In this document: piece after piece, positions 1-64,000 of the stretch
How positions within the stretch are numbered: position 1 is the stretch's first letter
Layout of the letters: each line of letters opens with the position of its first letter
From: Acetobacterales bacterium
Lineage (GTDB): Bacteria; Pseudomonadota; Alphaproteobacteria; JBBDQX01
Length of the DNA stretch: 64,000 bases
NCBI GenBank assembly: GCA_040905765.1
Contig: JBBDQX010000007.1
Span: 184-64,183 of the forward strand
Direction: 5' to 3'
Made by a program: the position numbers and the translations under genes
The notes under the pieces: model-generated
Seen by the model: only the letters and a program-made list of their open reading frames with translations
What the model was told of the DNA's origin: nothing
Databases searched by the model: none

Positions 1-1
1 C

Positions 2-448
2 ACGGTCATCTTCGTCGCGCTGGTATGGCGGAAAGCGCGGGCGGCGATCCTTGGCGGTCTCGACGCCCGCATCGAGCGGGTGCGAACCGAGATCGACGAT
101 GCCGAGAAGCTCAAGGTCGAGGCGCAGGAGATGCTGGCCGAGGCCAAGCGCAAGCAGGCCGAGGCCGAGAAGCAGACCGAGGCGATCCGGCGGCACGCCC
201 AAGAGGAGGCGACGCGCCTTTCCGAGCGCGTGACCCGCAACCTCGAAGAGACGCTGAAACGGCGCGAACGGCAGGCCCGCGACCGCATCGCGCAGGCCGA
301 GGAGCAGGCCCGGCGCGAGGTGCAGGCGACCGCGGCGGACGTCGCCGTGGCCGCGGCGCGGCGGATCATCAGGGACAGCCTGGGCGCGGAGAAGGCGCGC
401 GTGCTGGTAGACGCCTCGATCCGGGAGCTTCCCGAAAAGCTGCACTGA
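2..448 (+). CDS. atpF: F0F1 ATP synthase subunit b/b' (5'-truncated at window edge)
   Basis: Frame continues to window start (TVIFVALVWRKARAAILGGLDARIERVRTEIDDAEKLKVEAQ...). Charged coiled-coil typical of subunit b. Confidence 0.7.
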   Translation, partial: TVIFVALVWRKARAAILGGLDARIERVRTEIDDAEKLKVEAQEMLAEAKRKQAEAEKQTEAIRRHAQEEATRLSERVTRNLEETLKRRERQARDRIAQAEEQARREVQATAADVAVAAARRIIRDSLGAEKARVLVDASIRELPEKLH

Positions 449-473
449 CGTCCCGCAGGGGACCCAACGAAAA

Positions 474-509
474 GCGCCGCCGGCGACAGCCGGGCGGCGC
501 TTTTTCTTT
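474..509 (+). terminator. Rho-independent terminator after atpF
   Basis: GC hairpin GCGCCGCCGG-cgacag-CCGGGCGGCGC followed by TTTTTCTTTG, between the convergent atpF and gcvP. Confidence 0.6.
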
Positions 510-536
510 GCGTCTATCGACCGAGGGGCTGCGGCG

Positions 537-3437
<2,901 letters not shown>

Positions 3438-3441
3438 CCGA

Positions 3442-3813
3442 TCACTCCTCCGCGAACGACTTGTAGGCGGCCTCGTCCATCAGGGCCTCGAGCTGACCGG
3501 CGTCGGCGACGCGAATGCGGAAGAACCAGCCGTCGCCAAGCGGATCGCTGTTCACCAGCGCCGGCTCGTCCGCCAGCTTCTCGTTGACGCCGACCACTTC
3601 CCCGTCGATGGGGGCATAAAGCTCGCTGGCCGCCTTCACCGACTCCACGACCGCTGCCTCGTCGCCCTTCGAAAGCGACTTTCCGACATCCGGCAATTCG
3701 ACGAACACGACATCGCCCAGCTGCTGCTGGGCATAGTCGGAGATGCCGACCACTGCCTCGTCGCCCTCGACGCGGATCCACTCGTGTTCCCTGGTGTACT
3801 TCAGCGTGCTCAT
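3442..3813 (-). CDS. gcvH: glycine cleavage system H protein
   Basis: 123 aa with the lipoyl-lysine motif region ([13 protein letters not shown]). Lies between gcvT and gcvP. Confidence 0.95.
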
Positions 3814-3834
3814 CGTTTTGGGTCCCCTTTCCGC

Positions 3835-4950
3835 TCAGCCGCGGTGGTAGCGATGTTCAACGAACGGCATCCCGACGATCTTCGCGGTAAGGCTTCGACC
3901 CCTTACCACGATGCCGACCTGCTTCCCGGCGGCGTCGTTGCCAGCGGTGACGTAACCCATGGCGACCGGCTGCCCGGCCGTGGGCGCGAAGCCGCCGCTG
4001 GTCAGGGTTCCGATCTCGGTGCCCCCCGCATCCGTCACCGCCGCGCCCTCCCGGGCCGGCGCGCGGCCATCGATACGGAAGCCGACGCGTCGGCGCGGCG
4101 GGCCGTCCGAAAGCTGCCGGAGAATGGTCTCCGCCCCGGCGAAGCCGCCCTCGCTGCGCCGGCGCTTGGAGATCGTCCATACGAGGTCCGCCTCGACCGG
4201 CGTCGTGGTCTCGTCGATATCGTGGCCGTAAAGGCACAGCCCCGCCTCCAGCCGCAGCGTGTCACGGGCACCAAGGCCGATCGGCCCGACCTCCTCCTGT
4301 TCCAGCAACGCGCCGGCAAGCTCCTCGGCCCGGTCACCGGCAACGGAAATTTCGTAGCCGTCCTCGCCGGTGTAGCCCGAGCGGGTGGCGGTGCAGGGAA
4401 TGCCGGCGATTTCCAGCGCGCGCCAGTCCATGAACCGCATCTCGGCGGCCGGCGGCGAGAGCCGCGCCAGCACCGCGGCCGCCTTGGGGCCCTGCAGCGC
4501 CACCAGCGCCCGATCCGGTTGCTCCTCCAGCTCGACGCCCTTCGGCATATGGGTCCGGATATGAGCGAAATCCGCGCCCTTGCAGGCGGCGTTGACGACG
4601 AGGAACAGGTCCTCGCCGGTGTTCGCCACCATCAGGTCGTCGCGGATGCCACCCTTGTCGTTGGTGAGCATGGTATAGCGCTGCCGCCCCGGCTTGAGCG
4701 CCCGGATATCTCCGGGAACCAGCAGTTCCAGTGCCTCCGCCGCGTTCCCGCCGCGCAGCCGCGCCTGTCCCATGTGGGAGACGTCGAACAGACCGGCCGA
4801 CTGGCGCGTCTGGTTATGCTCGGCGATGATGCCCGCTGGATACTGGACGGGCATCTCATAGCCGGCGAACGGCACCATCCGGGCGCCCAGCGATCGATGC
4901 AGGGCCGCTAGCGGCGTCTGTAACAGGTCTTGCTGCCGGGTTTCGGCCAA
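3835..4950 (-). CDS. gcvT: aminomethyltransferase (glycine cleavage T protein)
   Basis: 371 aa GcvT homology (FAGYEMPVQY...). TTG start preceded by GGAGGA at a 6-nt spacing, directly downstream of the glycine riboswitch. Confidence 0.92.
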   Translation of the reverse strand: MAETRQQDLLQTPLAALHRSLGARMVPFAGYEMPVQYPAGIIAEHNQTRQSAGLFDVSHMGQARLRGGNAAEALELLVPGDIRALKPGRQRYTMLTNDKGGIRDDLMVANTGEDLFLVVNAACKGADFAHIRTHMPKGVELEEQPDRALVALQGPKAAAVLARLSPPAAEMRFMDWRALEIAGIPCTATRSGYTGEDGYEISVAGDRAEELAGALLEQEEVGPIGLGARDTLRLEAGLCLYGHDIDETTTPVEADLVWTISKRRRSEGGFAGAETILRQLSDGPPRRRVGFRIDGRAPAREGAAVTDAGGTEIGTLTSGGFAPTAGQPVAMGYVTAGNDAAGKQVGIVVRGRSLTAKIVGMPFVEHRYHRG

Positions 4951-5034
4951 TACAGGTCCTCCGTCAGAGCCTCCCGACGCGCTGCGCCGGCGTCCTCCTC
5001 TGTCTCGGAACCTGAGAGATTCACCGGCCTGCCG

Positions 5035-5210
5035 AAGCGATTCGGCCGGTTTACTCCTTCGGTGAGACCGGGCGCTGCAAGCGCCCCGACGCCTCTTTCC
5101 AGAGACCCAATCCTCCCGCGGTCCTTTTGCCTGAGAGTTTCGAGGACCGGTTGCTCCTTCGGCGCCGGCGCAGTGCGCCGGTCTCTCCCGCAGGACTCAT
5201 CTGGGCAGTC
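5035..5210 (-). promoter_or_regulatory. tandem glycine riboswitch (two aptamers) in gcvT 5' leader
   Basis: Minus-strand RNA contains GGGAGAG...GCCGAAGGAGCAA (aptamer 1) and CUCUGGAAAGAG...CACCGAAGGAGUAA (aptamer 2). These are the canonical conserved cores, positioned immediately upstream of gcvT. Confidence 0.8.
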
Positions 5211-5273
5211 AGAAAGGTATAGGCGCCGGGAGGCGAGGGCAAGGCCCCTCCCCCGAAAGACTGATCGGGCGCT

Positions 5274-5870
5274 TCAGCGTCGTTCCGCCTGGCGGCGGTT
5301 ATACTGAAGCTGTTCCTCGCTGAGCTGGAAGCCCAGCAGAAGCTGGAAGGACGCTCCCGTCTCGTCTTCGCCGAGCGGCAGCAGCAGGTCGATCTGGTTG
5401 TCGCGGAAGCGGACCTGGTTCTGGTTCGGCGGCGCGACGACGGTTAGGTCGAACACTTCCTTGTTCAGGATCGCGCTGTCTGACCGGCGGACCACAGCCA
5501 CGAAATAGGAGAACTGGGCCCGGCGGTCGGCATCCGCCGCCCCCATGGTGACGCGGAAGGCGGGAAAGAAGCTGATGGCGAGGGCACTGCGTCCGTTGCT
5601 ATAGGCGCATTCTCCGGCGAGTTGGACGATTTCCGCATCGAACTCCATGTCGATGACGTCGCGCCCAGGTCCGTCCCGGAACTCGACGAGGTGGTCGGCG
5701 TCGCCGAGCACCCGCGCTTCCGGGCAGGGGGGCAACGGCTCCTCCGACGAGGGCGTCCCGCACGCCGCCAGCGTGCCGAGCGCCACCGCGGCCATCAGCG
5801 CCGCCGCGCGGCGCGTGACATTGGGGTAGCTGGGGCGGAGTGTCTGGAAAAGGCGCTGACGAGGCTGCAT
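5274..5870 (-). CDS. hypothetical lipoprotein
   Basis: Signal peptide with lipobox (ALGTLAAC-G). Protein-like composition; no recognisable family from sequence alone. Confidence 0.5.
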   Translation of the reverse strand: MQPRQRLFQTLRPSYPNVTRRAAALMAAVALGTLAACGTPSSEEPLPPCPEARVLGDADHLVEFRDGPGRDVIDMEFDAEIVQLAGECAYSNGRSALAISFFPAFRVTMGAADADRRAQFSYFVAVVRRSDSAILNKEVFDLTVVAPPNQNQVRFRDNQIDLLLPLGEDETGASFQLLLGFQLSEEQLQYNRRQAERR

Positions 5871-5961
5871 CTACCGGGAAGGGTTCCCAAATCGGGACGA
5901 AGAGTTGTAGAAGAGATCGGCCGCCCCCGCAACGCGGAGTGGCCGCAATCCAGAGGGTTTC

Positions 5962-6909
5962 ATGGTTTCCAAGCCGCCGCTGACCATATTGCTTGCGTCC
6001 CCGCGGGGCTTCTGCGCGGGCGTCGATCGCGCCATCAAGATCGTCGAGCAGGCGCTGGAGCGATACGGGGCCCCGGTCTACGTGCGCCACGAGATCGTCC
6101 ACAATCGCACGGTGGTCGAGAGCCTCGAGGCCAAGGGTGCGATATTCGTCGACGAAATCTCGGAAATTCCCGACGGTGTGCCGGTGATCTTCTCCGCCCA
6201 CGGCGTGGCGAAATCGGTTCCGCGCGAGGCCAAATCCCGCAAGCTGTTCTACCTCGATGCGACCTGCCCGCTCGTCAGCAAGGTCCACCGCGAGGCCGAA
6301 CGGCATCATGCCGAGGGATCGCAGATCGTGCTGATCGGCCATTCCGGCCATCCGGAGGTGGTCGGCACGATGGGGCAGTTGCCGCAGGGCTCCATCCGAC
6401 TGATCGAAACGGCCGCGGACGCCGAGTCACTGGCGGTCGACGACCCTGACCGCCTGGCTTTCGTCACCCAGACCACGCTGTCTGTAGACGACACCGCCGA
6501 GATCGTCGCCGTGCTGCGGCGACGGTTCCCGAACATCCGGGGGCCGCGCAAGGAAGATATCTGCTACGCCACGACCAACCGGCAGGAAGCCGTTAAGGCG
6601 ATAGCGGCACGCTGCGACGCCATGTTCGTCATCGGCGCGCCGAACTCGTCGAACTCCCGCCGCCTCGTCGAGGTGGCCGGTCGCGCAGGGTGCGCGCGGG
6701 CGCAACTCGTGCAGCGTGCCCCGGACATCGACTGGGCTACGATCGACGGCATCGGCTGTCTTGGCATCACGGCCGGCGCTTCGGCGCCGGAGCGGCTGGT
6801 CGAAGAGGTGGTCGCAGCCGCCCGCGAACGCTATGAGGTACAGATTGAGGAAGTGTCGGTGACCGAGGAAGACGTGACTTTCAAACTTCCCGCCGCGCTG
6901 ACCGCCTGA
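5962..6909 (+). CDS. ispH: 4-hydroxy-3-methylbut-2-enyl diphosphate reductase
   Basis: LytB/IspH N-terminus ([15 protein letters not shown]) with conserved Cys. Conserved ispH-thrB-rnhA synteny. Confidence 0.95.
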
Positions 6910-6916
6910 GCCCCAC

Positions 6917-7891
6917 ATGGCGGTCTACACCGAGGTCCCCGACGACGACCTCGCCGCTTTCGTCGCCGAGTACGACATCGGCAGGGTCCTGTCCTGCAAG
7001 GGGATCGCCGAGGGCGTCGAGAATTCCAACTATCTTCTCCAGACGGAGAACGGCAACTTCATCCTGACGTTGTACGAGCGCCGCGTGGATGAGAGCGACC
7101 TGCCGTACTTCCTCGGGCTGATGGCCCATCTTGCGGACAAGGGGCTGCCATGCCCGACCCCGACACTCGGGCGTGACGGCAGGGCGCTGCGCCGGCTGTG
7201 CGGCCGGCCGGCGGCGATCGTGACGTTCCTGCCGGGCGTATGGCACCGGCGCGTCGGCAGCGACGATACCGGCCAGCTCGGCACCGCCCTGGCGGACATG
7301 CACGTCAAGGGGATGGATTTCCCGTTGCAGCGTCCCAACAGCCTCTCGGTGGAGAGCTGGCGACCGCTGTTCGCCCAGAGTCGGGAGCGCGCCCATGAGG
7401 TGCTGCCGGACCTGGCGGAAGAGCTCGAGGCCGAACTCGACCATCTCGAGGCCGCCTGGCCCACCTGCGCCAGGCTGCAGCTTCCGACGGGCAACATCCA
7501 TGCCGACCTGTTCCCGGACAACGTGTTCTTCCTCGGCGAAAGGCTGTCCGGCCTGATCGACTTCTATTTCGCCTGCACCGACTTCCTCTGCTACGACCTC
7601 GGCGTCTGCCTCAACGCCTGGTGCTTTGAACCGGACACCAGCTTCAACATCACCAAGGCGCGGCTGATGTTCGCCGGCTACCGGGGAGTGCGGGAATTGG
7701 CGCGGGACGAAATGGAGGTGATGCCGTTGATGGCGCGGGGCAGCGCGATGCGGTTCCTGCTGACGCGCCTCTATGACTGGCTGCATCGGCCGGAGGGCGC
7801 GATGGTGACACCCAAGGACCCGCTGGAATATGTGCGAAAGCTGCGCTTCCACCAGCGCGTCGGCAGCGCCGCCGCCTACGGGCTGGACTGA
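6917..7891 (+). CDS. thrB: homoserine kinase (ThrB type II, APH-fold)
   Basis: 324 aa of the Pseudomonas-type homoserine kinase family ([19 protein letters not shown]). Confidence 0.88.
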
Positions 7892-7899
7892 GAGCCCCC

Positions 7900-8364
7900 G
7901 TGGGGGAAAGTGCCGGCGATCCGGTCGAAATCTTCACCGACGGTGCCTGCAGTGGCAACCCCGGGCCTGGAGGCTGGGGTGCGGTGCTTCGCTTCGGCGC
8001 GGTCGAGAAGGAACTGAACGGCGGCGAGGCGGCGACCACCAACAACCGGATGGAACTGATGGCGGCGATCAGCGCCCTGGAGGCGCTGAAGCGTCCGGTT
8101 CGCGCGCGTGTCCATACCGACAGCGCCTACCTGCACAAGGGCATTACCCAGTGGCTGCCGCGCTGGAAGCAGCGCGGATGGCGCACCGCGGACAAGAAGC
8201 CGGTGAAGAACGTCGACCTGTGGCAGCGCCTGGACGAACTGATCGCCCGGCACCGGGTGGAATGGCGCTGGGTAAAGGGCCATGCCGGCCACGTCGAGAA
8301 CGAGCGGGCGGATGCGCTGGCGCGTGCCGGGATCGCCGCCGTCCGCGCGGCGGCCAGGGAGTAG
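7900..8364 (+). CDS. rnhA: ribonuclease HI
   Basis: RNase H catalytic motifs ([30 protein letters not shown]). Confidence 0.93.
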
Positions 8365-8397
8365 CGGCGGCAGGCCCGAGGCCCGCCGCCGCCCGAT
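8365..8397. terminator. bidirectional GC hairpin between convergent rnhA and the peroxiredoxin gene
   Basis: 13-bp stem GCGGCGGCAGGCC-cga-GGCCCGCCGCCGC with one mismatch, no U-run, between two convergent stop codons. Confidence 0.4.
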
Positions 8398-8400
8398 AAT

Positions 8401-8886
8401 CTAGAGAGCCGCGAGAATCTGGTCGGCGCCGCTCTCGGCGATCTGGCCGGGCTTCTCCTCGATCTTGAGCGCCGCGACCTTGCCGTCGTCGACGATCATC
8501 GCGTAACGGCGCGAGCGGACGCCGAGGCCCGGCGTCGAGAGATCGACATCGAGGCCAAGGGCCTTGGTGTAGGTCGCGGCACCGTCGGCGATCATGGTCA
8601 CCGAATCGCCGACGCCGCGCGCGGCAGACCAGGCCTTCAGCACGAAATGATCGTTCACCGCCATGCACGCGATCTCATCCACACCCTTCGCCTTGATGTC
8701 GCCGGACTTGGAGACGAATCCGGGCAGGTGCTGTTCGGAGCAGGTCGGCGTGAAGGCGCCCGGCACGGCGAACAGCACGACCTTGCGGCCCTTGAAGAAC
8801 TCCTCGGCCGGCACGTCCTTCGGACCGTCGGCGGTCACCACCTTGAGCGTCCCTGCCGGCATCTTGGACCCTACGCTAATCGCCAT
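8401..8886 (-). CDS. peroxiredoxin (Prx5-type, AhpC/TSA family)
   Basis: 161 aa with the peroxidatic Cys motif (PGAFTPTCS). Confidence 0.9.
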   Translation of the reverse strand: MAISVGSKMPAGTLKVVTADGPKDVPAEEFFKGRKVVLFAVPGAFTPTCSEQHLPGFVSKSGDIKAKGVDEIACMAVNDHFVLKAWSAARGVGDSVTMIADGAATYTKALGLDVDLSTPGLGVRSRRYAMIVDDGKVAALKIEEKPGQIAESGADQILAAL

Positions 8887-8989
8887 GGTCGCGTTCCTCT
8901 CTGTGAGCTGTGCGGATGTTCCGGAAAGCCGCCGCAGAAGCGGCCGGAATGGGTATGGCTATGAGATAGGCGGTTCGGAGCGGCGAGTC

Positions 8990-9036
8990 ACCCATGAAAA
9001 AGGCCGGAACCGCTCCGTCACCGCGGGTTTCCGGCC
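8990..9036 (-). terminator. Rho-independent terminator after the dsbD-family gene
   Basis: Minus-strand RNA GGCCGGAAAC...GUUCCGGCC followed by UUUUUC. Overlaps the dsbD stop codon. Confidence 0.5.
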
Positions 9037-11141
9037 GCATCCACGGCATCGAGGACCATTTCCACCGTCAGCAACTCGGGCAGCGCCCTGCCTTGCGGAA
9101 GGGCGGGTCCGTAAACCGCATTGAACGGAATCCCATAGCGTCCGAACCCCGCCAGATAGTCGGCAATGGCAGCATCCGGGGAGGTCCAGTCGCCCCGCAT
9201 CCTTACCACGCCGGGCGCGGACAGCAGTGCCGCAACGTCGACGCTGTCGAGCACCAGCGCCTTGTTGACCTTGCAGGTGATGCACCAGTCGGCGGTGACA
9301 TCCACGAAGACCGTTCGACCCTCCGCCACCAGCGTGGGGATGGCGCCGCGATCGAGAGGCCGCCAGTCCAGATCGCGTACCGTCGGCACCGTGGCCGCGT
9401 CCGGTGCCGGAACGGCGATCGGCACCAGAAGGGCGGAGAGGACGAGCACCACGCCTGCAGCCAGCGCAACCGGCGTCCACCCCGGCGCCCGGCAGGCGAA
9501 GGCCGCGGCGGCGAGGAGGGAGCACGCGGCCACGCCGATGGCAGCGGTAGCGCCGCCCTGTACCGCCAGGATCGTCATCAGCCAGCCCGCGGTACCCAGC
9601 AGCAGGAGGCCGAGCAGGCGGCGCAGCCAGACCATCCACGGTCCGGGCCGAGGCAGCATGGCCACGAGCCCCGGTCGGAAAGCGACGGCAAGGTAGGGAA
9701 GCGCAAGTCCGAGGCCCAGCATACCGAAGACGGCGAGGATCTCCGACGGGCCGCGCGACAGGGCGAAGCCCACGGCGGTGCCGAGGAAGGGCGCGGAGCA
9801 GGGGGTCGCCAGCAACGTCGCCAAGGTACCCGCGAGGAAATCCCCGGCGACACCGTGCTTTGGCCCTGCCGTACCCAGGGCGGCCAGCGACCGCGGCAGC
9901 GGAATCGCGAAGGCGCCCCAGAGATTGGCGGCGAACAGCGTCAGGACGACAGTCATCGCGGCGAGGAAGACGGGCTGCTGGAACTGGACGCCCCAGCCGA
10001 TCCGGGCGCCTGCCCCCTGCAGAGCGATCAGAGCCAGCGCCAGCACGAGGAAGCTCGAGACAATACCCGCAGCGGTGGCGAGGAAAGCCTGCCGCACCCG
10101 GGTCCGATCCCCTCCCCCCAGGCGGACGACGCCGAGAAGCTTGAGCGACAGAACCGGCAAGACGCATGGCATCAGGTTGAGGATCAGCCCGCCGGCAAGG
10201 GCAAGTCCGAGCGCCACGACCCACCCTGTCGGCGCCCCCGGCGGCACGCCGGCCGCGGCAGGCTCGGCAAGAGCCGTTATTTCGGCCGCCATCCCCTCCG
10301 CCGCGACGGTCAGCGTCAACGGAGCGCGGGCCAGCATCGCGAACGCGTTCTGCCCGCGCACCGGCATTTCCAGGAGCACCGATCCCCCGGACCTCGCGGT
10401 GGGCTGTGCGGCAAGAAACTCCAGGCCGGATGCGCCCTCCACGAAGACATCGACGTCGTGCAGCGGAATGCTGGTATCGAGAGCAAGCAGGAGTCTTGCG
10501 CCGTCGGGGGCAGGCAGCACCTGCAACCCGTCCACGCGAAGGCCGGCCGATTCCGCCGGCACGGGCACCTTGCCGCCATAGCGCCCGATCAGATGGGCGA
10601 AAGGCGTGGACGACGCCTCACCGGCTGGAAGGTCGAGAGCGAGCTTGGCATCGAGAGGGATGCAGACGTCTCGGCAGGTCAGGAACGCGACATCCGCCCG
10701 AAGCGAAAGGGGCGAGCCGGTGTCCTCGGGCAGTACCGTGACGGGCAGCACGACCTCGCCCTCATAGCCGTAATTCTGCAGCCCGAAGAGCTCGAACCGC
10801 CTGGGCGCCGGCCACTTCACTTCCGCGGCGGCGAGATTGCCCGACCCCGTCCAGTCGATCCGCGGCGGGAACCCGGCATCGCCGGGCGTCCGCCAGTAGA
10901 TCTTCCAGCCCTCGGCCATCCGGAAATGCAGTCCGAGCCGCAGACCTTCGCTCGCTGCGCCACCGGTCCCCGCGACAGCGGACACGAGGCGGACGTCGAC
11001 CTGATCGTTGCGCACCCAGTCCGATGCCGCCGGCGCCTGCGCTCCGGTGGCCTGCGGCAGGCACAGCAACCCGATCAGCAACGCGATACGCGATGCGATC
11101 ACCACGGCGGGCGAAGCGGGCGGGAAAAGCCGGAAAACCAT
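9018..11141 (-). CDS. thiol:disulfide interchange protein, DsbD/ScsB family
   Basis: 707 aa with signal peptide, multi-TM core and a C-terminal thioredoxin domain containing CxxC (WCITCK). Confidence 0.85.
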   Translation of the reverse strand: MVFRLFPPASPAVVIASRIALLIGLLCLPQATGAQAPAASDWVRNDQVDVRLVSAVAGTGGAASEGLRLGLHFRMAEGWKIYWRTPGDAGFPPRIDWTGSGNLAAAEVKWPAPRRFELFGLQNYGYEGEVVLPVTVLPEDTGSPLSLRADVAFLTCRDVCIPLDAKLALDLPAGEASSTPFAHLIGRYGGKVPVPAESAGLRVDGLQVLPAPDGARLLLALDTSIPLHDVDVFVEGASGLEFLAAQPTARSGGSVLLEMPVRGQNAFAMLARAPLTLTVAAEGMAAEITALAEPAAAGVPPGAPTGWVVALGLALAGGLILNLMPCVLPVLSLKLLGVVRLGGGDRTRVRQAFLATAAGIVSSFLVLALALIALQGAGARIGWGVQFQQPVFLAAMTVVLTLFAANLWGAFAIPLPRSLAALGTAGPKHGVAGDFLAGTLATLLATPCSAPFLGTAVGFALSRGPSEILAVFGMLGLGLALPYLAVAFRPGLVAMLPRPGPWMVWLRRLLGLLLLGTAGWLMTILAVQGGATAAIGVAACSLLAAAAFACRAPGWTPVALAAGVVLVLSALLVPIAVPAPDAATVPTVRDLDWRPLDRGAIPTLVAEGRTVFVDVTADWCITCKVNKALVLDSVDVAALLSAPGVVRMRGDWTSPDAAIADYLAGFGRYGIPFNAVYGPALPQGRALPELLTVEMVLDAVDAAGNPR

Positions 11142-11304
11142 GAGGACACTCTAGCGGCGCGGTAGCGGAAGGTCGGCTCACAATGGCGTCAAGGCCGCCG
11201 CACTTGATCGGCCCGCAGGCGGGATCATTATTGATAATCGGACACTGCGCGGCAGCCGCGCGTTGTCGATGCGGGAAGCGGCCCGCAGCGAGGGAGATTC
11301 GGCC

Positions 11305-11889
11305 ATGTCAGGTGAATTTGGCGAGAAACAGGACAACGGCTATCTGCCGGGACAGCTCCTGGTCGCAATGCCGCAGATGGAGGATCCGCGTTTCGCACGG
11401 TCGGTGGTCTATCTATGCGCCCACACGGCCGAAGGTGCGATGGGCCTCGTGCTCAACCGGGAGCTGGAGTCGCTGACCTTCCCCGACCTGCTGGAGCAGT
11501 TGGGCATCGAGCCGGGGCTGGCGGCCAAGCAGATTCGGGTCCACTTCGGCGGTCCCGTCGAATCCAGCCGGGGCTTCGTGCTGCATTCCGACGACTACAT
11601 GCATGAGGCCAGCCTGAACGTGGACAACGGCATCGCCCTCACCGCGACGGTCGACATCCTCAAGGAGATCGCGCACGGCAGCGGGCCGCGCAACTGCCTG
11701 CTGGCGCTGGGCTATGCCGGCTGGGGACCGGGTCAGCTCGACGGCGAGATGCACGGCAACGCCTGGCTGCACGTCGAGGCGGACCAGGATCTGGTGTTCG
11801 GCTCCGACCTCGCAATGAAGTGGGAGAACGCGATCCGGAAGATCGGCGTCGACCCGATGCTGCTGTCGGGTGCGGCTGGCCGGGCCTGA
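11305..11889 (+). CDS. YqgE/AlgH family protein (UPF0301)
   Basis: Family N-terminus (LLVAMPQMEDPRFARSVVYLCAHT). Start moved to the ATG with GAGGGAG SD, 8 nt upstream. Confidence 0.85.
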   Translation: MSGEFGEKQDNGYLPGQLLVAMPQMEDPRFARSVVYLCAHTAEGAMGLVLNRELESLTFPDLLEQLGIEPGLAAKQIRVHFGGPVESSRGFVLHSDDYMHEASLNVDNGIALTATVDILKEIAHGSGPRNCLLALGYAGWGPGQLDGEMHGNAWLHVEADQDLVFGSDLAMKWENAIRKIGVDPMLLSGAAGRA

Positions 11890-11896
11890 GCGGCTT

Positions 11897-13174
11897 TCAG
11901 CCGAAGCGCGCCGCGATCTGCTCCGTCGACTCCATCTTCCTGATCGGCCCCAGCGCCGCGACCGTCACAGGCGCGCGGAATAGGCGGTCGGCCGTCCGCG
12001 CGACCTGCGCCGCGTCGACCGCCTCGATCCGCGCCACGGTCTCCTCCAGGGCAATGGGACGACCAAAGACCAGTATCTGCCGCGCTGCCTGCTCGCACAT
12101 CGCCGACGTGCTCTCGAGCGACATCAGCACGTTCGCCCGAAGCTGCGCGCGCGCGCGCGCGATTTCGTCCTCTCCGACCTTGCGCCGCACCGCGTTCAGC
12201 TCATCGCCGACAACCGGAATCAGTTCGCCGACCTCCTTCTCGCCGGTTCCCGCATAGACCCCCACCACCCCGGTATCGTCGTAGGACGAGGAGAAGCTGA
12301 ACACCGAATAGACGAGGCCCCGCTTCTCGCGCACCTCCTGGAACAGACGGGAGGACATGCCGCCGCCGAGCAGGGTCGAAAGGACCGTAACGGCATAGTA
12401 GTCCGGATCGCCGTAGGGCACGCCCTCGAAGCCAAGGATCAGATGGACCTGATCCAGCTTGCGGCGCTCGCGGTTGTCGCCGCCGACATAGCTGGCCCGC
12501 GGCGGCGCCTCATCATTGTCGGCAGGCAGGTCGCCAAAGGCCGCCGCAATGCGGCGAACGAAATCCTCATGGTCGATTCGCCCGGCAGCGGATGCGACCA
12601 GCCGCGACGGACTGTAGTAACGGTCCATGTAGGCGCGCACATCCGAGCGTCCCAGGCCGCGGATGAGGTCGGCACTCCCCAGCACCGGCAGGCCGAGCGG
12701 CTGGTCGGGATAGGCCGTCTCCTGGAAACGGTCGAAGATCAGGTCGTCGGGCGTGTCGTTGGCCTGGCCGATCTCCTGCAGGATCACGGAGCGTTCACGC
12801 TCCAGTTCCTGCTCGTCGAGCGTCGAGTGCTGCAGGATGTCGGCCAGGATGTCGATGGCGAGCGGCACGTCATCGACCAGCACCTTGGCGTAATAGGCCG
12901 TGTGCTCGCGGGAGGTATAGGCGTTGAGATGACCGCCCACCGCCTCGATCTCCTCCGCGATGGATCGGGCCGTGCGCCGGCGGGTGCCCTTGAACGCCAT
13001 ATGCTCGAGCAGATGCGATACGCCGTTCACCTCCGGCGCCTCGTCACGGGTGCCGACGTGCACCCAGAGGCCCAGCGAAACGCTCTCCACCTGCGGCATC
13101 TCCCGGGTGACGACGCGGATGCCGTTCGGCAGAACCGTCATTTGCGCCGGGGCGATGTCAGCTTTCATCGTCAT
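11897..13174 (-). CDS. M16 family zinc peptidase (processing-peptidase-like)
   Basis: Inverted zinc motif HLLEHMAFKGT. Start (MTMKAD...) forms an ATGA overlap with the thrC stop. Confidence 0.85.
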   Translation of the reverse strand: MTMKADIAPAQMTVLPNGIRVVTREMPQVESVSLGLWVHVGTRDEAPEVNGVSHLLEHMAFKGTRRRTARSIAEEIEAVGGHLNAYTSREHTAYYAKVLVDDVPLAIDILADILQHSTLDEQELERERSVILQEIGQANDTPDDLIFDRFQETAYPDQPLGLPVLGSADLIRGLGRSDVRAYMDRYYSPSRLVASAAGRIDHEDFVRRIAAAFGDLPADNDEAPPRASYVGGDNRERRKLDQVHLILGFEGVPYGDPDYYAVTVLSTLLGGGMSSRLFQEVREKRGLVYSVFSFSSSYDDTGVVGVYAGTGEKEVGELIPVVGDELNAVRRKVGEDEIARARAQLRANVLMSLESTSAMCEQAARQILVFGRPIALEETVARIEAVDAAQVARTADRLFRAPVTVAALGPIRKMESTEQIAARFG

Positions 13175-14568
13175 CGGACGGATTCGCTCAGCGATTCGCG
13201 GATATGCGCCTCGACCGCCGCCAGGTCGTTGGGCAGGGCGACCGCGCGTTCCGGCAGCTCCATCAGATCCGAGAGGCGGGACGGCAGCGCCGGGCACTCC
13301 CCGATCGCCTGCGCCACGGCATCGCCGAACTTTGCCGGATGCGCCGTTGCCAGGCAGACCACCGGCGCGGTGCGCGGCTGCACCCGCGCCACGGCGATGC
13401 CGACCGCCGTATGCGGATCGACCACCTCGCCGCTGTCGGCGTGGACGCGCCTGATCTCCGCCAGAGTCGCATCGTCGTCGACGCGGCCGGCATCGAACAG
13501 CTGGCGTGCCGCGGCGATGCGGTTGTCCCCTACCGAGAGGCTGCCGGTATCCCGGAAGGTCCGCATCTCTTCCGCCAGCGTGGCGGGGTTGCGATCACAG
13601 AGGTCAAACAGATACCGCTCGAAGTTGCTGGATACCTGGATATCCATGCTGGGACTCCATGTAGGTTCTACACCGTCGATGCGCATCGTGCCCGTGTCGA
13701 AGAACCTCGTCAGGATGTCGTTCGAGTTGGACGCCACGACCAGCCGCTGTACCGGCAGGCCCATCTGCCGCGCCGCATAGGCGGCGAAGACGTTGCCGAA
13801 GTTGCCGCTGGGTACCACGAAGGTGACCTCCCTGTCCGGCGCACCGAGGGCCACCGCCGAGGTCACGTAATAGACGATCTGGGGCATGATCCGCGCCCAG
13901 TTGATCGAATTGACCGCCGAGAGGTTCAGTTCGTCGCGGAAGGCGGCGTCGTTGAACATCGCCTTCACCAGATCCTGGCAGTCGTCGAAATTGCCCTCGA
14001 CGGCGATGTTGTGGACGTTCGGCGAGTCCACCGTCGTCATCTGGCGCCGCTGAACCTCCGAAACACGTCCCTTCGGGTGGAGGATGAAGATCTCGACCAT
14101 GTCGCAGTGGCGGCATGCCTCGATGGCCGCCGATCCGGTGTCGCCCGAGGTGGCACCAACCACGGTGATGCGCTCCCCGCGCCGCTTCAGGACATGATCG
14201 AACAGCCGCCCGACAAGCTGCAGCGCGACGTCCTTGAAGGCCAGGGTAGGACCGTGGAACAGCTCCAGCAGCCACAGGCCGCTTTCGAGCTGGCGCAGCG
14301 GCACCACCGCAGGATGGCCGAACACGGCATAGGAGTCGGCGACCATCGCACCGAAATCCTCATCGGAAATCGCGCCGTCGAGGTAGGGACGCATGATTTG
14401 GACGGCCGCCTCGGGATAGGGCAAGCCGTGCAGGGCCCTGAGGTCGTCCGCGGCCATGGCCGGCCAGCTCTCGGGCACGTAGAGGCCGCCGTCCCTTGCC
14501 AGCCCGGTCAGCAGAACGTCTTCGAAGCCGAGGACCGGAGCCTTGCCCCGGGTGCTGATGTAGCGCAT
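13171..14568 (-). CDS. thrC: threonine synthase
   Basis: PLP-lysine region (PTLAFKDVALQ) and ThrC N-terminus (MRYISTRG). The track ORF is over-extended by 119 codons. Confidence 0.92.
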   Translation of the reverse strand: MRYISTRGKAPVLGFEDVLLTGLARDGGLYVPESWPAMAADDLRALHGLPYPEAAVQIMRPYLDGAISDEDFGAMVADSYAVFGHPAVVPLRQLESGLWLLELFHGPTLAFKDVALQLVGRLFDHVLKRRGERITVVGATSGDTGSAAIEACRHCDMVEIFILHPKGRVSEVQRRQMTTVDSPNVHNIAVEGNFDDCQDLVKAMFNDAAFRDELNLSAVNSINWARIMPQIVYYVTSAVALGAPDREVTFVVPSGNFGNVFAAYAARQMGLPVQRLVVASNSNDILTRFFDTGTMRIDGVEPTWSPSMDIQVSSNFERYLFDLCDRNPATLAEEMRTFRDTGSLSVGDNRIAAARQLFDAGRVDDDATLAEIRRVHADSGEVVDPHTAVGIAVARVQPRTAPVVCLATAHPAKFGDAVAQAIGECPALPSRLSDLMELPERAVALPNDLAAVEAHIRESLSESVR

Positions 14569-14579
14569 TTGGCGGAGCC

Positions 14580-16067
14580 TCAGGGCAGATAGCGATTGCG
14601 GAGATGCGCCTTGAAGGCCTCGGTGCCGAGTGGCTTGCCCGTCGCCTGGGCGATCAGATCGTCCGTGCCGAGCAGGCTGCCCTTCTGGTGCACCTGGCTG
14701 CGCAGCCAGTTGAGCAGCGGCGCGAAGCTGCCACGGCCGATCGACGACATCAGCCCGGGACTGGCCCGGCTCGCCGAGTCGAACAACTGCGCCGCCAGCA
14801 CGGCCCCGAGGCTGTAGCTGGGAAAGTAGCCGAAGGTGCCGTAGTACCAGTGGATGTCTTGCAGGCAGCCCTCGCCATCGTGCCGGGGGGCGAGGCCGAG
14901 GCGCTTTTGCATCTCCTCGTTCCATGCAGCCGGGAGGTCGGCGACCGAAAGATCACCGGCGATCAGCGCCTTCTCCAGCCGATAGCGCATCAGCACATGC
15001 AGGTGATAGGTCACTTCGTCGGCCTCGACGCGAATCATCCCCGGCCGGACCCGCGAGACCAGACGGTAGAGATTGCCGGCCTCCCACGCAGGGCCCTCCC
15101 TGCGGAAATACTGGCGCAGCAGCGGCGCAAGGAATGCGACGAAGACACGCGTCCGACAGGCCTGCGTCTCGATCAGCAGGGACTGGCTCTCATGTACGGT
15201 CGGGCTGCGGGCGCGGCCGACCGGCTGGTTGCGCCACGCTTCGGGCAGCCCGAGTTCGTAAAGCGCGTGGCCCGTCTCGTGCAGCACCGCCATCAGGCCC
15301 TGCACGAACTCGCCCTGGCTGTAGCGCGTGGTGACGCGGACGTCGCCCGGTACGCCGCCGGCGAAGGGGTGGGCGCTGATATCGAGCCGCCCGTAGCGAA
15401 AGTCGAAGCCGAGGATCTCCATGATCTTCTTCGACAGCGCCCGCTGCGCCTCGAGCGGGAACGGTCCCTCCGGCTCGGCCACCTCACGCTCGCCCTTCTG
15501 ACGCTCCAGCACGCGCTCAAGGAAGCCTGGCAGAAACGCTTCGATGTCCCCGAAAATGCGGTCGAGCACCGAACCGCGGAGTCCCGGTTCGTAACGGTCG
15601 AGCAAGGCGTCGTAAGGGTCGCAGCCTAGCGCCGCACCCTTTGCCCTCGCGATCTCGCGGGTCAGCGACACGACTTCCTCGAGATGCGGGCGAACCATGG
15701 CGAAATCCGCCGATTGCCGTGCCCGCCGCCAGACCAGTTCGCAACGGCTCGCTGCCATGCTGCGTCGCTCGACGAGGGCGGTCGGCTGGGCATTGGCATG
15801 ACGCCAGCGATGCTGCATCTCGCGCAGATTGGCCTGCTGCCAGTCGTCGAGGCCGTCTTCACCCGTCGCCTCCTCGAGCAGTTCGGCGAGGGGCGGATCG
15901 GTCAGCATCGCGTGGGATATCGCCTCGAGGGTCGCGATCTGTCCGGCACGCGGCTCGGCGCCGCCGGGCGGCATCAGCGTCGCGGCATCCCACGACAGCA
16001 TGCTGCGGGCACCATCGAGATCGGCCAGGCGGCGGAACCACAGTTCGGCGTCGGCGTAGGCGGGCAT
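14580..16067 (-). CDS. M32 carboxypeptidase (Taq-type)
   Basis: HETGHALYE zinc motif and the DIHWYYGTFGYFPSYSLG block. Start corrected to MPAYADAELW. Confidence 0.88.
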   Translation of the reverse strand: MPAYADAELWFRRLADLDGARSMLSWDAATLMPPGGAEPRAGQIATLEAISHAMLTDPPLAELLEEATGEDGLDDWQQANLREMQHRWRHANAQPTALVERRSMAASRCELVWRRARQSADFAMVRPHLEEVVSLTREIARAKGAALGCDPYDALLDRYEPGLRGSVLDRIFGDIEAFLPGFLERVLERQKGEREVAEPEGPFPLEAQRALSKKIMEILGFDFRYGRLDISAHPFAGGVPGDVRVTTRYSQGEFVQGLMAVLHETGHALYELGLPEAWRNQPVGRARSPTVHESQSLLIETQACRTRVFVAFLAPLLRQYFRREGPAWEAGNLYRLVSRVRPGMIRVEADEVTYHLHVLMRYRLEKALIAGDLSVADLPAAWNEEMQKRLGLAPRHDGEGCLQDIHWYYGTFGYFPSYSLGAVLAAQLFDSASRASPGLMSSIGRGSFAPLLNWLRSQVHQKGSLLGTDDLIAQATGKPLGTEAFKAHLRNRYLP

Positions 16068-16104
16068 GTCGCGAATTCTCTGGCTCGATCCTGCCGCTCG
16101 CGGA

Positions 16105-16821
16105 CTAGCCGGCGGGCCCGGCGCGACGGCCGCGCATGTATAACACGAATATGACGCCGAGGACCGCGGCCAGCGCAAACCAGGTGAGCGCATAGCCGAG
16201 GTGCCGGTTCGGCAGGTCCGGCGTGACGCGGTGCGGCCGAAGATCGGCCGCCATGGCGGGCTCCTGCGCCGTGGCCAGCACGTATACCGGCGCGACGGCG
16301 CCAAGCCCGGCGGCCGAGGCCATGCGCGGCAGGTCCATGCTGAACCAGTTGTTCGCGGCGGGTTCGTTATCGGGGACGAAAGCGCCCGGCTCCGTCGGGA
16401 CCCGGGCAACGCCGTTCACCTCCACCTCACCCGCCTGGTGTCCCTGCGGTGCCTCGCGCCAGGACACGGGAACCCAGCCGCGATTCACCAGCACCGGCGC
16501 TCCGCCGTCCCGGCGAAGCGGCGTTACCAGCTCGTATCCGAGCCGGTTGTCACGGGCCTTGCCTGCAAGGAACAGGGTGGCCTGATAGGCGTACCGCCCG
16601 CGAACCGTCACCGGCCTGAAATCCCAGTCGTCGACGCGCTCCAGGTTCGGCGGCAGCATCACCGGGCGCGTCGCCAGCCGGGCGGTCATACGGTCGATCA
16701 GGGCCTCCTTCCACTCGAGCCTCTGCAATTGCCAGACGCCGAGGGACAGCAGGAGAACGAAGGCCAGCGCCGCGGTGACGGTACCGACAACGGCCGAACG
16801 ATCCGCACTCCGCCGGGCCAT
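16105..16821 (-). CDS. SURF1 family cytochrome oxidase assembly protein
   Basis: 238 aa with N- and C-terminal TM helices and the SURF1 motif (LGVWQLQRLEWKEALI). Confidence 0.85.
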   Translation of the reverse strand: MARRSADRSAVVGTVTAALAFVLLLSLGVWQLQRLEWKEALIDRMTARLATRPVMLPPNLERVDDWDFRPVTVRGRYAYQATLFLAGKARDNRLGYELVTPLRRDGGAPVLVNRGWVPVSWREAPQGHQAGEVEVNGVARVPTEPGAFVPDNEPAANNWFSMDLPRMASAAGLGAVAPVYVLATAQEPAMAADLRPHRVTPDLPNRHLGYALTWFALAAVLGVIFVLYMRGRRAGPAG

Positions 16822-17213
16822 CAGCCACCGTCACCGTCAGCGGCCCCCATCTCCCCCGGCCGGTGCCGGTATTGCAGCGCCACCAGGACGGCCTTAGCAG
16901 GACGCAGCAGGATCAGGGCCAGTCCCAGGATGACCGGCGGCCAGAGCAGCGCATGCAGCCACAGCGGCGGCAGGAAGACGACCTCGACCGAGATCGCCAT
17001 CCCGACGACGACAACACCGAGGATGAAGATCAGGAAGACCGCGGGACCGTCGCCGCTGTCATGACGTCGCATATCGAGCCCGCAGACCGCGCAGCGGTCG
17101 CGGACGGTCAGATAGCCGGTGTAGAGTGAACCTTCTCCACAGCAGGGGCAACGGCAGGCGATGCCGGCCACGAAGGGAGAGGGCGCCGCTGTCCGGTCGC
17201 CTTCGGGATGCAT
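16821..17213 (-). CDS. DUF983 membrane protein (zinc-ribbon CPCCG...CAVCG plus 2 TM)
   Basis: Located between ctaE and SURF1, as conserved in alphaproteobacterial cox clusters. Confidence 0.7.
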   Translation of the reverse strand: MHPEGDRTAAPSPFVAGIACRCPCCGEGSLYTGYLTVRDRCAVCGLDMRRHDSGDGPAVFLIFILGVVVVGMAISVEVVFLPPLWLHALLWPPVILGLALILLRPAKAVLVALQYRHRPGEMGAADGDGG

Positions 17214-17235
17214 CCGCTATCTGCGGCCGCAGCCC

Positions 17236-18078
17236 TCAGTGCCCGCCGGCGTGCGACCCGGCGCCCCACCAGTAGATGCAGACGAACAGGAACAGCCACA
17301 CGACGTCGACGAAGTGCCAGTACCAAGCCGCCGCCTCGAAGCCGAAATGGTGGTTCGGCTTGAAGTGCCCCTTTATCGCCCGCACGAGGCAGACGCACAG
17401 GAAGATCGTGCCGACGAGGACATGGAATCCGTGGAAGCCGGTCGCCATGAAGAAAGTCGACGCGTAGTAGCCGTCGGTGAAGCCGAAGGCGGCATGGCTG
17501 TACTCGTAGGCCTGAACGCAGGTGAACGCGGCGCCGAGAGCAACGGTGAGCGCAAGGCCCTTGATCAGACCGTCGCGGTCGTTGTGGATCAGGGAATGGT
17601 GAGCCCAGGTAACGGTACAGCCGGAAAGCAGCAGGATCAGCGTATTGAGGAACGGAAGGTCGAACGGATCGAAGGTAATGACGCCCTCTGGCGGCCACAC
17701 GCCGCCGAAGACCTCCTGCCGGGCGACGCTGCCGTCAGGAAACAGGGCGGCATCGAAATAGGCCCAGAAGAAGGCCGCGAAGAACATCACTTCCGAGGCG
17801 ATGAACAGCGCCATTCCGTAACGCAGTCCGATCTGCACGACCGCGTTGTGGTGGACCCCGGATTCCGCCTCGCGCACCACGTCGCGCCACCACATGAACA
17901 TCGTGAAGAGCACGCCGGCGACGCCCGCGGCCAGAACCGCCGCGCTGCTGTAGTGCATCAGCCGGACCATCCCTATCGCCATCACGAACGCGGCGATCGC
18001 CCCCACCAGCGGCCACGGGCTGGGATCCACCAGATGGTAGGGATGCTTGTGCTCGGCGGCGCCGTGCGCGTCACTCAT
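17236..18078 (-). CDS. ctaE: cytochrome c oxidase subunit III
   Basis: Subunit III TM helices ([13 protein letters not shown]). Start corrected to [17 protein letters not shown]. Confidence 0.92.
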
Positions 18079-18718
18079 GGGTCGTGTCTCCAGCCACGGT
18101 TTTGATGCTGCTGTCGGATGCGGCGCCGGCATCGGCGACCTCGTCACCGGCCCCTCCCGGCTTCGGAATGTCGTCGAGCGACCGGAAGAACGTATACGAA
18201 AGCGTGATCGTCTTCACGTCACGAGTCGCAGGGTCGTCGGCCAGCGCCGGATCGACGAAGAAGACGACGGGCATCTCGACCCGCTGGCCCGGCGCCAGCG
18301 TCTGTTCGGTAAAGCAGAAACAGTCGATCTTGTTGAAGTACTGGCCGGCCTTGGCCGGGGTGACGTTGAAGGTCGAGATTCCCGTGACCGGCCCCGCCGT
18401 GCGGTTCACCGCCTCGTAGAAGGCCATGCCTTGCTCGCCGACGCGCAGGGTTATCTCCCGCTGCATCGGCCGGAACTGCCACGGCATACCGGCATTGACG
18501 CGCGCATCGAACTGAACCTTGACGCGGCGATCGCCGATCCTGACCGCCGGCCCCTCGGCGCGCTGCGTGGTTCCGCCGTAGCCGGTGACGCGGCAAAAAA
18601 GGTCGTAGAGCGGTACCGCGGCGAAGGACATCGCCGTCATGCCCAGCACAATGCCGGCCAGCCCCGCCATCAGGCGAACGTTGCGTCGGCGCAGGACGGA
18701 AGCCGGTGCGCCGTTCAC
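18071..18718 (-). CDS. ctaG: cytochrome c oxidase assembly protein CtaG/Cox11
   Basis: Cox11 core ([25 protein letters not shown] copper motif). Proposed GTG start overlaps the TGA of the upstream small ORF (GTGA). Confidence 0.8.
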
Positions 18719-18849
18719 ACCCCGCCTCCCGACATCCGCGCGATGGTGATGAAATAGAACAGCGCCACCAGCGCCACCAGAACGCCGAGCACCGCCAGAT
18801 TGCGACGCCGTATCCGGCGGCTGCGTTCTCGCTGCTCTTCCGGGTCCAT
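18715..18849 (-). CDS. small single-TM protein (44 aa) between ctaB and ctaG
   Basis: Sequence [44 protein letters not shown]: basic N-terminus plus one TM helix. Stop overlaps the ctaG GTG start; not on the 60-aa ORF track. Confidence 0.4.
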   Translation of the reverse strand: MDPEEQRERSRRIRRRNLAVLGVLVALVALFYFITIARMSGGGV

Positions 18850-18861
18850 CGCCGTTTCCGA

Positions 18862-19785
18862 TCACAGGACGGATGCCGCGGCGTCGGCCACGAAGGCACC
18901 GAACAGCGCGAACAGATAAAGGATGGAATAGCCGAACATCCTGCCCGGCGCAGCCGGGTCACGGGCCTGCAGGACCCGCCACGCCTTCCACACCAGCATG
19001 GCGCCGAGCAGCGCCGCCGCGATACCGTAAAGCAGGCCCGACATGCCCACCAGCAACGGCACGAGCGAGGCGGCCATGGTGGCCGCCGCATAGACGACGA
19101 TCTGGCGACGGGTCTCGCGCTCCCCGGAAACCACGGGCAGCATCGGCACCCCGACCCGGGCATAGTCCTGTGCGCAATTCAGCGCCAGCGCCCAGAAATG
19201 CGCCGGGGTCCACAGGAAGATGATTGCGAAGAGAATCAGCGGCTCGATCGCAAGCTGGCCGGTCACCGCCACCCAGCCGATGACCGGCGGGAACGCCCCC
19301 GCCGCGCCGCCGATGACGATGTTCTGCGGCGTACGGCGCTTGAGCCATATCGTATAGATGAAAACATAGAAGCCGATGCTGAGCGCCAGCATGGCCGCCG
19401 CCGGCCAGCCGACGGCCAGATGCATCAGCAGCACCGACCCCACAGCAAGGCCCACACCGAACGAAAGTGCCTCGCCTGGAGCCATCCGGCCGGCAGGGAT
19501 CGGCCGTCCCCGGGTGCGGCGCATGCCGGCGTCGATATCCCGGTCGTACCACATGTTGATCGCCCCCGCCGCGCCAGCACCGAGTGCGATGCACAGCACC
19601 GCCGTGGCCGCGAGAACGGGATGAAGCCCGCCGGGCGCCAGCAACAGGCCGCACAGCCCGGTGTAGACGACCAGCGCCATCACCCGCGGCTTGAGCAGGG
19701 CCACGTAGTCGCGGGCATCGGTGACGTGCGCCTGGGCACTCATCGGCGCCAGCGTGCGTTCGGCCGGAAGGGTGCCGTCGGGCAT
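18862..19785 (-). CDS. ctaB: protoheme IX farnesyltransferase (heme O synthase)
   Basis: UbiA-family motifs ([21 protein letters not shown]). Start chosen at the ATG with GGAGGAGG SD, 5 nt upstream. Confidence 0.9.
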
Positions 19786-19811
19786 GGCCTCCTCCAAGCT
19801 GCCCCCGCCTT

Positions 19812-22342
<2,531 letters not shown>

Positions 22343-22511
22343 TCCTGTTCCCCGATCAGATGCTTGGCCCGGACGAGCGGGCCCGCGGCACTGCGGCGCG
22401 TCGACCCGGGCTGGCGGCGCCGATCATATAAATGAGCTGTTGGTAATACAACCTTCCGCTCCGCGTGTTTCGGACCCCGTGCAGCGCTCTTCCGCCCGGC
22501 ACGCGCGGGCT

Positions 22512-24392
22512 TCACGATCCGCTCTGACGTCTTCCGGACAGCCTCGCCAGGTCGAGATGGCGATCGACGTAGTCGAGCAGCCGATCGAGCGACTCCTCCA
22601 CCGACAGGACCGACGTGTCGACCTCGAGGTCAGGGCTGTCCGGGGCCTCATAGGGTGCAGACACACCCGTGAACTCACGTATCTCGCCACTGCGCGCCTT
22701 CTTGTAAAGCCCCTTCGGATCGCGGCGCTCGCAAGTATCGACGTCGGCCTTGATATGGATCTCGTGGAACAGGTCCGGGGCGATCTGGCGCACCCGGTCG
22801 CGATCCGCCCGGTACGGGGAGATGAAGGCGGTCACGACCAGCACGCCGGCACGGGCGAACAGGGCCGCCACCTCGCCGATCCGACGGATGTTCTCGTTCC
22901 TGTCCTCGGGCGAGAAGCCGAGGTCGGCACTCAGCCCGTGGCGGATATTGTCGCCGTCGAGGACATAGACCTGGAAGCCCTTGGCGAAGAGCCGCCGCTC
23001 CAGCTCGATGGCGAGCGTGCTCTTCCCGGCGCCGCTCAGGCCGGTGAACCACAGGATCCCGCTGCGATGCCCGTTGACGTTCCACCGCGCCTCAAGACTG
23101 ACGTCGTGCTCGACGCTGAAGATGTTCTTCGACTTGACCGCCACGGCATTGCGCTGGTCCGGATAGCCGCGCATGTCGACGGTGCCGCCGCCAACGATGT
23201 CGTAGCCTTCCACCAGCACGAAGCGTCCGGTCCTCGGGCCGCTGGAGAACGGGTCGAGCGCGACCGTGCTCCTGCTGCGGAGGACCACCTCCGCCACAGC
23301 GTTGCGTTCCACGACGCCAGTACGGGAAGCGGCGAGGTCGCCGACGTCGATCACCTTCTCGATCGCCTCCACCTCGACGGGGAAATCGGCGGTATTGAGC
23401 TTGGCGACGTAGCGCTTGCCCAACTCAAGCGATGACTTGCCAAGCCAGAAGATGCGACCGCGAAAGACATTGGTCAGGGTCGGCGGGCGCTGTAGATGGC
23501 TCATCACCTCGCCGCGCTCGACGAAGACCGGCTGGTCGAGCGTCACCCCCGCCGTCTGGCCGGCCGACAGCGCCAGCAGTGGCTCCTCACGGCCCCAGCT
23601 TTCGATGCTCCTGATCCGCGCTGTGGAATTGCTCGGGGAGAACATCACCTCGTCGCCGATACGCAGGCGGCCGCTCTCGATACGGCCGACGACGATGCGA
23701 CGTTGGTCGAACTTGTAGACGTCCTGCACCGGCATGCGGAGCGGCAGGTCCGAGAGCCAGGCGGGCGGGGTGAAGGCATCCAGTCCGTCGACGAGGGTCA
23801 GCCCCTCGTACCAGTCCATGCGACCGTAATCGCGGCAGTGGGTGACGACGTTGTCTCCTTCCCGGCCGGATACCGGCACGATATGCGTCGGTACGATGCC
23901 GAGATCCGCCAGATAGGCGCGAATATCAGCCGCCACGTCGGCGTAGCGGTCGAGGCGGTAATCGACGAGGTCCATCTTGTTGACGGCCACCAGCACCTGG
24001 CGGATGCCGAGCAGGTGCAGCAGATAGCCGTGGCGACGCGACTGCTCCTGGATGCCCTCGTCGGCATCGACGACGAGGATCGCGGCGTCGGCCTGCGCCG
24101 CCCCGGTCACCATGTTGCGCAGGAATTCCTTGTGGCCGGGCGCGTCGATGATGACGTAGTCGCGCCGGGCAGTGTGGAAGAAAGTCTGGGTGGTATCGAT
24201 CGTGATGCCCTGATCCCGCTCCGCCTGCAGGGCGTCGAGCAGAAAGGCGAATTCGAAGGCCATGCCGCGGCGTTCGCAACTGGCCCGGATCTGCTCCGCC
24301 TTGCCGTCGGGCAGCGAGCCGGTGTCATGCAGGATACGGCCGACCAGGGTCGACTTGCCGTGGTCGACATGGCCGACGAAAACGACACGCAT
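22512..24392 (-). CDS. cysNC: bifunctional sulfate adenylyltransferase subunit 1 / adenylylsulfate kinase (CysNC, NodQ-like)
   Basis: N-terminal GTPase (GHVDHGKST, DAPGH, NKMD) fused to a C-terminal APS kinase P-loop (GLSGAGKST). The track ORF is over-extended by 253 codons through cysD. Confidence 0.9.
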   Translation of the reverse strand: MRVVFVGHVDHGKSTLVGRILHDTGSLPDGKAEQIRASCERRGMAFEFAFLLDALQAERDQGITIDTTQTFFHTARRDYVIIDAPGHKEFLRNMVTGAAQADAAILVVDADEGIQEQSRRHGYLLHLLGIRQVLVAVNKMDLVDYRLDRYADVAADIRAYLADLGIVPTHIVPVSGREGDNVVTHCRDYGRMDWYEGLTLVDGLDAFTPPAWLSDLPLRMPVQDVYKFDQRRIVVGRIESGRLRIGDEVMFSPSNSTARIRSIESWGREEPLLALSAGQTAGVTLDQPVFVERGEVMSHLQRPPTLTNVFRGRIFWLGKSSLELGKRYVAKLNTADFPVEVEAIEKVIDVGDLAASRTGVVERNAVAEVVLRSRSTVALDPFSSGPRTGRFVLVEGYDIVGGGTVDMRGYPDQRNAVAVKSKNIFSVEHDVSLEARWNVNGHRSGILWFTGLSGAGKSTLAIELERRLFAKGFQVYVLDGDNIRHGLSADLGFSPEDRNENIRRIGEVAALFARAGVLVVTAFISPYRADRDRVRQIAPDLFHEIHIKADVDTCERRDPKGLYKKARSGEIREFTGVSAPYEAPDSPDLEVDTSVLSVEESLDRLLDYVDRHLDLARLSGRRQSGS

Positions 24393-24439
24393 CGGCAGGC
24401 CGCGGGTCACAGGCGAGCGACTTTCCGCCAACGCGCCGC

Positions 24440-25243
24440 TCACATGTAGCCAGAGGCGCGGAGACGCTCGAAGGCATTCTCCGCTTCGTGGTCCATGGCC
24501 CGGCCGGCGCGCTCCTCCTGCTTCGTCGTCTCCAGTTCGGCGATGATCTCCGCGAGGGTCGCGGCGTCGCTGTCGATCGGATTGGTGATCCCGATCTCGC
24601 CGAGCGATCTGAAACGCTTGCCGTCCCGCGCAAAGTACAGCGGCACCACGGGAATGGCCTCGCGCTGGATGTAGCGCCAGATGTCGATTTCCGTCCAGTG
24701 CAGCAGCGGGTGGATGCGGATGTGGGTGCCGGGCGGGAAATCGGTCTTGTACTGGTCCCAGAACTCGGGCGGCTGGTCGCGGAAGTTCCAGTCGCCCTCG
24801 GCCCCGCGCGGGCTGAAGTAGCGTTCCTTGGCACGCATCGGCTGCTCGTCCCGGCGGATGCCGGCGATGATGCCGTCGAAGCCGTACTTCGCGACCGCCT
24901 GCTTCAGACCTGCCGTCTTGCGCGCCGCGAAGCGGGACGCAGGAGGCAGGCTGGGATCGACCTCCTCGATCGGCGGACAGGGATCCGCGATCAGGTTGAG
25001 CTCCCATTCCTTCACGTAGCGCTCGCGGAAGGCATAGGTCTCCGGGAACTCCGCGCCGGTGTCGAGATGCATCGCCGGGAACGGCAGGCGGCCGAAGAAA
25101 GCCTTCCTGGCGAGCCAGATCATCACGTTCGAATCCTTGCCGATCGACCACAGCATGCCGAGGCGGTCGAACCGGTTGAAGGCTTCGCGGAAGATGAAGA
25201 TGCTCTCGTGCTCGAGGCTATCCAGATGATCCATCGGGTGCAT
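24440..25243 (-). CDS. cysD: sulfate adenylyltransferase subunit 2
   Basis: PAPS-reductase-like fold (LWSIGKDSNVMIWLARKAF). Confidence 0.92.
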   Translation of the reverse strand: MHPMDHLDSLEHESIFIFREAFNRFDRLGMLWSIGKDSNVMIWLARKAFFGRLPFPAMHLDTGAEFPETYAFRERYVKEWELNLIADPCPPIEEVDPSLPPASRFAARKTAGLKQAVAKYGFDGIIAGIRRDEQPMRAKERYFSPRGAEGDWNFRDQPPEFWDQYKTDFPPGTHIRIHPLLHWTEIDIWRYIQREAIPVVPLYFARDGKRFRSLGEIGITNPIDSDAATLAEIIAELETTKQEERAGRAMDHEAENAFERLRASGYM

Positions 25244-25335
25244 CGGAACCGGCGCAGCGCAAGGACCCCATGTCCCGCGCGTGCCCGTGCATAGCGACCC
25301 GGCGCCACGCTGACAAGCCCTGCACGCGGGTCAGT

Positions 25336-26622
25336 TCAGGCGAAGACGTCGAGACCCGAGGGCGAGCGAGCCGGGGGCGCGGAAGTGAGCAGCGACGAAG
25401 AAGCGCCGGCCGGCTGAACCGAAGACAGGTACGGGAAGTCTCCGACAGACGGCGGAGCGAAGGAGCGGATCTGGAAAGGGTCGGATTGTGCCGGCTGGGT
25501 ACGCAGCGGCTCGGTCAGGCCCGGGACAACGAAGCCGAGCGCGAGGCCGGAAAGGATCTTGAACAGCTCGCGCCGCTGATCGGCCTGGCGGATGAGCACC
25601 GCGGCCGCGTCGCGCAGCACGCCCTCGTTGCGGCCGCTCTCGAAAGAGACCTCCCCGAGCTGCTGCTGGATGCCGGATACCATGCCGCGAATCTGCGACA
25701 ACGCCTGCCGGGCCTCGGCGATCGCGGTCCGCGCACCACCGGCATTGGCTGCACTGAGCAGATCCGTGGTCCGCAGGTCGGCCGAGAGCTCTCCCGCGAA
25801 CACCGGCTCCAGCGAAACCGGCACGGAGTCGCCCTCTTCGGTCCGCGTACCGACCTGGACGTCGAACCTCCGGGCGACGAGCGTACCGGCTACATCGAAG
25901 CCCGCATCGTCCGTCGCGGGTTCGATATCCGTGGCCGGATCGAAGTTTTCGTCGACGGTGACGACGATGCCGAAGCCGGTGAAGAAGATGCGGTCCGTGT
26001 CACCGGCTTCGGGCGCGGAGTCCGGTCCTTCCACACGCTCAACACGCCCTGTAGCGGTGTTGGTGAGGGTGAACAGGACGGCCGTCGCATCGTAGGCAAT
26101 GGTGAAGCCGTCACCGGCCGCGAGGTTGCCGGTCGCCGGGTCATCGAACGTTATCGAAGCGATCCCCGCCGGCGCACCGATGTCGGCCCCGATATTCGCG
26201 GCGGAGAAGTCGTTGCTGCCAGCGAGGACATTGATGCCGTCCTCTTCCGTCCTCTCGGCTATGCCGTTGAGACGGTCCAGCACCGAGCGGAAGCGGATGT
26301 CGAGGAGCGCCCGTTCGACATCGGTGGCATCGTCCTCGGCGGCCCGGGCCGCCAGTTCGTCGAGTTCGATCAGGGCCAGGTCGATCCGCTCCAGCGCCGA
26401 GGAAGCATTGGGTAGCACGGTGTTCGCCTGGCGCGCGTTGTCGCCGCCCTGGGCGACCAGCACGCTCTCCGCGCTCAGCCGGTTCTGCAGGAGCCCGCTG
26501 AGCAGATTGAGCCGCGTGTTGGTCGTGAAATAGGGATCGGCTACGACCTGAGGCCGGTTCCGCTCCACCAACGTCTGCGACACGAGCCTCTGATTGAGGC
26601 CCAGAGTGAGGAAATCGGGCAT
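25336..26622 (-). CDS. divergent flagellin-like protein (flagellin N/D1-like and C-like helices, acidic Asp/Thr/Gly-rich middle, about 60-aa C-terminal tail)
   Basis: Segments ALERIDLALIELDELAARAAED...LDRLNGIAERTEEDGINVLAGSNDFSAANIGADIG align to the flagellin D0/D1 consensus (...IDRIAEQTEFNGVKVLAQDNTLTIQVGANDGE). No other flagellar genes lie nearby. Confidence 0.55.
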   Translation of the reverse strand: MPDFLTLGLNQRLVSQTLVERNRPQVVADPYFTTNTRLNLLSGLLQNRLSAESVLVAQGGDNARQANTVLPNASSALERIDLALIELDELAARAAEDDATDVERALLDIRFRSVLDRLNGIAERTEEDGINVLAGSNDFSAANIGADIGAPAGIASITFDDPATGNLAAGDGFTIAYDATAVLFTLTNTATGRVERVEGPDSAPEAGDTDRIFFTGFGIVVTVDENFDPATDIEPATDDAGFDVAGTLVARRFDVQVGTRTEEGDSVPVSLEPVFAGELSADLRTTDLLSAANAGGARTAIAEARQALSQIRGMVSGIQQQLGEVSFESGRNEGVLRDAAAVLIRQADQRRELFKILSGLALGFVVPGLTEPLRTQPAQSDPFQIRSFAPPSVGDFPYLSSVQPAGASSSLLTSAPPARSPSGLDVFA

Positions 26623-26904
26623 GACGACCGTGTCGCCACCCTCGCCATTCGCGGCGGGCGCCTGCGCGGCACACCATCGCGACGCATCCTGCTACCGGCG
26701 TCTATGCGAACGGGATTCCGTCCCTGGAACCCCTCTAGACGGGGCGAATCTCCCTGCTAAAAGCCAAAACACATCGTTTCGCTACGACGCGCGAATGGTG
26801 GGCCGGATTCGCAGGTGCCGCAAAAACAAGGGAAGCTGTCGTGACCGCGACAACTTGACCTTGCGGCCGGATTATATCGGCGCATGGCGGGAAGCCAAGC
26901 GGAT

Positions 26905-27516
26905 TCAGCCGCCGGCGGCTATCCCGAGATCGCGGGTAAAGGCGGCATAGACGTCGGAAACGGCCGCATTCATTGCGCTGACCGTACCGGTCATCGTGCG
27001 GTCGGGCGCCTCACGCTCCACCTCGTACACCTTGATCAGCATCAGCTTGCCGTCGCTTTCGCGGCGCAGGCTGAATTCCATCGTCAAGGCGACGAGCGGA
27101 TTGCCCGGCCTGACGATCTGCTCCATCCGGCGCAGCTTGGCCCCGACGGAGTAGTCCGGATCGGCGCGCTGCTCGGTGGTGACGATCGTTCCGGCGACAT
27201 TTGCGCCGCGGAGATAGCTTACCAGCTGCCCCTGCAGCATCCGGGGCAGCGCTTCGGTCCAGTAATGGTAGTGATACTGCATCAGCCGGTCGGGCGCCTC
27301 GACGCTGGAATACACCAGCGCACGCTCGATCAGGAGACCGTCGGCAAGGAACCTGTCGACCTGCAGGGTACCCTGCAGGACCGGCGCCTGGGGCGAGGAA
27401 CCCTGGAAATCGACGCTGAGACGGTAGAACTGGTCGCGCGGCGCTTCCTGCGGTGCGGCGCAGGAGGCCGCCACCAGCACCAGCGCGAATACGCCCGCAA
27501 GCCGAGCGACGCTCAC
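26905..27516 (-). CDS. ABC-type transport auxiliary lipoprotein (YmbA/PqiC-like, COG3218)
   Basis: Lipobox LVAASC. ATGA-coupled to the mlaD-like gene; typical terminal gene of Mce/Mla-type operons. Confidence 0.75.
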   Translation of the reverse strand: MSVARLAGVFALVLVAASCAAPQEAPRDQFYRLSVDFQGSSPQAPVLQGTLQVDRFLADGLLIERALVYSSVEAPDRLMQYHYHYWTEALPRMLQGQLVSYLRGANVAGTIVTTEQRADPDYSVGAKLRRMEQIVRPGNPLVALTMEFSLRRESDGKLMLIKVYEVEREAPDRTMTGTVSAMNAAVSDVYAAFTRDLGIAAGG

Positions 27517-28526
27517 GGCCGGGTGCTCCGGAGGACCCCGTTCTCTTCATCCGGGGTCGTGCCGCGGAGCAACACGCCGGGATTCTGCCGTACCTGGCGG
27601 CTGAACTCGTACATGTTTCGGCTGGTACCCTCGAGGTTATAGGCGACCAAATCGACATGGCGGGCAAGGCTGTCGAGGACGTAACGCAGATCCTCCACCG
27701 CCTCCGAAACCCCTGCCTCGTTCTTTCCCACCAGATCGTTGACGGAGGAGATGATCCCGCTGAGTTCGCCCCGACTGTCGCGCAATCCCGCGCTGAGGTC
27801 GGCGAAATTCGAAGCGGTCGCCTCGAGATCGGTGAGAAATCCGTCGACCTGCGCCACACGCTCCTCCGACAGGAGCCTGTTCATCCGTCCGGCCGTAGCG
27901 TTCAGGGAGTTCGAGAAGGACTCGAGATCGGTCATCAGCACCGGCGTCGATTTGGCGACGTCGGCGACCACCTGGCGCAGGTTGGCGATGATGTCCACCA
28001 TTGCCGGCTCGCCCGCCGCACCGAATACCTCGACGAACCGGTTCACGTTCTCGAGCAGCGGCTTTATGTTGTTCTGCGACAGATCGAGAACCTCCGTCGC
28101 CACCTCCTCCAGAATCGCGAAGACATCGCCACCCTGAACGCTGGGGATGCGTTCGCCTGCGGGGATCATCTCGCCGCTGGCGCCGCCGCGGATGTTGATG
28201 GTGATGGCCGCCAGGAGGCCGGGGGCGGTCAGGCGCGCGATGCTGTCCTGCGGTATCGGCCAGCCTTCCGAGACCGACATCTCGATCCGGAAGCGGGTGT
28301 GATTCTCCTCGCGCACCGGGCGGATCGCCTCGACCTGCCCGACGGGATAGCCCTCGTACAGCACCTGCGTGCCGGTCTTCACACCACCGACGTTGTCGAA
28401 CAACGTGTAGTAGGACTCCGTACCGCCGGTCCTGCCGGTGAGTACCGCCACCATTCCGACGAGCGCCGCGACCGTGGCCATGACGAACAGCCCGACGACG
28501 ACGTAGTTTAAGCGATGGGTTTTCAT
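27513..28526 (-). CDS. Mce/MlaD family substrate-binding protein
   Basis: N-terminal TM anchor plus MCE domain (YYTLFDNVGGVKTGTQVLYEGYPVGQVEAI) with an extended C-terminal helical region. Confidence 0.85.
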   Translation of the reverse strand: MKTHRLNYVVVGLFVMATVAALVGMVAVLTGRTGGTESYYTLFDNVGGVKTGTQVLYEGYPVGQVEAIRPVREENHTRFRIEMSVSEGWPIPQDSIARLTAPGLLAAITINIRGGASGEMIPAGERIPSVQGGDVFAILEEVATEVLDLSQNNIKPLLENVNRFVEVFGAAGEPAMVDIIANLRQVVADVAKSTPVLMTDLESFSNSLNATAGRMNRLLSEERVAQVDGFLTDLEATASNFADLSAGLRDSRGELSGIISSVNDLVGKNEAGVSEAVEDLRYVLDSLARHVDLVAYNLEGTSRNMYEFSRQVRQNPGVLLRGTTPDEENGVLRSTRP

Positions 28527-29401
28527 GGTGCGTCCGCGGGCAGGTTTTCGCCGGTCAGGCGGGCGAGGTACTCGTCGACATCCAGTGTAACGTGCTCGGC
28601 GCGGCGGTTCAGCAGGTTCTGGACCCGCTCGCTCCGCGAGTTCCGGACCTCGTCGACGCTGCCAACCATGATGATCTCTCCGCGGTCAAGGAAGGTGATC
28701 CGATCGGCGATCTTGAACGCGCTTTCGAGTTCGTGGGTGACGACGACGATGGTGATGCCCAGGGCATCGCGCAGGCGCAGGATCAGGTCGTCGAGCGCCG
28801 AAGAAACCACCGGATCGAGGCCGGCCGAGGGCTCGTCGCAGAACAACAGTCGCGGGTCCATGATGACGGCGCGTGCGAAGGCCGCGCGCTTCAGCATGCC
28901 GCCGGACAGCTCAGACGGTATCAGGTCCTCGAAACCCGCGAGTTCAACCACTTCGAGCTTGAGGCGCATCATCACGCGCATCGTCTGCTCGTCGAGGTCG
29001 GTGTGCTCCCGCAGCGGCAGCATGATGTTTTCCCCGACCGTCAGGGAGCTGAGCAGCGCTCCGCCCTGGAACGCCACGCCCATGCGCTTGCGAATATCGT
29101 AGAGGTCGCGTCCGCTCATCCGGCAGAGATCGCGGCCGAGAAAGTCGATCGAGCCGGAAGTCGGCTGCTCCAGGGCCATCAGATGGCGCAGCAACGTGCT
29201 CTTGCCGGAGCCGCTGCCGCCCATGATCACCATCACCTCGCGGTCGTGGATGTCGAGGTCGATGCCCTTGAGGATCGTGCGCGGCCCGTAGGACTTGACC
29301 AGGTTCCGCACGCGGATCACCACCTCACGGCCATCGGCAGCGCTCGGCGGCGCGCCGTCGATCTGCTTCGGGCCGGGGTGCGTCGCCTCTGTCATGGCCA
29401 T
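28523..29401 (-). CDS. ABC transporter ATP-binding protein, MlaF-like
   Basis: Walker A (GGSGSGKST), signature (LSGGMLKRAAFARA) and Walker B (LLFCDEPSAGLD). Confidence 0.9.
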   Translation of the reverse strand: MAMTEATHPGPKQIDGAPPSAADGREVVIRVRNLVKSYGPRTILKGIDLDIHDREVMVIMGGSGSGKSTLLRHLMALEQPTSGSIDFLGRDLCRMSGRDLYDIRKRMGVAFQGGALLSSLTVGENIMLPLREHTDLDEQTMRVMMRLKLEVVELAGFEDLIPSELSGGMLKRAAFARAVIMDPRLLFCDEPSAGLDPVVSSALDDLILRLRDALGITIVVVTHELESAFKIADRITFLDRGEIIMVGSVDEVRNSRSERVQNLLNRRAEHVTLDVDEYLARLTGENLPADAP

Positions 29402-29403
29402 GC

Positions 29404-30219
29404 CTAGCGGGTGATGGCGAAGGCGAAGATCATGTCGGTGATGACGATCGCGCTGATGCCCTGCACCACCGCCCGCGTCGTCACACGGCCCACCCCCTCG
29501 GCGCCGCCGGAGACCGAGGCGCCGTTGACCACGCCGATCAGAGCGACGAGCGCGGCGAAGATCACGCTCTTGCCGATACCGTGCATCACGTCGTTGATGG
29601 AGAGTGCCTCGACGACCCGGTCGAAGTAGGTCGACATCGACATGCCCAGGTCGGCGCCGATATAGAGCCCGGCGCCGAACAGCGCGACGAGATCGGCATA
29701 AATGGTCAGCGCCGGCAGCATCACCATCATCGCGAACAGCGGCGGCGCGACGAGGAAGCGAACCGGGTTGATGCCCATGACCGTCAGGGCATCGACCTCC
29801 TGATTGATGCTCATCGTGCCGATCCGCGCCGCAAGGGCCGAACCGGACCGGCCGGCGACGAGAATCCCGGTGATCAGCGGCGCGAACTCGCGCGTCACCG
29901 ACAGCGCGACGCCGAGCGTCACCTTCTCCTCCGCCCCGAAGGCGCGCAGCGTGTAGATGCCCTGGATCGCCAGCATCACCCCGATGGTGATGGACAGCAC
30001 GGAGACGATCGGGATCGCCATGACCCCGATTTCCATCATCTGTTCGACGATCGCGGCAAGGCGCACCGGCTGTCGCCTGGCGTGGCCCGTAATCGCCCAG
30101 ACCAGGCTCTCCACCAGCAGCATCGCGGCGAAGCCGATCTCGGCCACGCCCGCGACGGTGCGGCGGCCGATCCGCTCGGCGAGGTCGAGAAAGCCCGCGC
30201 TGCGTGCGCTAGCCGGCAT
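29404..30219 (-). CDS. ABC transporter permease, MlaE-like
   Basis: MlaE family TM core. Start corrected to MPASARSAGFLDLAERIGRR; overlaps the STAS gene stop by 11 nt. Confidence 0.87.
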   Translation of the reverse strand: MPASARSAGFLDLAERIGRRTVAGVAEIGFAAMLLVESLVWAITGHARRQPVRLAAIVEQMMEIGVMAIPIVSVLSITIGVMLAIQGIYTLRAFGAEEKVTLGVALSVTREFAPLITGILVAGRSGSALAARIGTMSINQEVDALTVMGINPVRFLVAPPLFAMMVMLPALTIYADLVALFGAGLYIGADLGMSMSTYFDRVVEALSINDVMHGIGKSVIFAALVALIGVVNGASVSGGAEGVGRVTTRAVVQGISAIVITDMIFAFAITR

Positions 30220-30541
30220 TCGCCAGCGCGTCTTCGACGCTGTCGTGGATGGCGAACACCTGATCGAGGCGCGCCAGCGACAGCACCCGCATCGCCGCCG
30301 GGCTGACGCCGGCGAGGCGGAAATCGATCTTGTTCTTGCGGGCCCCCTGCAGGGCCTCGACGAGGCTGGCGACGCCCGAGGAGTCGATGTACGACACGCC
30401 CCCCATATCGACGAGGACGGCCTTGCCCTTCTTGATCTGGTCGAGCAGCAGGCTGCGCGCCTGCGGCGACGTGGACAGGTCGATGTCGCCCTGCAGCGCA
30501 ACGACCGTGGCCGCGGCCTCCTCCCTCACATCGTGTTTCAT
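30209..30541 (-). CDS. STAS-domain anti-sigma-factor-antagonist-like protein (RsbV/SpoIIAA-like, occupies the MlaB position)
   Basis: 110 aa STAS fold carrying the phosphorylatable motif VSYIDSSGVASLVEAL. Confidence 0.8.
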   Translation of the reverse strand: MKHDVREEAAATVVALQGDIDLSTSPQARSLLLDQIKKGKAVLVDMGGVSYIDSSGVASLVEALQGARKNKIDFRLAGVSPAAMRVLSLARLDQVFAIHDSVEDALANAG

Positions 30542-30562
30542 CGTCCCCTCAGTCAGCCTGTT

Positions 30563-31051
30563 TCAGCAGCCCGTCACGCCGAACCTTTTTGCCATGCGCA
30601 ACAGGTTGCCGTGCCCGGACGGCGGCGGCAAGAAGCCGCTCTCGTCCATTACCTCGTTTATCAGGTGCACGCCGATGCCGCCCGGCCGGACCTCGTCGAG
30701 GGACCGCGGCTTGATGCGGCTGGCGTCCACGGTCGGCGCGAAGTCCCTGAGCAGTACGATCATGCTGTGCCGGTCGCGCAACAGCGCCACCACGATGACA
30801 CCGTCCGGCGCCGACTTGTAGGCGTGCCGGATCACATTCTGGCACGCCTCGTCCACCGCCAGCACGATGTCACAAACATCGTCGGATCCGAAGCCGCAGA
30901 GCTGCGCCGCCGCCGAGACGCCGGCCCGCACCAGCCGAAGCCGGTCGGGGCAGGACGGAACGCGCAATTCCACGAGCAGTTCGGCGTCCCGTTCGCCGAG
31001 CGCCGCCATGACGTCGGAGACGGAGGATTCCAGCGAGGGCGGGCTCGTCAT
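30563..31051 (-). CDS. anti-sigma regulatory factor / serine protein kinase (RsbW/SpoIIAB-like, HATPase_c)
   Basis: N-box (DEACQNVIRHAY) and G-box (RPGGIGVHLI). ATGA overlap with the upstream phosphatase gene. Confidence 0.8.
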   Translation of the reverse strand: MTSPPSLESSVSDVMAALGERDAELLVELRVPSCPDRLRLVRAGVSAAAQLCGFGSDDVCDIVLAVDEACQNVIRHAYKSAPDGVIVVALLRDRHSMIVLLRDFAPTVDASRIKPRSLDEVRPGGIGVHLINEVMDESGFLPPPSGHGNLLRMAKRFGVTGC

Positions 31052-32319
31052 GTTCCGATCGCCAGCAGGGTCACGTCGTCGTGCAGTTCCTCGTTAAAGG
31101 CGCGGATGCGCGCAGTGATCGACCGCACACGCTCGGGAAGCGGCAGGTAGCGGTACGACCGCACCAGCGTCTTGAAGCCCTCCTGCCCGAGCATCTGCTC
31201 GTGCTCCGAGGCCTCCGTCACACCGTCGGTGAAGACATACAGCGTCCCGCCCCGCAGTGCGATCTCACGATCCGGGAACTCGAGTCCCGGCACGATGCCC
31301 AGGGGCGGCTGCTCGGCCTCGAACTCGAGGAAGGTGCCGTCGGGCAGATGCAGCAAGGGCGGTTCGTGGCCGGCATTCGCCAGCGTCACCCTGCCCTCCG
31401 CGAGGTCCATCAGGCCTACAGCCATGGTGACGAACTTGCCGCGCGTCGCCGTCTCGCACACCTCTTCGTTGACATGCGCGAGGAGGGCGCCGGGATCGGG
31501 CTCGCGCTTGCCGAGCGCACGGAACACGCTGGCCGTCTTCGCCATCAGCAGCGCGGCGTCCATGCCCTTGCCGGAGACGTCGCCGAGTGCGAACAGCACC
31601 CTGCCGTCCGGAAGCGTCATATAATCGAAGAAGTCGCCGGACACTCGCCGTGCCGGCAGGTTGACGCCGAAAATGGGCAGACCGTCGCGGTCGGACTTGG
31701 GCAGCAGTGCACGCTGGATTTCTGCGGCAAGCTCGAGTTCGCGCTGAAGCCGTTCCTGGTCGACCAGCGCACGAGCCTGCTGGGCGTTGATGAAGGCCAT
31801 TGCGGCGGTCGAGGCGAGCACCCGAAGCACGCTCTGGTCGCGGCTGTCGAACAGGCCCTCGCCTCCGACCTTGTTGATCAGCTCGATGGCCCCGATGCAG
31901 CGGTCCTTGATGCTGAGCGGGGCGCACAGGATAGAGCGCGTGGTGAATCCGGTCTTCTCGTCGACCTGGGCCCCGAACGCGGGATCCTCGCGGACATCGC
32001 GCACGATCTCGCAGCTGTTGTCGCGGATGCTGCGGCCGACGATCCCCTGATCGATCGGCAGGCGCAGGCCGGAGATGTCGACCGGCCCGATGCAGACGGT
32101 GCAGACCACGTCCTGCCCGCCGTCCGGCGTTTCCTCCAGCATGAACAGGGAGGAGGCCTCCGCCGACAGGATCTCGGTGATCCGCTCCAGGCCGCGCCGG
32201 ATGGTCTGCTCGACGTCGAGCGTGTGCCCGAACTCCTCCGTCAGCATGACGAGAAGCTCAAGATACTCGGTGAACTCTGCGGCGGCGCCGGCCGTCGCGG
32301 GCGATCGCTCGTCTGGCAT
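31048..32319 (-). CDS. GAF domain-containing PP2C-type serine phosphatase (RsbU/SpoIIE-like)
   Basis: N-terminal GAF followed by PP2C motifs (SGDFFDY, ALGDVSGKGMDAALLM, GHEPPLL, VFTDGVTE). Confidence 0.85.
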   Translation of the reverse strand: MPDERSPATAGAAAEFTEYLELLVMLTEEFGHTLDVEQTIRRGLERITEILSAEASSLFMLEETPDGGQDVVCTVCIGPVDISGLRLPIDQGIVGRSIRDNSCEIVRDVREDPAFGAQVDEKTGFTTRSILCAPLSIKDRCIGAIELINKVGGEGLFDSRDQSVLRVLASTAAMAFINAQQARALVDQERLQRELELAAEIQRALLPKSDRDGLPIFGVNLPARRVSGDFFDYMTLPDGRVLFALGDVSGKGMDAALLMAKTASVFRALGKREPDPGALLAHVNEEVCETATRGKFVTMAVGLMDLAEGRVTLANAGHEPPLLHLPDGTFLEFEAEQPPLGIVPGLEFPDREIALRGGTLYVFTDGVTEASEHEQMLGQEGFKTLVRSYRYLPLPERVRSITARIRAFNEELHDDVTLLAIGT

Positions 32320-32371
32320 CGCGCTTACTATGCCCCCGACGGCGGCCTGAGGGAACGGCGACCGCCCCGGA

Positions 32372-32719
32372 CTACGGCGTCTCAAGTTCGCCGTTGTCCT
32401 CGACTACATGGTCGACCATGTCGGTCAGCATGCTGCGGACATGCGGATCGGCAACCAGGTAGAACACCTGCCGTCCCTGGCGCTCCGCCTGCAGCAGACG
32501 CGCGGCACGCAGCAGCCGCAGATGGTGGCTGACCAGCGACGGCGACAATCCGAGCCGGGCCGCCATGTCCCCCACCGAGACCTTGCGGTTGAGACAGGTG
32601 AGGATGATGCCGAGACGCGTCGGATCGCTCATCAGGCGGAACATCTCCGCCAGTTCTATTACGGCGTCGTCGCCGACGCGCGGGTCGTTGCCACCCTCCA
32701 CCGGGGCGTTCTTCAGCAT
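32372..32719 (-). CDS. ArsR/SmtB family metal-sensing transcriptional regulator
   Basis: wHTH (LSDPTRLGIILTCL...VSHHLRLLR) with an intact alpha-5 metal site (DPHVRSMLTDMVDHVVE, matching DxHx10HxxE). Confidence 0.85.
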   Translation of the reverse strand: MLKNAPVEGGNDPRVGDDAVIELAEMFRLMSDPTRLGIILTCLNRKVSVGDMAARLGLSPSLVSHHLRLLRAARLLQAERQGRQVFYLVADPHVRSMLTDMVDHVVEDNGELETP

Positions 32720-32859
32720 CGTCGAAAACCGAGTGTTCGGGCGCGGTCCAGCAACCCCGCCAACTTAGAACCATTCTAGGGTCTGCCCGGGACGGTACGC
32801 AACCGAATAGCCCGGCCGACAACACATTGCCGCGACAGGAGAGCGATTTCATGCGTACT

Positions 32860-32995
32860 TGAAAATAACATCAATGCCGAATAAATTGTGAATCTATGAA
32901 AACTGAAAAATACAAAGTTCATAATTTATACTTGAATATTTGTTGAATCGTAGAGCTGTACATTTGAACAGGAGTTCAGATGTGGAAGTGCGGGA
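32860..32995. promoter_or_regulatory. AT-rich divergent promoter/operator region between the ArsR-led operon and the metal ABC importer
   Basis: About 130 bp at roughly 28% GC in a roughly 68% GC genome. Contains repeated TTGAA/TGAA half-sites and the imperfect palindrome TTCATAATTTATACTTGAA. SD GGGAGA lies 7 nt before the SBP ATG. Confidence 0.4.
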
Positions 32996-33002
32996 GATAT
33001 CG

Positions 33003-33968
33003 ATGTTGACCATTCTGCGCCGGACCCTGCTGGCAATGGCCGCCTGCCTGGCGCTGGCCGTGCTGCCGCTGCGTGCGGAGGCGGCCTACAGGATCGTCGC
33101 CACCATCGGCATGGTAAGCGACATCGCGTCGAACGTGGCCGGCGACCGGGCCGAGGTCGAGGCGCTGATGGGTTCCGGGGTGGACCCCCACCTCTACACG
33201 ACCACCCGCTCCGACATGGCGCGGTTGCTGCGCGCCGACGTGGTCTTCTACAACGGCCTGCTGCTCGAAGGGAAAATGAGCGACGCCCTGATCCGGGTCG
33301 CCACCCGGGGCAAGCCCGTGTTCGCGGTGACAGAACTGCTGGACGAGAAGTTCCTGCTCGCGCCGCCGGAATTTCAGGGCCACCACGACCCGCACGTCTG
33401 GATGGATCCGTCGGCGTGGATCCGGGCCGTGGATGTGGTGCGTGACCGCCTTTCCACCTACGACCCGCCCGGGAAGGACGACTATGCGCGCAATGCCGAG
33501 GCCTACAAGGCGACGCTGCGGGAACTGGATGTCTATGCCGAACGCGTGCTCGGTACGGTGCCGGAATCGTCGCGGGTGCTCGTCACAGCGCATGACGCCT
33601 TCAACTATTTCGGTCGGCGCTACGGCTACGAGGTCGTCGGCATCCAGGGCATGAGCACCGAATCGGAGGCCGGCGTGAAGCAGATCGGGGCGCTGCTCGA
33701 CATGCTGGTCGACCGGAAGATCGGCGCCGTGTTCGTCGAGACGACGGTGTCGGAGCGCAATATCCGCGCCCTTATCGAGGGGGCGGCAGCGCGCGGCCAC
33801 GAGGTGACGGTCGGCGGTTCGCTGTTTTCCGACGCCATGGGCGAACCCGGCACCTACGAGGGCACCTACCTCGGCATGATGGACCACAACGTCACCGCCA
33901 TCGCCCGCGCCCTCGGCGGCAATGCGCCGGCAGGCGGCAGGCGCGGCGAACTGGCGCGGGGGAACTGA
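33003..33968 (+). CDS. metal ABC transporter substrate-binding protein (cluster A-I, TroA/SitA/MntC/ZnuA family)
   Basis: Signal peptide plus the TroA-fold metal-binding His/Asp region (HDPHVWMDP). Confidence 0.9.
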   Translation: MLTILRRTLLAMAACLALAVLPLRAEAAYRIVATIGMVSDIASNVAGDRAEVEALMGSGVDPHLYTTTRSDMARLLRADVVFYNGLLLEGKMSDALIRVATRGKPVFAVTELLDEKFLLAPPEFQGHHDPHVWMDPSAWIRAVDVVRDRLSTYDPPGKDDYARNAEAYKATLRELDVYAERVLGTVPESSRVLVTAHDAFNYFGRRYGYEVVGIQGMSTESEAGVKQIGALLDMLVDRKIGAVFVETTVSERNIRALIEGAAARGHEVTVGGSLFSDAMGEPGTYEGTYLGMMDHNVTAIARALGGNAPAGGRRGELARGN

Positions 33969-33970
33969 GG

Positions 33971-34744
33971 ATGGAGTCCCGTACCGGCTCCGGAGCGCCT
34001 CTGCGCGTCAGCGACCTGACGATTGCCTACCGCGACAAGCCGGTGCTGTGGGAGGTGGACTACACGGCGCCGGCAAGCGGCATGATCGCGGTGGTGGGGC
34101 CCAATGGCGCCGGCAAATCGACGCTGATCAAGGCCTGCCTCGGCCTCGTACCGGCAGCGGCCGGCAGCATCGAGGTGTTCGGGCAGCCGGCCAGGCGGCA
34201 GCGGCGGCTCATCGGCTACCTGCCGCAGCGCGAGTCGGTGGACTGGGATTTCCCCGCGTCGGCGCTGGATGTCGTGACGATGGGCCTGTACGGCCGGATC
34301 GGCTGGCTGCGCCCGGTGCGCAGGCGCCACCGCGAGGAGGCCCTGACCTATCTGGAGAAGGTCAACATGGCCGATTTCGCCGACAGGCAGATCGGTCAGC
34401 TGTCGGGCGGCCAGCAGCAACGCGTGTTCCTCGCGCGCGCGCTGGCGCAGGATGCCCGGCTGTATTTCATGGACGAGCCCTTCGCCGGCGTGGACGCGGC
34501 CACCGAGCGAGCCATCGTGGCCGTGCTGGAGGAGATGGACGCGCAGGGGCGGACGGTGATCTGCGTGCACCACGACCTGGATACGGTACCGAAGTACTTC
34601 CACCATGTGCTGCTGCTGAACAACCGCGTCGTCGCGGCCGGCAGCGTCGGCGAAGCGTTTACCCGCGAGAACCTGCAGAAGACTTACGGCGGAAGGCTAG
34701 CGCTGCTGGAACAGGCCGGCGAGGCGCTGGCACGCAGCGCATGA
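33971..34744 (+). CDS. metal ABC transporter ATP-binding protein
   Basis: Walker A (GPNGAGKST), signature (LSGGQQQRV) and Walker B (LYFMDEPFAGVD). Confidence 0.9.
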   Translation: MESRTGSGAPLRVSDLTIAYRDKPVLWEVDYTAPASGMIAVVGPNGAGKSTLIKACLGLVPAAAGSIEVFGQPARRQRRLIGYLPQRESVDWDFPASALDVVTMGLYGRIGWLRPVRRRHREEALTYLEKVNMADFADRQIGQLSGGQQQRVFLARALAQDARLYFMDEPFAGVDAATERAIVAVLEEMDAQGRTVICVHHDLDTVPKYFHHVLLLNNRVVAAGSVGEAFTRENLQKTYGGRLALLEQAGEALARSA

Positions 34745-36144
34745 ACACCGCCACCTCCCTCGCCACCGTTTCCTACGACTGGCCGCCGCTGCACGAGGTG
34801 CTGGCGGTGCTCACTCTCAATGCCGGGTACAACGCGGCCAGCGTGGTGGTCGGTACGATGCTGCTGGGCATAGCCGCCGGGATGGTCGGCACCTTCGCGC
34901 TGCTGCGCAAGCGGGCGCTGATGAGCGACGCGCTGAGCCATGCGACGCTGCCCGGCATCTGCATGGCCTTCATCGTCGCCGCGGCCATAGGTACCACTGG
35001 CCGAAGCCTGCCGGTGCTGATCGCCGGCGCGGCGGTGAGCGGCATCGTCGGCGTGCTTTTCGCCCAGTTCATCGTCGCCAATTCGCGTCTTCGGCAGGAT
35101 GTCGCGATCGGCGTGGTGCTGAGCGTATTCTTCGGCCTGGGGGTCGTGCTGCTGAGCTACATCCAGACGATGCAGACCGGATCTCAGGGCGGGCTGCATC
35201 ATTTCATCCTGGGTCAGACGGCGGCGCTGAAGCGCAGCGACGCCCTGTTGATGGGCGGCATCGCGCTGCTCGCGCTGCTTGCCACGACGGCTCTGTTCAA
35301 GGAGTTCCGGCTGATCTGCTTCGATGAGGATTTCGCGCGCGTGCAGGACTGGCCGGTCTCGCGGATCGACCTGCTGATGATGACCCTCGTGGTGGTCGTG
35401 ACGGTCGTCGGCCTGCAGGCGGTCGGCCTGCTGCTGATTGTCGCCTTCGTCATCATCCCGCCGACCGCTGCTCGCTTCTGGACCGACCGGCTCGGCGCCA
35501 TGACCCTGCTCGCCGCGGCATTCGGCGGCCTGAGTGGCTATCTGGGTTCCAGTGCCTCCGCCCTGTTCCCGGACCTGCCGACCGGAGCGGTCATCGTGCT
35601 GGTCTCGGGCGCGATCTTCGTCGTCAGCATGTTCCTCGCACCGGGGCGGGGGGTCGTCGCCGATGTCCTCCGGCGCGTCCGCATGCGGACGCGGATGGCG
35701 CAGGAGCATGTGCTGCGCAGCTATTTCGAACTGTTCGAGACAGGCCACTACCGGGACTGGAGGACGTCGCGGGTACCGCGCGAGGCGCTGCTGCTGTACC
35801 GGGACTGGCACCGGCGCGGGCTCGGTCTGCTCCTGCGGCTGATGGCGCTGCGCGGTCTCCTGACGCTGCATGGGGATGAGGTCGCGCTGACCGACAAGGG
35901 GCGGGAGGAGGCGTTCCGGATCACCCGCACCCACCGGCTCTGGGAACAGTACCTGACGACCCACGCCGACCTCGCCCCGGCACAGGTGCACGGACCGGCC
36001 GAACTGGTCGAGCATGTGCTGACGCCACAGATGATCGCCGACCTTGAGGAGCGCCTCGCCGTGGTGGGACGCCGCCCCCGAGCGGACGCCATGCCGCAGA
36101 GCGCGCATCCCCTTCCCGACGCCGGCGAGGGAGCGACGCCATGA
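34741..36144 (+). CDS. ABC-3 family metal permease fused to a C-terminal DtxR/MntR-like repressor domain
   Basis: About 290-aa TM core (ABC-3) followed by about 170 aa with a wHTH-like segment (LRSYFELFETG...LTDKGREEAFRITRTHRLWEQYL) and a DtxR-like dimerisation/metal domain. ATGA overlap with the ATPase gene. Confidence 0.85.
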   Translation: MNTATSLATVSYDWPPLHEVLAVLTLNAGYNAASVVVGTMLLGIAAGMVGTFALLRKRALMSDALSHATLPGICMAFIVAAAIGTTGRSLPVLIAGAAVSGIVGVLFAQFIVANSRLRQDVAIGVVLSVFFGLGVVLLSYIQTMQTGSQGGLHHFILGQTAALKRSDALLMGGIALLALLATTALFKEFRLICFDEDFARVQDWPVSRIDLLMMTLVVVVTVVGLQAVGLLLIVAFVIIPPTAARFWTDRLGAMTLLAAAFGGLSGYLGSSASALFPDLPTGAVIVLVSGAIFVVSMFLAPGRGVVADVLRRVRMRTRMAQEHVLRSYFELFETGHYRDWRTSRVPREALLLYRDWHRRGLGLLLRLMALRGLLTLHGDEVALTDKGREEAFRITRTHRLWEQYLTTHADLAPAQVHGPAELVEHVLTPQMIADLEERLAVVGRRPRADAMPQSAHPLPDAGEGATP

Positions 36145-37121
36145 CCCTCACCGTTCAGGACTTCCTGCAGCTCGACGTGCCGGCGATGCTGGCGGCGTTC
36201 CTGGCCTGCGCCTGCTGCGCCCTGCTCGGCAACTTCCTCGTGCTGCGACGGCAGAGCCTGATGGGCGATGCCATCGCCCACGCGGTGCTGCCGGGCATCA
36301 TCCTCGGCTTCCTGCTGACGGGATCGCGCGCCGTGGTGCCCATCCTGGCCGGCGCGCTCGGCGCAGGCATCGTGGCTGCCGTGCTGATCGAGCTTGTGCG
36401 GCGCCTCGGCCGCGTCGAGCCCGGCGCGGCGATGGGAGTCGTCTTCTCGATCATGTTCGCGCTAGGCGTCGTGCTAATGGAGCAGGCGGCGGCGAGTGCA
36501 GTCGACCTGGATGCCGACTGCATCCTCTACGGCCAACTCGAGGACATTCTCTGGCTCGCGCCGACCGGCTGGTCGTCGCTGCTCGATCCGACGGTGTGGG
36601 CAGACATGCCGCGCGAAGTGGTGACGCTGTTCGTCGTGACGGCATTCTGCGCAGCCATGGTGGCGATGTTCTACAAGGAGCTGAAGATCACGTCCTTCGA
36701 CCCGGATCTGGCGACGACGCTCGGCATATCGGCCAAGCTGTTCCACTACGGCCTGATGACCCTCGTGGCTGCCGCCTGCGTCGCCGCCTTCGAGGCGGTG
36801 GGGTCGATACTGGTCATCGCCATGCTGATCGTCCCGGCATCCATCGCCCGGCTGCTGACCGACCGGCTGGCGGTCCAGATCCGCCTCAGCATCCTCGCCG
36901 CACTGGCCATAGGGCCGGGCGGCTACGTGCTTGCCGCCTTCGGACCATTCTGGATCGGCGGCACCGACTCGCTCAACGCGGCCGGCATGATGGCGACGCT
37001 TTCGGGGGTCCTGCTGGTCGTGACGATCCTGATCGCGCCCCGCTACGGAATGCTGGCGCGGCGGCGACACGCACGCCGGCTATGGGTACAGCCGGCTGAA
37101 GAACCCGAGGGATCGGCCTGA
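36141..37121 (+). CDS. ABC-3 family metal permease (second TM subunit)
   Basis: 326 aa multi-TM ABC-3 protein; ATGA overlap with the preceding permease. Confidence 0.88.
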   Translation: MTLTVQDFLQLDVPAMLAAFLACACCALLGNFLVLRRQSLMGDAIAHAVLPGIILGFLLTGSRAVVPILAGALGAGIVAAVLIELVRRLGRVEPGAAMGVVFSIMFALGVVLMEQAAASAVDLDADCILYGQLEDILWLAPTGWSSLLDPTVWADMPREVVTLFVVTAFCAAMVAMFYKELKITSFDPDLATTLGISAKLFHYGLMTLVAAACVAAFEAVGSILVIAMLIVPASIARLLTDRLAVQIRLSILAALAIGPGGYVLAAFGPFWIGGTDSLNAAGMMATLSGVLLVVTILIAPRYGMLARRRHARRLWVQPAEEPEGSA

Positions 37122-37146
37122 AGGCCGGGCTGTCAGGACCGGGCTT

Positions 37147-37851
37147 TCAGACGCGGGGGGGAGCACCTGCCGCGGCGGCGCGCGCGCCGGCACCCGGCGC
37201 GTCGTACACATAGCCGAGACCGCCCGCCGCGGGACGCGCATTTCGGCACCTGACGATGGTGAACATCTTCAGCGGCGGAACCTTGCGCACCTCCTGCACC
37301 TCGACCTCGGTCGGATCGAGGAAGGACTCGATCTCGAAGTCCGGCCGCCAGCCGAGGTGGCGCGACAGCGGCGCCAGCGCCCGCTCGACGGGCTCCATAA
37401 ATCCGCCTCTGGACAGGAAGTGGTTGACGATCAGCATCTCGCCCCCGTCGACGCACACCCGGCGCATCTCGTCGAGCATGCGGGTGGGGTTCGGCACCAC
37501 CGATGCCGTGTACATCGCGACGACCGCATCGAACGAGTCGTCGGGGAAGTCGAGGCTCTCGGCATCCATCTCGATCAGGTCCTCGACCTGCGTGAGACGC
37601 TGGCGCGCCACGCGGCGCCGGGCCCGCTCCAGCATCTCACCGGAGATGTCTATGCCCACCACCTTCACATCCTTGCGGTAGAGCGGCAGCGACAGGCCGG
37701 TGCCCACCCCGACCTCGAGAATCCGCTGTCCCGGTTGCTGATTCAGGGTCTCGACCGCCAGCCGTCGCCCGGGGCTCGCTACCGCGCCGAAGAGGCTGTC
37801 ATAGGACGACGCGTGTCGCGCATATACCCGTTTGATCGACTCCAGATCCAT
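37147..37851 (-). CDS. class I SAM-dependent methyltransferase (type 11)
   Basis: SAM motif I (ILEVGVGTGLS) and post-I acidic residue (VVGIDIS). Confidence 0.8.
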   Translation of the reverse strand: MDLESIKRVYARHASSYDSLFGAVASPGRRLAVETLNQQPGQRILEVGVGTGLSLPLYRKDVKVVGIDISGEMLERARRRVARQRLTQVEDLIEMDAESLDFPDDSFDAVVAMYTASVVPNPTRMLDEMRRVCVDGGEMLIVNHFLSRGGFMEPVERALAPLSRHLGWRPDFEIESFLDPTEVEVQEVRKVPPLKMFTIVRCRNARPAAGGLGYVYDAPGAGARAAAAGAPPRV

Positions 37852-38015
37852 TCGCTTCCTCTCTGATCATGATGCGGCCGCAGTGTCACCGGATCGTAAC
37901 GAAAAGCGCCATGCATTGGTAGGCTGCCGGGAACTTGCGGAGACGAAAGAGCCACGATTTCATCGCCATATGGGAACAGGCACGTTCCGCGCAACCCGTG
38001 CACAGGCCCGGCGCT

Positions 38016-38594
38016 TCAGGACAGTGCCGCACGCATGCGCGTCTTGAGCACGCCCCCGTCGCGTTCCGGCATGACCAGCGGCGGTGTATCCGCCCCGACC
38101 CGTACCAGGGCGAAGACCGGGCCGTTCCCCGCGACCACAGCCTCGATCGCCTTGTCCACGCCGGGTGTATCCTCGCACGAAAGCACCGTGCGCAGCCCGG
38201 CACCGCGCGCCATCGCAGCAAGATCCGTGCCGCGCGACGTGTGGCTGCGCTGCCCGCCGGTTTCGAGATAGTGGCCGTTGTCGAGCACCAGCAGCGACAG
38301 GTTCTTCGGCGCGAGCACCGAGATGGTGGCGAGACTGCCGAGCGCCATCAGCATCTCCCCGTCGCCGCACAGCGCGACGATACGGCGTTTCGGCTGCGCC
38401 AGCGCCAGGCCGAGCCCCATCATCGCGGCAGCGCCCATGGCGCCCCACAGATAGTAGTTCAGCGGGCTGTCGCCGGCTGCGGCGAGGTCCCAGGTAGGAG
38501 AGCCAAGGGAAGAGACGACCGCCGCGTCGCCGCGGCGTGCGGCCAGCGCGCGAACGACGTCGCGCCGGTCTGGAAGGGAACGTTTGACAGGCAT
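38016..38594 (-). CDS. thiamine-pyrophosphate-binding protein (TPP_enzyme_C domain only; sulfopyruvate/phosphonopyruvate decarboxylase beta-like)
   Basis: TPP-binding GDG motif (VALCGDGEMLMALGSLATI...LDNGHY). No adjacent N-terminal pyrimidine-binding-domain gene. Confidence 0.65.
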   Translation of the reverse strand: MPVKRSLPDRRDVVRALAARRGDAAVVSSLGSPTWDLAAAGDSPLNYYLWGAMGAAAMMGLGLALAQPKRRIVALCGDGEMLMALGSLATISVLAPKNLSLLVLDNGHYLETGGQRSHTSRGTDLAAMARGAGLRTVLSCEDTPGVDKAIEAVVAGNGPVFALVRVGADTPPLVMPERDGGVLKTRMRAALS

Positions 38595-38718
38595 GGTCCG
38601 TTTCGGCGGTGAAGGACAGGCCGGCGAGAATGCCGGCCCTTCGGTGGCCTTTTCAGGTCCGGATGTTATCCTACCTAAAAGGCTCCAAGGGAAGTCAAAC
38701 GAAGTCCTGAGAGGGAGA

Positions 38719-40044
38719 GTGGTCATCGTCTCCAACGTCCAGCAGAAGGTGACGCCTGCGGGTATCGTGCCGGCACGCCAAAGCCTGATCGAGCAGTTCC
38801 GCGTCGTGCGGGGCTGGAGCGAGCGGCTTGCGGAGCCGCTCTCCGCCGAAGACCAGACGATCCAGACCATGCCGGACGTGAGTCCGACGAAATGGCACCT
38901 GGCGCACACGTCGTGGTTCTTCGAGGCCTTCATCCTGAAGCCGCACCAGCCGGACTACCTGCCGCTCGACCCGCGCTTCCACTACCTCTTCAACAGTTAC
39001 TACGAGGCCCTCGGCGAACGGCATCCGCGTCCGCGCCGGGGCTTCATCTCCCGCCCGGGCCGCGACGAGGTGGTGGCCTTCCGGCGCCATATCGACGAGG
39101 CCATGGCAGCACTGGTCGCCGATTGCGACGACCGGACGTTCGAGAGCGTCGCACCGCTGGTGGTGCTCGGCCTGCATCACGAGCAGCAGCATCAGGAACT
39201 CATCCTCACCGACATCAAGCACGTGCTGTCGTGCAACCCGCTATGGCCCGCCTACAAGCAGACGCCACCCGCCGCCACGACCGGGGCCGCGCCGCTGCGC
39301 TGGCACGAGTTCGAGGGAGGGCTGGCCGAGATCGGCAGCGACCGCACCGGTCCGGGCATGGGCTACGACGAGTTCGGCTTCGACAACGAGGGCCCGCGCC
39401 ACAAAGTATGGCTGGAACCGTTCCGTCTTGCGTCCCGGCCGGTCACCAACGGCGAGTTCCTGGAGTTCATCGAGGACGGCGGCTACCGGCGCCACGAGCT
39501 CTGGCTCTCGGACGGCTGGGCCACCGTGAATGCCGAAGGCTGGACGGCGCCGATGTACTGGCAGCGGCGCGACGACGGCGGCTTTGACCACCTCACCCTG
39601 GGTGGCCGCGCGCCCGTCGATCCGGCCGCGCCCGCCTGCCACCTGAGCTTCTATGAGGCGGCGGCCTATGCGAACTGGGCGGGGAAGCGCCTGCCGTCGG
39701 AAGCGGAGTGGGAGGTCGCGGCCGAGGGCATCGAACCCGCCGGCAACCTCTTGGACAGCGGCCACTTCCGGCCCGTGGCTGCAAGCGGCACCGTCGACGG
39801 TCCGGCGCAGCTTTACGGCGACGTCTGGGAATGGACCGGCAGCGCCTATCTCGGCTATCCGGGATTCCGGGCGGCAGCCGGCGCTGTCGGCGAGTACAAT
39901 GGTAAGTTCATGTGCAACCAGTTCGTGCTGCGGGGTGGAAGCTGCGCCACGCCACCCGGGCACATCCGCCGCAGCTACCGCAATTTCTTCCCACCGAATG
40001 CGCGCTGGCAGTTCTCCGGCCTGCGGCTCGCCGACGATGCCTGA
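38719..40044 (+). CDS. egtB: ergothioneine biosynthesis sulfoxide synthase
   Basis: DinB_2 N-domain (HLAHTSWFFE) plus FGE-sulfatase C-domain (GDVWEWT). GTG start is uncertain. The track start overlaps the divergent TPP gene. Confidence 0.85.
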   Translation: MVIVSNVQQKVTPAGIVPARQSLIEQFRVVRGWSERLAEPLSAEDQTIQTMPDVSPTKWHLAHTSWFFEAFILKPHQPDYLPLDPRFHYLFNSYYEALGERHPRPRRGFISRPGRDEVVAFRRHIDEAMAALVADCDDRTFESVAPLVVLGLHHEQQHQELILTDIKHVLSCNPLWPAYKQTPPAATTGAAPLRWHEFEGGLAEIGSDRTGPGMGYDEFGFDNEGPRHKVWLEPFRLASRPVTNGEFLEFIEDGGYRRHELWLSDGWATVNAEGWTAPMYWQRRDDGGFDHLTLGGRAPVDPAAPACHLSFYEAAAYANWAGKRLPSEAEWEVAAEGIEPAGNLLDSGHFRPVAASGTVDGPAQLYGDVWEWTGSAYLGYPGFRAAAGAVGEYNGKFMCNQFVLRGGSCATPPGHIRRSYRNFFPPNARWQFSGLRLADDA

Positions 40045-41038
40045 CGAAGTCCGCGCCGCGAAGGAGAATGGCGGTCGCGGCCGTCTGTCGCAATTCGTCG
40101 ACCTCGAACCGGCGACGGAAAGCTTCCGTGACGCCGTGATCGAGGGACTTTCGCAACGGCAGAAGTCGGTTCCGAGCAAGTTCCTTTACGACGCGGAGGG
40201 CTCGCGCCTTTTCGACGAGATCTGCGCGGTGGAGGAGTACTATCCGACGCGCACGGAGCTGGCCCTGTTGCGCGCGCGCGCGGGCGAGATCGCCGACCTG
40301 GCCGGACGCGACACGGTGCTCGTGGAGTACGGCAGCGGCGCCAGCGTCAAGGTGCGCATCCTGCTCGATGCGCTGAGCGAGCCGGCGGGGTACGTGGCGA
40401 TAGACATATCCGGCGAGCACCTCCGACAGGCCGCGTCGGCGGTAGCGGCCGATTATCCGGACCTGGAGGTCTCGGCGGTCTGTGCCGACTACACGAGCGA
40501 CTTCGAACTGCCGAGCACGGCCAACGGCGATACGCGTCTCGGCTTCTTCCCTGGCTCGACGATCGGCAATTTCACACCCGCCGCCGCGGTCGATTTCCTG
40601 CGCCATGCCGCCGCAACCCTGGGTTCCGGGGGCGCGCTGGTGATCGGAGCTGACCTCAAGAAGGATCCAGACATCCTCAAGGCAGCCTACAACGATGCCG
40701 CCGGCGTCACGGCCGAGTTCAACCTCAACCTGCTGACGCGCATCAATCGCGAACTCGGCGGAACCTTCGACGTGGAGGCGTTCAGCCACGACGCGGTCTG
40801 GAACAGCCGGATGAGCCGGATCGAAATGCATCTTCGAAGCCGCCGCACCCAGGCTGTCGAAGTCGACGGCACGCCGTTCCGGTTCGCGGAGGGCGAAACC
40901 ATCCATACGGAGAATTCGTACAAGTTCGATATCGTCCAGTTCCGCCACATGGCGGGCGAGGCCGGCTTCCGGCCGGAGCGCACCTGGACCGACCGCGAGG
41001 GGCTGTTCAGCGTTCACTACCTGGCGGTCGCGGCCTGA
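40037..41038 (+). CDS. egtD: L-histidine N-alpha-methyltransferase
   Basis: EgtD family (VEYGSGASVKVRILLDAL...); start overlaps egtB by 8 nt. Confidence 0.9.
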   Translation: MPDEVRAAKENGGRGRLSQFVDLEPATESFRDAVIEGLSQRQKSVPSKFLYDAEGSRLFDEICAVEEYYPTRTELALLRARAGEIADLAGRDTVLVEYGSGASVKVRILLDALSEPAGYVAIDISGEHLRQAASAVAADYPDLEVSAVCADYTSDFELPSTANGDTRLGFFPGSTIGNFTPAAAVDFLRHAAATLGSGGALVIGADLKKDPDILKAAYNDAAGVTAEFNLNLLTRINRELGGTFDVEAFSHDAVWNSRMSRIEMHLRSRRTQAVEVDGTPFRFAEGETIHTENSYKFDIVQFRHMAGEAGFRPERTWTDREGLFSVHYLAVAA

Positions 41039-41133
41039 CCGGGGACCACGCTCTCTCCTATTCGTGAATTTACCGTGTCCCGGGCTTCTGCAAGCCTTGC
41101 CGGGCTGACAGGGGCTTATCCGGAGAACGGTCG

Positions 41134-42528
41134 ATGGACTATCTGATGCTCGGCGCGCTGGCCGTGCTGGCAGCGGGGTCGTTCCTGCTTTCGCCGCGCG
41201 TGCGCCACGTCGACGCGTTCTTCAAGGGCTGGTCCGACGAGGGCGCGCAGCCGAGCCTGCTGACACTCACGTTCTCGCAGGTCACCACATGGATCTTCGC
41301 CCGGTCGCTGCTGACCGCGGCGATACTCGGCTACTACTACGGCATCGCCGGCAGCCTGGCCTATGCGGCATACTACCTGTCGTTCTTCACCGGCGGCGCG
41401 CTCATCGCCGCGATCCGGTTCCGTCACGGCTTCGAGAGCGTGCAGGCCTTCCTCGCCGACCGCTTCGGGGCGCGCAGCGTGTGGTGCTACAACCTCGTCG
41501 TCAGCCTGCGTCTGCTCAGCGAGGTGTTCGCCAACCTTCTCGTGGTCGGCATCATCTTCGGCGCTGCCGGCACGATGGCCTACGCGGCGGCGATCACGGT
41601 GGCCGCCCTCGTTACCCTCGGCTATTCGATGCTCGGCGGCCTGCACGCCTCGCTGCGCACCGACATGTTCCAGATGGCGGCCTTCCTGGTGCTGCTCGCC
41701 GTCGTGCTGGGCTACCTCGTCGGCGCGGAGAACTGGTCGGTGGCGGCGACGGCGACCAGCAGCCCGCTGGTGCTGGAACATGGCTGGAACCTGCTGCTGG
41801 TCGCCCTGCTGCAGGTATGGAGCTATCCGCTCCACGATCCGGTGATGATGGACCGCGGCTTCATCGCCGATCGGCGCACGACGCTGCACAGCTTCTGGCA
41901 CGCGGGGTGGATCAGCATCCTCTGCATCCTCGCCTTCTCGCTGCTCGGCGTATACGCCGGGCTGCAGGCGGCGAAGGGCGAGGACATGATGGTGGTCCTG
42001 ACGCGGCTGCTCGGGCCGGAAGCGATGCTGTTCGTCAATCTGGCGCTGATCGTCTCCGCCGTCTCGACTCTCGACTCCACGCTGTCGAGTTCGGCGAAGC
42101 TGGCCGTCGTGGACATGGGCGCGGCGGAGCGGACGGTGGCCAACGGGCGCAAGGCGATGGCGCTGTTCATGCTCGGCGGCCTTGCCTTCCTTTTCGGCGG
42201 CAGCGAGGACCTGTACAGCGCGGTGGCGATCAGCGGCACGGCGTCGATGTACCTGACGCCAATCATCTTCTTCTCGATCTGGGGTGGCGTCCGCGACATC
42301 CCCTTCTGGTGCTACCTTACCTCCTTCGTGGTCGCGGTCGCCGGCGCGGTGCTTTACTACGTCGAAGCGGGCGGGCACTGGAGCATCATCGAACCGCTGC
42401 TCGGCATCACCGTGAAATACAACAAGCTGCTGGCGATCTCGGTGACGGTGCTGGTCATCGGCAACGGCGCCTTCCTGCTCGGCATGCTGCAGCAGCGCGC
42501 CCGCCCGGGCTCGCCCGCCGCGGCGTGA
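41134..42528 (+). CDS. sodium:solute symporter (SSS) family transporter
   Basis: 464 aa with about 13 TM helices and SSS-like topology, immediately downstream of egtBD. Confidence 0.78.
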   Translation: MDYLMLGALAVLAAGSFLLSPRVRHVDAFFKGWSDEGAQPSLLTLTFSQVTTWIFARSLLTAAILGYYYGIAGSLAYAAYYLSFFTGGALIAAIRFRHGFESVQAFLADRFGARSVWCYNLVVSLRLLSEVFANLLVVGIIFGAAGTMAYAAAITVAALVTLGYSMLGGLHASLRTDMFQMAAFLVLLAVVLGYLVGAENWSVAATATSSPLVLEHGWNLLLVALLQVWSYPLHDPVMMDRGFIADRRTTLHSFWHAGWISILCILAFSLLGVYAGLQAAKGEDMMVVLTRLLGPEAMLFVNLALIVSAVSTLDSTLSSSAKLAVVDMGAAERTVANGRKAMALFMLGGLAFLFGGSEDLYSAVAISGTASMYLTPIIFFSIWGGVRDIPFWCYLTSFVVAVAGAVLYYVEAGGHWSIIEPLLGITVKYNKLLAISVTVLVIGNGAFLLGMLQQRARPGSPAAA

Positions 42529-43394
42529 CCGGGGCACGCGCATCGCTCGCCCCCTCGCGGGATCTCGGGCCGCGTGAGGGGCCCGTGCTGCTGTACGGCG
42601 GTCCGTACGGCAACCTGCAGGCGACCAAAGCGCTTCTGGCGGAGGCCGACCGGCTTGGCATCGGCGGCGACGACCTGATCTGTACCGGCGATGCGGTCGC
42701 CTACGGCGCAGACCCGCAGCCGGTGTGCGACCTGCTGCGCGCGCGTGGCGTTCCGGTCGTGATGGGCAACTGTGAGGAGTCGCTGGGTCTCGATTCCGGC
42801 GACTGCGGCTGCGGCTTCGCCGACGGCAGCGCCTGCGACGTGATGGCGGCCCACTGGTTTGCCTACTGCCGCAAGGCGGTGAACGATGAGACCAGAGCGT
42901 GGATGGGCACTCTGCCGCGGCAGTTGCGGTTCAGCATGGCGGGGCGGCAGGTCGCGGTGGTGCACGGCGGCGCCGATGCGATCAACGCCTATGTCTTCGC
43001 CTCGACTCCGGCGGCCGAGAAGCGGCGGCAATGCGGCCTTCTCGGTGCCGATCTTGTGGTCGGCGGCCACGCCGGACTGCCTTTCGCCGACGTCGACGCC
43101 GGCTGGATCAACGCGGGCGTGATCGGTCTGCCCGCGAACGACGGCACCACGCGGGGCTGGTATGCCCTGCTCGAGCCGGTTGACGGCGACATCCGGATCG
43201 AGCTTCGTCCCCTCCGATTCGATCACGTGGCCGCCGCGGCGCGGATGCGTGCAAAGGGTCTGCCGGAGGACTATGCCCGGGCGATGGAGACCGGTCTCTG
43301 GCCGAACTGCGACATCCTGCCCGATGCCGAGACCGCGGCGCGCGGCTCGGCACTGTCGCCGCGAAGGCTGTTGCTGGATTCGCGCACGTCCTGA
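42525..43394 (+). CDS. metallophosphoesterase (calcineurin-like)
   Basis: Motifs (GGPYGNL), GDAVAYG, GNCE and GGHAGL. Proposed GTG start overlaps the transporter TGA (GTGA). Confidence 0.7.
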   Translation: MTGARASLAPSRDLGPREGPVLLYGGPYGNLQATKALLAEADRLGIGGDDLICTGDAVAYGADPQPVCDLLRARGVPVVMGNCEESLGLDSGDCGCGFADGSACDVMAAHWFAYCRKAVNDETRAWMGTLPRQLRFSMAGRQVAVVHGGADAINAYVFASTPAAEKRRQCGLLGADLVVGGHAGLPFADVDAGWINAGVIGLPANDGTTRGWYALLEPVDGDIRIELRPLRFDHVAAAARMRAKGLPEDYARAMETGLWPNCDILPDAETAARGSALSPRRLLLDSRTS

Positions 43395-43401
43395 CCCCGG
43401 C

Positions 43402-45030
43402 TCAGGACGCCGTCTGCTGTCGCAAGCCCAGATCGTCCAGCGCCACCTGCTGCAGCCGGTGACGCTGCACCTTGCCGCTGGCGGTCATGCCGACGCCCTC
43501 GAAGCTGTCGAGGAAGCGCACGTAGCGGGGCACCTTGAACCCGGCGAGCCGATCCCGCGCCCACCCAATCACTTCGGCCGCGCCGAGCGTCTCCCCTTCG
43601 CGCAACACGACATAGGCGGCGGGCACCTCGACCAGACGGGGATCAGGCACGCCGATCACCTGCACCTGCGCCACCGCGGGATGCGAGAGGATGCAGTCCT
43701 CGACCTCGGCCGGCGCGAGGTTTTCCCCGCCAACGCGGATGATCTCCTTCAGCCGCCCCCTGAATGTCAGCCGTCCATCGGGCGACAGGGTGCCAAGATC
43801 GCCGGTGCGCAGCCATCCTTCGGCATCCAGCGCCTTCGCCGTTTCCTCGGGCTTGTTGTAGTAGCCCTTCATCACGTTCCAGCCGCGCACCAGAATCTCG
43901 CCGGGCTCGTCGGCCGCGCGGTCGATGCCCGTCTCCGGATCGACGACGCGGATCCCGACGCCCGGCTGCGGCCAGGCCAGGCCGGCGATGCGATCCTCCA
44001 GCGGATCGTCGGTGCGCGACATCGCGCAGTTGGGCGAGGCCTCCGACAGACCGTAGGCGATCACCGTCTCGGTCGCGCCGAAGCGCTCGGCAAGCCGGCG
44101 CATCGTTGCCGGAGACGCCGCCGCCCAGCCGCCGCGCAGGCTGTAGTCGTATTTCGGGAAGTCGGGGTGCCCGAGCATCATCAGCAGCATGGTGTCGTTG
44201 CCGGAAATCAGCGTGCAGCGCTCCTCCGCAAGCACGCGCAGCACCTCCCCCGGGTCGAAGCGCGGGGTGGTGATCAGGCAGGCGCCGCCGCACAACGCGG
44301 CGAGGATCGACAGCGTCGTCCCGGCGACATGAAAGAACGGGCGCGGGCTGTAGTAGCGGTCCCCGGGGCGCATGCCCATCCGGTCCGCGACGTGCCAGGC
44401 ATCGACCACCATGTTGCGGTGTGTCAGCAGCACCCCTTTAGGTCGCGCGGTCGTTCCCGAGGTGTACTGGATCAGGGCGTCGTCCTCCGGGGCGACCTCC
44501 CGCGCGATGCACGGACCGGCCTTCGCACGGAACCGCTCCCAGCCGACGGCGCCATCCGGAACGTCCTCGCCAAGCACCACCATGGTCCCGAGAAGCGGCA
44601 GCGCCGGATCGGGCAGCGTCGCATCGACCGCCGGGCAGATACGGCGAAGTATCGAGATGAAATCGACCTTCAGGAACCGGTCGCAGATGAACAGGAAGCG
44701 GGCATCGGACTGCGCCAGTTGGTAGGCGATCTCGTCGCCCTTCAGGCGCGTGTTGATCGGCACCGCGACGCCGCCGACCCGCGCCACCGCGTGCAGCAGC
44801 ACCACCCACTCGGGTCCGTTGCCGAGGCAGATGGCGACGTGGTCGCCCTTCCCGACGCCGAGACCGACCAGCGCAGAGGCGGTCTCGCGCACGGCGCGCG
44901 CCAGCGCCGCGAAGTTCAGGCGCACGCCGCCCATGACGAACGCCTCAGCATCGGGCCACAGCGCCTCGGCGCGATCGAGCGCCTCGGGGTAGGTCTCGGG
45001 GGGCCGGCCATACATCGCGCCGCTACGCAC
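43402..45030 (-). CDS. AMP-dependent acyl-CoA synthetase/ligase
   Basis: AMP-binding motif (YTSGTTARPKGV) and C-terminal ligase blocks. GTG start. Confidence 0.88.
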   Translation of the reverse strand: MRSGAMYGRPPETYPEALDRAEALWPDAEAFVMGGVRLNFAALARAVRETASALVGLGVGKGDHVAICLGNGPEWVVLLHAVARVGGVAVPINTRLKGDEIAYQLAQSDARFLFICDRFLKVDFISILRRICPAVDATLPDPALPLLGTMVVLGEDVPDGAVGWERFRAKAGPCIAREVAPEDDALIQYTSGTTARPKGVLLTHRNMVVDAWHVADRMGMRPGDRYYSPRPFFHVAGTTLSILAALCGGACLITTPRFDPGEVLRVLAEERCTLISGNDTMLLMMLGHPDFPKYDYSLRGGWAAASPATMRRLAERFGATETVIAYGLSEASPNCAMSRTDDPLEDRIAGLAWPQPGVGIRVVDPETGIDRAADEPGEILVRGWNVMKGYYNKPEETAKALDAEGWLRTGDLGTLSPDGRLTFRGRLKEIIRVGGENLAPAEVEDCILSHPAVAQVQVIGVPDPRLVEVPAAYVVLREGETLGAAEVIGWARDRLAGFKVPRYVRFLDSFEGVGMTASGKVQRHRLQQVALDDLGLRQQTAS

Positions 45031-45790
45031 CCGCCTTCTTGCGTTTCGAGAACGCGGTCACGCCCCGCTTCCACTCGCTGTCGGCGAGCGCCCGGTCAAT
45101 CGCCATGCGCTCGATGGCCACGCCGCGTGCGAAGTCGGTGTCCCCGCCGAGGTCGATGCTGCGCTTGGCCAGCCGCACCGCGAGCGGCGGAGCGGCCGCG
45201 ACCTGCTCGGCCATCGTGCGGGCCTCACGCGCCAGCGTATCGGCGGGGAAGACGTGATTGGCGAGGCGCAGGCGCAATGCCTCCTCGGCGCCCACCACAC
45301 GGCCCGTGAACAGCAGTTCCTTGGCCATCGCCGCGCCGACGATGCGGGGCAAGCGCTGCGTGGCCCCGACCGAGCCCCACACCGCCTCGGGGTAACGGAA
45401 GCTCGCCTTCTCCGACGCCAGCAGGAAGTCGCAGGCGCTGGCGATCTCGCAGCCGGACCCCACGGCCGGGCCATGCACCACGGCGATCATCGGCTTCTCG
45501 CAAGCATCCATCGCCGCGTAGGCCGCGAAAGACCGCCGTCGCCGCTCGGCGACCCAGTCGGGCCCCTTGCCCTTGCGCTCCTTCAGGTCGGCGCCGGCGC
45601 AGAACACCGGCCCCTCCCCGCGCACCAGCACGACCTTCACCTTCGGATCCGCCGCCAGCCCCTCGATCGCCGACAGCAGGTCGAGGCACATCCGGAGGTT
45701 CAGGGCGTTGCGCGACTCCGGCCGGTTCAGCAGCAGGGTGCCGACGCCCTTTCGCGTCGATACGCTGACTGTCTCGAAGTCCTGCTTCAT
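45023..45790 (-). CDS. enoyl-CoA hydratase/isomerase (crotonase) 1
   Basis: Crotonase signature (VFCAGADLKE). ATG immediately after the CoA-transferase stop. Confidence 0.88.
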   Translation of the reverse strand: MKQDFETVSVSTRKGVGTLLLNRPESRNALNLRMCLDLLSAIEGLAADPKVKVVLVRGEGPVFCAGADLKERKGKGPDWVAERRRRSFAAYAAMDACEKPMIAVVHGPAVGSGCEIASACDFLLASEKASFRYPEAVWGSVGATQRLPRIVGAAMAKELLFTGRVVGAEEALRLRLANHVFPADTLAREARTMAEQVAAAPPLAVRLAKRSIDLGGDTDFARGVAIERMAIDRALADSEWKRGVTAFSKRKKAGA

Positions 45791-45791
45791 C

Positions 45792-46994
45792 TCAGACCGC
45801 CCCCTTCTCGCGCAGCGCCGCCACAGCCGCGCCGTCGAGACCCAGCCACTCCTGCAGTACCGCTTCGGTATGCTCGCCGAGCAGCGGCGGACGGCCGACA
45901 TCGGGATTGTCGTAGTCCCGGTAACGGAGCGGCTGGCGCAACGCCGGGAATTCGCCGATCACCGGATGCACGAATGTCTGCACGAGGTCGCGCGCCCTGG
46001 TGTGCGGGTCGTCCATGATCTCGTCGACATGGTTGATCGGCCCGCACGGGACGCCGGCCTTATCGAAGGCGTCGAGCAGTTCGTCCCGCCCCCACGCGAG
46101 GATCGCCGGACGCAGCGCGTCGTACACCTCTGCGCGGCGCTTCACCCGGACGTTGTTGTCGCGCAGGTCCTCGTCGGCCCACAGGTCGTCGAGTCCGAGC
46201 ACGCGGCACAGCGCCTCCCAGTGCTGATCGCTGGCGCTGATCTGCAGCCAGCGGCCGTTCCGGCATTCGAAGCCGGCGGTCGGCACCCGGCCGAGCCGTT
46301 CGGTGCCCGAGCGCGGCAGCACATCGCCGGAAGTGAAGTAGGTCGCCGCCGCCATCGACAGCAGGCTGACCTGAACGTCGTACATCGACAGGTCGACGTA
46401 GCAGCCATGGCCGCTGTTCTGCCGTCCCGCCAGCCCGGAGAGGATGCCGATCAGCCCCCACAGCCCGGCGGTGAGATCGGCGATCGGGGTGCCCACCTTC
46501 ACCGGTCCGCCGCCGTATTCGCCGGTCAGGCTCATCACCCCGCCCATCGCCTGGAAGATGGTGTCGTAGCCCTTCCGCTTGCTGTACGGGCCGGTTTGCC
46601 CGAAGCCGGTGTTCGACAGGTACACGAGTCCCGGGTTGTCGGTCTTCAGGTCGTCGTAGGACAGGGCATACTTCGCCATGCCGCCGGGCATCAGGTTTTC
46701 GATGACGACGTCGGCCTCGCGCGCCATGCGCCGGGCGACGTCGAGCCCCTCCTCCGACTTGAGGTTGAGGGTCATCGAACGCTTCTGCCGGTTGAAGGTG
46801 AAGAAGTAGGCGCTCTTCTCCGGATCAACCTCGCCGCCGACGAAAGGCTCCCAGCGCCGCGCCTCGTCGCCGCCGTCGGGTCGCTCGACCTTGACCACGT
46901 CGGCACCCATCTCGGCCAGCGCCGTCGTGCAGAACGGTCCCGCGAGCACGCGCGAGAAGTCCAGCACCCTGATGCCGTCGAGCGGCTTCGCCAT
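45792..46994 (-). CDS. CoA transferase family III (CaiB/BaiF-like)
   Basis: Family III N-terminus (GIRVLDFSRVLAGPFCTTALAEMGADVVKVERP) with conserved Asp region. Start corrected to MAKPLDG. Confidence 0.88.
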   Translation of the reverse strand: MAKPLDGIRVLDFSRVLAGPFCTTALAEMGADVVKVERPDGGDEARRWEPFVGGEVDPEKSAYFFTFNRQKRSMTLNLKSEEGLDVARRMAREADVVIENLMPGGMAKYALSYDDLKTDNPGLVYLSNTGFGQTGPYSKRKGYDTIFQAMGGVMSLTGEYGGGPVKVGTPIADLTAGLWGLIGILSGLAGRQNSGHGCYVDLSMYDVQVSLLSMAAATYFTSGDVLPRSGTERLGRVPTAGFECRNGRWLQISASDQHWEALCRVLGLDDLWADEDLRDNNVRVKRRAEVYDALRPAILAWGRDELLDAFDKAGVPCGPINHVDEIMDDPHTRARDLVQTFVHPVIGEFPALRQPLRYRDYDNPDVGRPPLLGEHTEAVLQEWLGLDGAAVAALREKGAV

Positions 46995-47731
46995 CAGTCC
47001 CTGGCCTTGCGGAAACCGCGCATGATCATGTTGACGTCGCGGCCGGCGAGCATCGCCTCGTCGTAGGGCAGTTCGCAGACCCGGTAGAAAAGCTCCTTGG
47101 TCGTGCGCATCGCCGGTTCGGCCACCGCGGCAAGCTTCGCCGCCAGCGCCACCGCCTCGTCCAGCAGCGCATCGTCGGCCACCACCCGGTTGATCATGCG
47201 AAGGTCGAGCGCCTCCCGCGCGCCGAGGATGCGACCCGTTGCCACCAGTTCGAAGGCGATCTTTCGGCCGACCTGCCGGGTCAGGCCGGTCATCACCACG
47301 GCCGCGACGATGTCGTGCTTCAGCTCGGGATAGCCGAGCTTGAGCGTCTCGGAAGCGACAACCATGTCGCAGCCGAGGCACAGGCCCGCGCCGCCGCCGA
47401 CGGCGTGCCCGCGCGCGGCGGCGATGACGGGCGTGCGCAGCTTCGTCAGCATCGTGTTGAGGCGGTAGGACTGCTCGGCACGTTCGGTGACGAAGTCCTG
47501 GTTGTCGCCGGGCCTGAGGTCCCTGAACTCCGACAGGTCGGCGCCGGCGCAGAACGCGCGCCCCGCACCGGTGAGCACCACGGCCCGCACGCCCCTGTCG
47601 CGGTCCGCCTGTTCCAGCGCGGCAATCAGGGCGCCGGCGAGCGCATGGTTCAGCGCGTTCAGCTTGTCGGGCCGGTTGAGCGTCAGGATACGGACGGCGC
47701 CCCGGTCCTCGACCAGCAGGACGTCAGGCAT
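46994..47731 (-). CDS. enoyl-CoA hydratase/isomerase (crotonase) 2
   Basis: RAFCAGADLSE motif. Start MPDVLLVEDRG; ATGA overlap with the downstream gene. Confidence 0.85.
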   Translation of the reverse strand: MPDVLLVEDRGAVRILTLNRPDKLNALNHALAGALIAALEQADRDRGVRAVVLTGAGRAFCAGADLSEFRDLRPGDNQDFVTERAEQSYRLNTMLTKLRTPVIAAARGHAVGGGAGLCLGCDMVVASETLKLGYPELKHDIVAAVVMTGLTRQVGRKIAFELVATGRILGAREALDLRMINRVVADDALLDEAVALAAKLAAVAEPAMRTTKELFYRVCELPYDEAMLAGRDVNMIMRGFRKARD

Positions 47732-48665
47732 GGGCTTGCTCCCGTTGCAGAAGGCCGAGGCCGGTGCGCGTGACCATCCCGCGCAGCTCGCGGCCGAGGA
47801 GCCGCTCGCAGAACCCGGCGGTGGCGAGCAGGCCGTCGAGATCGATCCCGGTATCGACGCCCATCGCCTCGAACAACGCGACGAGGTCCTCCGTACAGAC
47901 GTTCCCGGTGTAGCCGCCGCCATACTGGATCCTGGCCGGATGGCCACCGGTTCCGCCGAAGCTGCTGTCGAAATGGCGGCAGCCGGCGTCGAACGCGGCG
48001 ACGCAATTGGCGAGGCCGGCACCGCGGGTGTCATGGAAATGGGCGATCGGCGTCGCCTGCGGCACCTCGCGCTGCACGCGCTCGAACAGCGCCGCGACCA
48101 TGCGTGGGTTGGCCATGCCGGTGGTGTCGCCGAGCGCCACAAGACCGACGCCAAGATCGGCGAACCGCGCCGCGTCCTCCACTACCGAGCCTGGATCAAC
48201 CCACCCGTCGAACGGACAGCCGAAGGCGACCGAGACCGTGCCGACGAGCCGGAACCGGTCGCCGGCCGCGGCGACCATCTCGCCGACCCGCTGCCACTGC
48301 CCGGCGCGGTCGGTGCGGAGGTTCTTCTGCGTATGCGACTCGGTCGCCGAGACCAGCAGGCTGATCTCGGTCGGGCCGCGGCCGGCGTCATGGTCGGCGA
48401 CCGCACGCTCGACGGCACGCAGGTTGGCGCAGGTTCCCTTGTAGTGCACGCCATCGCCGCGCCGGATGGCCTGCAGGACCCCGGATGCGTCGGCGAACTG
48501 CGGCACGACCTTGGGGTTCGAGTAAGATGTGGCCTCAACGCGCGGGAACCCGAGCGCCGTGAAACGGTCGATCGCCTCGACCTTGCGTGCCGTGGGAAGG
48601 AAGTCGGGCTCGTGCTGCAGCCCGTCGCGCGCGAAGCACTCGCAGAGAACCACCCGATCCGCCAC
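47724..48665 (-). CDS. HMG-CoA lyase-like (HMGL-like) carbon-carbon lyase
   Basis: DRE-TIM barrel motifs (ECFARDGLQ, HFHDTRG). GTG start after GAGGGAGGAA. An earlier start would overlap the ABC ATPase gene. Confidence 0.8.
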   Translation of the reverse strand: MADRVVLCECFARDGLQHEPDFLPTARKVEAIDRFTALGFPRVEATSYSNPKVVPQFADASGVLQAIRRGDGVHYKGTCANLRAVERAVADHDAGRGPTEISLLVSATESHTQKNLRTDRAGQWQRVGEMVAAAGDRFRLVGTVSVAFGCPFDGWVDPGSVVEDAARFADLGVGLVALGDTTGMANPRMVAALFERVQREVPQATPIAHFHDTRGAGLANCVAAFDAGCRHFDSSFGGTGGHPARIQYGGGYTGNVCTEDLVALFEAMGVDTGIDLDGLLATAGFCERLLGRELRGMVTRTGLGLLQREQAHA

Positions 48666-48768
48666 CTGGCGTCGTTCCTCCCTCGTTATCGGCTTGTTCG
48701 TCGCCGAGGAATCGCCGTCCGCTGCATCGCGGCCGGCCGGACGAGTCAAGTGTGCCCGGAATGGCGAG

Positions 48769-49466
<698 letters not shown>

Positions 49467-49470
<4 letters not shown>

Positions 49471-50711
49471 GCGGCGCCCCGGATGATGTCGACTGGGTTG
49501 ACGCGCGCCGCACGGCGCGCCGGCAGCCATGCCGCCGCCACCGCCGTGACCAGCGCGAACAGCGCGGACACGAGGTAAAGCACCGGCGCCTCGTACAACG
49601 GCAGGCGCGAGACCTCGGTGAACGCCGCGACCTCGAACTCGATGCTGCCGAGCAGCCGGCACAGGCCGAAGCCCAGAACCCAGCCGATCACCGCGCCGAT
49701 GGCGCCCACCACCGCACCCTGGACGACGAAGATGCGGCGGATATCGCGCTCCTGGAAGCCCAGGGACTTGAGGATGGCGATGTCTCGGACCTTCTCGAAG
49801 GTCACCGTCGAGACGATGTTGAAGATACCGAATCCGGCGACGACGAGGATGGCGAGGACGACGGAATAGAGGATCATGTTGCGGATTTCGAGAACCCGGA
49901 GGATGTCCTCGTTGGCTTCGTCCCATGAATTGGCCTTGTAGCCGTAGCGGGCCTCCACCGACCGCGCCAGGGCAGATGCGTCGTAGATGTCGTCGACCCG
50001 CAGTCGTATCTCGTTGACCACGTTCGGACGGTCCTGCAACACCTGCACCTTCTTCAGCAAGGCGTAGCCGGTGGTGTCGTCGATAGCCACCACGCCGGTC
50101 CGGAAGCTGCCGACCACCTTCATCTTCATCAGCACGCCGGTGGGCGACGAGACCGACATCGTGTCTCCGACGGATATACCGAGCTTGCGGATGAACCCGT
50201 TGCCGAGGATCACGCCGTTGGCGGCGCCGTACAGGTCGTCGATACGGCCGGCCGTCATGTCGTCGGCGAGTTGCGAGACGTTGCGCTCCCGCCTGGGGTC
50301 GATCCCGACCACGGTGCCGGCCACATCCTGACCGGCGAAGCGGGCGACGACCTGCCCGCGCAACGTCGGTGCCGCGGAAACGCCCGGCAGCGCATCCAGC
50401 GCGGCCACGCGGGCGTTCGGATTGCGGATGCCGCGCAATTCATCCTTCGGCTTGACGCCGATCAGCCGGATCGCCGCATCGGGGAAGACGCGCTCCACCG
50501 GCTGCGGCGGGGGCATGCGGTATTCGTCCGAGATCACCACATGAGGCGTCGCGTCGACAATGGTCTCCACGAAGTCGCGCTGGGAACCTTCCATAAGGGC
50601 CGCGACGGCGATGAAGAATCCGACGCCGGTGGCGACGCCGAGCACGGAGACTGCCGTCTGCCGGATCCGGTTGCGGAGGTGGGCAAGAGCGATCGAGAGG
50701 ACAACCTTCAC
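49467..50711 (-). CDS. ABC transporter permease, FtsX/MacB-LolCE family
   Basis: 4 TM plus a large periplasmic domain. GTG start overlaps the TGA of the adaptor gene. Confidence 0.85.
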
Positions 50712-51724
50712 CTGCGCCCGCCCCTGACGGTGCTGACCCGCTGACCCGCAGCGAGATCGGGGCCGGGATCGACGATCACCTGCGTCGTGCCGTCGACGCC
50801 GGCCGTGACCTGGCTGCGGTCGTCGCCGCGGACTCCGACCTCGACGTCCATGCGGCGGGCAAGACCGCCTTCCACCACCCACAACGCGTTGCCGCGCAGG
50901 GACGCCGTCGGCACCAGCAGGGCGTCATCGACGGTACGCACGAGAATGTTGGCCTCCGTGGTCATGCCGATCAGCAGCGGGCTGTCGGCCGGCAACGCGA
51001 TCCGCACGCGATAGCTCTTGTTGAGCGGATCGCCCTTGGGCGTGATCCGTTCCACCGTTCCCTCGAGCACCTGGTCGGAAAAGGCATCGGCCTTGATCAC
51101 CACCCGCTGCCCGGCGGCGACGAGCGGAATGTCCTCCTCGTCCACCGCGGCCTCAATCCAGAGCGGTTCCGGCTGGCCAACCCAGAACAGCACCTGGCCG
51201 GGCTCGACCACCTCGCCGACCTCGCCGTCCTGCCGCAACACCACACCATCGAGCGGCGCGCGAAGTTGCAGGTCCTCCAGCCTCTCGCGTGCCGCGGCGA
51301 GGGCGGCAAGGGCCTTGGTGTACGTGCTCAACGCCCGCTCGTAGGTAGCGGCGCTCGCCACCTTGCGCGCGAAAAGATCGCGCTGCCGCTTGAGTTCCTC
51401 CTCCAGGTAACGCGCCTCGGCCTCAACCTCCGTGTAGGCCGCTTCCTCCTCGCCCGACTCGAGTCGCACCAGGAAGGCTCCGCGCATGACGCGCTTGCCC
51501 TCGCAGGCGCAGATCTCCGCGATACGACCGCGCACCAGCGGCGTCACCCTCGCCCAATGTACGGGCTCCACAACCCCGGTCGCATAGACGGCGTGCACGG
51601 CCTTGCCGCGGATCGGCGTGACCACGGTCACTTCGGGGATGCCGGCATCGCGGACGTACCACAACACGCCTGCGGCGAGTGTCAGCAGGGTGGCCAGCAG
51701 GGCCAGTCGGCGGAAAATGCGCAT
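50708..51724 (-). CDS. HlyD-family periplasmic adaptor (membrane fusion protein)
   Basis: N-terminal TM anchor, coiled-coil, and biotinyl/lipoyl-like and beta-barrel segments. First gene of a 3-gene MacAB-like efflux operon. Confidence 0.85.
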   Translation of the reverse strand: MRIFRRLALLATLLTLAAGVLWYVRDAGIPEVTVVTPIRGKAVHAVYATGVVEPVHWARVTPLVRGRIAEICACEGKRVMRGAFLVRLESGEEEAAYTEVEAEARYLEEELKRQRDLFARKVASAATYERALSTYTKALAALAAARERLEDLQLRAPLDGVVLRQDGEVGEVVEPGQVLFWVGQPEPLWIEAAVDEEDIPLVAAGQRVVIKADAFSDQVLEGTVERITPKGDPLNKSYRVRIALPADSPLLIGMTTEANILVRTVDDALLVPTASLRGNALWVVEGGLARRMDVEVGVRGDDRSQVTAGVDGTTQVIVDPGPDLAAGQRVSTVRGGRR

Positions 51725-51801
51725 AATACGGACTACCGACCTCGCGCAGCGGAGCCGTCCGCGCGGTGCGGGCCGGGGAAGCGTTGCGGACCGGGAACCG
51801 C

Positions 51802-51875
51802 TGGAGCGGGTGAGGGGAATCGAACCCCCGTCTTAAGCTTGGGAAGCTTCTGCTCTACCATTGAGCTACACCCGC
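51802..51875 (-). tRNA. tRNA-Gly (anticodon CCC)
   Basis: 74-nt cloverleaf GCGGGUGUAGCUCAAUGGUAGAGCAGAAGCUUCCCAAGCUUAAGACGGGGGUUCGAUUCCCCUCACCCGCUCCA, with T-loop GGUUCGAUUCC and encoded CCA. Confidence 0.9.
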
Positions 51876-51998
51876 GCCGCGCCCGACGCTGACGCGCCGG
51901 ATCCGGGCAGCGAATCATATACGCAAGCGGCCGATCGGCGGCAACCTTTGTCGCGCCGGCGGTCCTGCGATGCACACGCCCCGGCCAGGGAGCCCGCC

Positions 51999-53390
51999 AT
52001 GAGCCGCGACACGGCGATCGCCAATGCCCATGCCTATTTCGACGACGGTTCGTTCGTGGCGGAGATGGCACGACGCGTCGCCTATCGCACCGAGAGCCAC
52101 GTCCCTGCACAGCTTCCCGAATCATACCGCTACCTCGACGAGGAGATCGTTCCGGCGTTCGCCAGGATGGGCTTCGAATGCGAGGTTCTGGATAATCCTG
52201 TCGCGGGCGGCGGGCCGGTGCTCTACGCAGGGCGCATCGAGGATGTGGCGCTGCCGACGGTGCTGACCTACGGACATGGCGATGTGGTGCGCGGCATCCC
52301 GGAGGAATGGTCGGAAGGCCTCGACCCGTGGACGGTGACGCAGCGCGGCGACCGGCTGTACGGGCGCGGCACGGCCGACAACAAGGGCCAGCACACAATC
52401 AACATGGCGGCGCTGGACGCGGCACTCGGGGCCCGCGGCCGTCTCGGCTTCAACTGCAAGGTCATGCTCGAGATGTCGGAGGAGCCGGGATCGCCCGGCC
52501 TTCCGGAGACGGCAAGTCAGCACAAGGAGAAGTTCGCGGCCGACGTGCTGATCGCATCCGACGGCCCTCGCCTGACGCCGTCGCGTCCGGCACTGACTCT
52601 CGGAAGCCGGGGCTCGTACATATTCACGCTGAGCCTCAAGCTGCGCGAAGGGGGCGTGCACTCTGGCCATTACGGCGGGCTGATCCGAAACCCGGGCATC
52701 ACCCTGGCGCATGCGCTTGCCAGTTTCACCACGCCGAACGAGAAGATCCTCGTTGATGCGCTGAAACCGCAGGGAATCCCGAACTCCGTCCGGGTAGCAC
52801 TGGCCGAGTGCGTCGTCGATCCCGGCGGCGACGCGCCGACTCCCGATCCGGAAATCGGCGAGCCTGGGCTGACTCCCGCCGAGAGGCTGTATGGCTGGTC
52901 GAGCTTCAATATCCTCGCCTTCACATGCGGCAATCCCGACAATCCGGTCAACGCGGTGCCTCCCGCGGCGCTGGCGACCTGCCAGATGCGCTTTACGGTA
53001 GACACCGATTACCGCGAATTCCTTCCCGCCATCCGACGCCATCTGGACGCGCATGGCTTCGGCATGATCGAGGTCGAGTGGGACGAGGCGCATTTCTTCC
53101 CCGCGACCCGCTGCGACATCGATGACCCCTGGGTCCAGTGGACGGCTGCATCGGTGCGGCGGACCACCGGCGAGCCGCCGCACATCTGCCCCAATGCCAG
53201 CGGAGGATTGCCGACACAGGTGTTCATCGACATCCTCGGCATGCCGTCGATCTTCGTTCCGCATTCGTATGGCGGCTGCAAGCAGCACGGGCCGGACGAG
53301 CACCTGCTGCTTTCGGCGTCGCGCGAGGCGCTCGGGGTGATGGCGGGAATCTTCTGGGACCTCGGGGAGGAGGGGACGCCGAAGCGTTGA
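51999..53390 (+). CDS. M20 family metallopeptidase (ArgE/DapE/ACY1/CPG2-like dipeptidase)
   Basis: M20 metal-binding blocks (HGDVV, GTADNKG). Start at the ATG with AGGGAG SD. Confidence 0.85.
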   Translation: MSRDTAIANAHAYFDDGSFVAEMARRVAYRTESHVPAQLPESYRYLDEEIVPAFARMGFECEVLDNPVAGGGPVLYAGRIEDVALPTVLTYGHGDVVRGIPEEWSEGLDPWTVTQRGDRLYGRGTADNKGQHTINMAALDAALGARGRLGFNCKVMLEMSEEPGSPGLPETASQHKEKFAADVLIASDGPRLTPSRPALTLGSRGSYIFTLSLKLREGGVHSGHYGGLIRNPGITLAHALASFTTPNEKILVDALKPQGIPNSVRVALAECVVDPGGDAPTPDPEIGEPGLTPAERLYGWSSFNILAFTCGNPDNPVNAVPPAALATCQMRFTVDTDYREFLPAIRRHLDAHGFGMIEVEWDEAHFFPATRCDIDDPWVQWTAASVRRTTGEPPHICPNASGGLPTQVFIDILGMPSIFVPHSYGGCKQHGPDEHLLLSASREALGVMAGIFWDLGEEGTPKR

Positions 53391-53419
53391 CGCGGTACAT
53401 GGCGGACCAGTAGTCTCCG

Positions 53420-53478
53420 CCTCCGTGGTGATTTGGCGACCAGCTTGCGGCCACGTTAAACAAACCAGCTAAAAGGTC
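53420..53478 (+). promoter_or_regulatory. SAM-II riboswitch (metA-element type) in the metZ leader
   Basis: GUGAUUUGGCGACCAGCUUGCGGCCACGUUAAACAAACCAGCUAAAAGG matches the SAM-II consensus (GAUUU..GGC...GCUUGC...GUUAAA...AGCUAAAAG). Confidence 0.75.
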
Positions 53479-53488
53479 GGAGCGGATG

Positions 53489-53518
53489 AGCCCTGACCTT
53501 GTGGTCGGGGCTTTTTTC
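53489..53518 (+). terminator. intrinsic terminator between the SAM-II aptamer and metZ (putative attenuator)
   Basis: Hairpin AGCCCUGACC-uugu-GGUCGGGGCU followed by UUUUUU, 24 nt before the metZ ATG. Confidence 0.55.
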
Positions 53519-53541
53519 GTTCGAGACGGAGTGACGGAGCG

Positions 53542-54744
53542 ATGGCGGACAGCGCGAAGAAGGGAAACGGCGATGCCTGGCGGGCGGCCACCCAACTGAT
53601 CCGGGGCGGCCTCGACCGCAGCCAGTTCGGGGAGACCTGCGAGGGCATCTTCATGACCTCGGGATACATCTACCCGACTGCGGAAGATGCCGAAGGCGCC
53701 TTCGCCGGAGAAGGCGAGCGGTTCATCTATTCGCGTTTTTCCAATCCGACCGTGGACATGTTCCAGAAGCGGATGGCCCTCCTCGAAGGCGCCGCGGGGG
53801 CGCGTGCTACCGCCACCGGGATGGCGGCGGTTTTCGCCGCGCTGATGTGTTTCCTGAAGGCAGGGGATCGGGTCGTCGCGTCGCGGGCGCTGTTCGGGTC
53901 CTGCCATTACATCTGTTCGACCCTGCTGCCGCGGTACGGCATCGAGAGCGAGTTCGTCGACGGCACCAACCTCGACGAATGGCAACGCGCGCTGTCGAAG
54001 CCGGCCGATGCAGTGTTCCTGGAGACGCCGTCGAATCCCACGCTCGCGCTGGTCGACCTCGCGGCCGTGTGCGACCTAGCGCACCGGGCGGGCGCGAAGG
54101 TCGTGGTCGACAACGTGTTCGCCACGCCGATCTACCAGAAGCCGATGCAGTTCGGCGTCGACGTCGTGATGTATTCCGCGACCAAGCACATCGACGGGCA
54201 GGGCCGTGCGCTCGGCGGCATGATATTGTGCGACGAGACCTTCCTCGAGGAACATCTCGTGCCGTTCATGCGTAATACCGGCCCGAGCATGAGCCCGTTC
54301 AATGCCTGGCTGCTGATGAAGGGACTGGAAACGCTGCCCATGCGCGTCGAGGCGATGACCGCCCGCGCGATCGACATCGCACAGTTCCTCAGCGGGCGGA
54401 ACGACGTCAGGAAAGTCCTGTACCCTTGGCTGCCGAGCCATCCGCAACACGACCTTGCGAAACGGCAGATGACCGGCGGCAGCACGCTGGTCAGCTTCGA
54501 GGTGCCCGGCGGCAAGGAAGCGGCGTTTCGCTTCCAGAACAGCCTGCGGCTGATCGACATCTCGAACAATCTCGGCGACGCGAAGAGCATCATCACCCAT
54601 CCCGCCACCACCACCCACCAGCGCATCGGCCCTGAGGAGCGTGCGAGGCTCGACATCTCGGACGGGTTGCTGCGGCTGTCGGTCGGACTGGAGGACGTAG
54701 AGGACCTTAAGGAAGATATCGCCCAAGCGCTGTCGCATCTTTAG
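53542..54744 (+). CDS. metZ: O-succinylhomoserine sulfhydrylase (Cys/Met metabolism PLP enzyme)
   Basis: PLP-lysine region (VMYSATKHIDGQG), MetZ family, SAM-II riboswitch upstream. Confidence 0.9.
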   Translation: MADSAKKGNGDAWRAATQLIRGGLDRSQFGETCEGIFMTSGYIYPTAEDAEGAFAGEGERFIYSRFSNPTVDMFQKRMALLEGAAGARATATGMAAVFAALMCFLKAGDRVVASRALFGSCHYICSTLLPRYGIESEFVDGTNLDEWQRALSKPADAVFLETPSNPTLALVDLAAVCDLAHRAGAKVVVDNVFATPIYQKPMQFGVDVVMYSATKHIDGQGRALGGMILCDETFLEEHLVPFMRNTGPSMSPFNAWLLMKGLETLPMRVEAMTARAIDIAQFLSGRNDVRKVLYPWLPSHPQHDLAKRQMTGGSTLVSFEVPGGKEAAFRFQNSLRLIDISNNLGDAKSIITHPATTTHQRIGPEERARLDISDGLLRLSVGLEDVEDLKEDIAQALSHL

Positions 54745-54852
54745 CGATGCTTGCACAGTCACTGGCGCAGGCCGGAAAACTCCCATATCCTGCGGGTTGG
54801 GAGTATCTGCCCGGCGTGCGGGCAGAAAGTCCAAGCTGGAGGATAGTAACGG

Positions 54853-55776
54853 ATGCAAGTCGTAAAGGTGTTTCCCGCCCTACTCGCCGTGGCGCTGCTG
54901 GGCGCATGCACGGGGAACCTGGAGAAGCTCAAGACCGCTTCGCCAAGCGGCGATATCACGGCGTTCAACAGGGCGCTCGGTAACGAGTACCAGGCACTGG
55001 CGGATTTCGAGGCCAACCGCATGCTGGACTGGCCCGATGCGGAACACTACGCCATCAAGACTCTCGCCGCCTGGAGCGGACAGGACGTCCAGCCGGACGA
55101 GCCGGCCTCGCGCTCCTTGCCGCAGAACCTGATCTCCGAGGCGCAGCAGGACAGGGAGATCCTCGTTGGCCTGCTGAACGAGGGTGACTGGCGCAGCAAG
55201 CGCCCGGAACTGTCCGCGAGGGCACAAGTCAAGTATGACTGCTGGCTGGAACAGCTCGAGGAAGGCTGGCAGACTGAACATATCGCCGCCTGCCGCCAGG
55301 ACTTCCTCGATGCCGTCGCGGAACTTCTGTCGGCGCGCGCATCCGCGCCCATGGCCCAGCCGGCACCGCAGCCCGCGCCGACGCAGGCGCCGGCCCCCGC
55401 GCCTGCGCCTGCGCCGCAGCCGATGAGCTTTACCGTTTACTTCGACTTCGACTCGGTCGACCTCAGCGCCGAGGCGCAGTCGGTGCTGCGCCGCGCCGCA
55501 CGCCATGCCGCGGAGCGTGACATCCTCGAGGTTTCCAAGGCGATGGGCGGACCGGGGATTTCCGTGGCCGGCCATACCGACCGGGCGGGCGCCAACAGCT
55601 ACAACCAGCAGCTTTCGGAGGTGCGGGCGAAGGTCGTGGAGGAGTTCCTCTACGAACTCGGCGTACCCGAGAAGACGGTCGGAGTTACCGCCAGAGGCGA
55701 AACCAACCCGGCGGTCGATACCGGCAACGGCGTGCGGGAACTCGCCAATCGCCGTGTGGTGATCACCGTCAACTGA
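54853..55776 (+). CDS. OmpA-family lipoprotein (novel N-terminal domain, PA-repeat linker, OmpA_C domain)
   Basis: Lipobox LLGAC. C-terminal peptidoglycan-binding motif (SVAGHTDRAGANSYNQQLSEVRA). Confidence 0.85.
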   Translation: MQVVKVFPALLAVALLGACTGNLEKLKTASPSGDITAFNRALGNEYQALADFEANRMLDWPDAEHYAIKTLAAWSGQDVQPDEPASRSLPQNLISEAQQDREILVGLLNEGDWRSKRPELSARAQVKYDCWLEQLEEGWQTEHIAACRQDFLDAVAELLSARASAPMAQPAPQPAPTQAPAPAPAPAPQPMSFTVYFDFDSVDLSAEAQSVLRRAARHAAERDILEVSKAMGGPGISVAGHTDRAGANSYNQQLSEVRAKVVEEFLYELGVPEKTVGVTARGETNPAVDTGNGVRELANRRVVITVN

Positions 55777-56000
55777 GCCCGTCCGGGCCGCGGTGCCTTC
55801 GGGACTGGTCCGCCCGGTACCGAACCGCGTAACAGGAAGCGGGGGGCGCGCCCCTTCTTGGTTGAAATACCGTGCCGCCGCCGGCACACGCCGGGCCGAA
55901 CGGATTGGAAATCATGGCTTATTCCCCTAACATCCCCCGATCCGTCGCTGGAGCGAGCGGACGTGGTGACGGAACGACGGAAACGACGGTGCCGGACGCC

Positions 56001-56393
56001 ATGTACACAGCCACGACCAAAGACATCAGCGTATCCGTGGAGCCGACCTACCTGGCGGACCAGTCCTCGCCGGACGACAACCATTTCGTCTGGGCATATC
56101 GGGTGCGCATCGAAAATGCAGGCTCCGAGACCGTACAGTTGAAGACACGGTACTGGCGCATCACCGATTCGCTGGGCCGGGTGCAGGAGGTTCGCGGGTC
56201 CGGCGTGGTCGGCGAACAGCCGGTGTTGAGCCCCGGCCAGGCATTCGAGTACACCAGCGGCACACCGCTTCCGACCCCCTCGGGGATCATGGTCGGCACC
56301 TACCAGGTAGAAACCCGACAGGGGACCCGTTTCGACGTCGAAATTCCCGCCTTCTCGCTCGACAGTCCGCACCAGGAAGTGCGCATCAACTGA
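56001..56393 (+). CDS. apaG: ApaG (DUF525) protein
   Basis: Family N-terminus [39 protein letters not shown]. Confidence 0.85.
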
Positions 56394-56433
56394 CTGCGCC
56401 GCGCCCGGCGGCAGACCGGACCATGCGACAGAT

Positions 56434-57093
56434 GTGCAGGAAAAGATGAACAAGGATCTCCCTCCCTCGCCGACGCCGTCGGCCGGCAGCGTTTCACCCT
56501 CCCGTCCGACCCGCGAGGAAGCTGAAGCCGCCGTCGAGACGCTGATCCGCTGGGCGGGAGACGATCCTTCGCGAGAGGGCCTCCGCGGTACGCCCGGGCG
56601 CGTCGTACGCGCCTATGAGGAGCATTTCGGCGGCTATTCCGAGGACCCGACGGAGGTCCTTCAGCGCACGTTCGACGAGACCGACGGCTACGACGAGATC
56701 GTGCTGCTGCGCGACATCCGCTTCGAGTCGCACTGCGAGCACCATATCGCGCCGATCATCGGGCGGGCCCATGTCGCCTATCTGCCGCACCGCCGCGTCG
56801 TCGGGATCAGCAAACTCGCCCGCGTGGTGGAGCTTTACGCGAAACGACTGCAAATCCAGGAAAAAATGACGGCGCAGATCGCCAACACGGTACAGCAAGT
56901 GCTGGAGCCGCAGGGCGTCGCCGTGGTGATCGAGGCAGCCCACCAGTGCATGACCACCCGCGGCGTGCACAAGCCCGGCGTGGTCATGGTCACCAGCCGC
57001 ATGCTGGGCGCGTTCCGCAACGATGCGACGACGCGGCGCGAATTCCTCGCCATGATAGGCAATCCGAAACCCGGCGAGATCTCCTTCGCCTAG
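56434..57093 (+). CDS. folE: GTP cyclohydrolase I
   Basis: Conserved FolE core ([12 protein letters not shown]..., [11 protein letters not shown]). Confidence 0.92.
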
Positions 57094-57186
57094 GCGCAGG
57101 CGGCGTCACGAGAGCCAAAATGCGTGGACTTCCGCCGGGGCCACGATGATCATGGCCGCCCCTAGCACTGCCTTGCGCTACATTCC

Positions 57187-58635
57187 GTGATCGATTTCCG
57201 GCCGATCTTCTTCGTCATCGGGCTGATGCTGGCGACGCTGGCACTGAGCATGACGGCACCCGCGGTGGTCGACCTGGTCCACGGCACGTCCGACTGGCAG
57301 GTGTTCGCCGCTGCCGCCGCCGTGACCATGTTCGTCGGGGTAGCCCTGGCCCTCACCTGCCGCGCCGACGAGTTCCGCTTCAACGTGCGCAGCGCCTTCG
57401 TGCTGACGACCATCAGCTGGCTGGCGATCGCGGTGTTCGCCGCGCTGCCTTTCGCCTTTTCAGACCTCGACCTCACCTTCACAGACGCCTTCTTCGAGGC
57501 GATGTCCGGCATCACGACGACCGGCGCCACGGTGATAACCGGGCTGGACAACAGCCCACCCGGAATCCTCCTGTGGCGCGCCATCCTGCAATGGCTGGGC
57601 GGTATCGGAATCATCGTCACGGCCATCGCGGTGCTGCCGTTCCTGAAGGTCGGCGGCATGCAGCTGTTCCGCATGGAGTCCTCCGACACCAGCGACAAGG
57701 CGATGCCGCGCGCCGCCCAGGTCGCCGGCAACATCACCATGATCTACGTCGCCCTGACGTTGCTGTGGGCCTTGATGCTGTGGGTTGCCGGCCTCTCGGC
57801 CTTCGATTCGATCGCACATGCAATGACCACCATCGCCACGGCCGGGTTCTCGACCCGCGACGCGTCGATCGCCGCGTTCCAGAACATCGCCGTGGAATGG
57901 ATCATCATTGCCGGGATGCTGATCGGCGGCCTGCCGTTCGTCCTCTACTTGCAAGCCATGCGCGGCAGCGCCGCGCAGCTTTTCAGGGACAGCCAGGTGC
58001 GCTGGTTCCTGATCATCGCCATCGGCACGTCGGCGATGATGTCCTGGTGGCACATCAGCACCAACGACGTCGGGCTCGAGCTCGGCGTGCGGCAGGCCTC
58101 GTTCAACATCATCTCCAACATGACGGGAACGGGCTACACCACCACCGGCTACGACCAGTGGGGCGGGTTCGCTATCACCGTCTTCCTGCTGCTGATGTTC
58201 GTGGGCGGCTGTGCCGGCTCGACCTCCTGCGGGATCAAGATCTTCCGCTTCCAGGTGCTCTACGCGCATACCGCCGTGCAGCTCCGCCACCTGCTGGTGC
58301 CGCACGGGGTGTTCATCCCCTACTTCAACCGCCGCCCCATACCGGAAGCGGTGTCGGAGTCCGTGCTGAGCTTCTTCTTCGTGTTCGCGCTGTCGTTCGT
58401 GGTGCTGGCGCTCGGCCTCGGCCTGACCGGGCTCGACTTCCTGACCTCCGTCTCCGCCGCGGCCACCGCGATCTCCAATGTCGGGCCGGGCCTCGGGGAG
58501 ATTGTCGGGCCTACCGGCAACTTCCAGCCGCTGCCGGATGCGGCCAAATGGATGCTGACCGCCGGAATGCTGCTCGGCAGGCTCGAAGTCTTCACCGTGC
58601 TGATCATGCTGACGCCGGCGTTCTGGCGCCGCTAA
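57187..58635 (+). CDS. trkH: Trk-type potassium uptake protein TrkH
   Basis: 482 aa TrkH/KtrB family with repeated M1-P-M2 pore motifs (TTTGATV, TGFST, TGTGYTT). Confidence 0.92.
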   Translation: MIDFRPIFFVIGLMLATLALSMTAPAVVDLVHGTSDWQVFAAAAAVTMFVGVALALTCRADEFRFNVRSAFVLTTISWLAIAVFAALPFAFSDLDLTFTDAFFEAMSGITTTGATVITGLDNSPPGILLWRAILQWLGGIGIIVTAIAVLPFLKVGGMQLFRMESSDTSDKAMPRAAQVAGNITMIYVALTLLWALMLWVAGLSAFDSIAHAMTTIATAGFSTRDASIAAFQNIAVEWIIIAGMLIGGLPFVLYLQAMRGSAAQLFRDSQVRWFLIIAIGTSAMMSWWHISTNDVGLELGVRQASFNIISNMTGTGYTTTGYDQWGGFAITVFLLLMFVGGCAGSTSCGIKIFRFQVLYAHTAVQLRHLLVPHGVFIPYFNRRPIPEAVSESVLSFFFVFALSFVVLALGLGLTGLDFLTSVSAAATAISNVGPGLGEIVGPTGNFQPLPDAAKWMLTAGMLLGRLEVFTVLIMLTPAFWRR

Positions 58636-58657
58636 CCGGACGCCGGTGTACGGCGGA

Positions 58658-59254
58658 CTACCCCCCGGAGCCGACCCGGTAGGGTGCGAGGTGACGCTGG
58701 GCCTGGCGCTCAAGTTCCGCGTTCAGATCCGCCATCAGCGATTCGACCAGTTCGAACTGCATGCGCTGGCGGTCGTTGAGCGAGGCATCTTCCCTGATGG
58801 CACGGACGCGGTTCGCCCGGGCTTCAACCTGAGCGAGCCGGCGGCCCGCAGGATCGATCACGTCCAGCGCCACGTCGAGCGTGGCTTCGTACCGCTCCGA
58901 CGGCTCGGTGGTGAAAAAGCCGGTCACTCCTGACTTGGTCTGCAATGGCTGACGCGTTACCGAGGCATCCAGCACGGTGAAGCGGGCCACGCCCCGGCTG
59001 CCCTCCGCGCGCAGGCGGTCTCGCGCCCAGTTCTCGGCGGCCCGAGCCGGCGATACCGGCAGCAGGTGCTCGACGTTCGGCTCGGTCATCGGCGGCTTGT
59101 ACGCCTGCACGATGTCGATCGAGGAGACGTCCAGACGGATCGGCGGCAGATGGTCGAAGCGAAGTTCCGGCAACCGGTTCGCCGGCGGCGTCGAGGTGCA
59201 GGCAGTCACGAGTGCTACCAGCACTACGGCTAGAAGAGGCAACATCCGGGTCAC
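58658..59254 (-). CDS. hypothetical lipoprotein
   Basis: Lipobox LVTAC. ATGA overlap with upstream hslO suggests co-transcription. Family not recognisable from sequence alone. Confidence 0.5.
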   Translation of the reverse strand: MTRMLPLLAVVLVALVTACTSTPPANRLPELRFDHLPPIRLDVSSIDIVQAYKPPMTEPNVEHLLPVSPARAAENWARDRLRAEGSRGVARFTVLDASVTRQPLQTKSGVTGFFTTEPSERYEATLDVALDVIDPAGRRLAQVEARANRVRAIREDASLNDRQRMQFELVESLMADLNAELERQAQRHLAPYRVGSGG

Positions 59255-60219
59255 GACAGCCTCCGTTCCTGGTTGTCCGATTCGTCGAGGTGGAGATCCG
59301 CATCCTCGAACTCGTAGGAGCGGCCGCAGAATTCGCAGGTGACGCTGTATCTGCCGTCGACCTTCATGTCCTCAAGCTCGCCGCGAGGGAAGCTGAGGAG
59401 CACGTTCTCGACCCGCTCGCGCGAGCACCGGCAACCAACCGACAGACCGCGGGCCTCCATCACCCGCAGCCCCTCCTCGTGGAACAGCCGGTGCAGCAGA
59501 TCCTCCTTCGGCAGATGCGGATCGAGCAGTTCCGCATCGCTGCAGCTGCCGAGAAGGATCACCGCACGCCGCCAGTCCTCATCGCGCTGCTCCAGCACGC
59601 TTTCGTCGCGCGTGTCCGCCGGCAGGCGCTCCAGCAACAGGCAGCCCGCGCGCCAGGCGGTCGAGCGGCCGTTCCCTTCCGGCCACGGACCGCGCCCGGC
59701 CGCGATCTTGATCGCGCAATCGAGCTGCTCCGAGGTGCGGAAGTAGGTGTGGGCGCACTCCGCCAGGCTGGAGCCCGAGAGATCGACGATACCCTGGTAG
59801 GAGGCGGCGCTGCCGCCGCGATCGACGGTGAACGCGATATGCCCCGCGCCAAGCAGGCGCGGCACCGGGAGACGTTCGGGCTCGCCGGCATCCGACAGCA
59901 CCTCGGCAAGCCGCCCGGAATCGAAGCGCGCATAGGCCCGCATCTCGCCGGTGTTGGTGACGTCGGTGAGCAGCATCTTCACCGGGCCGTCGCTGCGCGT
60001 CTGCACGCTGAACGTCCCGTCGAACTTCAATGTGCTCGCCAGCCCTGCGGTCAATGCCAACGCCTCGCCAAGCAAGGAGCACACCGGCGCCGGATAGTCG
60101 TGCCTCGAGACGATTTCGTCGGCCAAGCTGCCGAGGCAGATCATCCGACCGCGGATGTACCGGTCGAGGATATGGAAGGGCAGGATGAAGTCGCCGCCAA
60201 GCGGCGCGTAGCCAGTCAC
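59251..60219 (-). CDS. hslO: Hsp33 redox-regulated chaperone
   Basis: C-terminal zinc centre (CRCS...CEFCG). GTG start with GGAGAAA SD. The track start would overlap argF. Confidence 0.88.
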   Translation of the reverse strand: MTGYAPLGGDFILPFHILDRYIRGRMICLGSLADEIVSRHDYPAPVCSLLGEALALTAGLASTLKFDGTFSVQTRSDGPVKMLLTDVTNTGEMRAYARFDSGRLAEVLSDAGEPERLPVPRLLGAGHIAFTVDRGGSAASYQGIVDLSGSSLAECAHTYFRTSEQLDCAIKIAAGRGPWPEGNGRSTAWRAGCLLLERLPADTRDESVLEQRDEDWRRAVILLGSCSDAELLDPHLPKEDLLHRLFHEEGLRVMEARGLSVGCRCSRERVENVLLSFPRGELEDMKVDGRYSVTCEFCGRSYEFEDADLHLDESDNQERRLS

Positions 60220-60235
60220 TGCATTTCTCCGCCGA

Positions 60236-61186
60236 CTAGTCCGGCGTATCGATCCCGACTCCGAAGCACCAGGCGAGCACCCCTTTCTGGGCATGCAGCC
60301 GGTTCTCCGCCTCGTCCCAGACCGCGGACCGCGGCCCGTCGATGACCTCGTCCGTCACCTCCTCGCCACGATGGGCCGGAAGGCAATGCATGAAGATGGC
60401 GTTCTTTGCCGCCAATGCCATCAGCCGCGCATCGACGCGGTAGGGGGCAAGAAGATTGTGGCGATTCTCTGCTTCCTCGTCACCCATCGACACCCAGGTA
60501 TCGGTAACGACGCAGGCCGCGCCCGCCACCGCCTCCCGAGGATCGTGCGTGACGGATACGGCAGCCCCCTCGCCACGCGCCCAGTCCAGCAGATGCTGCG
60601 GCGGATTGAGCTTCGCCGGGCAGGCGAGGGAAAACTCGAAGCCGAAGCGGGCCGCGGCATGGATCCAGGTACGGGCGACATTGTTGCCGTCGCCGCTCCA
60701 GGCGACCCGCTGCCCCTCGATGGGGCCGGCCCATTCCTCGAACGTCATCACGTCCGCCATCAGCTGGCACGGATGGCTGTCATCCGTCAGGCCATTGATC
60801 ACCGGCACGCTCGCATGAGCGGCCAGTTCCGCCACCTTGTCGTGGCGGTCGGTGCGGATCATGATCGCGTCGACGTAGCGCGACAGCACCCGGGCCGTGT
60901 CGGCGACGGTCTCGCCCCTGCCCAGTTGCATCTCGCTCCCGGCCAGGAAAATCGTGGAGCCACCGAGCTGGCGCATCCCGACATCGAACGATACGCGCGT
61001 CCGGGTCGACGGCTTCTCGAAGATCATCGCCAGCGTCTTGCCCGCCAGTGGCTGGCGGTCGCCCAGCGCGCCGCCCTTGCAAGCCTTCGCGCGCGCCAGC
61101 ATGTCCCGCAAGGTAGCCCGATCATGGTCCTTGAGGTCGACGAAATGCCGAATCTCCGCCGCCGGCGCGGGATTGCGCTTCAGCAC
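60236..61186 (-). CDS. argF: ornithine carbamoyltransferase
   Basis: STRTR carbamoyl-phosphate motif plus HCLP. GTG start placed 8 nt after the argD stop. Confidence 0.9.
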
Positions 61187-61193
61187 GGCACCC

Positions 61194-62369
61194 TCATCCC
61201 GTCGGCGCACAGCGTGCGGCCACTCTATCGAGCAGGGTGGCGGCCTCCTCGACCTGCGCATCCCCGATAATCAGCGGCGGCAGCAGCCGCACCACGTTGT
61301 CCCCGGCAGGGACCAGCAGCAGCCCTTCCTCCTGCGCCGCCGCGACGACCTCCGTGTTCGGCACCTCGCAGACCACGCCGAGCAGCAATCCGCTGCCGCG
61401 GACTTCCCTGAACACCGTGGGGTTCGCCTTGACGAGCGTCTCGACCCGGCTGCGCAGCTTCCTGGCGATAGCGGCGACGCCGTCCAGGAATCCGTCCGCC
61501 AGCACGACGTCCAGCACGGCGTTCGACACTGCGGAGGCAAGAGGGTTTCCGCCGAAGGTACTGCCGTGGCTGCCGGCGGTCATGTGCCGGCCGACCGCCT
61601 CCGTGGTCAGGACGGCCCCCATCGGAAAGCCGCCGGCGATACCCTTGGCGACCGCCATGACGTCGGGCGTCACGCCGCTCCACTGGTGGGCGAACAGCCT
61701 GCCGGTCCGGCCCATGCCGGTCTGTACCTCGTCGACCATCATCAGCAGGCCGTATTCGTCCGCCACGGCGCGGATGCCGCGCAGGAAGTCGGCATCGGCG
61801 ACGCGTACGCCGCCCTCACCCTGCACCGGCTCGACCAGGATGCCGGCGGTTTCGGCGGTGATGGCGTTACGCAACTCGTTCAGGTTGCCGAAGGCGACCT
61901 GATCGAAGCCGTCGACCTGCGGGCCGAAGCCCTTGAGGTGCTTCTCCTGCTTGCCGGCCGAAATGGTCGCCAGCGTGCGGCCGTGAAAGGCGCCCTGGAA
62001 GGTGATGGTCCTGTAGCGCTCCGGATGGCCCGTCTCGGCGTGGTAGCGGCGCACCATCTTCAGGCCGCCCTCTACCGCCTCCGCCCCCGAGTTGCAGAAG
62101 AACGCCATGTCCGCAAAACAGGCACCGGTCAGACGCTCGCCGGCACGCTCCTGCTCCGGGATCCGGAACAGGTTCGAGACGTGCCAGGGCTTGTCCGCCT
62201 GTGATCGCAGCGTCTCGACGAGGTGCGGGTGCGCGTGACCAAGTGCGGTCACGGCGATGCCGGAGGCGAAATCGAGGAACCGCCTTCCGTCGCTGGAGAA
62301 CAGATACGCGCCCTCGCCTCTTTCGAATGCGAGTTTGGGCGCGCCGTAGGTGGGCATCAGCGCCGACAT
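61194..62369 (-). CDS. argD: acetylornithine aminotransferase
   Basis: Class III aminotransferase with PLP-lysine region ([11 protein letters not shown]). Start [11 protein letters not shown]. Confidence 0.9.
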
Positions 62370-62450
62370 GACGGCCGCTCCGATCCTGCTTCGTCGGAAA
62401 AGGGCGCGAGTATCGGCGGGCCTCGCCCGGCAGTCAACGCCCGCGGACAC

Positions 62451-63290
62451 CTACGTCTTAAGCTTGTACCCGCTCGCCAGCATCCGGCTCGCTACGAACC
62501 AGAGGACGGCATTGCATGCCACGATGACGGCGGCACCGAGCACCGGCGGGGTGTCGGCGACGCCGAGGAAGCCGTAGCGCAGCCCGTCGATCATGTAGAA
62601 GAACGGATTGGCGTGGGCCACCGCATGCCAGAAGCCGGGCAGCCGGTCAATCGAGTAGAACGTGCCGGAGAGGAACGCCAGCGGCGTGATGACGAAGTTA
62701 GTGATGGCCTGCGCATGGTCGAACTTGTCAGCCCAGATGCCCGTGATCAGTCCGATCTGCGCGAGCATCAGCGCGGCACCGACGGCGAAGAACAGCACCG
62801 CAACCGGGTCGTGCAGTCCGACCGGAACGAAGACGTACATCGCCGCGGCCACCGCCACGCCGGTCATCAGTCCCCGGGTCGCGCCGCCGCCTGCTATTCC
62901 GAGGGCCAGTTCCGTCGCGCTGAGGGGCGGCATAAGGACATCTACGATGTTGCCCTGGATCTTGGCGATGACCAGCGAACTCGACGTGTTGGCGAAGGAG
63001 TTCTGGGCGATCGCCATCATCACCAGCCCCGGCATCAGGAAATGGGCGAAAGGCACGCCGTTCACGACCTCCACCGCCCGGCCCAGCGCGAGCGTGAACA
63101 CCGCCAGGAACAACAGGGTCGTGACGATCGGCGCGAACAGCGTCTGCATGTAGATCTTGAGGTAGCGCCGCACCTCCCGGGCATACAGCGTCCACAGGCC
63201 GATCCAGTTGACGCGGCCTATGGGGCGCGGCGCGGCCGCTCGTCCGGCTTCGCTGCGGGAAGTCTCTGGCGTCGTGTCCGGTCCGGGCAT
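62451..63290 (-). CDS. ABC-2 family transporter permease (YadH/NodJ-like), no adjacent ATPase
   Basis: 279 aa with 6 TM helices and the ABC-2 signature region. Confidence 0.78.
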   Translation of the reverse strand: MPGPDTTPETSRSEAGRAAAPRPIGRVNWIGLWTLYAREVRRYLKIYMQTLFAPIVTTLLFLAVFTLALGRAVEVVNGVPFAHFLMPGLVMMAIAQNSFANTSSSLVIAKIQGNIVDVLMPPLSATELALGIAGGGATRGLMTGVAVAAAMYVFVPVGLHDPVAVLFFAVGAALMLAQIGLITGIWADKFDHAQAITNFVITPLAFLSGTFYSIDRLPGFWHAVAHANPFFYMIDGLRYGFLGVADTPPVLGAAVIVACNAVLWFVASRMLASGYKLKT

Positions 63291-63368
63291 ATCTCGATTA
63301 TGGATGCCTTACCGGCAGGGACAAGGTGCAGGCCTTTACCGGAGGCCGCACGAGGGTAGTCTGGCGCA

Positions 63369-63980
63369 ATGCACGACAGCGAGAGCACGTCGCCGAGCGG
63401 CCGGGAACGCCGCCCCCCGAAGAAGGCGACCGAGAGGTACCTCGACAACGCGGCGCGATGGTATCTCGACCGCTACGGCGGGACTTGCGAAGGGCTCCGT
63501 CGTGCATTGATGCGGCGGGTGCGCCGCTCGCAGCAGGCGCATGATACCGATCCCGAGGAAGGGCGCGCGGCCGTCGAGCGGATCATCTCCCGATTCCTGG
63601 CCGCCGGGCTGCTCGACGACAGCGCCTATGCCCGTGGCAAGGCGAATGCCCTCCGCGGCCGGGGTGATTCGGGGCGGCAGATCGCCGCCAAGCTGCGTGC
63701 CAAGGGCGTCGATCCCGATGCCATACAAATGGCCGTGCGGAACGCCGACGCCGACAATCCCCTGCCCGAGCTGCGCGCGGCGGCCCGCGCGGCCCAGCGA
63801 CGACGGCTTGGCCCGTGGCGCGATCCGCGCCGCCGGGCCGAACGCCGCGAGCGCGACCTCGCGGCGCTGGCGCGGCAGGGCTTCGCGTTCCACGTCGCGC
63901 GTGCGGTCATCGACGCGTCGTCCCCCGAGGCGCTGGAAACCGAGATCCGGGAGCGCGAAGCGGAAGCCTGCGACGGCTAG
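63369..63980 (+). CDS. recX: RecX family regulatory protein
   Basis: 203 aa helical-repeat protein with RecX-like repeats (YLDNAARWYLDRY...). Confidence 0.82.
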   Translation: MHDSESTSPSGRERRPPKKATERYLDNAARWYLDRYGGTCEGLRRALMRRVRRSQQAHDTDPEEGRAAVERIISRFLAAGLLDDSAYARGKANALRGRGDSGRQIAAKLRAKGVDPDAIQMAVRNADADNPLPELRAAARAAQRRRLGPWRDPRRRAERRERDLAALARQGFAFHVARAVIDASSPEALETEIREREAEACDG

Positions 63981-64000
63981 CAGGCTGCTGAAAAAGTGTC

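What the first reader, a model, noticed from the sequence alone, without database searches (positions are those of the whole stretch)
26905..32385. Partner-switching phospho-module (GAF-PP2C / RsbW-like kinase / RsbV-like STAS) translationally coupled to an MlaFED-lipoprotein lipid-transport operon
Seven minus-strand genes with ATGA or overlapping junctions at 31048/31051, 30209/30219, 29401/29404, 28523/28526 and 27513/27516 form one operon.

The genes in order are:
- GAF-PP2C serine phosphatase (RsbU/SpoIIE-like)
- HATPase_c serine kinase / anti-sigma factor (RsbW-like)
- STAS antagonist
- MlaE permease
- MlaF ATPase
- Mce/MlaD protein
- auxiliary lipoprotein

Canonical Mla systems carry an unphosphorylated STAS subunit (MlaB) that binds MlaF. 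Here the STAS gene sits in the MlaB position but is a bona fide RsbV-type antagonist with its own kinase and phosphatase, and no sigma factor is encoded nearby. The output of the switch is therefore probably the ABC transporter itself, through phospho-dependent binding of STAS to MlaF or of the kinase to STAS. To my knowledge such direct post-translational gating of an Mla/Mce phospholipid transporter by a partner-switching cascade has not been characterised. The GAF domain implies a small-molecule input.
Basis: partly seen in the sequence, partly recalled or inferred. Interest (0 to 1): 0.85.

Follow-up and report, generated by a model that had tools for sequence, protein, structure and literature searches.

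The report
Phospho-switch wired to a lipid transporter
A seven-gene operon found in many Rhodospirillales-type bacteria joins a serine kinase/phosphatase switch and its small STAS target protein to an envelope-spanning lipid pump, which suggests (untested) that these bacteria turn the pump on and off by phosphorylating a pump subunit, an idea raised for this transporter class but never demonstrated.

Summary
Seven tightly packed minus-strand genes (26905-32319) encode GAF-PP2C phosphatase, RsbW-like Ser kinase, a STAS protein with a DSSG phospho-site, MlaE-like permease, MlaF-like ATPase, a 337-aa MCE protein and a PqiC-like lipoprotein.

It is not a one-off. In a scan of one genome per species, 58 of 63 loci with enough DNA carry all seven genes in the same order, with different flanking genes. 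In 58 of 81 loci the phosphatase and kinase are one fused protein.

The transporter half is not canonical Mla. It is the Mpc / PA3211-14 type ("chimeric Mla-Pqi"), as in Brucella MpcEFDA, where a STAS domain is fused to the permease. Most of the closest relatives of this MlaE outside the cassette are such STAS-MlaE fusions. Others have a free STAS and no kinase, or no STAS.

No sigma factor was detected in the window, and none is conserved near related loci.

Best reading (inferred, about 0.55): reversible phosphorylation of STAS Ser54 gates its docking on the transporter.

The literature searches found no description of this arrangement. Kolich et al. 2020 name MlaB phosphoregulation as an open question.

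Verdict: new variant of known kinds, high interest, mechanism untested.

The parts
31048..32319 (-). GAF-PP2C (SpoIIE-family) serine phosphatase, 423 aa from ATG 32319
   Evidence: Pfam SpoIIE 2.9e-46 (residues 259-443 of the 445-aa reading) and GAF/GAF_2. Metal-binding motifs D[VI]SG[HK]G, TDG and DDxT are present in 78-80 of 81 orthologs. The start is supported by the 423-aa ortholog in L001.
30563..31051 (-). RsbW/SpoIIAB-type GHKL serine kinase, 162 aa
   Evidence: Pfam HATPase_c_2 1.5e-23. Best PDB sequence match is B. subtilis RsbW, 6m36_A, 3e-13. The N-box DEACQN and the G2 box PGGLG are conserved. The G1 box reads D-F-A instead of D-x-G. The start overlaps the PP2C stop (ATGA).
30209..30541 (-). 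Stand-alone STAS protein, 110 aa; predicted phospho-site Ser54 (codon 30380-30382) in YIDSSG
   Evidence: Pfam STAS 2.5e-21. NCBIfam ant_ant_sig scores 79 bits (cut-off 53); mlaB_1 scores 23.7 bits (cut-off 90). The xDSSGx motif is present in 84 of 86 orthologs. Ser54 aligns with Ser59 of TM1442 in the printed alignment. AlphaFold model pLDDT is 93.4, with Ser54 as the first residue of helix 2. Top fold matches are TM1442, RsbV and SpoIIAA.
29404..30219 (-). MlaE/MpcE-like ABC permease, 271 aa, without the N-terminal STAS domain seen in its closest non-cassette relatives
   Evidence: Pfam MlaE 6.4e-68. In the representative search, 102 of the 150 nearest 50%-identity clusters are 340 aa or longer, and 9 of 10 tested carry an N-terminal STAS match, 8 of them above Pfam's cut-off. 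The ATG at 30219 overlaps the STAS stop by 11 nt.
28523..29401 (-). MlaF/MpcF-like ABC ATPase, 292 aa, with the LSGGM signature and a C-terminal extension
   Evidence: NCBIfam MlaF 6.9e-59 (below the equivalog cut-off). Best PDB matches are A. baumannii, P. aeruginosa and E. coli MlaF and mycobacterial MceG. LSGGM is present in 73 of 73 orthologs. A C-terminal Y-x3-L motif is present in 70 of 73 and aligns to E. coli Tyr261/Leu265.
27513..28526 (-). MCE protein (MpcD / PA3213-like), 337 aa: N-terminal TM anchor, one MCE domain, long C-terminal region
   Evidence: Pfam MlaD 1.2e-13 at residues 36-113 only. Orthologs carry weak Helical_needle hits. PDB sequence matches are P. aeruginosa MlaD, Mce1 subunits and 13hr_I, the 312-aa MCE chain of the entries that also hold the lipoprotein.
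26905..27516 (-). PqiC-like (ABC_trans_aux) outer-membrane lipoprotein, 203 aa, GTG start; probable lipobox VAAS-C
   Evidence: Pfam ABC_trans_aux 1.1e-11. Best PDB matches are 13hr/13hs/13hq (ABC-type transport auxiliary lipoprotein) and 2IQI XCC0632. XCC0632 is named as a PA3214/PqiC homolog in PMC13631591.
26833..26856 (-). Terminator-like hairpin with a T-run about 50 nt after the lipoprotein stop; a candidate 3' end of the operon
   Evidence: Weak evidence: the total number of terminator-like sites in the region does not exceed shuffled controls.

Best explanation
The locus encodes an Mpc / PA3211-14 type trans-envelope lipid ABC transporter: MlaE-like permease, MlaF-like ATPase, MCE needle protein and PqiC-like outer-membrane lipoprotein. 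In sister systems the cytoplasmic STAS regulatory module is fused to the permease, and in E. coli it is the separate subunit MlaB. Here it is a free 110-aa protein under the control of a dedicated writer/eraser pair.

Proposed mechanism (all steps inferred):
- The RsbW-like kinase phosphorylates STAS on Ser54, the residue equivalent to MlaB Thr52 and SpoIIAA Ser58.
- Phosphorylation prevents STAS from docking on the MlaF nucleotide-binding domain, so the pump is off.
- A ligand sensed by the GAF domain activates the PP2C phosphatase, which restores unphosphorylated STAS.
- Unphosphorylated STAS binds and activates or stabilises the ATPase, so the pump is on.

Shown by sequence: the parts, their catalytic and phospho-site motifs, the conserved linkage, and the STAS-permease fusions in relatives. 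Inferred: phosphorylation itself, STAS-MlaF binding, the polarity of the effect, the lipid substrate and the GAF ligand.
For: 1. Conserved linkage. 58 of 63 species-level loci with enough DNA have all seven genes collinear. Estimated median gaps for the five junctions downstream of the kinase are 1-11 nt. Flanks differ: ArsR/ZnuABC, a mer operon, bactofilin.

2. Rosetta-stone fusions. 102 of the 150 nearest 50%-cluster relatives of this MlaE are 340 aa or longer, and 9 of 10 tested carry an N-terminal STAS match (8 above Pfam's cut-off). L094 shows [STAS-MlaE]-ABC-MlaD-ABC_trans_aux with no kinase. Brucella MpcE has the same fusion, and MpcEFDA co-purify as a complex (PMC12436622).

3. A series of states in the same transporter family: no STAS (L098), free STAS without a kinase (L096), fused STAS, and kinase-linked. 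The kinase-linked form includes a Nitrospirota locus (L097) whose MlaE branches apart from the Rhodospirillales cassette in a rough NJ tree.

4. Phospho-site selection. xDSSGx is present in 84 of 86 cassette STAS proteins. By a crude motif count, only about half of the kinase-less fused STAS domains keep Ser/Thr at that position.

5. Precedent in E. coli. MlaB Thr52 lies at the centre of the MlaF interface, and the phosphomimetic T52E weakens MlaF binding (PMC7367683). The cassette MlaF keeps the LSGGM signature and a C-terminal Y-x3-L motif aligned to the Tyr261/Leu265 residues that insert between MlaF and MlaB.

6. Fused enzymes. Phosphatase and kinase lie in one ORF in 58 of 81 loci. This resembles SypE, whose STAS partner SypA is the downstream output (PMC10120452).

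7. No sigma factor was detected in the window, and only 4 of 85 loci have any within 10 kb.
Against: - There is no direct evidence of phosphorylation or of STAS-MlaF binding.
- The cassette STAS is sequence- and structure-wise a classical anti-sigma antagonist. Its profile scores TM1442 at 85 bits, against a maximum of 60 and a median of 20 bits for the fused transporter STAS domains that scored at all (57 of 104 sequences searched), and 24 bits for E. coli MlaB. The model has the fifth strand and last helix that MlaB lacks, and MlaB is not among the top 50 fold matches. It may therefore have been recruited from a sigma-type module rather than split off the permease.
- The Mpc-type pump can exist without any STAS (L098), so STAS is not obligatory.
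- An MlaF C-terminal extension also occurs in Veillonella, which has no MlaB, so that feature is not diagnostic.
- The kinase G1 box is D-F-A rather than D-x-G in the Rhodospirillales clade.
- L045 keeps GAF-PP2C-kinase plus STAS but has no transporter genes next to it.
- A sigma factor elsewhere in the genome cannot be excluded. The sigma screen used six E. coli queries and could miss divergent ECF sigmas.
Confidence: 0.55

Rival explanations
1. The kinase, not STAS, is the element that touches the transporter. As RsbW holds SigB, the GHKL kinase would bind and inhibit MlaF or MlaE. Dephosphorylated STAS would then pull the kinase off (classical partner-switch polarity with the pump in place of sigma).
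For: The parts list matches a canonical RsbU/W/V triad, and the STAS is of the RsbV type. The kinase-STAS-MlaE-MlaF core persists even where the PP2C is missing (L069, L083).
Against: In 58 of 81 loci the kinase is the C-terminal domain of a roughly 580-610-aa GAF-PP2C protein, an architecture typical of writer/eraser enzymes acting on STAS, as in SypE. The fusions and kinase-less relatives show that it is the STAS domain that is physically tied to this transporter family. No kinase-transporter fusion was seen among the 86 sources examined.
Confidence: 0.12
2. The three regulatory genes form an ordinary partner switch whose real target lies elsewhere: a sigma factor or another enzyme encoded outside the window. 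Co-transcription with the transporter would then only ensure co-expression, for example as part of an envelope-stress regulon.
For: The STAS and kinase are closest to bona fide anti-sigma modules. L045 retains the module without adjacent transporter genes. Whole genomes could not be searched. Alphaproteobacterial partner switches with no adjacent sigma gene are on record, for example the Rhodobacter capsulatus system (title and abstract of PMC3999984, listed; paper not read).
Against: Strict collinearity with overlapping or near-abutting genes holds across kinase identities of 42-69%, with different flanks. No sigma gene is conserved within 10 kb. The STAS gene occupies exactly the position of the permease-fused STAS domain of sister systems.
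Confidence: 0.2
3. The adjacency is accidental or merely inherited synteny, with no functional link between the switch and the pump.
For: Most of the examined loci belong to one broad clade (Rhodospirillales and relatives), so shared ancestry inflates the counts.
Against: Flanking genes are not conserved while the seven-gene block is. A Nitrospirota locus has the same front module on an MlaE that branches elsewhere in the tree. Gene overlaps are maintained.
Confidence: 0.03

Closest known systems
Brucella abortus MpcEFDA ('chimeric Mla-Pqi' system; PMC12436622)
   Same: Four transporter genes in the same order: permease, ATPase, MCE, lipoprotein. The MCE protein is about 331-337 aa with a long C-terminal helical region. 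The outer-membrane lipoprotein is PqiC-like. There is no MlaC. A STAS module lies immediately N-terminal/5' of the permease. The host is an alphaproteobacterium.
   Different: In Mpc the STAS domain is fused to MpcE, and the paper describes only four genes in the operon, with no kinase or phosphatase. Here STAS is a separate RsbV-type protein preceded by a GAF-PP2C and an RsbW-like kinase. Direct sequence comparison with the Brucella proteins was not possible with the collections available.
Pseudomonas aeruginosa PA3211-PA3214 and Xanthomonas XCC0632 operons (PMC13631591)
   Same: A tripartite ABC + MCE needle + octameric PqiC-like lipoprotein system. The window's lipoprotein and MCE protein hit the corresponding PDB entries (13hr/13hs/13hq, 2IQI).
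   Different: The paper's text never mentions a STAS domain, kinase or phosphatase for that four-gene operon. Identity is low (E-values 8e-5 to 4e-8).
E. coli MlaFEDB with the STAS subunit MlaB (PMC7367683)
   Same: MlaE/MlaF-type ABC core with the LSGGM signature and an MlaF C-terminal extension. A STAS protein acts as a cytoplasmic accessory whose Ser/Thr at the start of helix 2 (MlaB Thr52, here Ser54) lies at the partner interface. Phosphoregulation was proposed as an open question.
   Different: There is no MlaC in the window and the MCE protein is long rather than short. mlaB is the last gene of the E. coli operon. MlaB is a minimal STAS lacking the fifth strand and last helix, whereas this STAS has both. 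It scores 23.7 bits against the MlaB model (cut-off 90). No kinase is known for MlaB.
Vibrio fischeri SypE/SypA (PMC10120452)
   Same: A bifunctional Ser kinase + PP2C phosphatase controls a single-domain STAS protein. That STAS protein, not the kinase, is the downstream output and acts on a non-sigma target. The module is encoded inside the locus of the machinery it controls.
   Different: SypE domain order is kinase-REC-PP2C with phosphorelay input. Here the order is GAF-PP2C-kinase (split in this window). SypA's target is unknown and the locus makes a polysaccharide, not a lipid transporter.
Bacillus RsbU/RsbV/RsbW-SigB and SpoIIE/SpoIIAA/SpoIIAB-SigF partner switches
   Same: PP2C phosphatase, GHKL Ser kinase and a DSSG-type STAS antagonist. 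These give the best sequence and fold matches for kinase and STAS.
   Different: No sigma factor gene is in the operon, the window, or conserved nearby. Gene order is phosphatase-kinase-STAS. Phosphatase and kinase are usually fused.
Anabaena HenR / All4160 / Alr3423 module (PMC13555669)
   Same: [quoted passage not shown] Phosphorylation is inhibitory.
   Different: The target is a STAS-containing glycosyltransferase, not an ABC transporter, and the abstract does not describe the genes as a compact cassette.
Mycobacterium tuberculosis Rv1364c (own knowledge, not checked here)
   Same: A single polypeptide combines a sensor domain, PP2C phosphatase, RsbW-like kinase and STAS. This is a precedent for phosphatase-kinase fusion.
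   Different: It is linked to SigF regulation and has no transporter association.

Membership tests
Partner-switching module (RsbU/RsbW/RsbV type) | Single-domain STAS antagonist with a phosphorylatable Ser in a DSSG-like motif at the start of helix 2 | tested here: met
   ant_ant_sig scores 79 bits against a cut-off of 53. xDSSGx is present in 84 of 86 orthologs. Ser54 aligns to TM1442 Ser59 and is the first residue of helix 54-69 in a pLDDT-93 model.
Partner-switching module (RsbU/RsbW/RsbV type) | GHKL serine kinase with N-box, G1 and G2 boxes | tested here: inconclusive
   HATPase_c_2 1.5e-23; best PDB match RsbW. The N-box E-x3-N and the G2 box PGGLG are conserved. The G1 box is D-F-A instead of D-x-G in this clade, but D-S-G in the Nitrospirota version. 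Catalytic activity was not tested.
Partner-switching module (RsbU/RsbW/RsbV type) | PP2C/SpoIIE phosphatase with intact metal-binding motifs | tested here: met
   SpoIIE 2.9e-46. The motifs GDVSGKG, TDGVTE and HDDVT are present here and in 78-80 of 81 orthologs.
Partner-switching module (RsbU/RsbW/RsbV type) | A sigma factor as the alternative partner of the kinase, usually co-encoded | tested here: not met
   phmmer with E. coli RpoD, RpoE, RpoH, RpoN, FliA and FecI found none in the 64-kb window, and a sigma gene in only 4 of 85 loci within 10 kb. A distant sigma gene cannot be excluded.
Partner-switching module (RsbU/RsbW/RsbV type) | Actual phosphorylation of STAS and mutually exclusive binding of partners | not testable with these tools
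   Needs Phos-tag analysis, mass spectrometry and binding assays.
Canonical Mla system (MlaFEDCB + MlaA) | MlaE permease and MlaF ATPase with the LSGGM signature | tested here: met
   Pfam MlaE 6.4e-68. TIGR00056 scores 209.6 bits, just under its 212.2 cut-off. MlaF PRK11831 scores 199 bits, below the 441-bit equivalog cut-off. LSGGM is present.
Canonical Mla system (MlaFEDCB + MlaA) | Short MlaD (about 180 aa) plus the periplasmic shuttle MlaC | tested here: not met
   The MCE protein is 337 aa and its MCE domain covers only residues 36-113. phmmer with E. coli MlaC found no MlaC homolog in the window.
Canonical Mla system (MlaFEDCB + MlaA) | MlaB: a minimal STAS without the fifth strand and last helix, matching NF033618 | tested here: not met
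   mlaB_1 scores 23.7 bits against a cut-off of 90. The model has strand 97-99 and helix 102-109. MlaB is not among the top 50 fold matches.
Canonical Mla system (MlaFEDCB + MlaA) | MlaA outer-membrane lipoprotein | not tested
   No MlaA query sequence was available. The lipoprotein in the operon is of the ABC_trans_aux / PqiC type instead.
Mpc / PA3211-14 type tripartite MCE ABC system | Gene order permease - ATPase - MCE - lipoprotein | tested here: met
   The same order occurs in L094, L096 and L098 and in mpcEFDA.
Mpc / PA3211-14 type tripartite MCE ABC system | Single-MCE protein of about 310-340 aa with a C-terminal helical needle | tested here: inconclusive
   The length (337 aa) and domain position fit. 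Orthologs show weak Helical_needle hits. PDB matches include the 312-aa MCE chain 13hr_I and Mce1 subunits. The needle structure was not modelled here.
Mpc / PA3211-14 type tripartite MCE ABC system | PqiC-like (ABC_trans_aux) outer-membrane lipoprotein | tested here: met
   PF03886 1.1e-11. Best PDB hits are 13hr/13hs/13hq and 2IQI. The N-terminus ...LVAASC fits a lipobox.
Mpc / PA3211-14 type tripartite MCE ABC system | STAS domain fused to the permease N-terminus (as described for MpcE) | tested here: not met
   The permease is 271 aa with no STAS. STAS is a separate gene overlapping its start by 11 nt in another frame. No in-frame STAS-MlaE fusion occurs in any of the 86 cassette sources.
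SypE/SypA-type module (bifunctional kinase/phosphatase with STAS as the output) | Kinase and PP2C in one polypeptide acting on a single-domain STAS | tested here: inconclusive
   They are fused in 58 of 81 related loci (Pfam-verified in L045 and L077). They are split in this window and in L001. The domain order and input domain differ from SypE.
SypE/SypA-type module (bifunctional kinase/phosphatase with STAS as the output) | Epistasis showing that STAS acts downstream of the kinase/phosphatase | not testable with these tools
   Requires genetics.

The most novel reading that the evidence does not exclude
A dedicated Ser kinase/phosphatase, often a single GAF-PP2C-GHKL protein, reversibly phosphorylates the STAS subunit of an envelope-spanning MCE lipid ABC transporter. 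This would make transport itself, rather than transcription, the output of a partner-switch. It would be the first natural case of phospho-gating of an Mla/MCE-family transporter, and direct support for the MlaB-Thr52 phosphoregulation hypothesis of Kolich et al. 2020.
Probability: 0.5. Interest if true: 0.85.

Novelty: new variant of a known kind. Interest (0 to 1): 0.75.

Why it matters
How bacteria regulate lipid traffic between their two membranes after translation is largely unknown. The MlaFB structure paper (PMC7367683) proposed STAS phosphorylation as a possible control but noted there is no experimental evidence for it. The Brucella Mpc paper (PMC12436622) describes a STAS-bearing pump and, in the passages read, no regulator for it.

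This cassette supplies the missing parts (kinase, phosphatase with a ligand-sensing GAF domain, and a DSSG STAS) hard-wired to such a pump. It occurs in cultured strains: Terasakiella pusilla DSM 6293, Paramagnetospirillum caucaseum SO-1, P. kuznetsovii LBB-42 and Dongia sedimenti R-7. The hypothesis is therefore directly testable.

It would also extend partner-switching logic to an ABC transporter as the output. In addition, it would correct the database names seen here for this family, where kinase and STAS clusters are called 'sigma-B regulation protein RsbU' or 'anti-sigma B factor antagonist' (1358 STAS clusters at 90% identity match with E <= 1e-5; names from the best 120 rows).

Tried and rejected
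- **Canonical Mla identity: rejected.** The MCE protein is long, there is no MlaC, the lipoprotein is PqiC-like, and the STAS fails the MlaB model.
- **The 365-aa TTG ORF 29404-30501 as a natural STAS-less long MlaE or a hidden fusion: rejected.** Its N-terminal 94 residues are read from another frame across the STAS gene, and the L001 and L002 orthologs are 271 aa.
- **The phosphatase/kinase split as a sequencing frameshift: rejected.** The independent assembly L001 (69% kinase identity) has the same 4-nt overlap, and 23 loci are split.
- **Annotating the whole window through the look-up of encoding contigs with the window's kinase: failed.** It returned only a 1.1-kb Logan contig. Sigma factors were screened by phmmer with E. 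coli queries instead.
- **Promoter and terminator scan: little information.** Terminator-like sites are at the chance level. Only the hairpin after the last gene is positionally sensible.
- **The MlaF C-terminal extension as proof of STAS binding: downgraded.** Veillonella MlaF has an extension without MlaB. The single STAS-less relative lacks the hydrophobic motif, but that is n=1.
- **'The cassette STAS descends from the permease-fused STAS': not supported by sequence.** The cassette profile scores TM1442 at 85 bits but fused STAS domains at no more than 60 bits, and about half do not score at all.
- **Complex modelling of STAS with MlaF or the kinase: not attempted.** The structure tool takes single natural chains only.
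- **Recurrent downstream APS-kinase gene (14 of 85 loci) as a hint to a sulfolipid substrate: left as a note only.**

Full report
**1. What is in the window**

The minus strand between 26905 and 32385 carries seven consecutive ORFs. Pfam and NCBIfam assign them as follows:
- GAF + SpoIIE/PP2C phosphatase
- HATPase_c_2 kinase (nearest named models: RsbW, SpoIIAB)
- STAS protein (anti-sigma antagonist superfamily, 79 bits; MlaB model only 23.7 bits against a cut-off of 90)
- MlaE permease
- MlaF-like ABC ATPase
- 337-aa MlaD/MCE protein
- ABC_trans_aux lipoprotein

Junctions read from the sequence:
- PP2C/kinase: ATGA overlap
- kinase/STAS: 21-nt spacer with GAGGGG
- STAS/MlaE: 11-nt overlap
- MlaF/MlaD: ATGA overlap
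- MlaD/lipoprotein: GTGA overlap

The phosphatase most likely starts at ATG 32319, because the closest ortholog is called at 423 aa. A terminator-like hairpin lies about 50 nt after the last gene, but such sites are not enriched over shuffled controls. Upstream on the same strand, 52 nt away, sits an ArsR/SmtB regulator divergent from a ZnuA-type ABC operon. Downstream are a flagellin-like gene and cysD/cysNC.

The window matches a 64,212-bp contig named 'MAG: Acetobacterales bacterium'.

**2. Is the arrangement conserved?**

Kinase homologs at 50-77% identity are numerous (509 clusters with E <= 1e-5). Three neighbourhoods with Pfam tables show the same seven genes in the same order. Their flanks are unrelated: ArsR/ZnuABC, a mer operon, and bactofilin/TPR.

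A scan of one genome per species with a kinase alignment returned at least 569 confirmed relatives, and I examined the best 80. They are mostly Rhodospirillales MAGs. They also include cultured Paramagnetospirillum caucaseum SO-1, P. kuznetsovii LBB-42, Terasakiella pusilla DSM 6293 and Dongia sedimenti R-7.

Of 63 loci with enough flanking DNA, 58 have all seven genes collinear. In the 17 truncated loci the genes present keep the expected order; L037 lacks the PP2C despite 4 kb of upstream DNA. Estimated median gaps for the five junctions downstream of the kinase are 1-11 nt.

The real exceptions:
- L045: GAF-PP2C-kinase and STAS, then an APS kinase gene, with no transporter genes
- L042: only the ATPase follows STAS
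- L056: no lipoprotein detected
- L069 and L083: no PP2C; a PAS-GGDEF gene lies upstream in L069

In 58 of 81 loci the phosphatase and kinase lie in one stop-free ORF. This was verified by Pfam for L045 (580 aa) and for T. pusilla L077. The split form in this window is shared with L001, so it is real.

**3. Are the parts functional-looking?**

- STAS: xDSSGx is present in 84 of 86 orthologs. Ser54 aligns with Ser59 of TM1442, which sits in that protein's DSAG motif. By my own recollection, not checked here, that serine is the TM1442 phospho-site.
- STAS model: pLDDT 93.4. Ser54 is the first residue of helix 2. The model has the fifth strand and C-terminal helix typical of SpoIIAA/RsbV. Its best fold matches are TM1442, RsbV (in complex with RsbW) and SpoIIAA. 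MlaB is not in the top 50.
- PP2C: metal-binding motifs are intact in 78-80 of 81 orthologs.
- Kinase: it keeps the N-box (E-x3-N) and the G2 box, but its G1 box reads D-F-A in this clade. The Nitrospirota version reads D-S-G.

**4. What kind of transporter is it?**

It is not canonical Mla:
- The MCE protein is 337 aa, with the MCE domain at residues 36-113.
- No MlaC homolog was found in the window.
- The lipoprotein is PqiC-like. Its best PDB hits are 13hr/13hs/13hq and 2IQI XCC0632.

This matches the tripartite PA3211-PA3214 system of P. aeruginosa (PMC13631591). It also matches the Brucella abortus MpcEFDA 'chimeric Mla-Pqi' system (PMC12436622). In that system:
- MpcE is an MlaE homolog with an extra N-terminal STAS domain, described as homologous to MlaB.
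- MpcD is 331 aa with a helical needle.
- MpcA is PqiC-like.
- The four proteins co-purify.
- Mutants are deoxycholate-sensitive and have altered vesicle lipids.

**5. The link between STAS and this transporter family**

I searched 1.84 billion cluster representatives with the window's MlaE. After the roughly 270-aa orthologs, 102 of the best 150 hits are 340 aa or longer, with the MlaE match starting around residue 100-190. Nine of ten scanned carry an N-terminal STAS match, eight of them above Pfam's cut-off.

Neighbourhoods of relatives show a series of states:

| Locus | Arrangement |
|---|---|
| L098 | MlaE-ABC-MlaD-lipoprotein, no STAS |
| L096 | free STAS (site 'MDT'), no kinase, then the four transporter genes |
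| L094 | [STAS-MlaE]-ABC-MlaD-lipoprotein |
| L097 (Nitrospirota) | GAF-PP2C, kinase, STAS (YIDSSG), MlaE, ABC |

In a rough NJ tree without support values, the L097 MlaE branches inside the fused clade, away from the Rhodospirillales cassette. This hints at more than one origin of the association.

The STAS gene of the cassette therefore occupies the position of the permease-fused STAS of sister systems.

One caveat: the cassette STAS profile scores TM1442 at 85 bits. Fused STAS domains score at most 60 bits (median 20 among the 57 of 104 sequences that scored at all), and E. coli MlaB scores 24 bits. The cassette STAS may therefore have been recruited from a classical switch rather than split from the permease.

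**6. Sigma factors**

I ran phmmer with E. coli RpoD, RpoE, RpoH, RpoN, FliA and FecI against all ORFs of 70 aa or more. It found none in the 64-kb window. Only 4 of 85 related loci have a sigma gene within 10 kb: three ECF sigmas and one rpoD. Divergent ECF sigmas could be missed, and the rest of each genome is unseen.

**7. Mechanism**

In E. coli, MlaB binds the helical subdomain of MlaF through its helices, with Thr52 at the centre of the interface. A T52E mutant binds MlaF poorly, and MlaB is needed for MlaF to associate with the complex. The authors state that phosphoregulation of MlaB is possible but undemonstrated (PMC7367683).

The cassette MlaF keeps the Mla/TGD-type LSGGM signature (73 of 73 orthologs). 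It also keeps a C-terminal Y-x3-L motif (70 of 73) aligned with Tyr261/Leu265. In E. coli these residues insert between MlaF and MlaB. This feature is only suggestive, because Veillonella MlaF has an extension without MlaB.

The usual fusion of phosphatase and kinase resembles SypE, whose STAS partner SypA is the downstream effector (PMC10120452). A STAS-bearing glycosyltransferase in Anabaena is likewise inhibited by phosphorylation (PMC13555669).

I therefore favour this model: kinase-phosphorylated STAS is off the pump. GAF-stimulated dephosphorylation returns STAS to MlaF and activates transport. Every step after 'the genes are linked' is inference. Confidence is about 0.55.

The rivals are:
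- the kinase as the transporter-binding element (0.12)
- a remote sigma factor or other target (0.20)
- meaningless synteny (0.03)

**8. Novelty**

Six full-text searches combined RsbW/RsbV, partner-switching, STAS, PP2C and kinase terms with MlaE/MlaF/MlaD/MCE terms. They found no paper describing this arrangement. In the 20 listed papers, RsbW and RsbV never occur together with the Mla terms. The STAS-only-protein review does not mention Mla.

Public annotations call these proteins 'ATP-binding protein', 'sigma-B regulation protein RsbU' or 'anti-sigma B factor antagonist'.

The components and the logic are known kinds: partner-switch-like modules with non-sigma outputs, and STAS subunits of Mla/Mpc pumps. 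The combination is new as far as these searches show. I class it as a new variant of a known kind, with high interest because it makes an explicitly stated open question testable in cultured strains.

Noticed in passing
window 25336-26622 (-): A 428-aa protein with only a Flagellin_N match (residues 47-137, 8e-8) and no C-terminal flagellin domain hit. It lies between the cassette and cysD. The same neighbour occurs in L001 and L010.
   Followed up: partly
window 22512-25243 (-); L002, L009, L016, L023, L026, L045, L071 and others: cysD and a cysN/APS-kinase fusion lie downstream. An APS-kinase gene lies on the same strand downstream of the cassette in 14 of 85 loci, often within 0-130 nt. In L045 it directly follows STAS where the transporter genes are absent. 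Whether this is synteny or a functional hint (sulfated lipid?) is unknown.
   Followed up: partly
window 32372-32719 (-) and 32940-36144 (+): An ArsR/SmtB metalloregulator ends 52 nt before the phosphatase ATG and is divergent from a ZnuA/TroA-type metal ABC operon. In the syntenic L001 locus, one ABC-3 permease carries a Fe_dep_repr_C (DtxR-like) domain. No promoter-like site was found between ArsR and the phosphatase, so read-through from ArsR is possible in this genome.
   Followed up: no
L006-L082 (58 of 81 loci), e.g. L045 8669-10411 and L077 8600-10430: GAF-PP2C and the RsbW-like kinase are a single ORF of roughly 580-610 aa in most relatives. The window and L001 have the split form with an ATGA overlap.
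   Followed up: yes
L069 4760-6899; L083 8730-10417: These are cassette variants without the PP2C. A PAS-GGDEF gene precedes the kinase in L069, and the kinase ORF there has about 190 extra N-terminal residues with no Pfam hit. Unrelated genes precede the kinase in L083.
   Followed up: partly
L098 10124-13794: The STAS-less relative of the transporter is followed by a PLD-type (two PLDc_2 domains, cardiolipin-synthase-like) gene and an AsmA/YhdP-like gene. This is a lipid-homeostasis neighbourhood.
   Followed up: no
window 30563-31051 (kinase residues 103-105) and orthologs: The G1 box of the kinase is D-F-A (58 of 86; D-Y-A in 7) instead of the usual D-x-G. The Nitrospirota homolog (L097) has D-S-G. 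The effect on ATP binding is unknown.
   Followed up: partly
window 29404-30501 (-) and many other ORFs in 24000-36000: Long spurious ORFs overlap real genes in other frames, as is typical of DNA with 65-70% G+C. An example is the 365-aa TTG ORF that extends MlaE across the STAS gene.
   Followed up: yes
L006-L085 record titles: Many cassette-bearing MAGs carry marine or groundwater-style isolate labels (such as BS150m, SI037, ETNP2, Arabian10, NC_groundwater). A few are labelled Marinimicrobia, Spirochaetales, Myxococcota, Solirubrobacterales or Gammaproteobacteria, which may reflect mis-binning or horizontal transfer.
   Followed up: no

What the first reader, a model, noticed from the sequence alone, without database searches (positions are those of the whole stretch)
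30209..30541. MlaB-position STAS protein retains the phosphorylatable DSSG serine of RsbV/SpoIIAA
The 110-aa STAS protein contains ...VSYIDSSGVASLVEAL.... The D-S-S-G context matches the conserved phospho-serine loop of SpoIIAA/RsbV antagonists. Its stop overlaps the mlaE start by 11 nt. This is direct sequence evidence that it is a phospho-regulated antagonist rather than a structural MlaB.
Basis: seen in the sequence. Interest (0 to 1): 0.6.

Follow-up and report, generated by a model that had tools for sequence, protein, structure and literature searches.

The report
Kinase-switched STAS subunit of lipid transporter
A small RsbV-like protein with a phosphorylatable serine sits between its own kinase and phosphatase genes and a membrane-lipid ABC transporter. 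This arrangement recurs in four bacterial lineages and suggests the transporter is switched on and off by phosphorylation, an idea proposed for E. coli MlaB but never tied to a kinase.

Summary
ORF 30209-30541(-) encodes a 110-aa STAS protein. Ser54 in its DSSG loop aligns with RsbV S56, SpoIIAA S58 and E. coli MlaB T52. Its stop overlaps the mlaE ATG by 11 nt.

The serine alone proves nothing: MlaB and kinase-less STAS-MlaE fusions keep a Thr at the same site.

What matters is the context. One translationally coupled operon encodes a GAF-PP2C phosphatase, an RsbW-like Ser kinase, the STAS protein, MlaE, MlaF, a long MlaD and a PqiC-like lipoprotein.

In related loci with STAS at 50% identity or more, a kinase lies upstream in 67/67. 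MlaE or MlaF lies immediately downstream in 67/68, and the phosphatase is present in 42/44. The kinase-STAS-MlaE/F core also occurs in Gammaproteobacteria, Acidobacteriota and Planctomycetota.

In one locus this DSSG-type STAS is fused in frame to MlaE and still follows the kinase-phosphatase gene. No sigma factor gene lies in eight Pfam-annotated neighbourhoods.

Best reading: a phospho-switchable, RsbV-class stand-in for MlaB that gates an Mpc/Mla-type lipid transporter. I found no published description in the open-access library. Phosphorylation and MlaF binding remain untested.

The parts
31048..32385 (-). GAF-SpoIIE (PP2C/PPM) serine phosphatase, RsbU-like. This is the longest ORF (TTG start). 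Homologue alignments begin at residues 12-41, so the true start is probably the Met at residue 23 (about 32319).
   Evidence: Pfam SpoIIE 2.9e-46 and GAF_2 1.3e-12. The catalytic motifs VSGDFxD, GDVSGKG, NAGH, FTDGxTE and DDxT are conserved at 90% or more across 41 orthologues. Present upstream of the STAS gene in 42/44 related loci with STAS at 50% identity or more.
30563..31051 (-). RsbW/SpoIIAB-like GHKL serine kinase, 162 aa. Its ATG overlaps the phosphatase stop (ATGA).
   Evidence: Pfam HATPase_c_2 1.5e-23. Best solved relative is B. subtilis RsbW 6m36_A, E 3.2e-13. The N-box (EAcqN.irHAY, E68/N72) and G2 box (PGGLG) are conserved at 90% or more in 75 orthologues; the G1 box reads D103-x-A rather than D-x-G. 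Upstream of the STAS gene in 67/67 loci at 50% identity or more and 5/5 at 40-50%. Joined to the phosphatase in one polypeptide in at least 35 of 65 loci.
30209..30541 (-). The finding itself: a 110-aa single-domain STAS protein of the RsbV/SpoIIAA class. A GAGGGGA Shine-Dalgarno-like motif lies just upstream of its ATG.
30374..30385 (-). Codons for D53-S54-S55-G56. S54 is the predicted phospho-acceptor at the N-terminus of helix alpha2.
   Evidence: Aligned with RsbV S56, SpoIIAA S58, TM1442 and MlaB T52. Invariant in 61 homologues. 120/120 homologues carry DSSG. Kept in the Acidobacteriota and Planctomycetota versions.
30209..30219 (-). The 11-nt overlap ATGCCGGCTAG between the STAS stop and the mlaE start (translational coupling).
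   Evidence: Called gene boundaries in relatives show tight junctions: 11-nt overlap in L015 and L103, 14 nt in L106, 1 nt in L105, gaps of 3-4 nt in L102 and L104, and gaps of 15 and 35 nt in L017 and L101.
29404..30219 (-). MlaE-family ABC permease, 271 aa, with no STAS domain of its own. Its N-terminus starts where the STAS-MlaE linker lies in fused relatives.
   Evidence: Pfam MlaE 6.4e-68. TIGR00056 scores 209.6 bits, just below its cutoff of 212.2. Compared with the fused proteins L099 and L100.
28523..29401 (-). MlaF-like ABC ATPase, 292 aa, with a conserved C-terminal extension (...D.D.YL.rLtG).
   Evidence: NCBIfam MlaF model PRK11831 is the best hit, 6.9e-59, below its equivalog cutoff. 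Conservation across 60 orthologues.
27513..28526 (-). Long MCE protein, 337 aa: an MlaD domain plus a helical C-terminal extension. Its start overlaps the mlaF stop by 4 nt.
   Evidence: Pfam MlaD 1.2e-13. Orthologues hit Helical_needle. Same length class as Brucella MpcD, 331 aa (PMC12436622).
26905..27516 (-). PqiC-like ABC_trans_aux lipoprotein, 203 aa, with lipobox ...VAASC. Its start overlaps the mlaD stop by 4 nt.
   Evidence: Pfam ABC_trans_aux 1.1e-11. Conserved as the last gene of the cassette.
26833..26856 (-). Terminator-like hairpin plus T-run just after the last gene; the probable operon end.
   Evidence: This is a consensus match only, and such sites are not enriched over shuffles.

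Best explanation
The 110-aa protein is an RsbV/SpoIIAA-class STAS protein. It serves as the cytoplasmic STAS subunit (the MlaB equivalent) of an Mpc/Mla-type MCE lipid ABC transporter made of MlaE, MlaF, a long MlaD and a PqiC-like lipoprotein. Reversible phosphorylation of Ser54 makes it switchable.

The RsbW-like kinase encoded just upstream phosphorylates S54. The GAF-domain PP2C phosphatase removes the phosphate in response to a ligand sensed by its GAF domain.

By analogy with E. coli MlaB, unphosphorylated STAS docks through helix alpha2 on MlaF and stabilises or activates the ATPase. There MlaB is needed for MlaF association and ATPase activity, T52 sits at the centre of the MlaB-MlaF interface, and T52E weakens binding. 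A phosphate on S54 would release STAS and switch lipid transport off.

Shown here: gene content, family assignments, the position and invariance of S54, intact catalytic motifs, and conserved synteny across four lineages. Inferred: that S54 is phosphorylated, that STAS binds MlaF or MlaE, and the sign of the switch.
For: (1) Family and site. TIGR00377 scores 79 bits against a cutoff of 53.45. The fold matches RsbV, TM1442 and SpoIIAA best. S54 aligns with the known phospho-serines and is invariant.

(2) A complete writer and eraser are encoded in the same translationally coupled operon. The kinase N-box Glu/Asn and G2 box are conserved. All PP2C metal-binding motifs are conserved. The two enzymes are one polypeptide in at least 35 of 65 related loci, which implies a shared substrate.

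(3) Link to the transporter. With STAS at 50% identity or more, a kinase lies upstream in 67/67 loci, MlaE or MlaF lies immediately downstream in 67/68, and MlaD follows in 39/45. At 40-50% identity (Acidobacteriota, Planctomycetota) the kinase is present in 5/5 and MlaE/F in 4/4. Below 40% identity none of these appear, 0/6. Starting from the MlaE side, 3 of 3 look-ups have the same trio upstream. In L062 and L073 the STAS gene abuts mlaF directly.

(4) Rosetta-stone evidence. Brucella MpcE and the Azospirillum and Ruegeria MlaE proteins carry an N-terminal STAS domain (PMC12436622). P0389 in L107 is a DSSG-type STAS fused in frame to MlaE, still preceded by the PP2C-kinase gene.

(5) No sigma factor gene lies in eight Pfam-annotated neighbourhoods.

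(6) E. coli precedent. MlaB T52A abolishes ATPase activity, and T52E reduces MlaF binding. Both groups proposed phosphoregulation but knew of no kinase (PMC5016091, PMC7367683).
Against: There is no experimental evidence of phosphorylation or of STAS-MlaF binding in any member.

The kinase G1 box is D-x-A instead of D-x-G throughout the family, so ATP binding is assumed, not shown.

This STAS is only 15-22% identical to MlaB and to the fused STAS domains, and it has the extra beta5/alpha4. Docking on MlaF like MlaB is therefore an extrapolation.

Some MCE transporters work with no STAS at all, for example Veillonella MlaEFD (PMC10665443).

One locus (L058) has the same trio in front of a CHASE2-cyclase instead of Mla genes, so the module is not restricted to this transporter.

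The 80 metagenome loci were retrieved with a DSSG-containing pattern. They cannot be used to measure conservation of the serine.

The STAS-MlaE fusion is a single metagenomic case and could be a lost stop codon or an assembly error.

Acidobacteriota, Planctomycetota and one gammaproteobacterial form have no adjacent phosphatase.
Confidence: 0.6

Rival explanations
1. Partner switch on the transporter with the kinase as effector. The RsbW-like protein binds and inhibits MlaF or MlaE as an 'anti-ATPase' factor. Unphosphorylated STAS antagonises it by sequestering it, exactly as RsbV frees sigma-B. In this reading STAS never touches the transporter.
For: The STAS is RsbV-class in sequence and fold, not MlaB-class. 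Canonical partner switching works this way. The conserved kinase-STAS-MlaE/F synteny fits this reading equally well.
Against: The kinase is fused to the phosphatase in about half of the loci. STAS, not the kinase, is the gene that abuts or overlaps mlaE or mlaF, and STAS is fused to MlaE in L107. Related transporters carry a STAS domain, not a kinase domain (PMC12436622).
Confidence: 0.15
2. Classical anti-sigma partner switch. The kinase is an anti-sigma factor for an unlinked sigma or other transcription factor. The Mla-like genes are simply co-transcribed with, or are a target of, that stress module.
For: The closest characterised relatives (RsbW, SpoIIAB, UsfX) are anti-sigma factors. Sources annotate homologues as 'anti-sigma B factor antagonist'.
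Against: No sigma factor gene lies in eight Pfam-annotated neighbourhoods. Adjacency to mlaE or mlaF holds in 67/68 loci and across four lineages, with overlapping stop and start codons, which is subunit-like rather than regulon-like. There is also a STAS-MlaE fusion. The rest of each genome could not be searched, so an unlinked sigma factor cannot be excluded.
Confidence: 0.15
3. Constitutive structural MlaB equivalent. The serine is kept for structural or catalytic reasons, as T52 is in MlaB. The adjacent kinase-like protein is a degenerate binding partner without kinase activity.
For: Ser or Thr at this position is kept in kinase-less MlaB and in STAS-MlaE fusions. The kinase G1 box lacks the canonical Gly.
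Against: A PP2C phosphatase with every catalytic motif intact is conserved next to, or fused to, the kinase, which makes little sense without phosphorylation. The kinase N-box Glu/Asn and G2 box are 90% or more conserved.
Confidence: 0.07

Closest known systems
B. subtilis RsbU-RsbV-RsbW and SpoIIE-SpoIIAA-SpoIIAB partner-switching modules
   Same: The same three protein families: a PP2C phosphatase, a single-domain STAS with a D-S-x-G phospho-serine at the alpha2 N-terminus, and a GHKL Ser kinase. The best sequence and fold matches of the STAS and the kinase are RsbV and RsbW in 6m36.
   Different: No sigma factor gene accompanies the module. It is welded to an MCE lipid ABC transporter operon. 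The phosphatase sensor is a GAF domain. Phosphatase and kinase are often one polypeptide. The kinase G1 box is D-x-A. The STAS signature is DSSG[VI]A rather than DS[ST]GLG.
E. coli MlaB in MlaFEDB
   Same: A STAS protein encoded with mlaE, mlaF and mlaD, with Ser or Thr at the equivalent of T52. T52 lies at the MlaB-MlaF interface, and phosphoregulation has been hypothesised (PMC5016091, PMC7367683).
   Different: MlaB is a minimal STAS without beta5/alpha4. It fails to match this protein at family level (NF033618 scores 23.7 against a cutoff of 90; fold rank 40-46). E. coli has no adjacent kinase or phosphatase, and mlaB is the last gene of its operon rather than the gene before mlaE.
Brucella abortus Mpc (Mla-Pqi chimeric) system, mpcEFDA (PMC12436622)
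   Same: The same cassette and order: MlaE, MlaF, an MlaD of about 330 aa with a helical extension, and a PqiC-like lipoprotein. No MlaC or MlaA lies in the operon. A STAS element sits immediately N-terminal to MlaE.
   Different: In Mpc the STAS is an MlaB-like domain fused to MlaE, and no kinase or phosphatase is reported. The Azospirillum and Ruegeria fused homologues examined here also have none in their neighbourhoods. In the window the STAS is a separate RsbV-class protein with its own kinase and phosphatase.
Vibrio fischeri SypE-SypA, and M. tuberculosis Rv1364c
   Same: A bifunctional RsbW-like kinase plus PP2C phosphatase polypeptide sets the phosphorylation state of one STAS protein, whose output is not a classical sigma switch (PMC10120452, PMC4517449). 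The Rv1364c PP2C-kinase structure 3ke6 is a weak hit of the window kinase.
   Different: SypE is built kinase-REC-phosphatase and controls biofilm polysaccharide through an unknown SypA partner. Rv1364c carries its own STAS domain and is linked to SigF (my own knowledge). Neither is coupled to a transporter.
Bordetella BtrU-BtrV-BtrW
   Same: A proteobacterial partner-switching trio that controls a membrane export machine (type III secretion) rather than only transcription (my own knowledge, not checked here).
   Different: It controls a different machine, has no STAS-transporter gene fusion or overlap, and was not analysed here.

Membership tests
Anti-sigma factor antagonist / RsbV-SpoIIAA-type STAS (TIGR00377, PF01740) | Profile score above the curated cutoff | tested here: met
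   TIGR00377 scores 79.0 bits against a cutoff of 53.45. Pfam STAS scores 75.9 against 22.6.
Anti-sigma factor antagonist / RsbV-SpoIIAA-type STAS (TIGR00377, PF01740) | Full STAS fold with a fifth strand and a fourth helix | tested here: met
   The AF2 model (pLDDT 93.2) has the order b1 b2 a1 b3 a2 b4 a3 b5 a4. The top Foldseek hits are RsbV, TM1442 and SpoIIAA, TM 0.83-0.91.
Anti-sigma factor antagonist / RsbV-SpoIIAA-type STAS (TIGR00377, PF01740) | Ser or Thr phospho-acceptor in the D-S-x-G loop at the alpha2 N-terminus | tested here: met
   S54 aligns with RsbV S56 and SpoIIAA S58 and is invariant in homologues.
Anti-sigma factor antagonist / RsbV-SpoIIAA-type STAS (TIGR00377, PF01740) | Actually phosphorylated by a cognate kinase and dephosphorylated by a PP2C | not testable with these tools
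   Both genes are adjacent and their catalytic motifs are conserved, but there is no biochemical evidence.
Anti-sigma factor antagonist / RsbV-SpoIIAA-type STAS (TIGR00377, PF01740) | Antagonises an anti-sigma factor, so a sigma factor is the final target | tested here: inconclusive
   No sigma gene lies in eight Pfam-annotated neighbourhoods. The rest of each genome was not searchable.
SpoIIAA equivalog (TIGR02886) | Profile score above the equivalog cutoff | tested here: not met
   32.3 bits against a cutoff of 114.75.
MlaB (NF033618 equivalog) | Profile score above the equivalog cutoff | tested here: not met
   23.7 bits against a cutoff of 90. E. coli MlaB itself scores 127.
MlaB (NF033618 equivalog) | Minimal STAS fold ending after alpha3 | tested here: not met
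   The window protein has beta5 and alpha4. MlaB chains rank 40-46 in the fold search, TM 0.61-0.65.
MlaB (NF033618 equivalog) | Encoded in one operon with mlaE, mlaF and mlaD | tested here: met
   Conserved in 67/68 related loci.
MlaB (NF033618 equivalog) | Binds the MlaF helical subdomain and is required for MlaF stability and ATPase activity | not testable with these tools
No complex prediction was available.
Mpc-type (Mla-Pqi chimeric) MCE transporter | Gene order MlaE, MlaF, MlaD of about 330 aa with a helical extension, then a PqiC-like lipoprotein | tested here: met
   Pfam MlaE, ABC_tran, MlaD (337 aa) and ABC_trans_aux, all overlapping or abutting. Architecture as described in PMC12436622.
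Mpc-type (Mla-Pqi chimeric) MCE transporter | STAS domain fused to the N-terminus of the MlaE subunit | tested here: not met
   The window MlaE is 271 aa with no STAS, and the STAS is a separate gene with an 11-nt overlap. The 120 closest MlaE homologues are all unfused. One fused variant exists, P0389.
Partner-switching system (PP2C + GHKL Ser kinase + STAS) | All three components are encoded together with catalytic residues intact | tested here: met
   Caveat: the kinase G1 box is D-x-A.
Partner-switching system (PP2C + GHKL Ser kinase + STAS) | Mutually exclusive binding of one component to two partners | not testable with these tools
   Which partners are involved (kinase versus MlaF for STAS, or STAS versus MlaF for the kinase) is inference only.

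The most novel reading that the evidence does not exclude
This cassette is a natural, widespread case of an ABC transporter gated post-translationally by a dedicated partner-switching module. An envelope-spanning MCE lipid transporter is controlled by a GAF-sensing phosphatase and a Ser kinase that set the phosphorylation state of the transporter's own STAS subunit, which then binds or leaves the MlaF ATPase. This would supply the missing kinase logic behind the MlaB-T52 phosphoregulation hypothesis. It would also extend partner switching from sigma factors to direct control of membrane lipid transport.
Probability: 0.5. Interest if true: 0.75.

Novelty: new variant of a known kind. Interest (0 to 1): 0.65.

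Why it matters
How Mla/MCE lipid transporters are regulated is an open question. Two E. coli studies proposed that the STAS subunit MlaB is phosphorylated on T52, but they found no kinase and no phosphorylation (PMC5016091, PMC7367683).

In this cassette the kinase and phosphatase genes are attached directly to the STAS and transporter genes. The arrangement occurs in Alpha- and Gammaproteobacteria, Acidobacteriota and Planctomycetota.

That makes the hypothesis directly testable with defined components. At least one named species has the same split gene order: Ferruginivarius sediminum (L105). MlaE homologues are also recorded for Magnetospirillum sp. UT-4 and a Paramagnetospirillum record.

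If confirmed, it would be a clear bacterial example of signal-dependent, reversible phospho-gating of an ABC transporter through an accessory subunit. It would also be a new output class for partner-switching modules and a lead for STAS-domain regulation of transporters more broadly.

Tried and rejected
(1) DSSG alone as proof of phosphoregulation: rejected. MlaB T52 and the kinase-less STAS-MlaE fusions keep a Thr in the same column.

(2) The STAS gene as a simple fission product of the fused MpcE-type STAS domain: rejected. It is only 15-18% identical to those domains. They hit STAS_2 and mlaB_1 rather than TIGR00377, and they lack beta5/alpha4. Non-orthologous replacement by an RsbV-class STAS fits better.

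No complex model could be made.

(4) The genome-contig scan with the single protein returned only 14 loci. Wider sampling came from the metagenome scan with alignment A1. Its search pattern contained DSSG, so those loci were used for synteny only, not for serine conservation.

(5) Search for a sigma factor in the neighbourhoods: none in the kinase-type loci. The only one seen lies at the edge of the kinase-less Ruegeria locus L100.

(6) ArsR gene 32372-32719(-) as part of the operon: probably not. It is conserved only in the closest relative, L001, and faces a divergent metal-uptake operon.

(7) Six full-text literature searches combined partner switching, kinase, phosphatase and anti-sigma terms with MlaB, MlaE, MCE and lipid transport. 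None found a description of this arrangement. The library lacks most subscription journals, so prior description cannot be excluded.

(8) The promoter and terminator scan gave only a weak terminator-like site after the last gene.

(9) Context of a related TLC/MFS-STAS fusion (P0142): no kinase nearby, so no generalisation is drawn.
Full report
OBSERVATION

The ORF at 30209-30541 on the minus strand is real. It is 110 aa, starts with ATG, and lies 21 nt after the stop of the upstream gene, behind a GAGGGGA Shine-Dalgarno-like motif. It contains VSYIDSSGVASLVEAL. It matches Pfam STAS at E 2.5e-21. It also matches the NCBIfam anti-sigma-factor-antagonist superfamily model TIGR00377 at 79 bits, above the cutoff of 53.45.

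HMMER alignments to solved structures and a MAFFT alignment place D53-S54-S55-G56 on the phospho-loop of TM1442 (MDSAG), RsbV (MDS56TG) and SpoIIAA (MDS58SG). They also place it on E. coli MlaB (VDT52GG). The acceptor is therefore S54, the first serine of the motif.

An AlphaFold2 model built on 61 homologues has pLDDT 93.2. It puts S54 at the first turn of helix alpha2. The STAS stop and the mlaE ATG overlap by exactly 11 nt, ATGCCGGCTAG. The window comes from an Acetobacterales MAG contig.

WHAT SURROUNDS IT

Seven minus-strand genes are packed with overlaps or very short gaps (2 nt between mlaE and mlaF, 21 nt between the kinase and STAS genes):
- a GAF-SpoIIE (PP2C) phosphatase, 31048-32385
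- an RsbW-like HATPase_c_2 kinase, 30563-31051, with an ATGA overlap onto the phosphatase gene
- the STAS gene
- MlaE, 29404-30219
- an MlaF-like ATPase, 28523-29401
- a 337-aa MCE/MlaD protein, 27513-28526
- an ABC_trans_aux (PqiC-like) lipoprotein, 26905-27516

A terminator-like hairpin follows the last gene.

The transporter half has the same composition and order as the Brucella abortus Mpc 'Mla-Pqi chimeric' system mpcEFDA. There MpcE carries an N-terminal MlaB-like STAS domain (PMC12436622).

WHICH KIND OF STAS

By sequence and by fold, the protein is RsbV/SpoIIAA-class, not MlaB-class. The MlaB equivalog model scores 23.7 bits against a cutoff of 90. The best PDB sequence hit is the phosphorylatable TM1442 at 1.4e-14, whereas MlaB scores E 0.16. 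Foldseek ranks RsbV, TM1442, SpoIIAA and mycobacterial antagonists first, with TM 0.83-0.91. MlaB chains rank 40-46 with TM 0.61-0.65. The protein has the fifth strand and fourth helix that MlaB lacks (PMC7367683).

WHY THE SERINE ALONE IS NOT DECISIVE

MlaB keeps T52 at this position and no kinase is known for it. T52A kills ATPase activity and T52E weakens MlaF binding (PMC5016091, PMC7367683). I retrieved two annotated STAS-MlaE fusions: Azospirillum thermophilum (383 aa) and Ruegeria sp. B32 (374 aa). Both lie in MlaE-ABC-MlaD-lipoprotein cassettes with no kinase or phosphatase nearby. Both keep a Thr in the same column, LDTVG and LDTGG. A hydroxyl residue capping alpha2 is thus a general STAS feature.

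WHAT IS DECISIVE: THE CONSERVED CASSETTE

I fetched 108 related loci and located homologues of the window proteins by tblastn. The counts below rest on the first 98 of them. The table gives counts by STAS identity to the window protein.

| STAS identity | Kinase upstream | MlaE or MlaF immediately downstream | PP2C upstream | MlaD within 4 kb |
|---|---|---|---|---|
| 50% or more | 67/67 | 67/68 | 42/44 | 39/45 |
| 40-50% (Acidobacteriota, Planctomycetota) | 5/5 | 4/4 | 0/5 | 1/4 |
| Below 40% (Actinomycetota, Chloroflexota, Armatimonadota) | 0/6 | 0/6 | 0/6 | 0/3 |

A gammaproteobacterial MAG has kinase-STAS-MlaE-ABC-MlaD-lipoprotein without an adjacent phosphatase.

I also started from the other side. 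The 120 closest MlaE homologues are all unfused. All 3 that I looked up have the trio upstream. They are a Paramagnetospirillum-like contig, the named species Ferruginivarius sediminum (split genes, as in the window) and an Ectothiorhodospiraceae MAG.

Phosphatase and kinase form one GAF-SpoIIE-HATPase_c_2 polypeptide in at least 35 of 65 loci. In two loci the STAS gene abuts mlaF rather than mlaE. No sigma factor gene appears in eight Pfam-annotated neighbourhoods.

The Mla-linked STAS subfamily has its own signature, (Y/H)(I/M)DSSG(V/I)A.L(V/I)E. It is kept even in Acidobacteriota and Planctomycetota. The unlinked relatives read DSTGLG, NSAGLR or DGT.

Caveat: the 80 metagenome loci were retrieved with a pattern that contains DSSG. 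I therefore take serine conservation from the independent sets instead. These show 120/120 with DSSG in the word-indexed search, invariance in 61 aligned homologues, and 90% or more in a set including 50%-cluster representatives, where the exceptions are one DTAG and one DGAA.

ENZYME COMPETENCE

Across 75 kinase orthologues, the N-box (EAcqN.irHAY, with E68 and N72) and the G2 box (PGGLG) are conserved at 90% or more. The G1 aspartate D103 is also conserved, but the following Gly is Ala throughout (D-x-A). I treat this as an open caveat.

Across 41 phosphatase orthologues, all PPM metal-binding motifs are conserved at 90% or more: VSGDFxD, GDVSGKG, NAGH, FTDGxTE and DDxT. An intact phosphatase, often fused to the kinase, argues that phosphorylation is real.

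A ROSETTA-STONE CASE

I searched the protein collection with a STAS+MlaE concatenate. This returned P0389, 386 aa, 62% identical over the whole query, with Pfam STAS+MlaE. It is a DSSG-type, full-length STAS fused in frame to MlaE. In its contig (L107) it still follows a fused PP2C-kinase gene and precedes MlaF and MlaD. It is a single metagenomic example and could be an artefact. If real, it means this phosphorylatable STAS works at the transporter.

MECHANISM PROPOSED

The STAS protein acts as the transporter's MlaB-equivalent subunit. Unphosphorylated, it docks through alpha2 on MlaF and supports assembly and ATPase activity. The kinase phosphorylates S54 and releases it. The GAF-PP2C restores it in response to an unknown ligand.

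- Shown: gene content, family assignments, site position and invariance, motif integrity, synteny, and the fusion.
- Inferred: phosphorylation itself, binding to MlaF, and the sign of the switch.

I put about 0.85 on 'phosphorylatable STAS with a cognate kinase and phosphatase'. I put about 0.65-0.7 on 'its target is the transporter', and about 0.4 on 'the unphosphorylated form is the active one'. Overall confidence in the stated model is 0.6.

RIVALS

- The kinase, not STAS, touches the transporter, and STAS is its antagonist (0.15).
- A classical anti-sigma switch acts on an unlinked sigma factor, with the transporter as a passenger or a target (0.15).
- The protein is a constitutive structural STAS with a dead kinase (about 0.07).

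One locus (L058) has the same trio in front of a CHASE2-nucleotidyl cyclase instead of Mla genes. The module can therefore be re-used with other outputs.

COMPARISON WITH WHAT IS KNOWN

The system works like an RsbU-RsbV-RsbW or SypE-SypA phospho-switch and is a member of the same protein families. It is not an MlaB family member, since two defining features were tested and not met. It does occupy the STAS slot of an Mpc/Mla-type transporter.

Six full-text searches combined partner switching, kinase, phosphatase and anti-sigma terms with MlaB, MlaE, MCE and lipid transport. They found only the papers that pose MlaB phosphoregulation as an open hypothesis. The library omits most subscription journals, so priority cannot be asserted firmly.

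VERDICT

This is a new variant of known kinds: a partner-switching module attached to an MCE lipid ABC transporter. It is of real interest because it makes the MlaB phosphoregulation hypothesis testable with defined genes.

Noticed in passing
window 34744-36144 (+), within the operon 32940-37121 (+): A 467-aa ABC-3 family metal permease carries a C-terminal DtxR-type 'Fe_dep_repr_C' metal-binding and dimerisation domain. It sits in a ZnuA/TroA-type uptake operon made of ZnuA, an ATPase and two ABC-3 permeases. A repressor-type metal-sensing domain fused to a permease suggests direct metal feedback on the transporter.
   Followed up: partly
window 32372-32719 (-): An ArsR/SmtB-family regulator lies directly upstream of the phosphatase gene and divergent from the metal-uptake operon. 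It is conserved next to the cassette only in the closest relative (L001). It is more likely the regulator of the metal operon than part of the STAS cassette.
   Followed up: partly
window 25336-26622 (-): A 428-aa protein matches only the N-terminal flagellin region (Flagellin_N, 8.4e-08), with no C-terminal flagellin domain detected. It lies just downstream of the transporter operon.
   Followed up: no
L107 1602-2762 (protein P0389): A natural in-frame fusion of the DSSG-type STAS to MlaE (386 aa). It is still preceded by a fused PP2C-kinase gene and followed by MlaF and MlaD. Only this one example was seen.
   Followed up: yes
L058 4218-8616: The same PP2C, kinase and STAS trio (STAS 59% identical to the window's) is followed by a 748-aa CHASE2 nucleotidyl cyclase instead of Mla genes. 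This is the only exception among 68 testable loci.
   Followed up: partly
Proteins P0142, P0155, P0246, P0264 (830-844 aa); locus L108: STAS domains 47-56% identical to the window protein are fused to the C-terminus of TLC/MFS-type transporters. No kinase lies next to P0142.
   Followed up: partly
window 30563-31051 (-) and 75 orthologues: The kinase family has D-x-A where GHKL kinases have the D-x-G of the G1 box, while the N-box and G2 box are canonical. Whether ATP binding is affected is unknown.
   Followed up: partly
L017, L101, L103, L104 and other loci, compared with window 30563-32385: Phosphatase and kinase are a single GAF-SpoIIE-HATPase_c_2 polypeptide (555-590 aa) in at least 35 of 65 related loci. 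In the window and in Ferruginivarius sediminum they are split, with an ATGA overlap in the window.
   Followed up: yes
Proteins P0143 and P0238: These are HATPase_c_2-STAS fusion proteins (238-250 aa) whose STAS domains are close relatives of the window protein. Kinase and substrate sit in one chain.
   Followed up: no
window 22512-25243 (-): The sulfate-activation genes cysD and a fused cysN/cysC lie downstream of the flagellin-like gene. This is ordinary gene content.
   Followed up: no

What the first reader, a model, noticed from the sequence alone, without database searches (positions are those of the whole stretch)
34741..36144. ABC-3 metal permease with a complete C-terminal DtxR/MntR-like repressor domain (membrane-tethered metalloregulator?)
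After the roughly 290-aa TM core the protein continues for about 170 aa. This extension has a wHTH-like segment (LRSYFELFETG...GLLTLHGDEVALTDKGREEAFRITRTHRLWEQYL) and a DtxR-type dimerisation/metal domain, in frame with no intervening stop. The next permease gene overlaps by ATGA. A DNA-binding metalloregulator fused to its own importer permease could act as a membrane-tethered sensor, an autoregulator, or a cytoplasmic metal-gating domain. Its function is not established.
Basis: partly seen in the sequence, partly recalled or inferred. Interest (0 to 1): 0.6.

Follow-up and report, generated by a model that had tools for sequence, protein, structure and literature searches.

The report
Metal-importer permease fused to DtxR-like sensor
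This gene really does encode a metal-uptake membrane subunit with a metal-sensing, repressor-like domain on its cytoplasmic tail. The design is already known from the Chlamydia protein YtgC-YtgR and is widespread, but how the tail works in free-living bacteria is still open.

Summary
ORF 34741-36144 encodes 467 aa: an ABC-3 (TroC/PsaC-type) permease followed in frame by a two-subdomain DtxR-fold module. The model has pLDDT 90. Every DtxR metal ligand is present. Only the metal/dimerisation half is found by HMM.

It is not a frameshift. A Logan assembly carries the identical ORF, and all 120 listed homologues and 80 related genomic loci (Planctomycetota, Verrucomicrobiota, Alphaproteobacteria, Bdellovibrionota and others) have the same fusion.

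It is not new as a kind. It aligns colinearly with Chlamydia trachomatis YtgCR (28% identity, E 2e-56). In YtgCR the C-terminal domain is reported to be cleaved off and to act as an iron-dependent repressor.

Family-wide evidence argues against "repressor of its own operon" as the conserved role:
- The recognition helix is almost unconstrained, while the metal site is invariant.
- The TM9-to-ligand linker is exactly 19 residues everywhere.
- In 45 of 82 loci both permeases carry such a domain.
- Some members lack helix α2.
- Operator type tracks whichever stand-alone regulator sits next door. Here that is an SmtB-like repressor with two 12-2-12 sites.

I favour an in-place cytoplasmic metal sensor that throttles the transporter (0.4) over a released YtgR-like repressor (0.35). 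Verdict: new member of a known kind, moderate interest.

The parts
34741..36144 (+). Permease-sensor fusion gene (467 aa + stop). NCBI MEX2641917.1, annotated only as 'metal ABC transporter permease', from an Acetobacterales MAG.
34741..35640 (+). aa 1-300: ABC-3 / TroC-YtgC-type transmembrane domain. Nine predicted TM helices, N-terminus out and C-terminus in.
   Evidence: Pfam PF00950, 198 bits. Foldseek to PsaC 7kyp: TM-score on target 0.88, 31% identity. Scores as P1-type: 418 bits against 133 for P2-type. Topology is inferred from the model's helices and the positive-inside rule: RKR 56-58, SRLR 115-118, and the Arg-rich stretch 311-318.
35641..35739 (+). aa 301-333: junction P301-x-R303-G304, then one continuous helix that runs into DtxR helix α1 and carries ligand H323.
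   Evidence: P301, R303 and G304 are invariant in 116 sequences. The helix spans 305-333 at pLDDT >90. The G304-to-ligand distance is exactly 19 residues in 79/79 P1-type domains, 26/27 P2-type domains and 4/4 Chlamydiales.
35740..35892 (+). aa 334-384: winged-helix subdomain (α2 347-353, α3 358-370, wing 374-383). Recognised by fold only. Arg/Leu-rich, net charge +4.
   Evidence: fold; no PF01325; helix-3 entropy 2.98 bits; charge
35893..36063 (+). aa 385-441: metal-binding/dimerisation subdomain with ligands H398, E402, H417, E421, E424 and H425.
   Evidence: Pfam PF02742, 53.5 bits. PDB alignments to Mtb MntR, IdeR and SloR. Mean column entropy 0.98 bits.
36064..36141 (+). aa 442-467: low-confidence tail with the conserved motif P452-x-S454-x-H456-P457. 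H456 is a possible extra ligand, in place of the SH3-domain ligands of DtxR.
   Evidence: S454 in 98/103 and H456 in 100/103 sequences. No regular secondary structure from residue 442. The ligand role is inference.
36141..37121 (+). Permease 2 (326 aa, TroD/YtgD-type). Not fused here: it ends 22 residues after its APRYG junction.
33971..34744 (+). ABC ATPase (257 aa) with no C-terminal regulatory domain.
33003..33968 (+). TroA-type cluster A-I substrate-binding protein. The His/His/His/Asp ligand motifs DPHLY, DPHVW, TAHDAF and FSDAMG are kept.
   Evidence: PDB 1TOA, 236 bits, with alignment; Pfam ZnuA
32927..32952 (+). SmtB/ArsR-type 12-2-12 repeat, site 1: TATACTTGAATA-TT-TGTTGAATCGTA.
   Evidence: Compare the AztR/AzuR sites in PMC8790569 Table 2. 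Partly conserved in L082.
32959..32984 (+). SmtB/ArsR-type 12-2-12 repeat, site 2: TACATTTGAACA-GG-AGTTCAGATGTG. It lies between the promoter-like hexamers and the SBP start codon.
32765..32779 (.). Orphan conserved palindrome TTAGAAccaTTCTAg (a perfect TTAGAAccaTTCTAA in the closest relative L082), about 45 bp upstream of the arsR-like start codon. Its binding protein is unknown.
32372..32719 (-). Divergent SmtB/CzrA-like ArsR-family repressor gene with a complete α5 metal site (D-x-H-x10-H-x2-E).

Best explanation
The gene encodes the TroC/YtgC-type permease of a TroABCD-like Mn/Fe/Zn importer. Its last transmembrane helix continues, through a rigid helix of fixed length, into a DtxR-fold metal-sensing module in the cytoplasm. 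It belongs to the YtgCR permease-sensor fusion family.

Shown here:
- the architecture and the fold;
- the complete set of DtxR primary-site and ancillary-site ligands;
- colinear homology with YtgCR;
- the operon context.

Inferred:
- The module binds the imported metal once its cytoplasmic concentration rises, and feeds back negatively on uptake.
- In this organism the feedback most likely acts in place on the transporter, as allosteric 'trans-inhibition'. Metal would clamp helix α1 (H323) onto the dimerisation subdomain (E421/E424/H425) and so pull on TM9.
- Transcription of the operon is handled instead by the divergent SmtB-like repressor, through the two 12-2-12 operators.

A YtgR-like DNA-binding role after release is almost as likely and is not excluded.
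For: Family membership:
- BLASTP against CTL0325 gives one colinear alignment, aa 34-453 against 13-443, E 2e-56.
- The gene order SBP-ATPase-fusion-permease is the same.

Sensor function:
- H323, H398, E402, D/H417, D/E421, E424 and H425 are invariant or nearly so in 79-116 homologues.

In-place action:
1. Helix α3 has an entropy of 2.98 bits against 0.98 bits for the metal core. In stand-alone MntR genes from the same loci the HTH is as conserved as the metal site (1.23 against 1.18 bits).
2. The junction-to-ligand spacing is exactly 19 residues in 79/79 P1-type and 26/27 P2-type domains and in all 4 Chlamydiales. It is predicted as one helix at pLDDT >90. The α1-α2 loop, by contrast, varies from 2 to 30 residues.
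3. A pTM of 0.84 for the whole chain implies a defined orientation between domains (inference).
4. In 45 of 82 loci both permeases carry such a domain, so one transporter would hold a ready-made heterodimer.
5. Six P1-type members lack helix α2 but keep every ligand.
6. Operator type follows the neighbouring stand-alone regulator and not the constant fused domain. MntR-type neighbours go with TAGC-N4-GCTA (15/29). Neighbours of about 225 aa (DtxR-type) go with yTTGA-N4-TCAAr (9/13). ArsR-type neighbours go with 12-2-12 repeats (2/2).
7. This window has no MntR-type box anywhere in its 64 kb.
8. PF01325 is undetectable in the fused domains but is detected in the neighbouring MntR.

Precedents, from established knowledge: the cytoplasmic metal-sensing domains of CDF/YiiP, MgtE and CorA; MetN C2 and ModC TOBE trans-inhibition; and FeoC, a winged-helix protein first read as a regulator.
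Against: - The only experiments on this family (Chlamydia YtgR) report metal-dependent DNA binding, repression in E. coli reporter assays, and cleavage from the permease (PMC5599777, PMC6504234, PMC7755916).
- The winged-helix subdomain here is complete, confidently modelled and basic (+4). Its hydrophobic/basic helix 3 resembles that of YtgR.
- A conserved palindrome at 32765-32779 has no assigned binding protein.
- Permease 2 carries no domain here, so no intra-complex dimer partner exists.
- I could not inspect model coordinates, so contact between the domain and the TMD or ATPase is not shown.
- No transport or binding data exist for any free-living member.
Confidence: 0.4

Rival explanations
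1. YtgR model. The C-terminal module is cleaved from the permease, dimerises when loaded with Fe/Mn/Zn, and represses transcription of its own operon and/or other genes as a soluble DtxR-like repressor.
For: - Colinear homology with YtgCR.
- Motifs shared with YtgR: EH in helix α1, RxHRLWExYL, and VHxxAExxEHVLT.
- The C-terminal 139 aa of YtgR are reported to suffice for iron-dependent repression, and cleavage was observed in Chlamydia and in E. coli (PMC6504234, PMC7755916, PMC5599777).
- Complete winged-helix fold with net charge +4.
- An orphan conserved palindrome, TTAGAAccaTTCTAg, could be its operator.
Against: - Helix 3 is nearly unconstrained across the family, and PF01325 is undetectable.
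- The positions equivalent to DtxR Q43, R47 and R50 are Leu here.
- The operon already has a divergent SmtB-like repressor and two matching 12-2-12 sites.
- Operator type tracks the neighbouring regulator across 73 loci.
- The fixed-length helical linker is not what a protease-accessible tether would look like.
- Some members lack helix α2.
- The reported 28-30 kDa fragment is larger than the roughly 19 kDa domain, so it would still contain TM helices (inference from PMC5599777 and PMC7755916).
Confidence: 0.35
2. Membrane-tethered DNA binding without cleavage. The intact fusion binds an operator at the membrane, as ToxR, CadC or artificially anchored LacI do.
For: - Full-length YtgC repressed as well as the free domain in E. 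coli, and the review raises this possibility (PMC5599777).
- The domain is cytoplasmic and basic.
- Doubly fused transporters would present two winged helices.
Against: - There is only one domain per transporter here, whereas DtxR-type binding needs a dimer.
- The same problems with the recognition helix and with operator tracking apply as for the released-repressor model.
- The rigid short linker places the domain directly under the TMD, next to the ATPases. This is likely to be sterically poor for DNA (inference).
Confidence: 0.08
3. Metal acceptor or buffer, or a decayed remnant. The domain receives metal at the cytoplasmic exit of the pore and hands it on, like a chaperone, or it only stabilises the complex. 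It has no regulatory output.
For: - The metal sites are strictly conserved while the rest of the surface drifts.
- The domain sits at the end of TM9.
Against: - The DtxR fold is a conformational switch. The dimer-interface helices and the exact linker length are conserved far beyond what a passive binding site would need.
- The domain has been kept across several phyla.
Confidence: 0.12
4. Assembly or sequencing artefact that joins a permease gene to a separate troR/mntR gene.
For: None beyond the prior that adjacent genes can be merged by a frameshift error.
Against: - The identical ORF occurs in a Logan assembly of run SRR27977661.
- All 120 listed homologues, at 50-78% identity, have both domains in one protein.
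- 80 genomic loci from several phyla show the same fusion.
- The junction has no indels.
Confidence: 0.01

Closest known systems
Chlamydia trachomatis YtgC-YtgR (CT069/CTL0325) of the ytgABCD operon
   Same: - ABC-3 permease with a C-terminal DtxR-like module in one ORF.
- The same operon order.
- Colinear alignment, 28% identity, E 2e-56.
- Identical junction-to-ligand spacing.
- The same ligand pattern, VHxxAExxEHVLT.
- A hydrophobic/basic helix 3.
- PF01325 is undetectable in both.
   Different: - The chlamydial C-domain scores higher with the profile of the domain found on the second permease (P2-type: 115 bits, against 69 for P1-type). It ends in DPHxxxIP. The window's domain is P1-type (156 against 99 bits) and ends in PxSxHP.
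- The literature says YtgR is the only identified iron-dependent regulator in Chlamydia (PMC6504234). This locus has a dedicated SmtB-like regulator next door.
- Cleavage and DNA binding have been tested only in Chlamydia and E. coli.
- The WWW motif of YtgC is absent here.
Treponema pallidum TroABCD-TroR
   Same: - The SBP is a close TroA homologue: 236 bits to 1TOA, with the His3Asp site kept.
- Two ABC-3 permeases and one ATPase.
- A two-subdomain DtxR-family module with no SH3 domain is associated with the operon.
   Different: - TroR is a separate soluble protein encoded after troD. Here the module is fused to the first permease.
DtxR / IdeR / MntR metalloregulators (Pfam PF01325 + PF02742)
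   Same: - Fold: 120-146 aligned columns, TM-score on target up to 0.75.
- Ligands of both the primary and the ancillary site, and PF02742 above its cutoff.
   Different: - The N-terminal DNA-binding HMM is not detected.
- The recognition helix lacks the conserved polar pattern (S/T-x-x-Q/T...R) and is unconstrained in the family.
- The module is covalently attached to a membrane protein.
- It has no SH3-like third domain.
Trans-inhibition domains of ABC importers (MetN C2, ModC TOBE) and cytoplasmic metal-sensing domains of metal transporters (YiiP/CDF C-terminal domain, MgtE, CorA); FeoC
   Same: - A cytoplasmic domain that binds the substrate, is physically part of the transporter, and could give immediate negative feedback.
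- Like FeoC, a winged-helix protein that was first read as a transcription factor.
   Different: - The known ABC trans-inhibition domains sit on the ATPase, not on the permease, and have different folds.
- No experiment links this domain to transport control.
- This comparison rests on my own knowledge of those systems, not on a test made here.
SmtB-smtA / ZiaR-ziaA divergent repressor-operator arrangement
   Same: The neighbouring gene has the SmtB α5 site, and two 12-2-12 repeats lie between the promoter and the first structural gene.
   Different: Those systems control metallothionein or efflux genes. Here the controlled operon looks like an importer.

Membership tests
YtgCR-type permease-sensor fusion | N-terminal ABC-3 (TroC/YtgC-type) permease domain | tested here: met
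   PF00950, 198 bits. PsaC fold, TM-score on target 0.88. The P1-type TMD profile gives 418 bits for the window and 140-187 bits for chlamydial YtgC.
YtgCR-type permease-sensor fusion | C-terminal DtxR-like module in the same reading frame | tested here: met
   An identical ORF is present in a Logan assembly.
YtgCR-type permease-sensor fusion | Colinear full-length homology to CTL0325 | tested here: met
   BLASTP aa 34-453 against 13-443, 28% identity, E 2e-56. The YtgCR sequence comes from PMC7755916 Supplementary Data 5.
YtgCR-type permease-sensor fusion | Operon order SBP - ATPase - fused permease - second permease | tested here: met
   the same order in 80 related loci
YtgCR-type permease-sensor fusion | Proteolytic release of the C-terminal domain | not testable with these tools
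   The protease and cleavage site are unknown even in Chlamydia (PMC5599777). The linker here is a fixed-length helix.
YtgCR-type permease-sensor fusion | Metal-dependent binding to, and repression of, its own promoter | tested here: inconclusive
   The promoter region carries SmtB-type 12-2-12 sites and one orphan palindrome, and no MntR/DtxR-type box.
DtxR/MntR family transcription factor | Metal-binding/dimerisation domain PF02742 with the ligand residues | tested here: met
   53.5 bits against a cutoff of 27. The equivalents of H79, E83, H98, C102, E105 and H106 are present.
DtxR/MntR family transcription factor | N-terminal winged-helix DNA-binding domain recognisable as PF01325, with a conserved recognition helix | tested here: not met
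   No PF01325 hit at E<=10 on the isolated tail, whereas the neighbouring MntR of locus L004 scores 42.6 bits. Helix-3 entropy is 2.98 bits, against 1.30 in stand-alone MntR. The fold itself is present.
DtxR/MntR family transcription factor | Free soluble homodimer | tested here: not met
   The module is covalently fused after TM9, and there is only one copy per heterodimeric transporter in this operon.
Cluster A-I (TroABCD/PsaBCA-type) type II ABC metal importer | TroA/PsaA-type SBP with a His/His/His(Glu)/Asp site, one ATPase and two ABC-3 permeases | tested here: met
ABC-importer trans-inhibition module | Cytoplasmic substrate-binding domain that is part of a transporter subunit | tested here: met
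   The position after TM9 and the conserved metal ligands. The cytoplasmic side is inferred from the positive-inside rule.
ABC-importer trans-inhibition module | Domain attached to the ATPase C-terminus (as in MetN, ModC, MalK) | tested here: not met
   The ATPase is 257 aa with no extra domain. The sensor is on the permease.
ABC-importer trans-inhibition module | Internal substrate inhibits ATPase activity or transport through the domain | not testable with these tools
   Needs transport or ATPase assays.

The most novel reading that the evidence does not exclude
The conserved job of the permease-fused DtxR-fold domain, across Planctomycetota, Verrucomicrobiota, Proteobacteria and possibly Chlamydiae, is not transcription. 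It is direct gating of the importer. Cytoplasmic metal would close the DtxR switch, and the fixed 19-residue helix would pass that movement to TM9. In the 45 of 82 loci where both permeases are fused, the two domains would form a DtxR-like heterodimer inside one transporter. The repressor activity of YtgR would then be a secondary use, in a lineage where the literature identifies no other iron-dependent regulator. This would be the first trans-inhibition module on the permease of a type II ABC importer, and the first DtxR fold used as an allosteric domain.
Probability: 0.35. Interest if true: 0.7.

Novelty: new member of a known kind. Interest (0 to 1): 0.42.

Why it matters
As a gene this is one more member of the YtgCR fusion class, which public annotation hides under the name 'metal ABC transporter permease'.

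Free-living members offer something Chlamydia cannot. They sit in operons that already have a dedicated regulator (MntR-type, DtxR-type or SmtB-type). That separates the question 'what does the fused domain do' from 'who represses the operon'.

If the domain gates transport, it would add post-translational feedback to Mn/Fe/Zn uptake in several large phyla, and it would prompt a re-reading of the YtgR data. If instead it is a released repressor, the family would offer a tractable non-pathogen system for finding the unknown protease and cleavage site.

Tried and rejected
- Word-indexed homologue search with the tail alone returned one fragment. The index is not sensitive enough for this domain. 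The full-length search and the exhaustive search (1678 clusters at E<=1e-3) worked.
- The primary YtgR papers could not be read. I relied on the review and on two open papers. The YtgCR sequences came from a supplement.
- The afdb50 fold library was not available.
- The inverted-repeat finder saw nothing in the intergenic region. Alignment with the closest relative L082 revealed the conserved sites.
- A search for MntR-type boxes (TAGC-N4-GCTA) found none upstream of this operon or of L082, and no perfect match in the whole window.
- Frameshift or mis-assembly: rejected.
- Internal translation start for a free domain: M315 and M319 exist, but these positions are Leu, Ile or Val in most homologues. 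It is not a family feature.
- The short 'stand-alone' hits of 120-190 aa in the exhaustive search are fragments. They start in TM9 or in the linker helix.
- A literature search for a trans-inhibition role of this fusion found nothing in the held library.
- I could not obtain model coordinates, so inter-domain contacts remain unexamined.
Full report
**1. Observation**

The frame opening at ATG 34741 runs 467 codons to TGA 36142-36144. It overlaps the upstream ATPase gene and the downstream second permease gene by ATGA at both ends.

Pfam finds ABC-3 at aa 34-299 (198 bits) and Fe_dep_repr_C at aa 384-452 (53.5 bits, cutoff 27). NCBIfam MntR and DtxR models match only aa 365-461. The N-terminal DNA-binding HMM PF01325 is not found, even at E<=10 on the isolated tail.

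The fold is nevertheless complete. An AlphaFold2 model built on 116 homologues (pLDDT 90.4, pTM 0.84) shows:
- a long helix at 305-333;
- two short helices at 347-353 and 358-370;
- a beta hairpin at 374-383;
- three helices at 385-441.

Foldseek matches the N-terminal 300 residues to PsaC of the pneumococcal Mn importer (TM-score on target 0.88). It matches the tail to DtxR, IdeR, DR2539 and SloR over 120-146 columns.

PDB sequence alignments place H398, E402, H417, E421, E424 and H425 on DtxR/IdeR H79, E83, H98, C102, E105 and H106.

**2. Not an artefact**

- The identical 467-aa product is called on a Logan assembly of run SRR27977661. I do not know that this run is independent of the window's source.
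- It equals NCBI MEX2641917.1, 'metal ABC transporter permease', from an Acetobacterales MAG.
- All 120 listed homologues (50-78% identity, mostly 426-488 aa) carry PF00950+PF02742.
- A scan of one genome per species found at least 583 relatives. The 80 best are fusions from Phycisphaerae, Planctomycetaceae, Pirellulaceae, Verrucomicrobiales, Opitutales, Kiritimatiellae, Hyphomicrobium, Azospirillum, Bdellovibrionota, Spirochaetaceae and Desulfobacteraceae.
- An exhaustive search with the tail alone finds 1678 clusters at 50% identity. The best hits carry the match at the C-terminal end of longer proteins or of fragments of them.

**3. Known relative**

The literature describes exactly this architecture in Chlamydia trachomatis. 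YtgC (CT069/CTL0325) is an ABC-3 permease whose C-terminal DtxR-like domain, YtgR, has the following reported properties:
- it is cleaved off (bands of 49 and about 28-30 kDa);
- it binds the ytg promoter in an Fe(II)-dependent way;
- it represses ytgABCD and trpBA.

Fusions were noted in 11 phyla. The protease and the cleavage site are unknown (PMC5599777, PMC6504234, PMC7755916).

Using the YtgCR sequence from a supplement, BLASTP gives one colinear alignment over both domains (28% identity, E 2e-56).

Profiles built from the related loci give this picture:

| Query | Profile | Score (bits) |
|---|---|---|
| Chlamydial TMD | first-permease type | 140-187 |
| Chlamydial TMD | second-permease type | 80-105 |
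| Chlamydial C-domain | C2 (second-permease type) | 115 |
| Chlamydial C-domain | C1 (first-permease type) | 69-89 |
| Window C-domain | C1 | 156 |
| Window C-domain | C2 | 99 |
| Chlamydial proteins | stand-alone MntR | 12-20 |
| Window protein | stand-alone MntR | none |

The fused domains therefore form their own clade, and the window protein belongs to it.

**4. Context**

The SBP is a close TroA homologue (236 bits to 1TOA) with the His/His/His/Asp site kept. The system is TroABCD-like, and its metal (Mn, Fe or Zn) is not resolved.

The divergent gene at 32372-32719 is SmtB/CzrA-like with a complete α5 site, D-x-H-x10-H-x2-E.

Alignment of the intergenic region with the syntenic closest relative L082 (77% protein identity) leaves three conserved blocks:
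- The palindrome TTAGAAccaTTCTAg at 32765-32779.
- The repeat TATACTTGAATA-TT-TGTTGAATCGTA at 32927-32952.
- The repeat TACATTTGAACA-GG-AGTTCAGATGTG at 32959-32984.

The two repeats match published SmtB/ArsR 12-2-12 sites such as AATACCTGAACA-GA-TGTTCAAGTATT (PMC8790569). They lie between σ70-like hexamers and the SBP start codon. The simplest reading is that the SmtB-like protein controls the operon.

**5. What the family says about the fused domain**

I mapped 82 loci in all: 80 from the genome scan, L082, and L001, which duplicates the window.

(a) In 45 loci the second permease also carries an in-frame DtxR-like domain. It is a distinct paralogue with Asp at the M10 position, an H-x-H...AExxEH motif, and a DPHGxxIP tail.

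(b) About 40 loci have a stand-alone DtxR-family gene next to the operon.

(c) Upstream operators fall into classes that follow that neighbour:

| Neighbouring regulator | Operator class | Count |
|---|---|---|
| MntR-type | GTAGC-N4-GCTAC | 15/29 perfect, never the other class |
| DtxR-type, about 225 aa | yTTGA-N4-TCAAr | 9/13 |
| ArsR-type | 12-2-12 | 2/2 |

Across all 73 upstream regions the MntR-type box is perfect in 34.

(d) Column entropy differs sharply between fused domains and stand-alone regulators:

| Domain set | Helix-turn-helix (bits) | Metal/dimer core (bits) |
|---|---|---|
| Fused, C1 | 2.73 (helix 3: 2.98) | 0.98 |
| Fused, C2 | 2.69 | 1.38 |
| Neighbouring MntR genes, same taxa | 1.23 | 1.18 |

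(e) The distance from the junction glycine to the α1 ligand is exactly 19 residues in 79/79 C1 domains, 26/27 C2 domains and four Chlamydiales. The next loop varies from 2 to 30 residues.

(f) Six C1 domains lack helix α2 yet keep all ligands.

(g) The winged-helix region is basic: +3.3 on average, +4 here and +5 in YtgR, against +0.2 in MntR. Here and in YtgR the positions that contact DNA in DtxR are Leu or Phe.

**6. Interpretation**

Secure points:
- This is a YtgCR-family permease-sensor fusion.
- The domain is cytoplasmic. This follows from the nine modelled TM helices and the positive-inside rule, and is an inference.
- Selection has kept the metal sites, the dimer-interface helices and the rigid connection to TM9, but not a recognition helix.

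From this I infer that the conserved role is metal sensing coupled mechanically to the transporter. In this organism transcription is left to the SmtB-like neighbour (confidence 0.4).

The YtgR-style released repressor remains close behind (0.35), for four reasons. It is the only mechanism with experimental support. The winged helix here is intact and basic. An orphan palindrome is available as a possible operator. This operon has only one fused domain, so an in-complex dimer is impossible.

Tethered DNA binding (0.08) and a passive metal-acceptor or remnant role (0.12) are less likely. An artefact is excluded.

**7. Novelty and score**

The architecture is known and is experimentally characterised in one lineage. 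This gene is a new member of that kind.

The comparative observations are not described in any paper I could find in the held library, and they make the open question testable. They are the double fusions, the fixed linker, the relaxed recognition helix, and the operators that follow the neighbouring regulator. Interest is moderate (0.42). If the gating reading is right, interest would be about 0.7.

Noticed in passing
window 32372-32719 (-) and 32927-32984: An SmtB/CzrA-like repressor with a complete α5 metal site sits divergent to an importer-type operon, and two canonical 12-2-12 operators lie just upstream of the SBP gene. SmtB-type repressors normally release DNA when metal is abundant, so this importer would be metal-induced. 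That is an unusual logic. One possibility is Mn uptake switched on under Zn/Co/Ni stress.
   Followed up: partly
window 32765-32779: The palindrome TTAGAAccaTTCTAg is conserved with the closest relative (perfect in L082) while its flanks diverge. It lies about 45 bp upstream of the arsR-like start codon. Its spacing differs from the 12-2-12 sites and from MntR boxes. It occurs once in the window, and its binding protein is unknown.
   Followed up: partly
L004 7289-8719, L013 7284-8708, L014, L037, L057, L071, L079, L081 and others (45 of 82 loci): The second permease also carries an in-frame DtxR-like C-terminal domain. This is a distinct paralogue type with Asp at the α1 ligand position and a DPHGxxIP tail. 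One transporter would therefore hold two such domains.
   Followed up: partly
L012, L015, L031, L045, L048, L070 (first-permease C-domains): These fused domains lack helix α2 of the helix-turn-helix but keep every metal ligand. In L056 the first-permease domain has lost the HRLWE and ligand motifs altogether.
   Followed up: partly
upstream regions of 73 related loci (e.g. L013 about -94 and -31; L028 about -114 to -100; L059 about -60): There are three operator classes. GTAGC-N4-GCTAC goes with neighbouring MntR-type genes. TTATCTTGA-N4-TCAAGATAA or TTTTGA-N4-TCAAAA goes with neighbouring DtxR-type genes of about 225 aa. 12-2-12 repeats go with the ArsR-type neighbour. The MntR-type boxes are often in tandem, 16 bp apart.
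   Followed up: yes
Chlamydial YtgCR sequences (PMC7755916 Supplementary Data 5) against the locus profiles: Chlamydial YtgC has a first-permease-type membrane domain, but its C-domain scores higher with the second-permease-type profile. This suggests domain exchange or loss during evolution of the single fusion. In Protochlamydia and Waddlia the α1 ligand position is Asn instead of His.
   Followed up: partly
literature (PMC5599777, PMC7755916): The reported YtgR cleavage product (28-30 kDa) is much larger than the DtxR-like module (about 160 aa, roughly 19 kDa). By size, the fragment should still include several transmembrane helices.
   Followed up: no
L068 1877-5295 (Spirochaetaceae MAG): Both permeases are fused, and a separate DtxR-family gene follows directly downstream, in the position that troR occupies in Treponema.
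   Followed up: no
window 36141-37121: Permease 2 is 326 aa. Its Pfam ABC-3 match is split in two by an insertion at about aa 134-158, and it ends in a 22-residue basic tail after the APRYG junction. The tail may be a remnant of a lost fused domain.
   Followed up: no
window 29404-32385 (-): Downstream of the arsR-like gene on the minus strand lie a GAF-SpoIIE/PP2C phosphatase, an RsbW-like HATPase_c_2 kinase, a STAS protein and MlaE. This looks like a partner-switching module joined to Mla-like lipid-transport genes. The relative L082 has the same arrangement.
   Followed up: no
window 38695-41035 (+): A DinB_2 + FGE-sulfatase protein is followed by a histidine-specific methyltransferase (Methyltransf_33, 382 bits). 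This is an egtB-egtD-like pair for ergothioneine synthesis.
   Followed up: no
window 34684-36108 (-) and other long antisense ORFs: Long ORFs on the opposite strand of the real genes, for example 474 aa antisense to the fusion gene. These are expected in DNA of 67% GC and are not genes.
   Followed up: no
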